From Pirellula staleyi DSM 6068 (GTDB lineage Bacteria > Planctomycetota > Planctomycetia > Pirellulales > Pirellulaceae): DNA of 32,000 bases. Location of the stretch: positions 1,050,001 through 1,082,000 of the forward strand of contig CP001848.1 in NCBI GenBank assembly GCA_000025185.1, in the 5' to 3' direction. The notes below the pieces were generated by a model that was given only the letters and a program-made list of their open reading frames with translations, did no database searches and was not told where the DNA came from. A program made the translations under genes and the position numbers. Positions within the stretch are counted from its first letter, which is position 1; every line of letters starts with the position of its first letter. Of the stretch, positions 1-32,000 are shown piece by piece.

Positions 1-315
1 TTGGTGATCGCCCGTTGTGGGTGTGAAGCCAGCCCACTAGCAATCAAGCAACTGTTAGTACCCAAAATCACTAGCACCAAGAGATCCGCAGCCAGTCAGG
101 TCAGCTAGCGCTTGCGCCCAAACATGCCTGCCTATCTGCTGACAAATTTCTATCAACTTTCTGACGAATTTCTTACAATCTACGGACGTTTTTGTCACTC
201 ATTTGGCAACAATCGCTGCCAAGTTCCTGACAATCTCTGCAAGAGTTCTTCACAAGCTGGGCATCGATCGAAAGTGGCCGAGGCGACTCGCGACCCGTAA
301 ATTCCGGTGTCGAAG

Positions 316-2553
316 TTACAACTCGAAGTGGAAGGTCTTCGCTAAAAAGCGGTAGAGACGTTTCCCGAGTGGTTGCCATCCTGTGTAAATTCTAGCCTGT
401 CCTTGCTGACCAACTTGAACATTTCCGAGTGAATTTCCGAGCGGAGCTGTCGCCTGGTACGACGTATGTAACGGTCGTGCCATTCCTAGCGCGTCGGTAT
501 AGGTATCGAGGCGTCCGCCCCCCTTGCTCGACGAACCGGCCGAAGCGACTTTCAGCTCGGTCGCGGCGATCTTTTCCACCTGGCTATCGAACGCTTCATA
601 GGTGTGCGATTCGAGCAGCACACTCACCTGCTGATCCTTCCGGACGAGGTCGATGTACGACTGATCGATCACCATCACCGCTTCGAGGTTGCTGGTGTCC
701 CCAATCACGCAGAGCAGATCGGTGGGGGTGAAGAGTGCGCCGACATTCCGCTCCGAGAGTGGGGTGCCGGTCCAAGTCTTCAGCCGACCTTCTTCACGAC
801 CTGCTTTGGCAGGTCGACTCGGGGCGGGAATCACAACCCCAGCCACCGGCGCGGTGATGGTCAGCCGCTTCGATTCCTCGAGCCGCTCGTTATATTGCCG
901 CTCGGCGGCTTGCAGCACTTGCTCGGCGGCTTCGATTTGGTCGACCGCCGTGCTATCGGTAAAGCGGAGTCGATAGAGCCCTTCGAGGGCGTTTTTGGCT
1001 TCATCGCGCTGCCCCTTGAGGCGGAGCAATTCGATTTCCATCTCGGGGTTATCAAGCCGCGCGAGAACGGTTCCCGCTTCCACTTTATCGCCCGGTTTCA
1101 CGAGCACTTCGAGCAGTGTGCCGGGGGTGCTCGCAAAGATCTGCACGAGCTCGCGAGGCTGCACTTCGCAGGCCGCTTTCACCGAGTACGGGAGCGGAAT
1201 GAACAGGAGCAGTCCCACCGCGCCAGCGACCGACGCAAGGGTGATGGCGACTCGTGTACGTTTCACTTTATTCATCCTCCCAGGGGCCCGGAAAAATTTC
1301 CACAGCTCCATGATGGGCTGAGCGACGAGCCCCACAAAACCCGACAGCGCGATGAGTTGTCCCACCGGCTTCAGACCAATCGGCTCGAAGACTTTGTTCA
1401 GAAAAAACAGAATCGAGAAGACCACCACCCAGCGATAGGCAACCGCCGCCACGGTGAACAGTGCAAAGGCCCAGCGATTCCCTTGCGGCAAGAAGGGGTT
1501 CTCGGGCTGCTCGATGCCGAGACACCAGTACAGCAGAAATCGCCGCGTAATCTCCGTCGCTTTTTGACGCAGGTTCGGGATTTCGAGCAAGTCCATCAGG
1601 ATGTAGTAGCCGTCGAAACGTAGCAGCGGATTGCCGTTGAACACGATCGTGCTGACCGAGCAGATGAACATCACGCTGAGCGCAATATGGTTGATCATCC
1701 CCGGTTCGCTGAACCACCAGACAAACGTGGCGACCGATGCTAAGAACAGCTCGACATACATCCCCGCTGCGCCGATGAACGCGCGGTGATATTTGTTGGG
1801 CAACATCCAGCTGTCGGAAACGTTGCAGTAGAGCGCCGGAGTGAAGACCAGCAGCATCGCGCCAAGTTCGTGGCATTCGCCGCCGTAGTGCTTGCACGAG
1901 AGTCCGTGCCCAAATTCGTGGAGCACCTTCACGCTCGCCATCGTGATCCCGAGCCAGATCCAGTTGCGTGGACCAAAGAACTCGTGAAACGCTGGCAGAC
2001 GTTGCGTAAAGACGTCGACGTTGACCATCACCAGCGAAAGCGCGGCGACCGCCAGCATCAACACGCCAATGATCGCGGCCGGTGTGAAGAACCAGCCGGT
2101 GAAGGGATAGAGCCAGTTGAAAAAGCGTTCGGGATCGACACCCCGAAAGCGCATCGAGAAGACATTCGAGAGCTTGCCGAGCATCTCGCGCCACTTCTTC
2201 TCGTCGCGACGTTTGCGGAGCTGATGCCCTTGGCCTGGAGCTTCGCTAATCACCAGCCCACTGCGGTGCAGCATGCCGACGAACTGTAGTAGGTCCTGAA
2301 ACGTGATCTTCTGCGGCTGATACTGCTGCTCGAATTGCTCTTTGATTTCGTCGAGGCTGTGATGGCCGTCGAGCATGCACAGAATCGCATACTCTTCTTC
2401 GTGAAATCGGAAGTAACTGAGGCCGACCGGTTCTTTGAGCACCCAGAACGTGGTGCCGTGATAGCGATGCCGACGGGCCGACAGGTCGGGCCGCATGCGC
2501 AGCTGCAGCGGACGCGAGGTGCTGCTTACCAGACTATCGGCGAGAGTGACCAT
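316..2553 (-). CDS. PqqD/RRE-like domain + site-2 protease (peptidase M50) + HlyD-type membrane-fusion domain fusion protein
   Basis: 745-aa ORF with ATG at 2553. N-terminal ~70 aa (YFRFHEEEYAILCMLDGHHSLDEIKEQFEQQY...LLQFVGMLHRSGLV) looks like a PqqD-type peptide-binding winged helix. Polytopic core carries HEFGH (HExxH) and NPLLRFDG (NxxPxxxxDG), the two S2P catalytic motifs. After three more hydrophobic helices, the C-terminal half has a split lipoyl-type motif (PGTLLEVLVKPGDKVEAGTVLARLD ... ITAPVAGVV) around a coiled-coil hairpin, typical of HlyD/MFP proteins. GC-rich third codon positions. Confidence 0.85.
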   Translation of the reverse strand: MVTLADSLVSSTSRPLQLRMRPDLSARRHRYHGTTFWVLKEPVGLSYFRFHEEEYAILCMLDGHHSLDEIKEQFEQQYQPQKITFQDLLQFVGMLHRSGLVISEAPGQGHQLRKRRDEKKWREMLGKLSNVFSMRFRGVDPERFFNWLYPFTGWFFTPAAIIGVLMLAVAALSLVMVNVDVFTQRLPAFHEFFGPRNWIWLGITMASVKVLHEFGHGLSCKHYGGECHELGAMLLVFTPALYCNVSDSWMLPNKYHRAFIGAAGMYVELFLASVATFVWWFSEPGMINHIALSVMFICSVSTIVFNGNPLLRFDGYYILMDLLEIPNLRQKATEITRRFLLYWCLGIEQPENPFLPQGNRWAFALFTVAAVAYRWVVVFSILFFLNKVFEPIGLKPVGQLIALSGFVGLVAQPIMELWKFFRAPGRMNKVKRTRVAITLASVAGAVGLLLFIPLPYSVKAACEVQPRELVQIFASTPGTLLEVLVKPGDKVEAGTVLARLDNPEMEIELLRLKGQRDEAKNALEGLYRLRFTDSTAVDQIEAAEQVLQAAERQYNERLEESKRLTITAPVAGVVIPAPSRPAKAGREEGRLKTWTGTPLSERNVGALFTPTDLLCVIGDTSNLEAVMVIDQSYIDLVRKDQQVSVLLESHTYEAFDSQVEKIAATELKVASAGSSSKGGGRLDTYTDALGMARPLHTSYQATAPLGNSLGNVQVGQQGQARIYTGWQPLGKRLYRFLAKTFHFEL

Positions 2554-2635
2554 AGAGACGTCGAGCGAGCGTTAGATGAGTCAAACAGAAGCGAACAGAC
2601 GAATCCGAAGCGACGGTGTAATTTGATGGGGGCAG

Positions 2636-4222
2636 TTATTTGATGGGGGCAGCGGGCGGCGGAGTAGTCGGTGCCGCTGGAGCTGTTGGTGCGGGAACAG
2701 CGTCGCGCTTCACACCTGGAATCTGGCCCGTAGCTGCAGGGGCAAATGCGCCGCTACCAATTCCTGGCGCACCGGCGGGGCTTTCAACCACCGGCTTGAG
2801 CGTGGTGGTCTCGGTGGTGGAAGGTGTGGCCGCGATTGGCTTGCCCGCTGGCTCACTCGGAGGGGTCGCCTGAGCCGAGGTTCCAGGGGCGGCCGGTTTC
2901 GCAGGAGCTGGGGCTGGCTTGCCGGGAGCCGTGACAGGCTTCCAGTTCGATGGAGCAGCTGGCGCACCACCAGCAGCATTGCCAGGAGCTGCGCTACTGG
3001 GGACTGCGCTGCTCGGAGCCGCCGAATTTGGCTTGGCTTCGGTCGTGGGGACTCCGTAGGTGCCGACGTATGTCTTATCGATACGCAGGTCGGCGCTCGC
3101 ACCGGGCTGAATCACATAGTGACCTTCGAGCAGACGATTCTCGACTTCAGCCCAGACACGGAACTGGCGGCTGCGTCCGGTCCCTTCGACAATCGGGCTC
3201 ACAAAGTCGATCACGCCGCGCACCACTTCCGTCTTACCGCGCGACAGATGTACGGTTACTTCCACGGGCTTACCAGCCACCTCCGATGGAGTGGCCTCGT
3301 CGGCGAGAACAAAACCTTCCACACGGACGCGATCGAGGCGTACGAGTCGCAAGATCGGTTCGCCAGGCTGAACCCACTCACCCACCTTCTTGAAAACTTC
3401 CACCACCACACCCTTTTGCGGTGCGGCGATGCGGCGGCGCTGGATTTCGTTATCAGCCGCTTCGACCTGCGTGCTTTTCACCACGGTGGTGAGCTGCGCG
3501 ACAACGCGATCGACCTCGGCCACTTTGATTTGTGCTAGTGCTCGGTCGAACTGGAAGCGCGAACGACGCATGTCGAGATCGCTCACCGCGTCGGGATTCT
3601 TGGCCCGAATCTGGATGTTCTGATCCATTTCGATCTTCGAAACTTCGGCCGCTTTTTGAGCCGCTTCGAGTTCAGCGGTACTCTCGGCTTGTGTCGTGGC
3701 GACGCTCAATTCCCCTTCGGCGATTTTTCGTTTAGCCAGGGCATCGCGATTGTCGAGTTCTCCCAGGATATCTCCCTCGAGCACCGACTCGCCCCCCTTC
3801 ACCACGAGCGACATCAGCGTGCCAGGCTCGCGAGCAGGAACACGAATGTCGTCAAACGCAGTCACCAGACCGTGCGGAACCACCACCACGCCGGGACCGG
3901 TGAAGTTCGGCTGTTTGGCCGGAATTTTGTTTGCCGTGCGCGGGGCGCTTGCTGCAGGTGCGCTCAGCGAAGGGGCCGTGGCTGCAGGGCTGGGTGGAAG
4001 CAGATTGGTCGGAGGAGTGCTCGCTGGCTTCGCAGCAGGCGTTTGCGGCGCAGCGCTCGGAACTGCAGTGCTTGGCACAGCAGCGCTCGGAGCAGTCGCC
4101 GCTGGTGCTACGGCAGCCGCAGGCGATTGGCCTTGCAGGTGAAGCGTTGTCATCAGCCCCAGTCCGATGCCGGCGATCGACAAGAGCGAGTTTCGCAGCG
4201 TGAGGTGTTGTGGTTTTTTCAA
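2636..4222 (-). CDS. HlyD-family periplasmic adaptor (membrane fusion protein) with Pro/Ala-rich N- and C-terminal extensions
   Basis: 528-aa ORF. TTG start at 4222 with GGAG 8 nt upstream. N-terminal anchor helix (LLSIAGIGLGLMTTL). ~90 aa P/A/S/T-rich spacer. MFP core (GTLMSLVVKGGESVLEGDILGELD ... long coiled coil ... IAAPQKGVVVEVF ... beta-barrel region). ~140 aa P/A/T-rich C-terminal tail. Lies 82 nt upstream of the M50-HlyD gene. Confidence 0.85.
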   Translation of the reverse strand: MKKPQHLTLRNSLLSIAGIGLGLMTTLHLQGQSPAAAVAPAATAPSAAVPSTAVPSAAPQTPAAKPASTPPTNLLPPSPAATAPSLSAPAASAPRTANKIPAKQPNFTGPGVVVVPHGLVTAFDDIRVPAREPGTLMSLVVKGGESVLEGDILGELDNRDALAKRKIAEGELSVATTQAESTAELEAAQKAAEVSKIEMDQNIQIRAKNPDAVSDLDMRRSRFQFDRALAQIKVAEVDRVVAQLTTVVKSTQVEAADNEIQRRRIAAPQKGVVVEVFKKVGEWVQPGEPILRLVRLDRVRVEGFVLADEATPSEVAGKPVEVTVHLSRGKTEVVRGVIDFVSPIVEGTGRSRQFRVWAEVENRLLEGHYVIQPGASADLRIDKTYVGTYGVPTTEAKPNSAAPSSAVPSSAAPGNAAGGAPAAPSNWKPVTAPGKPAPAPAKPAAPGTSAQATPPSEPAGKPIAATPSTTETTTLKPVVESPAGAPGIGSGAFAPAATGQIPGVKRDAVPAPTAPAAPTTPPPAAPIK

Positions 4223-4306
4223 GGGAACTACTCCGGCCCAAGGGCCCGAATGTGCGTGGTGATGTGGAGGGTGCTGATGTCGGCGCTGGGAGCCACGGCG
4301 AGCGAA

Positions 4307-6361
4307 CTAGAAGAACAGATTCGCTTCGGCCCATTCCCAAGCTTCGTGCAGCTTGGCCCAGCCGAGCGACGCCTTGCCGCAGTTCACATTAGCCGTGACC
4401 GTCGCGCCCGGATAAGGGGTGTTGAGTTCGGTATCGGTACTCACTTTGATGCGCACAATTTGGCCATGCTCTTCGTGCGTTTCAGCCACCGGATCGATCT
4501 GCGTCACCTTGCCGTAGTGATAGGTCCCGGGATCGGTCATCAGGATGTAGTCGACCGCCAGTTCCTGCGAAGGATCGTCTTTTTTGATCTGGTTGCGATA
4601 GCGAACGATGTGATCGATCCGCTTCTCGGGCATGTAGAGCTCGAGCTCGTAGTCGGTCCCTTCTTCGGCAATCGTCATCAGCAGCTGACCAACTTCAACA
4701 GGGCGATTCTGCAGAGATTTTTTCGTATCCCAGGTGATCACGCGGCCCCGTTTGGGGCTTACGACGGTGAGCTGTTTTTTGCGATCGAGCAGCAACTGCA
4801 AGCGCTCGTCGAGGCTTTCCACTTGCACTTGGACGCGCGACATCTGCGCTTGATCGCGGGCGCGTTCTTGTTCGGTAACCTGACGACCGGTGTTGGTCAC
4901 GCGGTCGCGCACGGCAGCGAGTTCTTCGCGCGCGGCGAGAAGCTGACCTTCGACCTCGGCAATCTGCAGCGGCAGCTCATCGCTCCGCATCTTCAGCAGC
5001 ACTTGCCCCTCTTCCACCAGCGTGCCGTTGTCGACCAGCACTTCGGTGACAACACCGCGCTGCGGCACAAAAATGTCGGCCTTCGAAATCGGCTGCAAAG
5101 TTCCCTTCGCACGCATGTCGAAATCGGTCTGAATGACCGCTAGTGCCAATAGCACCGCCAGCACAATGCCGGTGATGGTGAGTGTTTTGGGAAGCTGTCG
5201 CGCCTGCACCACCCAGCCTGCTTTGCCAAGCGTTTTCCAGACTGGCATCAGGAACAAACTGTTGTGATCGATGGCGTTGGTGAGGGCCCGCGACGAGTGT
5301 TCGTAGACCAGGTCGAGACGTGGCAGGAGGACTTCGCGCGGGATCTCGCTTTCGATCTGCTCGACGATGATTGCGCCGATCAGTTCCCCCTTCTTTTCCG
5401 ACTCACTGGGGGTGGTGGTTCCGGCGGCAGCATCGGCTGATTTCGGTTTGCGAATCGGAATCACCGCGAGCGATTTGGTGTACGACTGATCGACGTACTC
5501 CTCCACTGCGGTTTCGATTTGCGGCGGCATATCCTCAGTCGAACCGTAATACCACAGCGGCTCGCCAGTGGCGACGACGCGCGTGGCAAGTTTGCCCAGC
5601 AGCGTGACGACGTTCGAGCGGTTGTCGAGTGTGTCTTGACCACTCACCGCTTCGATGGTGCAGCTGCTTCCATGTTTGAGGGCGATGCTGACACGGTCGC
5701 AGCCGAGCAAGCGTCGACCTTCGTTGACGATGGTGTAGCAGGTTTCGCGAACGTCGAGACTTTCGTGCGCGGCGCGTGAAAAACTATCGGCCTGCGCCCA
5801 GAGGGAGTGTCGATCGGAGAACTGCTTGAGGCGGCGATTCTTGAACCACTCCGACGCCATCTCGCACATCTGCCGCAGGAACTGCAAATAGCCGCGCTGC
5901 GTGGCTGGTGGCGAATTGGGGCGCTGGAAAATTTCGATTAGCGCTTCCACCTGGTCGTCGTGTCCCAGGGGATGAATCACCAGCAGTTGACGGGTCGGAT
6001 TGCCACCCATCCGCTCGTCGCCCGCGCCGGAGAGCGGGGGGACCAGCTGCGGCTGATTGCTGGCGATGATGTAGTCGAGCAAGCGATAGTGCTTTTGCGC
6101 ATCGTCGCAGCCACTATCGAGCAAGTTCGGCGTGAGATTGATTTGATACGACAGCTCGGGCTTCTTCGCTTCACCAAGCACCCAAATCGCGCCACCCACA
6201 GCGGCGAGCGCTTGCACCACGCGCTGCAAGAATGCGGCGTGGAACTCTTCGGGGGTCATGTCGCTCTTGCAGATCTGCGCAACCTCGCCCACCAAGCCAC
6301 GAATCTGCTGCTTGGTTTTTTCGATGGTCTCGCTGCTGACCTGAGATTGTCCCGTTGCCAT
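4307..6361 (-). CDS. Tandem GAF-like sensor domains + TM helix + HlyD-type adaptor domain
   Basis: ORF is open to a TTG at 6469 (720 aa). The first ATG is at 6361 (MATGQSQVSS..., 684 aa) and is preferred. Two GAF-like blocks (AAVGGAIWVLGE...LLVIHPLGHDDQVEALIEIFQ and RRLLGCDRVSIALKHGSSCTIEAVSGQD...GELIGAIIVEQIES). One TM helix (LTITGIVLAVLLALAVI). Then an MFP core (RGVVTEVLVDNGTLVEEGQVLLKMRSD ... coiled coil ... VVSPKRGRVITWD ... beta-barrel). Lies 84 nt upstream of the next adaptor gene. Confidence 0.8.
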   Translation of the reverse strand: MATGQSQVSSETIEKTKQQIRGLVGEVAQICKSDMTPEEFHAAFLQRVVQALAAVGGAIWVLGEAKKPELSYQINLTPNLLDSGCDDAQKHYRLLDYIIASNQPQLVPPLSGAGDERMGGNPTRQLLVIHPLGHDDQVEALIEIFQRPNSPPATQRGYLQFLRQMCEMASEWFKNRRLKQFSDRHSLWAQADSFSRAAHESLDVRETCYTIVNEGRRLLGCDRVSIALKHGSSCTIEAVSGQDTLDNRSNVVTLLGKLATRVVATGEPLWYYGSTEDMPPQIETAVEEYVDQSYTKSLAVIPIRKPKSADAAAGTTTPSESEKKGELIGAIIVEQIESEIPREVLLPRLDLVYEHSSRALTNAIDHNSLFLMPVWKTLGKAGWVVQARQLPKTLTITGIVLAVLLALAVIQTDFDMRAKGTLQPISKADIFVPQRGVVTEVLVDNGTLVEEGQVLLKMRSDELPLQIAEVEGQLLAAREELAAVRDRVTNTGRQVTEQERARDQAQMSRVQVQVESLDERLQLLLDRKKQLTVVSPKRGRVITWDTKKSLQNRPVEVGQLLMTIAEEGTDYELELYMPEKRIDHIVRYRNQIKKDDPSQELAVDYILMTDPGTYHYGKVTQIDPVAETHEEHGQIVRIKVSTDTELNTPYPGATVTANVNCGKASLGWAKLHEAWEWAEANLFF

Positions 6362-7010
6362 AGTCGCTCGGCTCAGTCTGACGTTAGGGGGCTCACTAAG
6401 TAGTTTGGCAACACGCGCGTGGCCGGGGGGCTTTCGCGCTTGGCAATTTTTGCAAGCCACAAGCGGCAAACCAGCTGCAGCTTCTGGCTACGTAAAAATT
6501 GCAAACCAAACTCCAATCTTTCAGCAAATCGGTGCCGCGCTACTGGCGTAGCCAGCACGGTTTGCTTGCTTCTCGGCGCTATCCTTCACACGATTTCTCG
6601 TGCACTGTCATTCAGTTGTGCACTATCACTTGCCACTGTCATTCGCACGCTGTCACTCACCACAGACACGCTGCTGCGGGCCTGCCAGAACGTCGGTGAA
6701 GCGGCAAAGCTCCACGCAGAAAGTTCTAGGTTCACTCTAAATGCTGATGCTCTCGCTGCTGTACGTTTTGTTTCATTTCCCGAGCATTTCCGCTGGTTTT
6801 GACCTCCAGCCGTAATGCCTGTAACGTTTATCCGTTTGGCGTGCGACGATTTGTCTAACCTTCTGTCACGCCCATTTGATTTTCTTAACACGACCCGTTT
6901 TGGCAGACTTTTCGGCAAAGCCCTTTCACCCAACGCAAACCTCGTGCCCAGGAAGCTGACTCGCTCTAAAAACAACCATTTGCAAACGCCACTCGGTAGG
7001 CCACTCGGCA

Positions 7011-9044
7011 TCAATCGGGCGTATCGAGGTAGGGATCTTGCCCCATCTCGAGCTGCATCTTCTTCCGCTCTTTCTCATGGTGCAGCAGCGCAAAGCGATC
7101 GCGCAAATGCTTCCGCTCGACCCGCTGCTGAGCCCGAAAGATCATTCCCACTTGTCGTTGGGCGGCAGGACCTGCGGTCTTGCCCCACTGCTCCATCCGC
7201 TCGGCCACTTCGGGGCCATAGCCGCTTTTGATCACATCGTCGTCGAGCGACATATACTGCCGCGTCGTGCCGGGATCCCCTTGGCGACCACAGCGTCCGA
7301 CGAGCTGACGATCGATCCGCGCGCTATCGTGCAGCTCGGTGCAAATCACATGCAGGCCACCCAGTTCGCGCATGCCAGGAGCCAGTTTGATGTCGGTACC
7401 ACGACCGGCCATGTTCGTGGCGACAGTCACTTTGAATTGTTCGCCCGCGAGCGCCACGATCTCTGCTTCGCGCTCCACCTCGTTGGCATTGAGCACGCGG
7501 TGGGTGATGCCAGCGGCGGTGAGGAGCCGCGAGAGATGCATCGATTTATCGATGCTCTTGGTGCCGATCAGCACCGGGCGACCCACCTGGTTCATCGCCT
7601 TCACATCTTCCACCACAGCGGCCCATTTTTCGTCCTCGGTGCCGAAGACCAAATCGGGCAAGCGCTTGCGCTGCGACGGGCGATTCGTCGGAATCGGCAC
7701 CACGCGCATCTTGTAGACTTTGCGAAATTCGTTGGTGGCCGACATCGCCGTACCGGTCATCCCCGCGATGTGCTTATAGCGCAGAAACAGATCTTGCACC
7801 GTGATGCGGGCCGCTTGTCCCGTGGCGACTGAAACTTCGATCTTCTCTTTCGCTTCAATCGCTTGATGAATGCCATCGCGCCATTTGCGACCTTCGGCCA
7901 AACGGCCGGTGTTTTCGTCGACAATTGTGATCTCGCCGTCGATCACCACGTAGTGCCGGTTGAGCAAATAATCGCGCGCTACTTTTATGGCCCGCTCGAT
8001 GTACTGATACAGATCGACGAGCCCCATCGTGCTCAGCAGTTCGGGCTTTGGCAGCGCGCGCAGCAGCTGGCGACCAGCTGCAGTGAGCTCGACTTTTTTA
8101 TCTTCGTCGTCGTAGTCGTAGTGCTTCTCTTCGAGGAACTGCGATTGCACTTCAGCCGCCCAGCGATAGGTGGCAACAATCCGGTCGATCGCTTTATCGC
8201 CAAGCGCGCCGATGATCAGCGGCGTGCGTGCTTCGTCGATCAAAATGCTGTCGGCTTCGTCGACCAGGCAGAAGTGCGCTTCGCGCTGCACCGGCTGTTC
8301 GCTGTTGGCGTCGGCTCCGACACCGGTGAATTGCCCCAGCAAACTCCCTTGCGCGGCGCCGAGCCTGCGGAGCAGCAAGCGATCGCGCAAGAAGTCGAAG
8401 CCAAATTCTTTGGCGGTGCCGTAGGTGATGTCGCAGCCGTACGCCTTGCGGCGGGCGTCGGATTTATCTTTGGTCAGCACCACGCCGGTGGTGAGTCCCA
8501 GCATGGCATAGACCGGGCGCATCATGTTGGCATCGCGCTCGGCCAGGTAGTCGTTCACGGTCGCCAGATGCGACCCTTTCCCCACCAGCGCGTGGAGATA
8601 CATCGGCAGCGTGGCGGTGAGCGTTTTACCTTCACCCGTTTCCATTTCGGCAATCGAGCCGTGAAACAGGGCAATGCCGCCAATCATTTGCACGTCGTAG
8701 TGACGCTGGCCAATCACGCGGCGCGATGCTTCGCGCACCAGCGCATAGGCCTCGGGCAACAGCGTGGCGAGTTTCTCGCCACTTTTGGCGCGATACTTCA
8801 GCGAGAGGCTCCGCTTACGCAGCTCGCGATCATCCTCGGCAACGAGGGTCTCTTCAAACGCCGCGATTTGCGGAAGCACCTGCCCCCAACGGGCGAGACG
8901 ACTTTGCACGGGACCACCGAGCAAGGAGAGCACCTGGGCTCGCCAGCCTGTAGGAAGACCGTGAATCGTGGGAGGGTTGGTCATGATGTTTCGCAGTGGT
9001 GGCAAAGTGCCGATGTCGGAAACCGGCAGAGAAGCGTACGTCAT
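7011..9044 (-). CDS. secA: SecA-family preprotein translocase ATPase, short paralog lacking the usual C-terminal domains
   Basis: Unmistakable SecA motifs: AEMETGEGKTLTATLP (Walker A), LVDEADSILIDEARTPLII (Walker B/DEAD), TNMAGRGTDIKL, GGLHVICTELHDSARIDRQLVGRCGRQGDPG. The ORF is open to 9323, but the first 93 codons translate a polypurine tract (RGESRGGKKCEGRGG) and look non-coding. Candidate ATG starts are 9044 (MTYASL, 677 aa) or 8984 (MTNPPT, 657 aa). Confidence 0.85.
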   Translation of the reverse strand: MTYASLPVSDIGTLPPLRNIMTNPPTIHGLPTGWRAQVLSLLGGPVQSRLARWGQVLPQIAAFEETLVAEDDRELRKRSLSLKYRAKSGEKLATLLPEAYALVREASRRVIGQRHYDVQMIGGIALFHGSIAEMETGEGKTLTATLPMYLHALVGKGSHLATVNDYLAERDANMMRPVYAMLGLTTGVVLTKDKSDARRKAYGCDITYGTAKEFGFDFLRDRLLLRRLGAAQGSLLGQFTGVGADANSEQPVQREAHFCLVDEADSILIDEARTPLIIGALGDKAIDRIVATYRWAAEVQSQFLEEKHYDYDDEDKKVELTAAGRQLLRALPKPELLSTMGLVDLYQYIERAIKVARDYLLNRHYVVIDGEITIVDENTGRLAEGRKWRDGIHQAIEAKEKIEVSVATGQAARITVQDLFLRYKHIAGMTGTAMSATNEFRKVYKMRVVPIPTNRPSQRKRLPDLVFGTEDEKWAAVVEDVKAMNQVGRPVLIGTKSIDKSMHLSRLLTAAGITHRVLNANEVEREAEIVALAGEQFKVTVATNMAGRGTDIKLAPGMRELGGLHVICTELHDSARIDRQLVGRCGRQGDPGTTRQYMSLDDDVIKSGYGPEVAERMEQWGKTAGPAAQRQVGMIFRAQQRVERKHLRDRFALLHHEKERKKMQLEMGQDPYLDTPD

Positions 9045-9084
9045 TAATCTTAGAAAATTCGGGGAACTGCGTCGTGAGTTTTGT

Positions 9085-9098
9085 CCGGGAATTCCCGG
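9085..9098. promoter_or_regulatory. 14-bp perfect palindrome CCGGGAATTCCCGG upstream of the secA paralog
   Basis: Read directly from the sequence. Lies 41 nt upstream of the 9044 ATG on the minus strand. It could be an operator or a 5' UTR hairpin; the function is unknown. Confidence 0.25.
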
Positions 9099-9229
9099 CA
9101 AATCCGCACAATCGTCACCCTGAAAAGTGCAGCCAGCAGCAAGAGTTTCCGGCGGTTCCGAGCCCACCGGCGCTCCCCTGCGGCGGTTATACGAACCGCA
9201 AGTCGGTCTGGTTGTCGTCCTGGGAAAAG

Positions 9230-9310
9230 CCCCGCCTCGCCCCTCGCATTTCTTCCCTCCTCTGCTTTCCCCTCGCCTCTCGTCTCCTGCCTCCCACCCC
9301 TTCGCCCTGC
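9230..9310. repeat. Polypyrimidine (plus strand) / polypurine (minus strand) tract with reiterated CCTCGC
   Basis: Hand count gives 11 purines in 81 nt (~86% pyrimidine on the plus strand). CCTCGC occurs at 9235, 9242 and 9271. Lies in the divergent spacer between the secA paralog and the BBP7 gene. Confidence 0.6.
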
Positions 9311-9602
9311 TAGCCCGCTGCACTGCATCGCTAGCAAAACTTTCCCACTACAAACGCTACAGCCGGAATATTTTCTCAATCGATTGCTACCCGACCGCCG
9401 AAGATTACCCCACAGCGAACCCTGGGCAAGATTTGCCGATTGCAAGGACTGTTCAGGGGTAAGACGGCTCGGAACGGCTTTGCACAGGACGGGCAAAGTG
9501 CGTCGAGTTTGACGGTCGTCCGTGACCTTGCTGGATTTTCCGGTTCTGCCGGTCGATCCCAATCATGCAACTGGCGACACTTTTTTGAGCGAGCTGATTC
9601 CC

Positions 9603-11009
9603 ATGAAGTCGACCTCGATGTTCTCCGCCGCGATGGCCTGGCTGGCTCTCACTGCCTCGGCTGCGGTCGCACAGACGATGGAACAGCCTGCTTCGTACGT
9701 GGAGCCTGCCTCCTACGGCGAATCTGGCAGTGGGGCCATGACCGCTGCCTACGAAGAGCCCACCCAGCGCACCGGACCAATGGTGCAACTCGCCTCGTGG
9801 TGGAACAACACCGCCGGTGGTGCCAGTGCCAACTGCACCGACACTGCACCCTCGTGTGGCGATGTGCTCGGCTACGGTCCAGCCTCGGAATATTGCGGCG
9901 AGATGTGTAACCCACGTTGCCGCTCGCTCGATCTGTGGGGGAACGTCGAGTTCCTGATGTGGTGGGGCAAAGGGACCGACCTGCCGCCACTGGTTGGCAC
10001 CAGCACCGATTCTGCGACACCACGCGGCGATGCTGCGGTCCTGGGCCGCCCTAACTACGAAAACCTCTTCGGCGGCGATACCTACGGCAACGAACTGCAA
10101 GTCGGTGGACGCTTTACCGCCGGTCTCTGGCTCGATCCGCATCACACCTTGGGCTGGGGCACCCGCTTCATGGCTTTGGGTGGCGACGATGCCAACTTTG
10201 CGGCTGCCAGCACGGGGGACCAAGGATCTCAAATTCTCGGTCGGCCGTTCTTCAACGCCCTGCTCGCCACCGAAGACTCGCTGCTGATCGCCTACTTCGA
10301 TGAACTGCAAGGCGATCCGATTGCCGGTGGCAGTGTGAACGCCAGCTTCAGCAACAGCTTCCTGTCGGCAGAAACGTTCTTCCGCGTGATGATGGAAAAC
10401 GATGGCCGCCGTCGGGTCGACCTCTTGGCCGGTTATCAAATGCTCCGCCTCGACGACGCCTTCCAAGTCAACAGCTTCCACACCAGCCGCGATCCACTCT
10501 CGCTGATTCCTGTCGGCACCACATTCGACATCACCGACCGCATCCGTGCGAAGAATGAATTTCACGGTGGTATGTTCGGCTTGCAGAGCTCGCTGCAGAA
10601 CGGACAGTGGTCGATCGACAGCATCGCCAAGATGAGCGTCGGCAATATGAACCAGAAGATCGAAATGTTCGGTCAAACGCTGGTCGACGGTGTCGCAGCT
10701 CCCGGTGGTGGTTTGCTCGTACAACCGACCAACGCCACACCTCCGACTCGCGAACGCGACAAGTGGGCTTTCATCCCTGAAATCAGCCTCGCCCTGGCTT
10801 ATCACCCCACGCAAAACCTGAGCTTCTCGGTCGGCTACAACATCATCTGGATGTCGGATGTGGTGACCTCGGGAGACCAGGTCGACCGGAACGTGAACAT
10901 CACGCAAGTGAATGGCCCACTGATTGGCCCAGCGGTTCCTGCTCCACGCTTTGTCGACAGCGACTACTGGCTGCAAGGGATCAACTTCTCGATGAACTAC
11001 GACTTCTAA
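9603..11009 (+). CDS. BBP7-family (DUF1551-like) outer-membrane beta-barrel protein
   Basis: The ORF opens at a GTG at 9522. The ATG at 9603 gives a clean signal peptide (MKSTSMFSAAMAWLALTASAAVAQ). WGNVEFLMWWGKG motif, alternating beta-strand pattern, and a C-terminal aromatic residue (NFSMNYDF), typical of planctomycetal BBP7 barrels. Strong GC3 in this frame. Confidence 0.75.
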   Translation: MKSTSMFSAAMAWLALTASAAVAQTMEQPASYVEPASYGESGSGAMTAAYEEPTQRTGPMVQLASWWNNTAGGASANCTDTAPSCGDVLGYGPASEYCGEMCNPRCRSLDLWGNVEFLMWWGKGTDLPPLVGTSTDSATPRGDAAVLGRPNYENLFGGDTYGNELQVGGRFTAGLWLDPHHTLGWGTRFMALGGDDANFAAASTGDQGSQILGRPFFNALLATEDSLLIAYFDELQGDPIAGGSVNASFSNSFLSAETFFRVMMENDGRRRVDLLAGYQMLRLDDAFQVNSFHTSRDPLSLIPVGTTFDITDRIRAKNEFHGGMFGLQSSLQNGQWSIDSIAKMSVGNMNQKIEMFGQTLVDGVAAPGGGLLVQPTNATPPTRERDKWAFIPEISLALAYHPTQNLSFSVGYNIIWMSDVVTSGDQVDRNVNITQVNGPLIGPAVPAPRFVDSDYWLQGINFSMNYDF

Positions 11010-11057
11010 ACGAAGTTGGTTAAGCGAAGTCCACCCGACAGCTTAGTGAAACAACTG

Positions 11058-11099
11058 CAGAGGCCATCTTCCACGCGAAGGTGGCCTCTGTCGTTTCTT
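11058..11099. terminator. Bidirectional intrinsic-terminator-like hairpin between convergent genes
   Basis: cAGAGGCCATCTTC-CACGC-GAAGGTGGCCTCTg forms a 13-bp stem (one G.U pair). It is followed by TCGTTTCTT on the plus strand and GTTGTTTC on the minus strand. Sits between the stop at 11009 (+) and the stop at 11110 (-). Confidence 0.6.
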
Positions 11100-11109
11100 G
11101 CGGCACGTG

Positions 11110-12165
11110 CTAAGGCATTGCTGGGGTGCTAAAGAACTCGCTCGTGTGATGCATCGCCGAAAACAGATGCCGAATCACACTGTAGTGCCCCCCCGGATAC
11201 CACTTGATGGCTGGCTCACCCGCCTCTTGCCAGAGCGCGAGGGTGCAATCGCGGTGAATCACTTCATCCTTCTCGGCGTTGAGCATCAGGACGCGGCGAT
11301 CTTTCAAGTTAGCGGCGTACGTGATGGGGTCGATCGGTTTGAGGGTCGCCGTGAACTGATCTTTCGTGAATCCGTCCATCACCCATTTGCGGCGGAACTT
11401 CGCCAGCTCTTTCGATTCCCAAGCGATCCGGCCCAGGTCGGCACCCGCCAGAAGCAGGCAGGTGTTTTCGATCCGAGGCTCGACCGCAGCAGCCAGGGCG
11501 CTGGTGATCCCACCTAAGCTGATTCCAAAAATACCGGTCTGCTGGGGATCGATCGTTTCGCGCTGGCTTTCGAACCAGCTGATGCCACGGCGGATATCCA
11601 TCACCGCTTGCCGCATGCCGACCACCGTTTGATCGGGGTCTTCGCTAATCATGCGGCGCGATTCCCCCGGCGCGCGACGATTGCCATAGTACGGCAGATG
11701 GATCAGCATCGAGGCGCTGCCGTTCTGCGCCAGGTGATTGCAAAAGACGCGCGACAGCTGCAAATCCCCGCCCAGAATATGGAGCACGATCACCGCCGGA
11801 CGCTGCCCCGCCATTTTCGGCCGATAGAACTCCCCATGCACCGTGTTGTTGGCGGGAGACTCGGTTTTCATCGCCGAAGGAAAGGTGACGTGCCAAATCT
11901 CGATCGACTTGCTCTCGATTGGCACCTCGCGCACCGCGACTTCAAAATCTTCGACCGGCAGACGAAACAGCTCGGGGATTTTCGCCTCGAACTCGGCTGT
12001 CAAACCTTCGACCGGCATCACGGCTGGCAGAGGGGCCAGCTCGACATTGGCCCCCAGCGCCGCACTACTGGCCAGCAGCCCAAGCGCCAGAGAACCCAAG
12101 CTAAGGCACCCTGCAAGTCGCCAAGAAGAATGCAGTAAGTGACTACCAAGCAATAACTTAAGCAT
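11110..12165 (-). CDS. Secreted alpha/beta hydrolase (dienelactone hydrolase / S9 peptidase-like)
   Basis: 351 aa with ATG at 12165. Signal peptide (...LGLLASSAALGA). Nucleophile elbow GISLGG (GxSxG). HILGGD oxyanion-like region. Downstream Asp (EKDEVI) and His (PGGHYS) fit a Ser-Asp-His triad. Confidence 0.8.
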   Translation of the reverse strand: MLKLLLGSHLLHSSWRLAGCLSLGSLALGLLASSAALGANVELAPLPAVMPVEGLTAEFEAKIPELFRLPVEDFEVAVREVPIESKSIEIWHVTFPSAMKTESPANNTVHGEFYRPKMAGQRPAVIVLHILGGDLQLSRVFCNHLAQNGSASMLIHLPYYGNRRAPGESRRMISEDPDQTVVGMRQAVMDIRRGISWFESQRETIDPQQTGIFGISLGGITSALAAAVEPRIENTCLLLAGADLGRIAWESKELAKFRRKWVMDGFTKDQFTATLKPIDPITYAANLKDRRVLMLNAEKDEVIHRDCTLALWQEAGEPAIKWYPGGHYSVIRHLFSAMHHTSEFFSTPAMP

Positions 12166-12569
12166 GATGGTCTTTCGGCCAGAGTGCGCTGCGGACAGGT
12201 ATCGTCAGACTACCCACCTTACCCCCACGAGGCGAGCCAAGATTCGAACTTGCCAGCAGAACATCCCTAAACTCATTTCCAGTAACGCTTTACCGTGTTT
12301 ATACAAGGAGCAACTAGAGCTTCCCGCTCCTCCGGAGGTGGGCTGAAGCCACGCTAACAACGCACCAAAGGGGCGCGTCACCGCATTCTTGCGGAAATGC
12401 ATCAAAACAAGTTGATTCGATTCCGCGATGTCGATAAGTTGCGTAGGCGCTACTGTATGCAGGTTGTCGCGGCATGTTTGCCGCTGCTTTCTGCACGCTA
12501 CTTGCTGCAAGCTGCCCCGCCCTGTCCACCAGCCGATCCTCCCCCCAACGTTTTTGAGGAGCCCCAGCC

Positions 12570-13853
12570 ATGCTAAAGATTCGTCTTGGTCAGTCGTCGG
12601 ATGCGTACTGCGACGGCGTTTCGCGGCGTAGTTTTCTGCGGCTCGGGGCCCTTTCGCTCGGGGCGGTAGCTGCCAATTTCTCGCTCGCCGATCTGCTCCG
12701 CGCGGAAGAGGCGGCCGGAATTGGGTCTTCTAATAAAGCGATCATTAATATTCATTTAGGTGGTGGACCTTCGCACCAAGATATTTTTGATCTTAAACCC
12801 GAAGCGGCGGTGGAATTCCGAGGCGAATTCAGCCCGATTTCGACCAACGTCGAGGGGATTCAGATCTGCGAGCATTTGCCCAAACTAGCGCAAATGGCTG
12901 ATAAATTCGCCATTATTCGCTCGCTCGTCGGCAGCACTGGCCAGCATAGCAACTACCAAACGCACTCGGGCTACGACATGCGCGACCTGCGTAATGCTGG
13001 TGGTCGGCCGTCGCTGGGAAGTGTGATCTCCAAAGTTGCGGGACCAAGCGCGTCGGGTGCTCCGGCCTTTATTTCTTATAATGGTGGCGACCCTGGATAT
13101 TTAGGCCCTGTCTATAAGGCTTATGCCCCTCAAGGTGGCAGCTTAAAGCTCACCAAAGATCTGACGGTCGAGCGGCTCGACGACCGGACGAACCTGCTCG
13201 CTTCGCTCGACCGAATTCGCCGCGATGTCGACTCGAGTGGTCAGATGGAAGCGCTCGACTCGTTCACGCAGCGGGCTGTCGGCGTGGTTACCAGCGGCAA
13301 AGTGGCCGAAGCGCTCGACGCTTCGAAAGTGACCCCCGACGAAAAAGAACGCTACGGCAAAGAGGGAATGCCGTTCCTCACCGCCCGTCGGCTGGTGGAG
13401 TCTGGTGTGCGGGTTGTCACCTTCAGCTGGGGTGGCTGGGACACGCACAGCAACAACTTTACGAGCCTGAAGCGGCAATTGCCCAACATGGACCGGGCCC
13501 TTTCGGCCCTGCTCACCGACCTGCACGACCGGGGGCTCGAAAAAGATGTGACCGTGGTGGTGTGGGGCGAGTTTGGCCGGACCCCTCGCGTGAACGGCGG
13601 AGCGGGACGCGATCACTGGCCGCAAGTGATGGGCGCTTTCCTCGCCGGTGGTGGCATGAAGACCGGACAGGTGATCGGCAGCACGACCAAGAACGCCGAA
13701 GCGGCCAAGGATCGCCCGGTTCACTTCCACGAAGTCTTCTCGACCCTCTATTACAACCTGGGGATCGACGTCGGTAGCAAAACGCTGGAAGACACCGCTG
13801 GCCGGCCGCAATACCTGGTCGATAAGCGCGAAGTGATTCGCGAACTGGTGTAA
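12570..13853 (+). CDS. DUF1501 domain protein (sulfatase-like fold) with Tat signal
   Basis: 427 aa. GAGGAG lies 9 nt upstream of the ATG. Twin-arginine motif SRRSFLRLGALSLGA. GGPSHQDIFDLKP, WDTHSNNF and GRDHW blocks are characteristic of the planctomycetal DUF1501 family. Confidence 0.9.
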   Translation: MLKIRLGQSSDAYCDGVSRRSFLRLGALSLGAVAANFSLADLLRAEEAAGIGSSNKAIINIHLGGGPSHQDIFDLKPEAAVEFRGEFSPISTNVEGIQICEHLPKLAQMADKFAIIRSLVGSTGQHSNYQTHSGYDMRDLRNAGGRPSLGSVISKVAGPSASGAPAFISYNGGDPGYLGPVYKAYAPQGGSLKLTKDLTVERLDDRTNLLASLDRIRRDVDSSGQMEALDSFTQRAVGVVTSGKVAEALDASKVTPDEKERYGKEGMPFLTARRLVESGVRVVTFSWGGWDTHSNNFTSLKRQLPNMDRALSALLTDLHDRGLEKDVTVVVWGEFGRTPRVNGGAGRDHWPQVMGAFLAGGGMKTGQVIGSTTKNAEAAKDRPVHFHEVFSTLYYNLGIDVGSKTLEDTAGRPQYLVDKREVIRELV

Positions 13854-14067
13854 GCGGGCTCGATCCGCAGCGCGTCGCCCCACCCGATTGAAGGTGACTG
13901 CAAACGACCATTTTCCGCTTGAAGTTAGCCTCGCCATGCTTTCCCGTTTCTGACGTTTCCGGGGAGGTGTGCGGGGCTTTCTTCGTTTTCGCGTTTTCCC
14001 GGGGAATTTCGAGAAATCGTGGCAGCAAAGCGGGGCGGTAAAGTTCGCAGGAAAAGGTCGCTCGAGA

Positions 14068-14084
14068 AGCCTCAAGTTGAGGCT
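14068..14084. promoter_or_regulatory. 17-bp palindrome AGCCTCAAgTTGAGGCT upstream of the sdh operon
   Basis: Perfect 8-bp arms around one central base, ~180 nt upstream of the sdhC start. Possible operator; function unknown. Confidence 0.2.
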
Positions 14085-14263
14085 GCGCCCCGTTGTCAGG
14101 CCCCTAGGGCACCCTATACTACGGCAGAGTCTAGAGCGCAAGATTTCTCGCGTTTCGCGTCCCCCTGGCTGCTCGCCAACAGGCTCCAGAGCGACTGTTC
14201 CTCCGCTCTAGTTGTGTGACGAGCCAGCATCGAAACGTGCCAGCAGCATAGAAAAGGTGTTTT

Positions 14264-15214
14264 GTGAAAGAGGCTCCTTCGTCGTCGTTTTTGGCTCGTA
14301 ATGAGTTTCTGATCCGCAGGCTCCACTCGCTAACCGGGCTCGTTCCGGTCGGCGCTTACATGTGCGTGCACCTGCTCACCAATGCCAGCGTGCTCGATAG
14401 TGGTGCGGCGTTTCAAAAAAACGTCTACATGATCCACTCCCTCGGCGCCGTGCTGCCGGTGGTCGAATGGGGCTTCATCTTCCTGCCGCTGCTGTTCCAC
14501 GCCATCTTCGGGGTGGTGATTGTGCGGGGCGGGCTCCCCAACAGCAGCACTTATAAGTACACCAGCAACATCCGCTACACGCTGCAGCGTGCCAGCGGCA
14601 TGGTCGCCTTCGCCTTCATCATGTGGCACGTGTTTCACATGCACGGCTGGTTCCATGCCGAGTGGTGGCAGAAGGGTGTCGCCGAGCCGCTGAGCGGGGC
14701 GATGTTCAAGCCCTATTCCGCCGCTTCCACCGCTGCCGAAGCGCTGCAAATCTCGATCATTGTGCCGGTGCTGTATGTCATCGGTGTTTTGTCGTGCGTG
14801 TTCCACTTGGCCAACGGCATCTGGACGTTCGGCATCACCTGGGGCATTTGGGTTTCGCCAGCCGCTCAGACCCGGGCCACCTGGGCCTGCCTCGTGTTCG
14901 GTTTGGCCTTGTCGGCAGTAGGCCTCGGTGCCTTGGGCGGATTTGCTACCAAGACCAAGGAACAGATCGCGGCTGATAAGGCTGTCGAGCAGAAGATGTT
15001 CGACGCCAAGGTCGCCAGTGGCGAAGTGGAAGCCGATTCGCACAAATTCGGCGGCAACCACCAACACGCCGAAGGTGAACAGCACGAAGCTCCTGCCGAG
15101 GAAAAGCCTGCGGAAGAAGCTGCCACTGCGACAGAAGCGACGACTGCAGCACCTGCGGAGGGGTCGACGGAAACGTCCATTCCAGCTGCTGGTGCAGCGA
15201 GCGACGTGAACTAG
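14264..15214 (+). CDS. sdhC: Succinate dehydrogenase/fumarate reductase cytochrome b subunit (b558 family, single anchor subunit)
   Basis: 316 aa. GTG at 14264 is the first start after the in-frame stop at 14249, with AAAGG upstream. Five hydrophobic helices with conserved His residues (CVHLL, LLFHAIF, WHVFHMHGW, VFHLANG). Directly upstream of sdhA and sdhB. ~95-aa acidic/Ala-rich C-terminal tail. Confidence 0.85.
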   Translation: MKEAPSSSFLARNEFLIRRLHSLTGLVPVGAYMCVHLLTNASVLDSGAAFQKNVYMIHSLGAVLPVVEWGFIFLPLLFHAIFGVVIVRGGLPNSSTYKYTSNIRYTLQRASGMVAFAFIMWHVFHMHGWFHAEWWQKGVAEPLSGAMFKPYSAASTAAEALQISIIVPVLYVIGVLSCVFHLANGIWTFGITWGIWVSPAAQTRATWACLVFGLALSAVGLGALGGFATKTKEQIAADKAVEQKMFDAKVASGEVEADSHKFGGNHQHAEGEQHEAPAEEKPAEEAATATEATTAAPAEGSTETSIPAAGAASDVN

Positions 15215-15322
15215 CAGCACCGGTTTGCGGTGCCTAAAGATGGCGTGCTTCCAGGTTGTGGCATGATGGCGGCGGTGGGTGCGAGCAACTTTTACTCTCG
15301 ATCGGTCAGTTAGAGGTTCGAC

Positions 15323-17338
15323 ATGGCTAAGCAACGCGTGATGATCATCGGCGGCGGACTTGCAGGTCTTGCGGCGGCGATGAAATTGGCCGAAATCGGC
15401 ATCGATGTCGACCTGATGAGCCTGGTGCCTGTGAAGCGTTCGCACAGCGTGTGCGCTCAAGGTGGCATCAACAGCTGCAACGACCAAACGCGTCAGCTCG
15501 GCGATAGCGAGTGGCTGCACCTGGACGACACCGTGTATGGTGGCGACTTCCTGCAGCATCAGCCTCCCGTAAAAGAAATGGCCTACTGGGGCCCCAAGAT
15601 CATCGACCTGATGGACCGTCTGGGGGTACCGTTCAACCGGACTCCGGAAGGCTTTATCGATCGCCGCCGCTTTGGTGGTACGCTCTACAAGCGGACCGCG
15701 TTTGCGGGCGCGACGACTGGTCAGCAGCTCCTCTACTCGCTCGACGAGCAAGTCCGCCGCTGGGAGTCGCAAGGAAAGATCCGTAAGTTCGAATTTTGGG
15801 ACTTCCTCGGCCCGGTCCTCGACGATGCGGGTGTTTGCAAAGGTGCCATCGGCCAAGACCTGGTGACGATGGAAATTCGCTCGTTCCCAGCCGACGCGGT
15901 GATCGTCGCTTCGGGTGGTCCCGGGTTGATCTATGGCCGCAGCACGATGAGCATGGTTTGCACCGGGTCGGCTGCCAGCCGCTGCATGCAAGCGGGTGCG
16001 AAGTTCGGCAACGCCGAGTTCATCCAGGTACATCCCACCGCCATTCCAGGTGCTGATAAGCTCCGCCTGATGAGCGAATCGGCCCGTGGTGAAGGTGGCC
16101 GCGTGTGGGTTCCTCGGAAGCCACAAGATCCTCGCGATCCGCTCGTCATTCCTGAAGCCGAGCGCTATTACTTCCTGGAAGAGCGCTATCCGAAGTACAA
16201 AAACCTCGTGCCGCGTGATATCGCGACCCGCGAGATTTTCGATATCTGCGTGAACGAGAACCTGAGCGTTGAAAAAGAACGTCTGGCCGTCTATCTCGAC
16301 CTGACGCACATTCCGCGTAAGGAACTCGATCGCAAATTAGGCGGCATTCTCGAGATCTACGAGAAGTTCCAAGGGGTCGATCCGCGCAGCACCCCGATGA
16401 AGATTTTCCCTGCGGTGCACTACTCGATGGGTGGCCTGTGGGTCGACTATCAGAAGAGTGCCGACGGTGGTCTCGTGGTCGGATCGCCCAAGAATCAAAC
16501 CACCAACATTCCTGGTCTCTATGCGATCGGCGAATGCGACTATCAGTACCACGGCGCGAATCGCCTCGGCGCGAACTCGCTGCTGTCGTGCATCTTCAGC
16601 GGCCTCATCACCGCTCCTGGTATCGAAACGCTGCTGAAGGGTCAAAAGACCGCTGCGGCCGATCTGCCAAGCTCGCTGTTTGAATCGGCTCGCAAGCAGC
16701 ATCAGGCTCGTCACGATGCCCTGCTGAAGCGTTCGGGAACCGGCGGCGAGAATCCGTACCTCATTCACCAGGAACTGGGGGATGTGATGACGAAGGCCGC
16801 CACGGTGGTGCGTCGCAACGATCAGCTGAAGGCTGCGATCGGAACGGTGAGCGACCTGTACGAACGGGCTCGCCGCAGCTCGCTGGCCGACACCGGCAGC
16901 TGGACCAACCAGAACGTGGTGTTCACCAAGGCGCTGATCGACATGTTCCCGCTGGCCCTGGCGATTTTGCGTGGTGCTTTGCAGCGTGACGAAAGCCGCG
17001 GCGCTCACTACAAACCCGACTTCTCGATGGGCTCGCTCACGTCGAACGAACCGGGCGAACGTCGTCGTCAGGCCGAAGTTTGGTGCGACAAGTTCGAAGA
17101 GAACAACGCCAAGTGGCTCAAGAGCAGCATCGCCACGATCAAGGACTACGACGTCGAAGTGACCTACGAAGATGTCGACACGACGGTCGTTCCTCCCCGC
17201 CCACGGCTCTATGGTCTGGTCGGTGCCGACGAGATCGAGAAGGTGTGGAAAGAGCGAGCTGCTGCCAAAGAAGCAGCCGCAGCAGCCAACGGCAACGGTG
17301 CCCACGGCGCGAAGTCGGCCCTAGCTGGCGCTCACTAA
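15323..17338 (+). CDS. sdhA: Succinate dehydrogenase/fumarate reductase flavoprotein subunit
   Basis: 671 aa. FAD-binding IIGGGLAGLAAA. SHSVCAQGGIN (covalent FAD His region). HPT, RGEGG and HYSMGG motifs. C-terminal Ala/Lys/Glu-rich tail. Confidence 0.95.
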   Translation: MAKQRVMIIGGGLAGLAAAMKLAEIGIDVDLMSLVPVKRSHSVCAQGGINSCNDQTRQLGDSEWLHLDDTVYGGDFLQHQPPVKEMAYWGPKIIDLMDRLGVPFNRTPEGFIDRRRFGGTLYKRTAFAGATTGQQLLYSLDEQVRRWESQGKIRKFEFWDFLGPVLDDAGVCKGAIGQDLVTMEIRSFPADAVIVASGGPGLIYGRSTMSMVCTGSAASRCMQAGAKFGNAEFIQVHPTAIPGADKLRLMSESARGEGGRVWVPRKPQDPRDPLVIPEAERYYFLEERYPKYKNLVPRDIATREIFDICVNENLSVEKERLAVYLDLTHIPRKELDRKLGGILEIYEKFQGVDPRSTPMKIFPAVHYSMGGLWVDYQKSADGGLVVGSPKNQTTNIPGLYAIGECDYQYHGANRLGANSLLSCIFSGLITAPGIETLLKGQKTAAADLPSSLFESARKQHQARHDALLKRSGTGGENPYLIHQELGDVMTKAATVVRRNDQLKAAIGTVSDLYERARRSSLADTGSWTNQNVVFTKALIDMFPLALAILRGALQRDESRGAHYKPDFSMGSLTSNEPGERRRQAEVWCDKFEENNAKWLKSSIATIKDYDVEVTYEDVDTTVVPPRPRLYGLVGADEIEKVWKERAAAKEAAAAANGNGAHGAKSALAGAH

Positions 17339-17475
17339 AGGTGCCACCGCTGGTGAGGCGATGACCCTCGACAGATCCGCAAAATTAAACGAGCAGGCTG
17401 CTGAACTTCGAAGTTCAGAGCCGAACTACTCCCTAGCAAACCAAAAACGACACTTTCCGGTAGGCAGAACTAGCC

Positions 17476-18375
17476 ATGGTCGATTCGCATAGCAACGGTC
17501 ACGCCAATGGTCACTCGCACGACGGCCATGGTCATGATGAGCATGGCCACAAGCCCGACCATATCGAAGTGCGCGTGCTGCGTCAGGATGGTCCCGGTCA
17601 GCCGAGCTACTGGGAACGGCACAGCGTGAAGTACGAAGCGGACATGAACGTCATCAGCGTGCTGCAGCGGATTGCCGCCAATGCCAAGAACGCGGAAGGA
17701 AAGCATGTCGCGCCGGTCGCTTGGGACTGCAACTGCCTTGAAGAAGTTTGCGGCGCTTGCACCATGGTGATCAACGGCAAGGTGCGTCAGGCCTGCTCGG
17801 CACTGGTCGACAAGCTGCTGAGCGATAACCCTGCCGAAATCGAACTCCAGCCGATGACCAAGTTCCCAGTCGTGCGCGATCTGGCAGTCGACCGAACCCG
17901 CTTGTTCAGCGCCTTGTCGCGCGTGAAGGCCTGGGTTCCTGTCGATGGCTATTACGACATGGGTGCGGGCCCTCGCTATCCCGCCGAAGATCAAGAAACC
18001 GCTTACCCGCTGAGCCAGTGCATGAGCTGCGGCTGCTGCGTCGAAGCTTGCCCGCAGTACACCAAGGTGGAACTCGAGCGCATCGAAGGGGAAACTGAAG
18101 AGGCCTACAACGCACGCTGCAAAGCCGACTACGACCGTGCATTTGTGGGTCCGCACGCCATCAGCCAGGCGATGCTGTTCAACCAGCACCCCACCGGCAA
18201 GAACATTGCTGGCGAGCGGCTCGATGCCCTGACCGCCGAAGGTGGTTTGCAGGTTTGCGGCAACGCCCAGAACTGCGTGGCGGTTTGCCCCAAGCTGATC
18301 CCGCTCACCACGTCGATCGCTCGCGCCGGCCGCGCCACAACACTGCATGTCCTCAAGAAATGGTTCGGCGCTTAA
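17476..18375 (+). CDS. sdhB: Succinate dehydrogenase/fumarate reductase iron-sulfur subunit
   Basis: 299 aa. Three Cys clusters: CNCLEEVCGAC...C (2Fe-2S), CMSCGCCVEACP (4Fe-4S), CGNAQNCVAVCP (3Fe-4S). Unusual His-rich N-terminus MVDSHSNGHANGHSHDGHGHDEHGHKPDH. Confidence 0.95.
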   Translation: MVDSHSNGHANGHSHDGHGHDEHGHKPDHIEVRVLRQDGPGQPSYWERHSVKYEADMNVISVLQRIAANAKNAEGKHVAPVAWDCNCLEEVCGACTMVINGKVRQACSALVDKLLSDNPAEIELQPMTKFPVVRDLAVDRTRLFSALSRVKAWVPVDGYYDMGAGPRYPAEDQETAYPLSQCMSCGCCVEACPQYTKVELERIEGETEEAYNARCKADYDRAFVGPHAISQAMLFNQHPTGKNIAGERLDALTAEGGLQVCGNAQNCVAVCPKLIPLTTSIARAGRATTLHVLKKWFGA

Positions 18376-18409
18376 ACGCTTGCTGAGCCGAACATTCCAG
18401 CCAGCTTAC

Positions 18410-18446
18410 AGGCTGTCGCACGAAACCCGCGCGGCAGCCTTTTTTC
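18410..18446 (+). terminator. Rho-independent terminator of sdhCAB
   Basis: AGGCTGTCGC-acgaaaccc-GCGGCAGCCT forms a 10-bp stem (one G.U pair), followed by TTTTTT. Starts 35 nt after the sdhB stop. Confidence 0.7.
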
Positions 18447-18673
18447 GTGGAGCGAGACGCCAGTCAACTCCCACTCGCTTCCCCCAAGCCGACGGCTCTG
18501 TCGTCGTGGCGAGCGGTTACTCCTCCTCGGCCAACTTCCGAAGACGACGCACGAACCGCGCGAAAGTTTTGCGGCCGAAATGTTCCATCCCCTCGGACTG
18601 ATTGCTACAGTAGTTCGTGTGGCCGGTAGTTCGGCCGATTCGGCGCACTATCCTCGACGGCAGACGAGTGGCG

Positions 18674-20158
18674 ATGCGAGTTCTCCTTCTTCTCGTGGTG
18701 ACGTTTTTCGGCGTCTCGATCGTCAGTGCTTTTGCTGGCCTGTGCATCTTCATTGCTCTGAATAAAGAGGGGCCTCCCCCAGCACGCGAGCAGGCGAGCA
18801 CTCAGTCGACCAACCTCGAGATCGCAGAGTGGCAGCGCGAGATGCGCCGCACGCAGCAAAAAAACAATGCCGCGATTCGAGCCGCGCGGCGCTGGAGCGA
18901 TAGCAAACTCGCCCGGCATGTGCGCGACTATGTGCTCGCAGGGACAAGCTGGGACGACGACGAAGAGATCTATCCCGTGCAAGTGTTGCTGGCCCTTGGT
19001 CCTCGGGTCCACGAGCCGGTGCTCGCACTGGTGAACGATCGCTCGCTCTATCCGCAGCTGGTGCGCGAGCGGCGTTACGAGTCGTGGAGCGATTTTCCCT
19101 TCGAGCGCGCCTGCCAATTGCTCGGAGAGACCCCCCCACCCTCGGCCGTGGAAGGTTTGATTCCCTTTCAAAACGATCCCGAGCCGAAGATTCGCAACAT
19201 CGCCGCCAACACGATGGCCAAAATCGGAACGGGTTCGATCGTCCCCTACCTGCGGATAGCGCTGGTCGATTCCGATGAGCAAGTGGCGAGAAGTGCCGTG
19301 AATGGACTGCGTGTGGCGCTCGAGCGAAAGAATCTCGCACCGCACGTGCAAAAAATGATCGTTCCCGATCTCAAGCAGCTGCTGCGGCAGGGGAAGTGGC
19401 TCGGCAATGTCGCGTCGCTCCTGACGCTGCTCGATCCGGCCGACTCGCCCCAGTTCTTTCTCTCGAGCGAAGTACTGCGAGCCGATTCGCCCGCGATTGG
19501 CGAAGTGCTGATCGAAATTTTGGGGCAGAAAATCACCGTTCCGCCCGACCAACTCCAAGCGCTCATCGCCGGGCTCGAGACGAAGACCATGGAGTATCCG
19601 ACCGACTATGCGCTCGGCAATGCGCTCCGCTTAGTCGGTCGTCAGCAGCTGCCCGAGGCGGAGTCTTTTTTGCGGCAGCGGATCTCGCATGAAAACGTCG
19701 GCGTCGCTTATGGGGCGGCTGATGGGCTCCTCAATCTGGCCGGGCTCGAGGATTTTGAAAGCAAAATTTGGGTCTACGAGGATGACGCTTCAGAGCCGGT
19801 CCTCAATCAGCAGCAGAAGCTCTACCAGTTGGTCTGGGACACCGATAGTGCGATCAGCGACAGTGGAATTTTTTGGTATTTCCAGAGTTCCTCGGGGGAC
19901 CGGTGGCGCGAGGCTTTGGCAAGTTTCGAAACGCTGGGGCTCAAGGAGCATCATGCGATTTTGAGCGAGGCAGTGGCTCTCTTTGGCAGCGACGGCCCCG
20001 CCGCTGATCTCGAGACGCGCACACGGCAGATGAAAGCCCGCTTTTCGGAAGAGGGAACCGAGTTCGAAGCGCTCGACGCCCGCTATTTCGAAACCGAAGA
20101 GAGCCTCAAAATCCACACGACCAACTACGTCCTCGAAAACGTTGACGCGTTTCGCTAA
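18674..20158 (+). CDS. Membrane-anchored HEAT-repeat protein with DMP19/DUF4375-like C-terminal domain
   Basis: The ORF opens at a GTG at 18617. The ATG at 18674 starts directly with a hydrophobic anchor (MRVLLLLVVTFFGVSIVSAFAGLCIFIAL). HEAT-like repeats (DPEPKIRNIAANTMAKIG...LVDSDEQVARSAVNGL). The C-terminus (SGIFWYFQSSSGDRWREALASFETLGLKEHHAILSEAVALFG) resembles the DUF4375 core. Family assignment is by eye only. Confidence 0.6.
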   Translation: MRVLLLLVVTFFGVSIVSAFAGLCIFIALNKEGPPPAREQASTQSTNLEIAEWQREMRRTQQKNNAAIRAARRWSDSKLARHVRDYVLAGTSWDDDEEIYPVQVLLALGPRVHEPVLALVNDRSLYPQLVRERRYESWSDFPFERACQLLGETPPPSAVEGLIPFQNDPEPKIRNIAANTMAKIGTGSIVPYLRIALVDSDEQVARSAVNGLRVALERKNLAPHVQKMIVPDLKQLLRQGKWLGNVASLLTLLDPADSPQFFLSSEVLRADSPAIGEVLIEILGQKITVPPDQLQALIAGLETKTMEYPTDYALGNALRLVGRQQLPEAESFLRQRISHENVGVAYGAADGLLNLAGLEDFESKIWVYEDDASEPVLNQQQKLYQLVWDTDSAISDSGIFWYFQSSSGDRWREALASFETLGLKEHHAILSEAVALFGSDGPAADLETRTRQMKARFSEEGTEFEALDARYFETEESLKIHTTNYVLENVDAFR

Positions 20159-20183
20159 GCGAATGTCGAGCAAAGCACGCGGC

Positions 20184-22958
20184 TTAACGTTTGGTGCTGC
20201 CGAAGGTGATGAGGATGTCGTAGTCGTCGAAGCCATCGGGTTGGTCGTCGATGCGAATCATGGCGCCTTGCGGCGCTGGGGTTGCGATCACCTCTCCACG
20301 ACCATGCAGCTTGCGTACGGTGACCGAACTGAAGTCGAGCCCAGGTGGCAACAGCTGCGTGGAACCGCGATTGCGAAGGATCGGATTGGCCTCCAGGCGC
20401 CAGACGAAACCGTTGAACCGGGCGAGCTGAGGCCAGCCCCACGTTTTGTGATCCCAGCGGATGCTATCGGCCGTGAGATGCAGCTCTTCGATGCCGTGGA
20501 CATCTTCGACGTGCAGCTGAATTTGAAACGCTGGTGAGGGGAGCTTCTGGAGCTTCGACTCGAGTTCAGCGCGCGTGAGCCCGACGGCCTGCGTCAGACC
20601 TTGCTGATACCAGTGGCGTGCGCGAGCTTGTGCACCAAGGCGCTGGCTGGGGGGGAGCGAGGTTGCTGCGGCCATCCACAGGTCTCCCAGCTGTTTGGCT
20701 TTCTTGAGTTCGGGCTGCGTGGCGTCGAGTTCCAGCTGGCTCGCCGCTTGCAACTGCTGATCGCTACCGAGCGCGAGATGCGGTAGCCCTTTCGACCATT
20801 TTCCGAGCACCAGGCAGTAGTAGGAACCGACACCCAGATTCGCTTCGGCATTTTGAGGATCGGTTTGCAACGTAGCTTGATGTTTGGCAGCTTGCTCAGC
20901 CTCGCGGACGAGCCCCTTCACGCGCTGATCGGCGGCGAGTGCCACTTCGCGCCACGATTTGCTGGGGGCACGCGACGCGCCACTGAGGGCAAGCGTCGAG
21001 GCCCGCGCGGCGAGTTCAAACGCTTCGGCGTCGATCAAATCGGCTGTTAAATCGAGCGCCGTCACCACAATTGTTTCGATAGTGGCAGGATCGGTCGTCC
21101 CTTTGGCCAGCTTGGGGAGCAACTCGACCTTCAGCGTATTTCGATCGACCTCGAACCTCGTGGCAAGCTCCTCGATCGACTGCATGGCGAGGCCAATATC
21201 GCGGGCTCCTGTCGCCTGCTCGAGCGCCTGCTGATAGAGCGCGTATTGCGAAGCGCGATCGTCGTCCGAATCGGCTGCGTGACGCAGCAGTTGCTCGGCT
21301 AATGCCCGCTTCTCGGCTGGTTTCTTCGACTCCAGCTGCTCTTTGAAAAGTTCGACGATGATCTTCTCAGCAGCGGCTAACTCTTCTGCCGAGGGGATCG
21401 GCAAACGCTGCGGCAGAGGCTGATCTTGCTCGAGCAGATTGGCCAAACTTCGATCGGGCATTGCTCCGCCGGGAGTTGCTTCCTCCGCGAGTTTCGGCGC
21501 GTCGCTCGAGGCCAGCTCAAGTGGCAACGGCTCATCGAGCAGCGACGTGGGTGCGCCTCGCAAGTTCCATAGGGCGATGGCCGAAAGGAACCACAAATCC
21601 CCTTGCCACTCGGGTTCGCAGAGGGTGAACGTGACGCGCCCCTTGCCGTGGGCGAGTGTCGCGACAGCCGGTTCGCCGTTGTCGGCGCGGGCAACCAGCA
21701 TGACGTGCGGCACCGACACGTGGAAGTTTCCGGCGCTCTGCAGATGACGATTCGTAGGAATGTCGCTCGCACCTGCAAAGAGGACTTCCGTCCGGCCGGG
21801 AACTTCTTTGTAGAACGAACAGTGCCTCACGCCGGTGGTGATTCCAAAGCGCTGCATGTGCTGCATGTTGCGACCGTTGAACGCCCCCATCACGATCAGG
21901 TGTCCACCCGCTTCAACAAATTTCTCGATCGGGTCGAACGACTCGGGTCGCTTCCGCTCGTCACCTTGTCCCCAGTAGTCCATGTGATTACTGCCCACCA
22001 CGATCGAATGGATATTCGAGTAGTCTTGCCGCCGGATATCAAAATCGGAGACCTCGAAGGGAACACCGTGATCTTTACAAGCGCGCTCGACTCGACCACG
22101 TTCGTCGTCGCTGCACACGATCAGCCACTTTTGACCTGCAGCGCGCGGCAGCAGAGGCAAACGGAGTTCTTCCACGACAGGCTGCGTCGGTGCTCCGGGA
22201 GGAACTTCCGCAGGCCCCGCTACGGGCGACAGCGGCGCTGCTGAAGGATTTTCAGGAGGTAATGCAGCTGGCGCAGGTGACGGAACCGTCGACGTTGGTG
22301 GGGGCGGCGGTGCGGGACTTGGAAGGTTCGACGCCGGAGGAGGTGGTGGGGGCGCAGTGCCGGTGACCGGCGGGCTCCCTGGCGAGACATTCGCTTCGAC
22401 TAGCGACGTGTCGCCACGATTTCCAAGCGCCATCATGCCGACAACGCCGATCAGCAGCACTACCACCAAGCCAGCTATTGCTGCAGCCACTACACCCGGG
22501 CGGAGCAGCGGCTGCTGTGCCGGAGCTGTGCTGCGAAGCACAAACGGCGCGGCCGATGGCATCGGCGAACTGGCGAGGGGATCAACCGGCGTCACCGGTG
22601 GAGGCACGGGGAGCGCCACAGCTGCGGGCAACAGGGGCTGCGCAACTGGAATAACGCGCGAAGCAGCCTGCTTTGCCGCCGCAGCGGCGCGCAGCTGGCG
22701 ATCGTATTTCTCTTTCGCCGCCAGATCGAGCAAGCAAACCCGCGCCGACGACAGGAGATTCAAAACCTCCTGCGACTTGGCCGACTGCTTACCACCCGCC
22801 TTCTGCCGCACAAATCCCATCCGCTGATCGACGGCTGCCTCGATGGCGTCGAGATTCGACTCAAAATCGGCCAGCCCCAGCAAACGGTAGTGATTGGCAG
22901 GCTGCTGTTCGGGGGGAATTCCCAACCACAGGTGCAGCGCATCAAAGTCATCGCTCAT
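20184..22958 (-). CDS. Large planctomycete-type protein: degenerate J-domain-like N-terminus, TM helix, Pro-rich linker, putative GATase-like/ThuA-like domain, helical repeat region
   Basis: 924 aa with ATG at 22958. N-terminus LHLWLGIPPEQQPANHYRLLGLADFESNLDAIEAAVDQRM...KEKYDRQL is J-domain-like but has no HPD tripeptide. TM helix VVAAAIAGLVVVLLIGVVGMMAL. Poly-Pro stretches. KWLIVCSDDE...GGHLIVMGAF block. High GC3. Confidence 0.75.
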   Translation of the reverse strand: MSDDFDALHLWLGIPPEQQPANHYRLLGLADFESNLDAIEAAVDQRMGFVRQKAGGKQSAKSQEVLNLLSSARVCLLDLAAKEKYDRQLRAAAAAKQAASRVIPVAQPLLPAAVALPVPPPVTPVDPLASSPMPSAAPFVLRSTAPAQQPLLRPGVVAAAIAGLVVVLLIGVVGMMALGNRGDTSLVEANVSPGSPPVTGTAPPPPPPASNLPSPAPPPPPTSTVPSPAPAALPPENPSAAPLSPVAGPAEVPPGAPTQPVVEELRLPLLPRAAGQKWLIVCSDDERGRVERACKDHGVPFEVSDFDIRRQDYSNIHSIVVGSNHMDYWGQGDERKRPESFDPIEKFVEAGGHLIVMGAFNGRNMQHMQRFGITTGVRHCSFYKEVPGRTEVLFAGASDIPTNRHLQSAGNFHVSVPHVMLVARADNGEPAVATLAHGKGRVTFTLCEPEWQGDLWFLSAIALWNLRGAPTSLLDEPLPLELASSDAPKLAEEATPGGAMPDRSLANLLEQDQPLPQRLPIPSAEELAAAEKIIVELFKEQLESKKPAEKRALAEQLLRHAADSDDDRASQYALYQQALEQATGARDIGLAMQSIEELATRFEVDRNTLKVELLPKLAKGTTDPATIETIVVTALDLTADLIDAEAFELAARASTLALSGASRAPSKSWREVALAADQRVKGLVREAEQAAKHQATLQTDPQNAEANLGVGSYYCLVLGKWSKGLPHLALGSDQQLQAASQLELDATQPELKKAKQLGDLWMAAATSLPPSQRLGAQARARHWYQQGLTQAVGLTRAELESKLQKLPSPAFQIQLHVEDVHGIEELHLTADSIRWDHKTWGWPQLARFNGFVWRLEANPILRNRGSTQLLPPGLDFSSVTVRKLHGRGEVIATPAPQGAMIRIDDQPDGFDDYDILITFGSTKR

Positions 22959-23006
22959 CTAACTCGCTCCGAGCCCCCTCCACTATCAACAAACATCTCG
23001 AGTCTA

Positions 23007-23025
23007 ACCCCCAACTACTGGGGGT
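23007..23025 (-). terminator. Hairpin between the beta-helix gene stop and the 924-aa gene start
   Basis: ACCCCCA-actac-TGGGGGT forms a perfect 7-bp G/C-rich stem about 70 nt downstream of the stop at 23095 (minus strand). No clear U-tract, so terminator function is uncertain. Confidence 0.3.
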
Positions 23026-23094
23026 GCCAACGAAATGATGGGGCACGGCGAGTTCAACGCGCACACGACTCACTTAGCGGCCGAGACCTGCAGT

Positions 23095-24951
23095 TCACTT
23101 CGGTGGAGCAAATGCGGAGTAGGGAAGCGTGTGGGCACGCTCGCGGCTGAGCAACTTCGTGACACCATCGCGGCGCTCTTCGGCGAGCGTTTCAAACGGA
23201 TCGCCATTGAAGCAAACTTCGCCAAAAAAAGCCCAGAGCGATGATTCGTCGGTGACCAGCATCGGCGCGAGTTTGCCAGCGGTGGTCGTGTAGCTAAAGC
23301 CTCCCAGGATTTCGGTCCGACCAGCTGCGAGCGTGTGGGCGAGCGTTCCGCCACGCTCGGTCTTATAGCCCAGAATCCAGATGTCGCTGGCGTGATTGGT
23401 GAGGTGGGTCCCTTCGTTCTCGATGTTCAGCTGACGGGCCCACACCAGCTGCTGGCGGAAGCGAAAATTGTTCCCCACCACATCCTCGAGAAACAGTTCG
23501 CCCCCTTCGCTCGCCGCAGTTCCGAGCAGCGTGTGCGACTCCATACTGCGCAGAACAACGGTGCGCTTGGTCGCCAGCTCGATGCCCCCTCCCAGGTGAC
23601 TGAAGTGCTCGATCGCTACGACCGGCGCTGTGCCATCGTCGATCCGAAAATTGATCAAATCGCGCTGGCCATAGTTGATGATCCCGCCGAGGCCGACGAT
23701 GCGACTCACGTTGCCGCGCACGATGATGGTTCGGCTCGTCTTGTAATGCCCAGGCAGAAAAACCGTGCTCGCGCCACTGTCGATCGCTCGCTGGATCGCA
23801 TCGGCTGAATCGGCCTCGGCGGTTGGATCAGCGCCAAACGCATCGACCACAGCCCACTTCGCTGGATCTTCCCAAGCTAGCGCCGGAGTCTCTTTCACCG
23901 GCAAACGGAGCGATACTGCGGACGACGGAAACAGCATCGTTGGTGCGTTCGAAGCATACTCGGCGATGTCGGGCCCCCGGCTGACGGGCTGGTCGTTGTC
24001 GGTAAGGCGATAAGCAGCGGCGAAGTCGGGCGTTTCGATATCGGCGAGGGCTCGCTTGTAGCCCGATGTTTTGATATCGCGAACGAAGATTCGTCCACCG
24101 TTGAAGTTCACGATCGCCGGATGCTGCGCTGCCCCCTCACGCCCGGTGAGCACCGCATCGATGACGAGCAATCGTCCATAGGTGCTGATTGCGGGGACGC
24201 TGTTGTCGCTCGTGAGGCCACGAATACTGATGCTCTGCCCTTCGTTCTGCAGGCCGACCTGCCGCTGACCCCGCAGCGTGATTTTCTCGAAGGTCTGGCT
24301 ATTCACTGCTCGCGCGGTGGTGATGCCGCGCGCAAAGCCAATCACTTCGCAGTTTTTCACTAGCAGCGGACCGTTCATATCGCGATGCGACAGATCGAGC
24401 CCGACCGCTCCGCTGCTGTCTCCTGCCACGAAACGGCAATCGCGCAGAGCGCCGGTGTTGTTCGAAAAGAACTGTAGCGCCACCGCGCCCGGATTTTGGT
24501 CGCCAACGTCGAACGTCAGATTCTCGACATAGTTATGAAACCAATCGGCACTTCCAAAGCCGCCGCACCACATCAGCGCTGCGGGCTTCGCGGCGTCGGC
24601 GAAGGTCGCATCCTTGAGTCGCAGCACGGTGGTGTCGCGATCTTCCCCCCGCAGGATGGTCATCCCCCAGTTGTCGTGGTTGGCAAACTTTTTGGGCCAG
24701 GTGAGCGTTCGCGAAACGAGATACGTCCCCTTGGGAAAGAAGAGCACGCGATGCCAGCCCACATGCTCGTTGATCGCCCGCTGCAGCGCTTCGGTGTCGT
24801 CGGTAACGCCGTCCCCCTTGGCCGAATAGGGCGGACGTGTGACGTCGATCACATTGGCGTGGGTCGGGTAGCGCTGTACCTCCGCGCGAGCAGCATCGAG
24901 GGTGGCCACAGCCCACACGATCGCCAGCAGAGAGCCCAGAATATGTTTCAT
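23095..24951 (-). CDS. Secreted pectate-lyase-superfamily / GH55-like protein with two right-handed beta-helix modules
   Basis: The ORF is open to 25008. The ATG at 24951 gives the signal peptide MKHILGSLLAIVWAVATLDAARAE. N-terminal YSAKGDGVTDDTEALQRAI motif (Pectate_lyase_3 type) and a second degenerate copy (FGADPTAEADSADAIQRAIDSGASTVFLPGHY), as in two-domain GH55-like enzymes. Confidence 0.8.
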   Translation of the reverse strand: MKHILGSLLAIVWAVATLDAARAEVQRYPTHANVIDVTRPPYSAKGDGVTDDTEALQRAINEHVGWHRVLFFPKGTYLVSRTLTWPKKFANHDNWGMTILRGEDRDTTVLRLKDATFADAAKPAALMWCGGFGSADWFHNYVENLTFDVGDQNPGAVALQFFSNNTGALRDCRFVAGDSSGAVGLDLSHRDMNGPLLVKNCEVIGFARGITTARAVNSQTFEKITLRGQRQVGLQNEGQSISIRGLTSDNSVPAISTYGRLLVIDAVLTGREGAAQHPAIVNFNGGRIFVRDIKTSGYKRALADIETPDFAAAYRLTDNDQPVSRGPDIAEYASNAPTMLFPSSAVSLRLPVKETPALAWEDPAKWAVVDAFGADPTAEADSADAIQRAIDSGASTVFLPGHYKTSRTIIVRGNVSRIVGLGGIINYGQRDLINFRIDDGTAPVVAIEHFSHLGGGIELATKRTVVLRSMESHTLLGTAASEGGELFLEDVVGNNFRFRQQLVWARQLNIENEGTHLTNHASDIWILGYKTERGGTLAHTLAAGRTEILGGFSYTTTAGKLAPMLVTDESSLWAFFGEVCFNGDPFETLAEERRDGVTKLLSRERAHTLPYSAFAPPK

Positions 24952-25131
24952 TGCCAGATCTCCAGTTCCAAGCCAGCGTCGCGGGGGTGGCTTTATTCTC
25001 GCCCGCAACCCACTGCCATGACAAGATTTAAGTAGTTGGCATTATTCTTAGGAAGCTGACCAGTCCTGGCCCCACAGACGTCCGTAAACCCCTATAGGAC
25101 TTCGCCAAGCATTTCTTCTTTACCGGATGAC

Positions 25132-25166
25132 TTGTCCAGCTTATCGACAGCGATATACAATATAAT
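25132..25166 (+). promoter_or_regulatory. Candidate sigma70-like promoter for putA
   Basis: TTGTCC (25132-25137), a 16-nt spacer, then TATACA (25154-25159), with a perfect TATAAT at 25161-25166. Lies in the AT-richer divergent spacer ~115 nt upstream of the putA ATG. Planctomycetal promoter rules are poorly known. Confidence 0.25.
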
Positions 25167-25279
25167 GGATTGTCAGTGCGGTTCACCGGAATTAATGCGC
25201 GGGTGCCGTTCGAGCGACGCACTCCCGGCCACGTTGATTCCGCCCGAGCTGATCCGGTCACGCTGATCCGAGGTTTCCT

Positions 25280-28200
25280 ATGATTACAGTCCCCTCCACC
25301 ACGCTTGCCACGAGTTCCGCCAGCGCGAGCCAATCGGCTATCGACGCCTTGGTGGGTCCGTTGGCTGCGCTCGATGTCTCGGCCGACACGCTCGCCACCA
25401 TCGAAGCCCGCACCCAGGCGATCGGTCGCGAACTGTTTGCGGGGCTCGGTGATGTGCGCCCCAAGTTCTGGCAGCGGCGCTGGTGGGACGAAAAACTGAT
25501 GTCGTGGTCGATGAGCGACGAGCAGCTGAAGGTGCAGCTGTTCCGTTTTGTCGACGTGCTGCCGATGCTCACAACAGCCGACTCGGTGACGACCCATCTG
25601 GCCGAGTACCTCGAGCCGGTGCAAGATCGCTTGCCGCAAGCAGCGCGTGTGGCGCTCGGCATGGCGCGGCGGATGCCACCCCTGCGAGCTGCGGTGGCGA
25701 AAGCAGCGCGACTGTCGGCGATGGATTTTGCCCGCCGCTTCATTGCGGGGGAAACAGCCGAGCAAGTGCTCCGGACCGCCGAGCAAGAGCGGACGCTGGG
25801 TCGCAGCTTCACGCTCGACATTCTTGGCGAAGCAGTGACGAGTGAAGTCGAAGCCAATCGCTATTTCGAGGCCTACCTAAAATTGCTCGGCGATACCTCG
25901 AAGGTCGCAGCCGCTTGGGAGGCCCATCCGCGCGTCGACAACGATGATCGCGGCCCGACGCCGCGCGTTAACTTGTCGGTGAAACTCTCGGCGCTCGATT
26001 GTCGGTTTGATCCGATCGATCCCGAAGGGACGTTTCGCCGCGCAGGAGATAAGCTCCGGACCATCTTTCACGAAGCGCGACGACTCGGGGCGTTCATCAA
26101 CGTCGACATGGAGTCGTATGCCAAGAAGGATTTGACGCTCGATATCTTTCAGCGGCTGCTGATGGAGCCCGAACTGCGCGACTGGACCGACTGCGGCATC
26201 GTGCTGCAATGCTACTTGCGTGATACGCCGCGCGATGTGGTCGAGCTTCGCAACTGGGCCGCCCAGCGTGGTACACCCGTGTGGGTGCGACTCGTCAAAG
26301 GTGCTTACTGGGACTACGAAACGCTGCACGCCCGCGCGAATCATTGGCCGATTCCGGTCTACCAAGAGAAGTGGCAAAGCGACGCCGTGTATGAGTCGGT
26401 TACTCGTTTTGTCCTACAAAATCGCCAGTTTTTGCGTCCCGCGCTCGGCAGTCACAACCTCCGCTCGATTGCGCATGGCATTGCCGCCACCGAAGTGCTG
26501 GGGATCGATCCGGCGGGACTCGAAATGCAAATGCTCTATGGCATGGCCGATGCCGAGAAGCAAGCGCTCGTCGACCGAGGTCATCGCCTGCGGATCTACA
26601 TGCCTTACGGCGAACTGATTCCCGGGATGGCCTACCTCGTGCGTCGGTTGCTCGAGAATACCGCGAACACTTCGTTCTTACGCGCGGGGTTCATCGAGCA
26701 TAAGCCAATCGAATCGCTGCTGGCGCGCCCCACCTCTCACTTGAAACTAGTCGGCGCATCCGCCGCCAGCACTAGCCCCGATAAGGAAAAGCGACCGATG
26801 AGTGCCACCTTTGCCAATCAACCACCAGTCGACTTTGCCGACAGTCATCAGCGGGCGGCCATGCTCGATGCCTTGACGAGTGTGCGCGAGAAACTGGGGC
26901 GCCACTTTCCTTTGGTGATTGGTGGCCGGAAGCTCGACACCCAGGAGCGGATCACTTCGACCGATCCGTCGCTGCGAACACGAATCGTGGGGACCACGGC
27001 GAGCGCTTCGGCCGAGCAAGCGCGGGAAGCTGTCGCAGCTGCCGTGCAGGCGATGGATGCCTGGCATACGAGCGGCGCCGAGTCGCGCGCGAAAGTACTG
27101 CGGAAAGCGGCCGAGATCATGCGCTCGCGGCTGATGGAGCTCTCGGCGATCGAGGTCTACGAGTGTGGTAAAACGTGGCGCGAAGCGACCGCCGATGTCG
27201 ACGAAGCGATCGATTTTCTCGAGTTCTACGCCACCGGCGCGATCAAGCTGCAGCGAACTCGCGGCGCTGATGTTCCCGGCGAAGAGAACCGTTTCGAGTA
27301 CTTACCGCGCGGCGTCACCGCAGTGATTGCGCCGTGGAATTTTCCGCTCGCCATTTTGTGCGGCATGACGAGCGCCGCCATCGCGGTTGGCAACACCGTG
27401 GTGATGAAACCGGCCGAGCAGTCGAGCATCATTGCCGGCGTGTTCATGGAAATTCTCGAGCAGGCGGGGCTTCCCGCAGGTGTCGTGAACTTCCTTCCCG
27501 GACTGGGCGAAGTGGCTGGTGCAGCGCTCGTCGAGCATCCTGATGTGGCGGCGATCATCTTCACCGGCTCGCGCGAAGTGGGACTCGCCATCAACGCCCG
27601 CGCTGCGGAAACCTCGCGCAAGTCGCGCGTTGGTGTGAAGCGCGTGATCGCCGAGATGGGTGGCAAAAATGCCATCATCGTCGACAGCGATGCCGATCTC
27701 GACGAAGCGGTTGCGGGGATCGTCCATTCGGCCTTCGGTTTTCAAGGGCAAAAGTGTTCAGCTTGCAGCCGGGCGATTGTCCTCTCGAGTGTCTACGATC
27801 AGCTCCTCGCGCGGCTCGTCGAAGCGACCCGTTCCCTGCCGATTGGTCCGTCGGAAGAACCGTCGACCGCGATTGGTCCAGTGATCGACGATGAATCGCG
27901 CGAGCGGATCGAGCGCTATATCGAAATCGGTAAGACCGAAGGGCGCACGCTGCTGGCCACCGACGTGAGCCAGCTTGTTGAGCGTGGCGCGTTTGTGGGT
28001 CCTCATATTTTTGCCGATGTGAGCCCTCAAGCTCGCATCGCGCAGGAAGAAATCTTTGGCCCTGTGCTCGCTGTGATTCGCGCTGCCGATCTTTCGGAGG
28101 CGATTCAAATTGCCAACAGCACCGACTACGCCCTGACCGGCGGCATCTTCTCGCGGAGCCCGCATTCACTCGAGCGCGCCCGTCGCGAAATGCAAGTGGG

Positions 28201-28378
28201 AAATCTCTATCTCAATCGGGCCATCACCGGCGCGATGGTGGGACGCCAGCCGTTTGGCGGCTACAAGATGTCGGGCATTGGAAGTAAAGCAGGAGGTGAA
28301 GAATATCTGCTGCAGCTCGTCGTGCCGCGCACCGTCACCGAGCACACCGTACGTCGCGGTTTTGCTCCTCCCGAGTGA
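25280..28378 (+). CDS. putA: Bifunctional proline dehydrogenase / L-glutamate gamma-semialdehyde (P5C) dehydrogenase, no DNA-binding domain
   Basis: 1032 aa. GAGG upstream of the ATG. PRODH barrel region (VDMESYAKKD, LVKGAYWDYE, GSHN, MLYGMAD, YMPYGE...AYLVRRLLENTANTSF). ALDH domain (VIAPWNFPLAI, EMGGKNAIIVD, FGFQGQKCSACSR catalytic Cys, EEIFGPVL). Confidence 0.95.
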   Translation: MITVPSTTLATSSASASQSAIDALVGPLAALDVSADTLATIEARTQAIGRELFAGLGDVRPKFWQRRWWDEKLMSWSMSDEQLKVQLFRFVDVLPMLTTADSVTTHLAEYLEPVQDRLPQAARVALGMARRMPPLRAAVAKAARLSAMDFARRFIAGETAEQVLRTAEQERTLGRSFTLDILGEAVTSEVEANRYFEAYLKLLGDTSKVAAAWEAHPRVDNDDRGPTPRVNLSVKLSALDCRFDPIDPEGTFRRAGDKLRTIFHEARRLGAFINVDMESYAKKDLTLDIFQRLLMEPELRDWTDCGIVLQCYLRDTPRDVVELRNWAAQRGTPVWVRLVKGAYWDYETLHARANHWPIPVYQEKWQSDAVYESVTRFVLQNRQFLRPALGSHNLRSIAHGIAATEVLGIDPAGLEMQMLYGMADAEKQALVDRGHRLRIYMPYGELIPGMAYLVRRLLENTANTSFLRAGFIEHKPIESLLARPTSHLKLVGASAASTSPDKEKRPMSATFANQPPVDFADSHQRAAMLDALTSVREKLGRHFPLVIGGRKLDTQERITSTDPSLRTRIVGTTASASAEQAREAVAAAVQAMDAWHTSGAESRAKVLRKAAEIMRSRLMELSAIEVYECGKTWREATADVDEAIDFLEFYATGAIKLQRTRGADVPGEENRFEYLPRGVTAVIAPWNFPLAILCGMTSAAIAVGNTVVMKPAEQSSIIAGVFMEILEQAGLPAGVVNFLPGLGEVAGAALVEHPDVAAIIFTGSREVGLAINARAAETSRKSRVGVKRVIAEMGGKNAIIVDSDADLDEAVAGIVHSAFGFQGQKCSACSRAIVLSSVYDQLLARLVEATRSLPIGPSEEPSTAIGPVIDDESRERIERYIEIGKTEGRTLLATDVSQLVERGAFVGPHIFADVSPQARIAQEEIFGPVLAVIRAADLSEAIQIANSTDYALTGGIFSRSPHSLERARREMQVGNLYLNRAITGAMVGRQPFGGYKMSGIGSKAGGEEYLLQLVVPRTVTEHTVRRGFAPPE

Positions 28379-28633
28379 GCTGCGCGCTGTCGTGTCGAGC
28401 ATGCGCTATCGCGCGAGTTTCGAACGACGAGCACTTCTCACGGGGCCGAGCCCCGTGGCACACTCGCTTGCAACCTGCTCATTGCCGCCTGACATCGATC
28501 GTCAGACAGAATACTAGCGCCCGTGTATTAGTACTTCGTCTCTCGGTAAGTGTCATCCTCATCTGCGATTCTCACTGCTGGGCCAGCCAGCAGTGCCACC
28601 CATGTTGCATGACATTGATCGGTCGACGGCCTA

Positions 28634-28933
28634 CTAGCGCCAGTCGCGAATTCCGTCGCGGAGCAGTTCCTCCAGTAGCGTGGGTCGAAAGCGGCGCGAG
28701 CCTCGGCGACGCTCGGGAGCCATTGCCGCCAGCGCGAGGATCGCGATCAGGGTCGCCACCATGCCGACTCCCCAAATCACAGCGCGATAGCGCCCGAGTA
28801 ACGTTTGGCTACGCGGGCAATCTTGCTCGGCGCGCTGCTCGAGTCGCTCTTGCCACGTCGCCCAGTGGAGCATCACGTAGAACAGCACTGCACCGATCGC
28901 GACCATGCAGGAAAGTAAGATCAACCGCGCCAC
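28634..28933 (-). CDS. Small two-TM membrane protein, unknown function
   Basis: 99 aa with GTG start. Two hydrophobic helices (LILLSCMVAIGAVLFYVML; AVIWGVGMVATLIAILALAAM) and an Arg-rich tail. GC3 is high in this frame. The competing antisense ORF looks like off-frame junk. Confidence 0.5.
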   Translation of the reverse strand: MARLILLSCMVAIGAVLFYVMLHWATWQERLEQRAEQDCPRSQTLLGRYRAVIWGVGMVATLIAILALAAMAPERRRGSRRFRPTLLEELLRDGIRDWR

Positions 28934-28986
28934 TCCTGGTTCTGTTATTGCTCGCTGTTATTGATCCGGCAGCAGCACCGAGCGCG

Positions 28987-29361
28987 CTAATCGCAGCTCG
29001 ATCCGCCGCAGCCACCACTATCAAAACTCCCACCATCAAAGCTGCTGCCACCATCGTAACCGCCGCTGTCGTAGCTGCCACTGTCGTGATTGCCACCGTC
29101 GTAGCTGTGGTCGCTACTGGTCGCATCGCTCGAGTCGTGATGACTCGTATCCAACCAGCCGGGAACAAGGTGGTGATGCTCTGGCGAAGCGTCGCGGCGA
29201 TCGTCGTCCCCCCACCAGATGCCCGGCCCAGGATGATGACCAGTCGGTGGCAGATAGGTCGAATCGTCGTACGATCGGGGCCGCGATTTCGAGCCCTGGA
29301 CGAGTTGCCACAAGAGCGCAGCCGCGCCGAAGCACAAGCCAATCAACAGCAGAGTGAACAT
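28987..29361 (-). CDS. Small N-terminally anchored protein with His/Asp-rich middle and [YF]D[SG]GG-repeat, Cys-containing C-terminal tail
   Basis: The ATG at 29361 is preceded by AAGGAGA 6-8 nt upstream. 124 aa: MFTLLLIGLCFGAAALLWQLV anchor, His clusters (GHHPG, EHHHL, SHHD), repeats YDGG/YDSGG/YDGG/FDGG/FDSGG, ending in GGCGGSSCD. The longer ORF to 29706 overlaps the propeller gene and is rejected. Confidence 0.55.
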   Translation of the reverse strand: MFTLLLIGLCFGAAALLWQLVQGSKSRPRSYDDSTYLPPTGHHPGPGIWWGDDDRRDASPEHHHLVPGWLDTSHHDSSDATSSDHSYDGGNHDSGSYDSGGYDGGSSFDGGSFDSGGCGGSSCD

Positions 29362-29491
29362 GCATCCGTCTCCTTCCGATAAGGAAAAAAGCTGTCGCCG
29401 TCGGGGTTTCACCGTCCACGCGTCGCTGGAGACTCTCCACCTGTAGATTCGCCGCCGCACGACGAATCTTAAGCCCGGTTCTGCTTGGCCG

Positions 29492-30973
29492 CTACTTTCG
29501 CTCGTAACTCGTTTTAGGCGCAGCAGTTCGCGAATCGCTTGCCGGTCGCAGTTCGAAGCAAACGAGCTCTTTTTCATTACGAACAAGCAGACAGCCGCGT
29601 GCCACGGCAGGCTGACTGTAGCAAGGGGATGCGAAGATCGGCTGTTCGGTTGCCGCGATCGGAATCGCACGCTGCGCGTCGAGCTTGAGCGACACCAAAT
29701 GCCCATGCTCCCCGAGCGCGATCAGCTTCCCGTCGGCGGCAACCACCTGACCACGATCGAGCGCGCTAGTGTGCTTCCAGCGAAGTTTGCCGGTCGCCAG
29801 ATCGACCGAGCGGAGTGTCGCACCCCCTTGCTGCGAACTCGAAAAACCGATCACGCAGCCGTCGTGCAGCACCAGGCTGTTGAACTGACTATCGAGCACG
29901 CGACGATCGTGCCACACTTCGCGCGGCGGCGTGAAGAAAGGAGGCTCGGCCATGCTCGTCGCGCTCGGCTGTTGAGGCGGCTCGCTCGCAAAGTCGAGCA
30001 CCACGGCGCCGGGACCGGGACCACTCACCAGCAGCACACGTGAGCCAAAGATTTGCGGCGTGACGGCATTGAACGTGTCGACCGCGCGGCTGTGAAACGG
30101 ATACTCGTGCAGCACCTGGCCATCGTCGCGCGCGAGCGTCACCAGCCCCTCTTCCGTGAGCACGAGCACGAGCTGTCGGCCTTGCACATCGAGTCGCCGA
30201 GGAGTGGTGTAGGCCGCTCGATGATCGGTCGCGCTCCAGCGCGTCGCGCCGGTATCGCGATCGAGCGCAATCACTCCACTCCCCTCCCCGCCACAGCCGA
30301 GAATCAGCAGATCCTCGTCGACGAGCATCCCACTTCCAAAACCAAACAGCGACGGCTCGAGCTGATAGTCGTGCGCCAGATCGCGACTCCAAACGATCTG
30401 TCCGGTGCGGCGCTCGACGCAAAACAGCCGCGCTTGGGCGCTGACGGCATAGACCCACTCTCCGGCGATCACCGGCGTGCTGTAAGGGCCGTCGCTATAC
30501 TCGTACTTGCAACGATAAGTTGTCGGCCACGACGTGCGCCACTGCTCCTCGCCAGTCGCCAGATCGAGCGCGCGCAGAACTTCCTCGTCCCCTTCCCGCG
30601 CGAGCAGCACCACGTCGCAGCTTCCCTCCCCTGGGCTCGCCACCACCGGCGCGCTATAGCCTCGCCCCACCTTCACGCGCCAGCGCACCGGCGGACCATC
30701 TACGCCCCACGCGACATCGAGTCCCCGCGTCGGCGAGGTGCTGTCGAGCTGCGGCCCTAGCAGCTGCGGCCAGGCGTCGGGGATCGGCTCGGCGGGGGCT
30801 TCGTCCAGAGAAACTGTCGGCGCAGGCTCCTCGCTCGGCGGACCGACCGGGGCACACCCTGCCGTAACAAACCACCACGTGGCGACCAACAGTAGACAGC
30901 CGACCCTGGCAAGGCCAGGCGGCCACCAAGGAGCTAGATCGGCACAGAGGTGGCGGGTGAGATGCGGGGACAT
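29492..30973 (-). CDS. PQQ-like (BamB-like) beta-propeller repeat protein, possible lipoprotein
   Basis: The ORF is open to a GTG at 30991; the ATG at 30973 (MSPHL...) is preferred. Hydrophobic N-terminus ends in VTAGC, which is lipobox-like but not canonical. Repeated propeller blade signatures follow (GEEQWRT, GQIVWSR, GATRWSA, GKLRWKH, each followed by beta strands). Confidence 0.8.
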   Translation of the reverse strand: MSPHLTRHLCADLAPWWPPGLARVGCLLLVATWWFVTAGCAPVGPPSEEPAPTVSLDEAPAEPIPDAWPQLLGPQLDSTSPTRGLDVAWGVDGPPVRWRVKVGRGYSAPVVASPGEGSCDVVLLAREGDEEVLRALDLATGEEQWRTSWPTTYRCKYEYSDGPYSTPVIAGEWVYAVSAQARLFCVERRTGQIVWSRDLAHDYQLEPSLFGFGSGMLVDEDLLILGCGGEGSGVIALDRDTGATRWSATDHRAAYTTPRRLDVQGRQLVLVLTEEGLVTLARDDGQVLHEYPFHSRAVDTFNAVTPQIFGSRVLLVSGPGPGAVVLDFASEPPQQPSATSMAEPPFFTPPREVWHDRRVLDSQFNSLVLHDGCVIGFSSSQQGGATLRSVDLATGKLRWKHTSALDRGQVVAADGKLIALGEHGHLVSLKLDAQRAIPIAATEQPIFASPCYSQPAVARGCLLVRNEKELVCFELRPASDSRTAAPKTSYERK

Positions 30974-31223
30974 AGGGAAATCCTGACACACGCAGGTGAA
31001 GCCCTGATGAAGCCCCGCTTGACCAGCGCCGAATACTTATAGAGTTATCCAGCCACCGGCAGCCGACCTGCGGCGAGAAAACGTAGCAATCGACTTGCCG
31101 GCGCGATACATTAGTGCGTGCTGATTGGTCGCCCGCGATCAGTTTCACTCCCGCCCCACGTTCTAATTTCACAACCGTCCCGCAGCCCCATCCTAGGGAA
31201 CTCGCAGTCGATGTTCCCCAGGC

Positions 31224-31260
31224 TGATTACCGTTTGATTACCGTCTGAGCTGTCGCTCAG
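31224..31260 (+). promoter_or_regulatory. Tandem 11-bp direct repeat plus adjacent palindrome upstream of the glutathione peroxidase gene
   Basis: TGATTACCGTt (31224) is immediately repeated as TGATTACCGTc (31235). It is followed by CTGAGC-tgtc-GCTCAG (31245-31260), 41-77 nt upstream of the ATG at 31301. Candidate operator; regulator unknown. Confidence 0.3.
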
Positions 31261-31300
31261 CCACCACTTGTTTCAGCCCACACTCTCGCAGGAATTCGTC

Positions 31301-31882
31301 ATGAATCGATTGAGCACCCTTCTGTTGACCGGTATTGTCGCCGCTTGCATTTCAGCAAGTTTCGCCGACGCCGAGGAGAAAAACGTGAGCGATAACGGAG
31401 CCCTCGGCTTCACCGTGAAGAGCATTGCCGGCAAAGAGGTCGACCTCGCCAAGTACAAAGGCAAAGTACTGGTGGTGGTGAATGTCGCCAGCGCTTGCGG
31501 TTTGACACCGCAGTACGAAGAACTCCAAGCCCTCCACACCAAGTATGCCGACAAAGGTCTGGCAGTCCTCGGTTTCCCTTGCAATCAATTCGGTAAGCAA
31601 GAGCCCGGCAGCGATGCCGAGATCGCCGAATTCTGCAAATCGGAATACAACGTCTCGTTCGACATGTTCTCGAAGATCGATGTGAATGGCGAAACTGCCA
31701 ATCCCCTCTACAAGTACCTGACGAGCGCCGATTCGGCCCCTGCTGCCAAGGGAAAGATCAGCTGGAACTTCGAAAAGTTCATCATCGGCAAGGATGGCAA
31801 AGTTGCCGCCCGCTTCTCCCCCCGCACCGCCCCCGATGACGCCGAGTTCATCAAGGCCATCGAAGCCGAACTCGCAAAGTAG
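31301..31882 (+). CDS. gpx: Glutathione peroxidase family protein (Cys-type), secreted/periplasmic
   Basis: The ORF opens at a TTG at 31268. The ATG at 31301 gives the signal peptide MNRLSTLLLTGIVAACISASFADA. Motifs: VVNVASACGLTPQY (peroxidatic Cys encoded by TGC, not Sec), LGFPCNQFGKQEPG, WNFEKFI. Confidence 0.9.
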   Translation: MNRLSTLLLTGIVAACISASFADAEEKNVSDNGALGFTVKSIAGKEVDLAKYKGKVLVVVNVASACGLTPQYEELQALHTKYADKGLAVLGFPCNQFGKQEPGSDAEIAEFCKSEYNVSFDMFSKIDVNGETANPLYKYLTSADSAPAAKGKISWNFEKFIIGKDGKVAARFSPRTAPDDAEFIKAIEAELAK

Positions 31883-31917
31883 TCGACTCGCCGTAATTCA
31901 CCAGCGCTGAAAAATCG

Positions 31918-31963
31918 ATGGCCGGCGACGTATCCAAACTACGTCGACCGGCCATTGCTGTTT
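31918..31963 (+). terminator. Intrinsic-terminator-like hairpin after the glutathione peroxidase gene
   Basis: ATGGCCGGCGACGTA-tccaaac-TACGTCGaCCGGCCAT forms a 15-bp stem with one bulged A, followed by TGCTGTTT. Starts 36 nt after the stop. Confidence 0.6.
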
Positions 31964-32000
31964 GGGGCGATTCTAAAACACTCACTAACCAGTCTCTCTG

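What the first reader, a model, noticed from the sequence alone, without database searches (positions are those of the whole stretch)
316..6469. Pump-less operon of three paralogous HlyD-type adaptors with distinct N-terminal modules (tandem GAF / Pro-Ala spacer / RRE + site-2 protease)
Three co-directional minus-strand genes are separated by only 84 and 82 nt. Each encodes a complete membrane-fusion-protein core: split lipoyl motif, coiled-coil hairpin and beta-barrel region.

In established tripartite systems (HlyBD-TolC, MacAB-TolC, AcrAB-TolC) the adaptor works only with an ABC, RND or MFS pump and an outer-membrane factor. No such gene lies between these genes, in the ~650 bp upstream, or in the 315 bp downstream. 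The only polytopic inner-membrane module is the M50 intramembrane protease fused to the last adaptor. The first adaptor carries a cytoplasmic tandem-GAF sensor.

My inference is a hetero-oligomeric periplasm-spanning assembly whose inner-membrane engine is a peptide-recognising intramembrane protease under small-molecule control. That would be a signal-gated peptide processing and release conduit rather than an efflux pump. I know of no experimentally characterised system with this composition.
Basis: partly seen in the sequence, partly recalled or inferred. Interest (0 to 1): 0.8.

Follow-up and report, generated by a model that had tools for sequence, protein, structure and literature searches.

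The report
ABC-less secretion module with SecA-like motor
The three adaptor genes are real and conserved, but they belong to a gene module already described by computer analysis in 2015, whose likely motor (a truncated SecA-like ATPase) sits just upstream and which in other bacteria lies next to giant surface-protein genes it probably exports.

Summary
Three co-directional minus-strand genes, 82 and 84 nt apart, encode an RRE-like + M50 protease + HlyD protein, a Pro/Ala-rich HlyD protein, and a GAF + HlyD protein. There is no ABC, RND, MFS or TolC gene in the window or 10 kb beyond its left edge.

"Pump-less" is misleading. The next gene upstream (7011-9167, -) is a truncated SecA paralog. 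This four-gene module was described in silico by Kamneva, Poudel & Ward (2015, PMC4452313). I found no experimental characterisation in the searchable library.

New here:
- A small, very conserved DUF3467 gene flanks the triad in 18 of 44 testable planctomycete loci and 4 of 10 proteobacterial loci.
- In 9 of 10 proteobacterial megaplasmid loci the module lies directly downstream of a very large ORF. Six annotated ones are about 4,000-16,000 aa, and three more are at least 2,600-5,000 aa.
- All 8 N-termini I read carry a LEPR-XLL-type motif, and the motif flavour tracks the module subtype.

Best reading: an ABC-less, type-I-like export and processing machine for proteins with that N-terminal leader.

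The parts
316..2553 (-). RRE-like + M50 intramembrane metalloprotease + TM anchor + HlyD-type periplasmic adaptor (745 aa)
   Evidence: ORF and domain hits. HExxH and NxxPxxxxDG are invariant. AF2 model, with adaptor fold matches.
2245..2514 (-). N-terminal cytoplasmic RRE/PqqD-like domain (aa 14-103) of the M50-HlyD protein
   Evidence: PqqD hit is sub-threshold in the window copy. 20 of 30 homologues hit PqqD. A profile search of the PDB gives TfuB1 at 0.026 and PqqD at 0.043. The model shows beta strands then three helices.
1201..2133 (-). Polytopic M50 membrane domain plus the last TM helix (aa 141-451). HEFGH is at aa 212-216 and NPLLRFDG at aa 308-315.
   Evidence: Hydropathy, conserved columns, and helices plus a re-entrant beta-hairpin.
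319..1197 (-). HlyD/membrane-fusion domain (aa 453-745) with a short alpha-hairpin
2636..4222 (-). Middle adaptor (528 aa): signal-peptide-like N-terminus, Pro/Ala-rich linker, HlyD core (about aa 117-395), and a Pro/Ala/Thr-rich C-terminal tail of about 130 aa
   Evidence: No strong TM segment was found. A plain HlyD gene is adjacent in 52 of 66 planctomycete loci.
4307..6361 (-). GAF(-GAF) + TM + HlyD adaptor (684 aa from the ATG; the longest ORF runs to the TTG at 6469)
   Evidence: Present in 52 of 59 planctomycete loci with enough upstream sequence.
7011..9167 (-). Truncated SecA paralog ('SecA2'). It has NBD1, the preprotein cross-linking domain, NBD2 and the start of the scaffold helix. 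It has no SecA_SW hit and ends where PDB SecA/SecA2 chains have a further ~170 or more residues.
   Evidence: Pfam. Alignment to PDB SecA/SecA2 covers only residues about 16-611. Synteny, coordinates, and description in Kamneva 2015.
9603..11009 (+). BBP7-family putative outer-membrane beta-barrel, divergent from SecA2. Membership of the system is uncertain.
   Evidence: Pfam BBP7 at 3e-129. An orthologue is present in all 10 close Pirellulaceae loci with full synteny. A BBP7-family gene also lies directly upstream of GAF-HlyD in L017.
1..315 (-). Most of the ~411-nt spacer between M50-HlyD and a DUF3467 gene that starts about 97 nt beyond the left edge of the window (seen in near-identical contigs L001-L003)

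Best explanation
The three genes are the envelope-spanning core of a conserved protein export and processing module that resembles type I secretion but has no ABC transporter. The module also includes the truncated SecA-like ATPase just upstream and, just outside the window, a small DUF3467 protein.

Shown:
- Domain content, invariant protease residues and the adaptor fold.
- Conserved synteny of the triad in Planctomycetota, and the equivalent module in Proteobacteria.
- Adjacency of the proteobacterial module to TolC in half the loci (5 of 10) and, in 9 of 10 loci, to a very large ORF. Six annotated ones are about 4,000-16,000 aa.
- A LEPR-XLL-type N-terminal motif in all 8 of these ORFs whose start I read.

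Inferred mechanism:
1. The cytoplasmic RRE-like domain of the M50-HlyD protein binds the basic, LE(P/x)RxLL-containing N-terminal leader of the cargo. DUF3467 may help as a cytoplasmic adaptor or chaperone.
2. The SecA-like motor uses its preprotein clamp and ATP hydrolysis to feed the chain into an inner-membrane passage built from M50 membrane domains.
3. The M50 active site removes the leader.
4. The HlyD domains of the three proteins form a mixed periplasmic tube that docks to an outer-membrane channel. That channel is TolC in Proteobacteria and unknown in Planctomycetes, where the neighbouring BBP7 barrel is one candidate.
5. The cytoplasmic GAF domains gate the machine in response to a small ligand.

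In Planctomycetes the likely cargo is the large set of proteins with the 'Planctomycete extracellular' LExRxLLA N-terminal motif, encoded elsewhere in the genome.
For: Module identity:
- Kamneva et al. 2015 describe the SecA_DEAD + Peptidase_M50/HlyD + GAF/HlyD + HlyD locus in five phyla.
- The order BBP7 | SecA2 | GAF-HlyD | HlyD | M50-HlyD | DUF3467 recurs in L001, L004, L005 and 7 further Pirellulaceae loci.

Planctomycete counts:
- GAF-HlyD is present in 52 of 59 testable loci, and a plain HlyD gene in 52 of 66.
- DUF3467 is present in 18 of 44 and SecA2 in 11 of 39. Every one of these is in a locus that also has GAF-HlyD.
- DUF3467 sits at either end of the triad on the same strand.

SecA2. 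It hits SecA_DEAD (2e-103), SecA_PP_bind and P-loop_SecA, with no SecA_SW hit. Walker A (GEGKT) and the DEAD-box region can be read in the sequence. It aligns to PDB SecA only up to about residue 611.

Proteobacterial equivalents:
- Methylosinus: giant LamG protein | DUF3467 | GAF-HlyD | PqqD-M50-HlyD | SecA2 | HlyD | TolC.
- Similar arrangements occur in Pseudosulfitobacter, Pontibrevibacter, Thalassospira, Mesorhizobium and Rhodobacteraceae M382.
- A shorter form (TolC | HlyD | HlyD | M50-HlyD) occurs in Azospirillum, Variovorax and Cupriavidus CH34.
- No ABC exporter gene is annotated adjacent to the module or to the large ORF in the annotated loci. The only ABC components seen are uptake-type genes about 8 kb away in L100.

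Cargo signal:
- All 8 N-termini read carry the motif, and 3 of 3 tested pass NCBIfam LEPR-8K.
- The motif flavour covaries with the module subtype. [LIM]EPRxLL[SN]AD occurs with the GAF-HlyD form that carries SecA2 and/or DUF3467 (SAD in 4 of 5, NAD in Methylosinus). ALE[PA]Rx[LM][FY]DAA occurs with the short form.
- Pfam Planc_extracel gives weak hits to both a proteobacterial and a planctomycete N-terminus.

Precedent. RiPP M50 proteases are the closest sequence relatives. One of them, EpeP, is thought both to cleave and to export its peptide (PMC10885120).
Against: - There is no experimental evidence for transport, cleavage, complex formation or co-transcription.
- No protein with an LExRxLL N-terminus is encoded in the 32-kb window. 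Such proteins are not clearly enriched around planctomycete loci: about 11 in 1.29 Mb.
- SecA2 is adjacent in only 11 of 39 testable planctomycete loci, and the short proteobacterial subtype has no linked ATPase. SecA2 therefore cannot be a universal engine.
- SecA2 ends shortly after the start of the scaffold helix, so from known SecA structures it should lack the two-helix finger that drives chains into SecY. How it would push a chain is open.
- A 648-nt gap separates SecA2 from the triad, with no operon evidence.
- S2P-family proteases are not known to form protein-conducting channels.
- The RRE and first-GAF assignments are sub-threshold for the window's own sequences.
- The DUF3467 model is of low confidence and has no informative structural match.
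- BBP7 linkage cannot be separated from shared ancestry.
Confidence: 0.6

Rival explanations
1. The module is a GAF-gated conduit that recognises a small ribosomal peptide through the RRE, cleaves its leader with the M50 protease and releases it through a mixed HlyD tube, with no dedicated ATPase.
For: The nearest sequence families of the N-terminal 410 aa are RiPP leader peptidases: daptide_HExxH at 9e-55 and YydH/LiaK at 4e-13. EpeP is thought to cleave and export a peptide. The short proteobacterial subtype has no ATPase in the cluster. No pump lies at the locus.
Against: No RiPP modification enzyme or precursor-like small ORF is conserved nearby. The only conserved small gene is DUF3467, whose ~85-aa core is almost invariant, unlike RiPP precursors whose core regions usually vary (general knowledge of RiPP families). 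The scores are far below the NCBIfam equivalog cutoffs (186 vs 300 bits, and 49.6 vs 225). The module sits next to very large LEPR-XLL protein genes in 9 of 10 proteobacterial loci. A SecA-like ATPase with a preprotein-binding domain is linked in this locus.
Confidence: 0.12
2. The module controls rather than transports. By analogy with LapD/LapG, it would process or release the N-terminus of a giant adhesin that is exported by another route. The GAF domain would be the cytoplasmic sensor and the M50 domain the releasing protease.
For: There is adjacency to giant repeat proteins with a conserved N-terminal motif, a cytoplasmic sensor domain fused to a periplasmic domain, and an intact protease site.
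Against: Three membrane-fusion proteins plus TolC plus a SecA-like motor make up a transport-type parts list. No ABC type I exporter is annotated next to the giant genes in the loci read. The M50 active site lies in the inner membrane with a cytoplasmic recognition domain, whereas LapG acts in the periplasm (from the LapD/LapG literature, not tested here).
Confidence: 0.1
3. These are ordinary efflux adaptors that work with an ABC, RND or MFS pump and an outer-membrane factor encoded elsewhere in the genome. The fused domains are accessory.
For: RND_mfp and HlyD family hits, and RefSeq names such as 'efflux RND transporter periplasmic adaptor subunit'.
Against: No pump gene is conserved near about 80 planctomycete loci or in the 10 proteobacterial loci read. 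The RRE-M50-HlyD architecture is conserved full length in at least 150 cluster representatives of 35-52% identity. All scores are below the subfamily cutoffs.
Confidence: 0.05
4. The module performs regulated intramembrane proteolysis for signalling. The M50 domain would cleave a membrane-tethered regulator such as an anti-sigma factor, with the HlyD domains acting as periplasmic sensors or scaffolds.
For: This is the classical role of the S2P family. The catalytic motifs are intact and a GAF sensor is present in the partner protein.
Against: No sigma/anti-sigma pair is conserved nearby. Linkage to TolC, SecA2 and giant secreted proteins points to transport. A cytoplasmic peptide-binding RRE-like domain replaces the PDZ domains found in RseP-type S2Ps (established knowledge of that family).
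Confidence: 0.05

Closest known systems
Conserved 'secondary SecA_DEAD + three HlyD-domain proteins' locus of Kamneva, Poudel & Ward 2015 (PLoS One 10:e0129066; PMC4452313)
   Same: It has the same four gene families: SecA_DEAD protein without the wing/scaffold domain, Peptidase_M50-HlyD, GAF-HlyD and plain HlyD. It was reported in Planctomycetes among other phyla, and the same hypothesis was proposed (SecA2 as the ATPase, the M50 domain as the inner-membrane component).
   Different: That paper does not mention the PqqD/RRE-like domain, DUF3467, BBP7 or giant neighbouring proteins with an N-terminal motif. It contains no experiments on function.
Type I secretion systems (HlyBD-TolC; LapBCE for giant adhesins)
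   Same: Both have membrane-fusion proteins of the HlyD/AcrA fold, TolC in the proteobacterial versions, and a very large repeat protein encoded next to the apparatus.
   Different: There is no ABC transporter. A SecA-like ATPase and an M50 protease are present instead, with three different adaptors rather than one. The candidate signal is N-terminal (LEPR-XLL), not the C-terminal signal of classical type I substrates (established knowledge).
RiPP membrane M50 leader peptidases (daptide HExxH protease NF041824; EpeP/YydH/LiaK NF058609)
   Same: The N-terminal ~410 aa aligns over nearly the whole daptide protease model (9e-55) and has the same HExxH membrane protease. EpeP is thought to both cleave and export.
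   Different: The scores are below the equivalog cutoffs. The protein is fused to a periplasmic HlyD domain, and no RiPP tailoring genes lie nearby. The likely substrates are huge proteins rather than peptides.
Peptidase-containing ABC transporters (PCATs)
   Same: The logic is the same: a protease that recognises an N-terminal leader is built into the exporter, which works with an HlyD-type adaptor in Gram-negatives (PMC8277102).
   Different: PCATs use a C39 cysteine protease and an ABC motor. Here there is an M50 metalloprotease and a separate SecA-like motor.
Accessory SecA2 systems of Gram-positive bacteria and mycobacteria
   Same: The protein is a second SecA paralog, and its best PDB matches include SecA2 (6sxh, E=9e-151). 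Both serve a dedicated subset of cargo.
   Different: Here the protein ends shortly after the start of the scaffold helix, so the distal helical domains are missing. It is linked to HlyD/M50 proteins rather than to SecY2 or SecYEG.
Signal-plus-dedicated-intramembrane-enzyme sorting systems (rhombosortase/GlyGly-CTERM, exosortase/PEP-CTERM)
   Same: The concept is similar: a short conserved terminal motif on many cargo proteins, paired with a dedicated polytopic membrane enzyme. This comparison is from my own knowledge and was not tested.
   Different: The motif here is N-terminal, the enzyme is an M50 metalloprotease, and the system includes a trans-envelope conduit.

Membership tests
Kamneva 2015 SecA_DEAD/HlyD module | SecA_DEAD protein lacking the wing/scaffold domain | tested here: met
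   SecA_DEAD, SecA_PP_bind and P-loop_SecA hits with no SecA_SW hit. The PDB alignment stops at about residue 611.
Kamneva 2015 SecA_DEAD/HlyD module | Three neighbouring HlyD-domain proteins: one with Peptidase_M50, one with GAF and one plain | tested here: met
   The same order is found in related loci.
Tripartite efflux / type I secretion system | Periplasmic adaptor of the HlyD/AcrA fold | tested here: met
   Pfam hits. Foldseek matches to AcrA, MacA, MexA and EmrA at E about 1e-12.
Tripartite efflux / type I secretion system | Inner-membrane ABC, RND or MFS transporter encoded with the adaptor | tested here: not met
   None in the window, in 10 kb beyond it, or conserved across about 80 planctomycete loci or the 10 proteobacterial loci read.
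Tripartite efflux / type I secretion system | TolC-family outer-membrane factor | tested here: not met
   Not present at this locus. It is present next to the homologous module in 5 of 10 proteobacterial loci by annotation.
Peptidase M50 (site-2 protease) | HExxH and NxxPxxxxDG motifs within membrane helices | tested here: met
   HEFGH at 212-216 and NPLLRFDG at 308-315 are invariant in 31 sequences. They lie in predicted helices.
Peptidase M50 (site-2 protease) | Pfam PF02163 gathering score | tested here: not met
   20.2 bits against a cutoff of 27.2. Many homologues carry a precomputed PF02163 hit.
Daptide intramembrane metalloprotease (NF041824 equivalog) | Score of at least 300 bits and a daptide gene-cluster context | tested here: not met
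   186.3 bits. No daptide biosynthesis genes lie nearby.
RRE / PqqD-like peptide-recognition domain | PqqD model hit and a fold of a three-stranded sheet plus three helices | tested here: inconclusive
   The window copy scores 15.6-19 bits against a cutoff of 23.4. 20 of 30 homologues hit at E<=0.1 and a Methylosinus orthologue scores 28.7 bits. The model topology fits. PDB profile hits are weak.
RRE / PqqD-like peptide-recognition domain | Binds a leader peptide | not testable with these tools
   This needs binding assays or complex modelling.
GAF domain (tandem) | Two GAF domains N-terminal to the TM helix | tested here: inconclusive
   The second domain scores 37.3 bits against a cutoff of 22.4 (met). 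The first is GAF_3 at 17.4 bits against 27 in the window copy. 8-9 of 21 homologues hit GAF models there. hhalign of GAF1 against GAF2 was negative.
SecA translocase ATPase | Full domain set including the helical wing domain, the IRA1 two-helix finger and the C-terminal tail | tested here: not met
   The protein ends about 20 residues after the last position that aligns to PDB SecA (about residue 611 of chains of 780-1,000 residues). There is no SecA_SW hit.
LEPR-XLL (NF012209) / Planc_extracel (PF07595) cargo | A protein with this N-terminal motif encoded at the locus | tested here: not met
   None in the window. It is met in 8 of 8 large ORFs whose start was read next to proteobacterial modules.

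The most novel reading that the evidence does not exclude
The module would be a distinct secretion pathway in double-membrane bacteria. A short N-terminal LEPR-XLL / 'Planctomycete extracellular' leader would be read by an RRE-like domain. The chain would be driven by a truncated SecA paralog, possibly with DUF3467 as a targeting factor. It would pass through and be cleaved by an M50 protease fused to a membrane-fusion protein, and leave the cell through a mixed three-adaptor tube and an outer-membrane channel, bypassing both SecYEG and ABC transporters. In Planctomycetes this would explain how the many proteins carrying the Planc_extracel motif are exported, and what that motif is for.
Probability: 0.4. 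Interest if true: 0.85.

Novelty: new member of a known kind. Interest (0 to 1): 0.62.

Why it matters
If the module works as inferred, it is a protein export route that fits none of the numbered secretion systems. It combines a type-I-like conduit with a Sec-derived motor and an intramembrane protease in place of the ABC transporter, and it handles some of the largest bacterial proteins known (up to about 16,000 aa in the loci read).

It would also assign a function to three orphan features: the truncated 'second SecA' of Gram-negative bacteria, DUF3467, and the LEPR-XLL / Planctomycete-extracellular N-terminal motif.

The context found here turns a 2015 in-silico observation into direct experiments, because each proteobacterial locus pairs a candidate cargo with its candidate machine.

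It also exposes systematic mis-annotation. In RefSeq records, SecA2 is named 'prepilin peptidase' or 'DEAD/DEAH box helicase', and M50-HlyD is named 'efflux adaptor' or 'PqqD family protein'.

Tried and rejected
1. Pump or TolC left of the window. I extended the locus with near-identical contigs and found only DUF3467 followed by unrelated genes.

2. A pump conserved anywhere near relatives. I clustered all ORFs from 82 loci. No ABC, RND, MFS or TolC cluster emerged.

3. Enrichment of LExRxLL proteins near planctomycete loci. About 11 occur in 1.29 Mb and none in the window. Four of the 10 closest loci have one within 9 kb downstream, but three of those four proteins are homologues of one another, so the cases are not independent. 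I treated this as not informative.

4. BBP7 as the outer-membrane partner. Orthologues occur only in the 10 closely related loci, so linkage cannot be separated from shared ancestry. I kept it only as a candidate.

6. Tandem GAF by internal profile-profile alignment. The result was negative, and the first attempt used wrong coordinates.

7. Promoter and terminator scan of 1-11200. Counts were at the level of shuffled sequence, so there is no operon evidence.

8. Rfam scan of the window. Nothing was found.

9. Literature searches for DUF3467, BBP7 and LEPR-XLL. No functional work turned up. The giant-gene preprint 10.1101/2023.11.21.568195 concerns SecA_DEAD domains inside giant proteins, which is a different matter.

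Full report
**Source of the window**

The window is 98.9% identical to a planctomycete MAG contig, GCA_002483025.1 DLHC01000002.1. That contig encodes a 100% identical copy of the 745-aa protein. Close homologues are annotated as Pirellulaceae or Pirellulales.

**Observation**

The ORF listing gives three minus-strand ORFs: 316-2553 (745 aa), 2636-4222 (528 aa) and 4307-6469 (720 aa). The gaps are 82 and 84 nt. For the third gene, the called start in the near-identical contig and the alignments of homologues point to the ATG at 6361 (684 aa) rather than the TTG at 6469.

Domain evidence:
- All three proteins carry lipoyl-type and HlyD_3/HlyD_D23 adaptor signatures.
- The first protein in gene order also has a solid GAF domain (37.3 bits) and a weak upstream GAF_3 hit.
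- The last protein has a weak Peptidase_M50 hit and a weak PqqD hit. It also has a strong but sub-cutoff match to the daptide intramembrane metalloprotease model (9e-55 over residues 29-412) and to the YydH/LiaK model (4e-13).

Further checks on the 745-aa protein:
- In an alignment of 31 relatives of 33-52% identity, H212, E213, H216, N306, N308, P309 and D314 are invariant, so the protease should be active.
- An AF2 model (pLDDT 75) shows strands followed by three helices at residues 18-97.
- It then shows about nine helices with a re-entrant hairpin after the HExxH helix, and a last TM helix.
- It ends in an adaptor with a short alpha-hairpin. That C-terminal part matches AcrA, MacA, MexA, EmrA and ZneB at E about 1e-12.
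- The RRE assignment rests on 20 of 30 homologue N-termini hitting PqqD, a Methylosinus orthologue above the Pfam cutoff, weak PDB profile hits to the lasso-peptide RRE TfuB1 and to PqqD, and the model topology.

The first GAF domain is supported only through homologues: 8-9 of 21 hit GAF models, while an internal profile comparison failed. The three adaptor cores are only distantly related to one another.

The next gene upstream, 7011-9167 on the same strand, is a SecA paralog. It hits SecA_DEAD (2e-103), the preprotein cross-linking domain and P-loop_SecA, but has no wing/scaffold (SecA_SW) hit. It aligns to solved SecA and SecA2 chains only up to about residue 611 and then ends. From known SecA structures it should therefore lack the helical wing domain, the two-helix finger and the C-terminal tail. 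Walker A (GEGKT) and the DEAD-box region are readable in the sequence.

A BBP7-family putative outer-membrane barrel is divergently transcribed from it. In near-identical contigs a 112-aa DUF3467 gene follows the triad, starting about 97 nt beyond the window's left edge. No pump or TolC occurs in the next 10 kb.

**Literature**

A full-text search found Kamneva, Poudel & Ward 2015 (PMC4452313). It describes exactly this module: a secondary SecA_DEAD protein without the wing/scaffold domain, next to three HlyD-domain proteins (one with Peptidase_M50, one with GAF, one plain), sometimes with an OEP/TolC protein. [quoted passage not shown]

The authors proposed that SecA2 replaces the ABC ATPase and that the M50 membrane domain supplies the inner-membrane part. 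They stressed that the biological role is unknown. They do not mention PqqD/RRE, DUF3467, porins or giant neighbours. I found no later functional study. The library does not cover most subscription-journal papers.

**Synteny in Planctomycetota**

The RRE-M50-HlyD architecture is very common. 4,488 cluster representatives score E<=1e-30, and the best 150 are mostly full length at 35-52% identity.

I fetched 80 planctomycete loci from GTDB species genomes and mapped the six proteins by tblastn. Counts are over loci with enough flanking sequence.

| Gene next to M50-HlyD | Loci with it | Testable loci |
|---|---|---|
| Plain HlyD | 52 | 66 |
| GAF-HlyD | 52 | 59 |
| Both | 48 | 59 |
| DUF3467 | 18 | 44 |
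| SecA2 | 11 | 39 |

- Every locus with DUF3467 or SecA2 also has GAF-HlyD.
- DUF3467 lies either after M50-HlyD or before GAF-HlyD, always on the same strand. This argues for a functional link.
- The DUF3467 core is nearly invariant among Pirellulales.
- All-against-all clustering of neighbourhood ORFs gave no conserved ABC, RND, MFS or TolC family.
- BBP7 orthologues occur only in the ten closely related full-synteny loci. A BBP7-family gene also sits directly upstream of GAF-HlyD in L017.
- Several genomes carry two such loci.
- A GAF-less subtype is preceded by a DUF481 barrel.

**Context in Proteobacteria**

A tblastn search of PLSDB plasmids with the 745-aa protein found full-length relatives of about 27-30% identity on megaplasmids. 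I read ten loci.

| Organism (locus) | Gene order |
|---|---|
| Methylosinus (L086) | ~8,800-aa protein, DUF3467, GAF-HlyD, PqqD-M50-HlyD, SecA2, small HlyD, TolC |
| Pseudosulfitobacter (L087) | ~12,900-aa LEPR-XLL protein, HlyD, M50-HlyD, SapC, SecA2, HlyD |
| Pontibrevibacter (L092) | ~10,600-aa LEPR-XLL protein, DUF3467, HlyD, PqqD-M50-HlyD, SecA2, HlyD |
| Thalassospira (L093) | ~4,000-aa LEPR-XLL protein, DUF3467, HlyD, M50-HlyD, HlyD, TolC |
| Mesorhizobium (L094) | ~10,500-aa protein, DUF3467, HlyD, HlyD, M50-HlyD, SecA2 |
| Rhodobacteraceae M382 (L100) | ORF of at least 2,600 aa running off the fetched locus, HlyD, M50-HlyD, SecA2 |
| Azospirillum (L088) | very large ORF (>=5,000 aa), TolC, HlyD, HlyD, M50-HlyD |
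| Variovorax (L095) | ~16,200-aa protein, TolC, HlyD, HlyD, M50-HlyD |
| Cupriavidus metallidurans CH34 (L098/L103) | ~3,800-aa ORF, 589-aa ORF in the TolC position (not scanned), HlyD, HlyD, M50-HlyD |
| Magnetospirillum pMSR-1 (L099) | 492-aa repeat protein without the motif, TolC, HlyD, HlyD, M50-HlyD |

In Methylosinus and Pseudosulfitobacter the SecA2 gene is annotated 'prepilin peptidase' but is 45% identical to the window's SecA2. In Pontibrevibacter and Mesorhizobium it is annotated 'DEAD/DEAH box helicase', and I identified it by size and position only. No ABC exporter gene is annotated next to the module or the large ORF in these loci. The only ABC components seen are uptake-type genes about 8 kb away in L100.

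**Candidate signal**

All eight large ORFs whose start I read carry a short motif after a basic stretch near the N-terminus:
- TLEPRVLLNADV
- ALEPRFLLSADP
- PMEPRVLLSADP
- PIEPRILLSADP
- ALEPRLLLSADF
- ALEPRFMFDAAG
- ALEARYMFDAAA
- ALEPRLLYDAAA

Three of three tested pass NCBIfam NF012209, LEPR-XLL. The ...LL(S/N)AD flavour goes with the GAF-HlyD form of the module that carries SecA2 and/or DUF3467. The ...DAA flavour goes with the short form. This covariation fits direct recognition by the machine.

Large planctomycete proteins near some loci start with the related LExRxLLA motif, for example ERLEDRRLLAG. Pfam's 'Planctomycete extracellular' model gives weak, sub-threshold hits to both a proteobacterial and a planctomycete example.

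No such protein is encoded in the window, and I could not show enrichment around planctomycete loci.

**Interpretation**

*Shown:* a conserved set of one cytoplasmic motor-like ATPase, one polytopic protease with a cytoplasmic peptide-binding-type domain, three periplasmic adaptors and a small cytoplasmic protein. In Proteobacteria the set is joined in half the loci by TolC and in nearly all by a very large protein with a conserved N-terminal motif.

*Inferred:*
- The leader is bound by the RRE-like domain, perhaps with DUF3467.
- The chain is driven by SecA2 and passes a channel formed by M50 domains, where the leader is cut.
- It leaves through a mixed HlyD tube and an outer-membrane channel.
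- The GAF domains gate the process.

*Precedents:* PCATs have a leader-specific protease built into an exporter, and the RiPP M50 protease EpeP is thought to cleave and export.

*Weak points:*
- There are no experiments.
- SecA2 should lack the two-helix finger and is unlinked in many loci.
- The short subtype has no ATPase.
- No cargo gene lies in this window.
- The RRE and GAF1 calls for this copy are sub-threshold.
- The DUF3467 fold is uninformative.

Each is weighed in the report sections, and none fits the context as well.

**Verdict**

The feature is real and conserved. It is a new member of a module that has been recognised by comparative genomics since 2015 but never characterised. 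Relative to characterised systems it is an unusual variant of type I secretion.

The parts list and the absence of a canonical pump are right. The absence of an engine and the claim of no prior record are not.

The added links to DUF3467 and to LEPR-XLL / Planc_extracel cargo are inferences from gene context. They make the system directly testable.

The rest of the window holds unrelated housekeeping genes (DUF1501, succinate dehydrogenase-like flavoprotein and Fe-S subunits, PutA and others) and no Rfam match.

Noticed in passing
window 7011-9167 (-): Truncated SecA paralog directly upstream of the triad. It has intact ATPase motifs and a preprotein cross-linking domain, but no SecA_SW hit, and it ends shortly after the start of the scaffold helix.
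   Followed up: yes
about 97-435 nt beyond the left edge of the window (L001 12650-12988): A DUF3467 gene (112 aa) follows the triad. Its ~85-aa core is almost invariant among Pirellulales, far more conserved than the neighbouring machinery. The family has no known function, and the AF2 model (strand-strand-strand-helix-helix, pLDDT 64) gave no informative match.
   Followed up: partly
window 9603-11009 (+): BBP7-family putative outer-membrane beta-barrel, divergent from SecA2. It is conserved in the 10 closest loci. A BBP7-family gene also lies just upstream of GAF-HlyD in L017 (5001-6620). It is a possible outer-membrane partner, but this is unproven.
   Followed up: partly
L086 11177-13093; L087 12029-14053; L092 11097-13082; L094 11141-13102: RefSeq annotates the SecA-like gene of this module as 'prepilin peptidase' (L086, L087) or 'DEAD/DEAH box helicase' (L092, L094). 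M50-HlyD appears variously as 'PqqD family protein', 'efflux adaptor' or 'biotin/lipoyl-binding protein'. The L086 and L087 genes were confirmed as SecA-like by tblastn and Pfam. The other two were assigned by size and position only.
   Followed up: partly
L088, L095, L098/L103, L099: A shorter module subtype (TolC | small HlyD | ~450-aa HlyD | M50-HlyD) lacks GAF, SecA2 and DUF3467. Its neighbouring large proteins carry a different motif flavour (ALE[PA]Rx[LM][FY]DAA). The energy source of this subtype is unexplained.
   Followed up: partly
L046, L050, L076, L084 (about 1-2 kb upstream of M50-HlyD): Some planctomycete M50-HlyD genes have no GAF or plain HlyD partner nearby. They are instead preceded by a DUF481 outer-membrane-type barrel and a gene whose product resembles a glycosyltransferase by eye (not scanned).
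   Followed up: no
L006/L057, L027/L053, L064/L074, L056/L075, L026/L066: Several planctomycete genomes carry two M50-HlyD loci, so the system is multi-copy within one genome.
   Followed up: no
window 1813-1875 (-), aa 227-247 of the M50-HlyD protein: Just after the HExxH helix, C227, H228, E229 and C243 (GGECHE...LYCNVSD) are nearly invariant across distant relatives. This might be a second metal site or a structural site that is not part of the canonical M50 motifs.
   Followed up: no
window 2636-3030 and 3910-4150 (-): The middle adaptor has long Pro/Ala/Thr/Ser-rich low-complexity stretches on both sides of its HlyD core. The length of these stretches varies greatly among homologues (325-528 aa proteins).
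   Followed up: no
window 6362-7010: A 648-nt non-coding gap lies between SecA2 and GAF-HlyD, and its length varies from about 200 nt to 1.7 kb in related loci. No Rfam hit or convincing promoter or terminator was found, and its content is unexplained.
   Followed up: partly
window 1-12566 vs L001: The window is 98.9% identical to GCA_002483025.1, not 100% (119 mismatches and 3 gaps). It therefore comes from a very close relative or another assembly, although the 745-aa protein is identical.
   Followed up: yes
L087 11215-12036: A SapC-family gene sits inside the Pseudosulfitobacter module. From my own knowledge, SapC is otherwise known from the Campylobacter fetus S-layer type I secretion locus and has no assigned role.
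   Followed up: no
window 12570-32000: The rest of the window is unrelated. It holds DUF1501, a fumarate reductase/succinate dehydrogenase-like flavoprotein and Fe-S subunit, a HEAT/DMP19 protein, a pectate-lyase-like protein, PutA and a PQQ-type beta-propeller protein. ORF 20184-22958 (924 aa) has no Pfam hit.
   Followed up: partly

Follow-up and report, generated by a model that had tools for sequence, protein, structure and literature searches.

An RRE-like domain, a site-2 protease core and a periplasmic adaptor in one protein of Pirellula staleyi: a candidate leader peptidase for the export of LExRxLL proteins

Introduction

When a recognition fold, a membrane protease and a periplasmic adaptor are joined in one polypeptide, the question arises of what is recognized, whether it is cut and to which pathway the product is passed. 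The window analysed here (32,000 nucleotides of Pirellula staleyi DSM 6068, contig CP001848.1) encodes such a protein, which starts with ATG, is 745 aa long and consists of an N-terminal RRE/PqqD-like fold, a 7-TM site-2-protease (S2P) core and a C-terminal MacA/AcrA-like adaptor (MFP; Table 1). A first-pass annotation, made from the sequence, had proposed an active protease whose N-terminus binds a leader peptide, the substrate being either a leader-bearing precursor or an anti-sigma-like membrane protein.

The architecture is already known, with thousands of family members, some of them annotated as 'PqqD family' and others as 'putative peptide zinc metalloprotease YydH' or 'HlyD family efflux transporter periplasmic adaptor subunit'. 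Homologues at E<=1e-5 number more than 6,400, the best of them 58-70% identical and of equal length, and a query with residues 1-440 at E<=1e-30 retrieves 3,591 sequences, each representing a 50%-identity cluster; judged by these alignments the homology is far above chance. The family is near-universal among the sampled Planctomycetota, often in two copies.

Table 1. Positions of the features within the 32,000-nucleotide window
Feature	Position	Strand	Basis
RRE-S2P(M50)-MFP fusion protein, 745 aa	316..2553	-	ORF, domain matches, homologues, AF2 models
RRE/PqqD-like domain, cytoplasmic, residues 14-104	2242..2514	-	AF2, Foldseek, PqqD HMM matches
M50 membrane core, residues 141-422, six TM helices and beta-hairpin 231-242	1288..2133	-	HMMs, AF2, hydropathy
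HEFGH zinc-binding/catalytic motif, residues 212-216	1906..1920	-	invariant; 92/92 cores
NPLLRFDG, third-zinc-ligand motif, residues 308-315	1609..1632	-	91/92 cores
Seventh TM helix, residues 432-451, adaptor anchor	1201..1260	-	hydropathy, AF2
Periplasmic adaptor (MFP/HlyD) of the 745-aa protein: lipoyl, alpha-hairpin, beta-barrel	319..1197	-	Pfam, Foldseek, PDB profile
Second adaptor, MFP, 528 aa, N-terminal anchor, Pro/Ala-rich linkers, same operon	2636..4222	-	ORF, HMMs
Third adaptor: cytoplasmic GAF domains, one TM helix, MFP	4307..6361	-	ORF, HMMs, conserved in most loci
Truncated SecA paralogue ('secondary SecA_DEAD'), candidate motor	7011..9044	-	Pfam; below SecA model cutoffs

Domain organization of the fusion protein

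The N-terminal string that had been likened to PqqD corresponds to residues 33-102. Its sequence matches are weak (Pfam PqqD E 0.021, NCBIfam PqqD E 8e-4) and lie below the cutoffs of both models (PF05402, 15.6 versus 23.4 bits; TIGR03859, 19.3 versus 46 bits). Pfam PqqD matches 8 of 24 diverse relatives, with a best E of 4.8e-5, and two proteobacterial homologues exceed its gathering cutoff; no PqqD HMM match is found in the homologues of Azospirillum, Magnetospirillum and Eleftheria (three members scanned). The AF2 model of residues 1-110 (pLDDT 81) consists of a three-stranded beta-sheet followed by three helices, and superimposes on solved RREs: Foldseek ranks 1-7 in the PDB are all RREs, including TbiB1 with its leader, TigE, PqqD, ThcOx and lasso B1, and lower matches are the RRE-bearing enzymes MibB, MadB and TglHI. 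The best matches have TM scores of 0.5-0.74 at probability 1.00, and the assignment to the PqqD/RRE fold is thereby upheld. In the full-length AF2 model the same region is of low confidence. It is also the most conserved part of the protein, with 75-87% identity as against 59-70% over the full length in the same homologues.

The first-pass annotation held both S2P motifs to be intact, and this is borne out across the family. HEFGH sits within a predicted helix (residues 195-222). In 24 relatives (32-52% identity) H212, E213, H216 and D314 do not vary, nor do N306, N308 and P309. Of 92 related M50 cores examined, all 92 have HExxH and 91 have NxxPxxxxDG. The best NCBIfam match of the window protein is daptide_HExxH (E 9e-55), with YydH/LiaK at E 4e-13, and PF02163 reaches 20.2 bits, below its gathering cutoff of 27.2; Pfam M50 matches all 24 relatives at E<=0.1 (best 3e-9), and five proteobacterial homologues exceed the gathering cutoff. 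The family profile matches MjS2P (3b4r) at the HEFGH helix. Because the Foldseek matches of the full-length AF2 model are exclusively adaptors, support for the S2P fold comes from sequence and profile and not from structure comparison. The invariance of the catalytic residues across two phyla argues for retained proteolysis.

Hydropathy and the AF2 model agree on seven TM helices; this topology places the RRE on the cytoplasmic and the adaptor on the periplasmic side, and a positive cytoplasmic loop (7 K/R in residues 419-434) precedes the last helix. The C-terminal domain had been described as an MFP, which is corroborated by Pfam (HlyD_D23, Biotin_lipoyl_2 and HlyD_3), by Foldseek matches of the full-length model to MacA, MexA, AcrA and EmrA (E about 4e-13) and by a profile comparison with PDB sequences. 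Its alpha-hairpin, formed by helices 503-529 and 535-562, is of the full TolC type.

A conserved locus in two phyla

A locus type consisting of a truncated SecA_DEAD ATPase, a GAF-HlyD, an HlyD and an M50-HlyD protein has been described without a known function (Kamneva et al., 2015; PMC4452313). All four genes lie on one strand at window positions 316..9044, as in that description, and the window locus belongs to this secondary-SecA_DEAD type, with which it shares both its four genes and its phyla. The role of the locus was called 'completely unknown'; T1SS-like export was suggested, with the M50 protein as pore, and the OEP/TolC gene was found to be part of the locus in some cases (PMC4452313). 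The RRE/PqqD domain, DUF3467, SapC, a substrate and the planctomycete export signal are unmentioned in that work, which lists META1p2399-2402 as the operon of Methylobacterium extorquens AM1. The first-pass annotation overlooked the wider system of SecA paralogue, GAF-MFP, MFP and M50-MFP, to which DUF3467 is added outside the window.

The gene order GAF-MFP, MFP, M50-MFP is kept in most of 81 planctomycete loci, the RRE-S2P-MFP gene being the last of its conserved locus. Of the 81 loci, about 58 have a homologue of the 528-aa adaptor next to the M50 gene (tblastn). The third adaptor, whose start follows the gene call in L082, has its TM helix at residues 429-447 of the 720-aa ORF, and its combination of GAF and HlyD recurs in a proteobacterial orthologue. 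The SecA paralogue comprises NBD1, the preprotein cross-linking domain and NBD2, and lacks the wing/scaffold domain; it matches SecA models to about position 600 only, with scores below their cutoffs, and is 41-46% identical to genes inside proteobacterial cassettes. Within its own genome it is unrelated to the canonical SecA (PMC4452313). The truncated SecA stays linked to the operon in rearranged gene orders (L057, L071, L075, L079 and L080) and is part of the cassette itself at 6 of 11 proteobacterial loci; an adjacent paralogue is absent in the proteobacterial subgroup of Azospirillum, Magnetospirillum, Eleftheria and Cupriavidus.

Two further genes accompany the operon. DUF3467 is linked both downstream and upstream of it among the Planctomycetota loci, is found in the window's own genome just beyond the window, and occurs in 6 proteobacterial loci; no solved relative was found for it with single sequence or profile, nor any NCBIfam match or literature. 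A TolC gene is adjacent in 4 proteobacterial loci. Neither the window nor the planctomycete loci have an ABC, RND or MFS transporter gene beside the operon, and the proteobacterial cassettes contain none. An Rfam scan of window positions 1-12000 gave no credible match. A BBP7 beta-barrel gene at 9522..11009 (+), which might encode an outer-membrane partner, is conserved in close Pirellulaceae relatives only, and its proximity is therefore explicable by ordinary synteny.

Small precursors were sought in an all-against-all comparison of 13,218 ORFs (>=30 aa) from 82 loci. Beyond the operon, the SecA paralogue and their shadow frames, the one linked gene to recur was DUF3467 (about 110 aa). The 'solo' paralogues (L045, L046, L063, L078 and others) have glycosyltransferases and housekeeping genes as neighbours, and no precursors.

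LEPR-XLL and LExRxLL proteins as candidate clients

The proteobacterial cassette lies directly downstream of a giant gene, and the protein encoded there carries a LEPR-XLL motif at its N-terminus in 9 of 9 cases checked. These nine proteins, from different proteobacterial genera, range from 3,700 to about 12,900 aa, and four of them exceed the cutoff of NF012209 (LEPR-XLL). At one proteobacterial locus the neighbour is an ELWxxDGT repeat protein rather than a LEPR protein. In planctomycete loci, large ORFs that have 'LExRxLL' behind a basic stretch and are free of a hydrophobic region number about 11 per 1.28 Mb. The common N-terminal pattern of the candidate clients is a basic stretch followed by 'LE(P/x)RxLL(S/A)', and a hydrophobic Sec signal is absent. 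Examples of such leaders are RRRNRLTHVERLEDRRLLAGNLF (L009) and AVHFEALEPRLLLSADF (Mesorhizobium), and 'LLSAD' and 'MFDAA' mark leader subtypes.

In its sequence pattern, the LEPR-XLL motif matches the planctomycete 'RRLxxExLExRxLLA' export signal (PF07595, Planc_extracel), a model that matches both the planctomycete and the proteobacterial candidate sets weakly. The latter motif was described by Studholme (2004), as cited in PMC8567305, where it is treated as a putative novel export signal, its machinery unnamed; among the 10 longest proteins of T. immobilis, 8 carry it according to that paper. A 2026 preprint describes giant LEPRxLL symbiosis proteins as being without known transport signals, and also a horizontally acquired secA that is co-expressed with them. 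In the literature covered, in which subscription journals are thinly represented, nothing was found that connects the RRE, the protease and the LEPR-XLL/LExRxLL motif.

No LExRxLL-type ORF was found within the window, and the planctomycete candidates are scattered around the genome rather than placed beside the operon. In Planctomycetota the link therefore consists of co-occurrence within the phylum and of analogy with Proteobacteria. The motifs of PF07595 and NF012209 belong to other, large surface proteins, and their connection to the ORF is drawn from proteobacterial gene adjacency.

A proposed export apparatus

From the domain folds, conserved catalytic residues and topology, together with the two-phylum gene set and the LEPR-XLL adjacency observed in these analyses, we lean towards the view that the ORF encodes a subunit that recognizes the leader, removes it and serves as an adaptor within an envelope-spanning export apparatus for LExRxLL proteins. 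The apparatus would resemble a T1SS that lacks an ABC transporter. Its parts would be the truncated SecA paralogue as ATPase, the GAF-MFP as sensor or gate, the plain MFP, the RRE-S2P-MFP and DUF3467, with TolC as a further part in Proteobacteria, and its clients would be large surface proteins with an N-terminal 'LE(P/x)RxLL(S/A)'. The cytoplasmic RRE would capture the leader as an added beta-strand, expected beside strand 47-51 and helix 85-98, as RREs of RiPP pathways do, and the S2P active site would then cut the leader off at the cytoplasmic membrane face. The unfolded chain would be driven by the SecA paralogue, and the three adaptors would form a periplasmic conduit to an outer-membrane channel. 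These functional steps, from leader binding and cleavage to translocation, are inferred here from sequence and gene context, and so is the nature of the inner-membrane pore.

The strong conservation of the RRE, which exceeds that of the rest of the protein, would suit a single receptor for many clients with a common motif. The fuller proposal, in which the protein is the signal receptor and leader peptidase of a SecA-paralogue-powered, ABC-independent pathway exporting LExRxLL (LEPR-XLL/Planc_extracel) proteins, is a tentative one whose chances fall slightly short of even. Against the export apparatus as outlined above, the RRE could bind something else, such as DUF3467 or the SecA paralogue, and the preprotein cross-linking domain of the latter could be the true signal receptor. 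S2Ps usually cleave hydrophobic helices within the membrane, and the 'RxLLSA' segment is short. Nor is an inner-membrane pore evident for a protein of about a megadalton.

A rival reading follows the proposal of Kamneva et al. (2015): the apparatus would be the same, with the M50 domain mainly an inner-membrane pore or scaffold and the RRE bound to a partner or regulator (DUF3467 or the SecA paralogue) instead of the client's leader, and the protein would have no role in leader removal. As no locus contains an ABC, RND or MFS component, something else must form the inner-membrane passage, and DUF3467 co-varies in position with the operon; the preprotein cross-linking domain retained by the SecA paralogue could read the signal. 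However, the catalytic residues are invariant in both phyla, with HExxH in every core, the RREs characterised so far bind substrate leaders and the top structural matches are themselves leader complexes, and an S2P monomer with seven TM helices does not suggest itself as a protein-conducting channel. Such a division of labour seems unlikely, if still the most serious competitor to leader recognition and cleavage.

An improbable reading is that of a RiPP-type leader peptidase and exporter, in which the RRE binds a small precursor, the S2P trims its leader and the adaptor hands the product across the periplasm. The RRE fold, the 'YydH' database names and the family matches to the daptide protease MpaP and to YydH/LiaK speak for it, although the daptide equivalog score is 186 bits against a cutoff of 300. 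Across about 80 loci neither conserved small ORFs nor tailoring enzymes or ABC exporters were found and the flanks are housekeeping genes; a near-universal, often two-copy family is unlike a sporadic biosynthetic gene cluster, and the genes conserved beside it encode a SecA paralogue and giant LEPR-XLL proteins. The first-pass annotation had noted that no precursor gene is visible beside the operon, with which we agree. Its idea of a leader-bearing substrate stands in so far as an RRE on an S2P follows the logic of MpaP, the best NCBIfam match; the small RiPP-type precursor or anti-sigma protein that it had in mind is unlikely, given that sigma factors, like conserved small ORFs and tailoring enzymes, were not found in the about 80 loci.

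Still less probable is regulated intramembrane proteolysis of an anti-sigma-like membrane regulator in response to a GAF-sensed signal, with the HlyD-like domains as mere scaffolds. S2Ps such as RseP and SpoIVFB classically work in such cascades, and the operon does include a GAF sensor domain; but no sigma, anti-sigma or site-1 protease gene is conserved nearby, PDZ and CBS domains are absent (PDZ is seen in 1 of 24 relatives only), and a full TolC-type alpha-hairpin on the adaptor, with TolC adjacent in Proteobacteria, points elsewhere. That the protein is an ordinary tripartite efflux pump adaptor with a degenerate protease-like N-terminal half, as database names and strong MFP matches would have it, is scarcely credible and appears largely refuted by the conservation data, since the loci hold no pump gene and the protease motifs and RRE are more conserved than the adaptor part.

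Relation to known systems

The subunit proposed here, for leader recognition and removal, has its closest counterpart in MpaP (NF041824), the RRE-dependent intramembrane (site-2) leader peptidase of daptide RiPPs (PMC10028931). MpaP likewise fuses an N-terminal RRE to an M50/S2P core, the homology extends over residues 29-412 (E 9e-55), and by analogy the window protein may share its logic of leader recognition followed by cleavage. The differences are that the window protein scores 186.3 bits, below the 300-bit equivalog cutoff, that MpaP is without the adaptor domain, and that the likely clients here range in length from hundreds to thousands of residues. Daptide clusters encode several short precursors (ELExMEAP leader, C-terminal Thr) and the enzymes MpaB/C/D/M (PMC10028931), none of which was found in the window or in about 80 loci.

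With T1SS and tripartite pumps (HlyBD-TolC, LapBCE, MacAB-TolC) the locus shares adaptors of the same lipoyl, alpha-hairpin and beta-barrel build, as well as an adjacent TolC in proteobacterial relatives and giant adhesin-like protein neighbours. By contrast, the locus has no ABC transporter but a SecA-derived ATPase, and each of its three distinct adaptors is joined to a cytoplasmic or membrane module of its own. In T1SS the substrate signal is C-terminal, whereas the candidate clients have an N-terminal motif and no HlyB-type ABC gene is found.

The accessory SecA2 of Gram-positives and mycobacteria is likewise a second, shortened SecA paralogue serving a subset of exported proteins, as is proposed here. 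The gene at 7011..9044, however, lacks the whole wing/scaffold region and falls below all SecA2 model cutoffs, and it is encoded with adaptors and an S2P, not with SecY2 or Asp proteins.

Implications for the export of giant surface proteins

Planctomycetes, several Proteobacteria and Chlorobi possess very large surface proteins that carry no Sec, Tat or type-1 signal. If the link to LExRxLL proteins is wrong, the gene is another member of a widespread and already described module. If it is right, the secretion system would be composed of a SecA-derived ATPase, an intramembrane protease and three adaptors, and the pathway would carry some of the largest known bacterial proteins (10,000-36,000 aa). 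An RRE that reads the LExRxLL motif would widen the role of this domain from small natural-product precursors to protein secretion, and the proposal would explain a planctomycete 'export signal' that has been without known machinery since 2004.

Architecture of the Protease Protein

RRE-S2P-MFP, encoded at 316..2553, combines a PqqD-like RiPP recognition element (RRE), a site-2 protease (S2P, peptidase M50) and a periplasmic adaptor of the HlyD type (MFP); the feature is real and was well described by the first-pass annotation. In the AF2 model for residues 1-110 (pLDDT 81), β-strands at 15-20, 25-31, 34-40 and 47-51 precede helices at 52-61, 67-77 and 85-98. Foldseek comparison of this model with the PDB returned RREs at ranks 1-7 (TbiB1 with its leader, TigE, PqqD, ThcOx, lasso B1) and the RRE-bearing enzymes MibB, MadB and TglHI at lower ranks, bearing out the PqqD/RRE fold that had been proposed from an N-terminal string corresponding to residues 33-102. 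In Pfam, PqqD (E 0.021) and Peptidase_M50 (E 4e-4) are both sub-threshold. The PqqD HMM matches 8 of 24 diverse relatives, and two proteobacterial homologues exceed its gathering cutoff. The top NCBIfam match is NF041824, daptide intramembrane metalloprotease (E 9e-55, residues 29-412; 186 bits where the cutoff is 300), followed by YydH/LiaK (E 4e-13) and PqqD (E 8e-4). The RRE is the best-conserved region of the protein (75-87% identity versus 59-70% over the full length of the same homologues), a pattern that fits a receptor common to many clients.

Both S2P motifs, reported as intact from the sequence, are present and conserved. Across 24 relatives sharing 32-52% identity, H212, E213, H216, N306, N308, P309 and D314 do not vary, and every one of these relatives matches Pfam M50. 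HExxH is found in 92/92 cores and NxxPxxxxDG in 91/92, and the family profile matches MjS2P; a pseudo-protease is therefore contradicted. Seven TM helices and a β-hairpin (231-242) are seen in the AF2 model of the full-length protein (pLDDT 74), and the loop ahead of the last TM helix carries 7 K/R. This topology and loop predict that the RRE and active site lie at the cytoplasmic face and that residues 453-745 are periplasmic. The C-terminal adaptor assignment also held, since residues 462-665 match HlyD_D23, Biotin_lipoyl_2 and HlyD_3 (Pfam) and the periplasmic part of the full-length model, α-hairpin included, matches MacA, MexA, AcrA and EmrA (E ~4e-13).

More than 6,400 homologues were found at E<=1e-5, the nearest being Pirellulaceae proteins of 745-752 aa named "putative peptide zinc metalloprotease (YydH)" or "HlyD family adaptor." Nearly all of the 3,591 50%-identity cluster representatives matching residues 1-440 (E<=1e-30) are ~740 aa long, and the architecture is therefore common to them. 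In three planctomycete loci (L035, L070, L077) alignment of the protease gene is interrupted around residues 520-600, leaving two segments; a frameshift, a pseudogene or an assembly error may account for each.

Genes Linked to the Protease

Features of the window and of the adjoining DUF3467 gene
Feature	Position	Strand	Remarks
RRE-S2P-MFP ORF	316..2553	-	ATG start, 745 aa
HEFGH motif	residues 212-216 of RRE-S2P-MFP		
NPLLRFDG motif	residues 308-315 of RRE-S2P-MFP		
528-aa MFP	2636..4222	-	same strand as, and upstream of, RRE-S2P-MFP
GAF-GAF-TM-MFP	4307..6361	-	same strand, upstream
Gap between GAF-MFP and SecA paralogue genes	6362..7010		649 nt, unusually long; no credible Rfam match
Truncated SecA paralogue	7011..9044	-	~677 aa; same strand, upstream
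Large ORF	9453..10976	-	no Pfam match
BBP7 (PF07585) β-barrel protein	9522..11009	+	divergent from SecA paralogue
DUF1501 protein	12570..13853	+	
Succinate dehydrogenase/fumarate reductase flavoprotein	15323..17338	+	
HEAT/DMP19 protein	18617..20158	+	
Large ORF	20184..22958	-	no Pfam match
Pectate-lyase-like protein	23095..25008	-	
DUF3467 gene	12650-12988 of L082 (the window's own genome)	+ (window's minus strand)	112 aa; ~96 nt past window position 1

The SecA paralogue contains the DEAD motor, preprotein cross-linking domain and NBD2, and lacks the wing/scaffold domain and two-helix finger. SecA models match it only to ~position 600, and it falls below the cutoff of every SecA and SecA2 model. 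Its longest ORF (770 aa, from a GTG at 9323) is probably overextended; the public gene call starts at "MTYASLPV." The 528-aa MFP carries long Pro/Ala/Thr-rich low-complexity stretches at ~35-110, past the membrane anchor, and at the C-terminal ~400-528, and one public gene call splits its ORF in two (L082 8220-8702 and 8665-9918). The divergent arrangement of BBP7 and SecA paralogue recurs in 9 close relatives, and the BBP7 protein could be an outer-membrane partner; the gene is not found beside distant loci, and its position may be plain synteny. The DUF1501, flavoprotein, HEAT/DMP19 and pectate-lyase-like genes are ordinary for a planctomycete.

Most of the planctomycete loci (80 from the genome collection, together with Anatilimnocola) conserve the order GAF-MFP, MFP, M50-MFP, with housekeeping genes flanking. 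Close relatives have the truncated SecA gene linked to the operon, as do five distant loci (L057, L071, L075, L079, L080) with differing gene orders. All-against-all ORF comparison added a single recurrently linked gene, DUF3467, which follows the protease gene in ~25 loci (directly so in P. staleyi) and precedes the GAF-MFP gene in 5 (~30 in all); neither a solved relative nor literature was found for it. Several genomes encode two RRE-M50-MFP paralogues. A "solo" second copy, without GAF-MFP and MFP genes, occurs in L045, L046, L078, L049, L052, L063 and L077, and in the first three adjoins a divergent family-2 glycosyltransferase-like gene.

This gene set is a widespread module already in the literature. 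In 2015 Kamneva, Poudel and Ward described a "secondary SecA_DEAD" encoded with GAF-HlyD, Peptidase_M50-HlyD, HlyD and sometimes OEP genes in Planctomycetes, Verrucomicrobia, Proteobacteria, one Nitrospirae and one Chlorobi species (PMC4452313). Their proposal was a function akin to a T1SS, in which SecA_DEAD would be the ATPase and the M50 protein might form a pore; the biological role itself they described as "completely unknown." That paper does not include PqqD/RRE, DUF3467, a substrate or the planctomycete signal; no follow-up was found in the searchable literature.

Proteobacterial Cassettes and Their Giant Neighbors

A tblastn search of plasmids and chromids with residues 1-440 gave proteobacterial homologues at ~30% identity, annotated as "PqqD family protein," "PqqD family peptide modification chaperone," "site-2 protease family protein" or "HlyD family adaptor." In the eleven loci inspected, a GAF-MFP or another MFP precedes RRE-M50-MFP, which is followed by a short MFP. 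TolC is present in 4/11, DUF3467 in 6/11 and SapC in one (Pseudosulfitobacter), with a possible second SapC in Ensifer. In six loci a 640-675-aa gene labeled "DEAD/DEAH box helicase" or "prepilin peptidase" is mis-annotated: it encodes this truncated SecA and shares 41-46% identity with the window copy.

Directly upstream of the cassette lies a giant gene of 3,700 to ~12,900 aa. In 9/9 giants with a readable N-terminus or a usable annotation, a basic stretch is followed by LEPR-XLL (NF012209, whose cutoff 4 exceed). The motif was read at the N-terminus in Pseudosulfitobacter (MEALEPRFLLSADP), Thalassospira (VEPIEPRILLSADP), Methylosinus (FDTLEPRVLLNADV), Mesorhizobium (FEALEPRLLLSADF), R. johnstonii (FESLEPRLLLSADF), Ensifer (LETLEPRYLLSADI), Azospirillum (MALEPRFMFDAAG) and Eleftheria (WALEARLMFDAAAV), and is taken from annotation, not N-terminal sequence, in Pontibrevibacter.

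The planctomycete loci, 1.28 Mb in total, include ~11 large ORFs (600 to >2,000 aa) that likewise start with a basic stretch and "LExRxLL[A/T]," without a hydrophobic signal region; one has a DUF4347 domain, as does the Azospirillum giant. PF07595 (Planc_extracel) weakly matches the leaders of both groups. This motif, written "RRLxxExLExRxLLA," is described in the literature as a putative novel N-terminal export signal; T. immobilis has it on 52 proteins, among them 8 of its 10 longest, many were found in the envelope fraction, and no machinery was named (PMC8567305). Chlorobium chlorochromatii has LEPRxLL proteins of 36,806 and 20,647 aa without known transport signals, neighbored by SapC and TolC genes and co-expressed with a horizontally acquired secA (2026 preprint).

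Proposed Role in Export

The first-pass annotation took the RRE to imply a leader-bearing substrate, which is sound given that a related RRE-S2P fusion, MpaP, is the published RRE-dependent leader peptidase of daptides (PMC10028931). A RiPP precursor is probably not that substrate: no precursor gene had been seen beside the operon, and small precursor-like ORFs, tailoring enzymes, sigma factors and transporters show no conservation across the planctomycete loci.

The RRE could bind a partner protein rather than a leader. Against a role in LExRxLL export, the window holds no client gene, planctomycete client genes are dispersed over the genome, and one divergent proteobacterial subtype (Azospirillum, Magnetospirillum, Eleftheria, Cupriavidus) has no adjacent SecA paralogue, nor a PqqD HMM match in the first three, which were scanned. 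In the Azospirillum and Eleftheria giants the leader takes a variant form, "ALE(P/A)R(F/L)MFDAA," and receptor and leader may be changing together.

The best-supported reading is an export apparatus in which RRE-S2P-MFP would act as receptor of LExRxLL-bearing proteins and, as leader peptidase, remove their leader; the three adaptors would build the conduit and the SecA paralogue would drive translocation. From the domain folds, conserved catalytic residues, topology, a gene set conserved in two phyla and LEPR-XLL adjacency shown here, we infer binding, cleavage and inner-membrane passage, as well as any roles of GAF, DUF3467 and SapC. The interest of RRE-S2P-MFP lies in a specific, still putative link between an RRE and a long-unexplained export signal.
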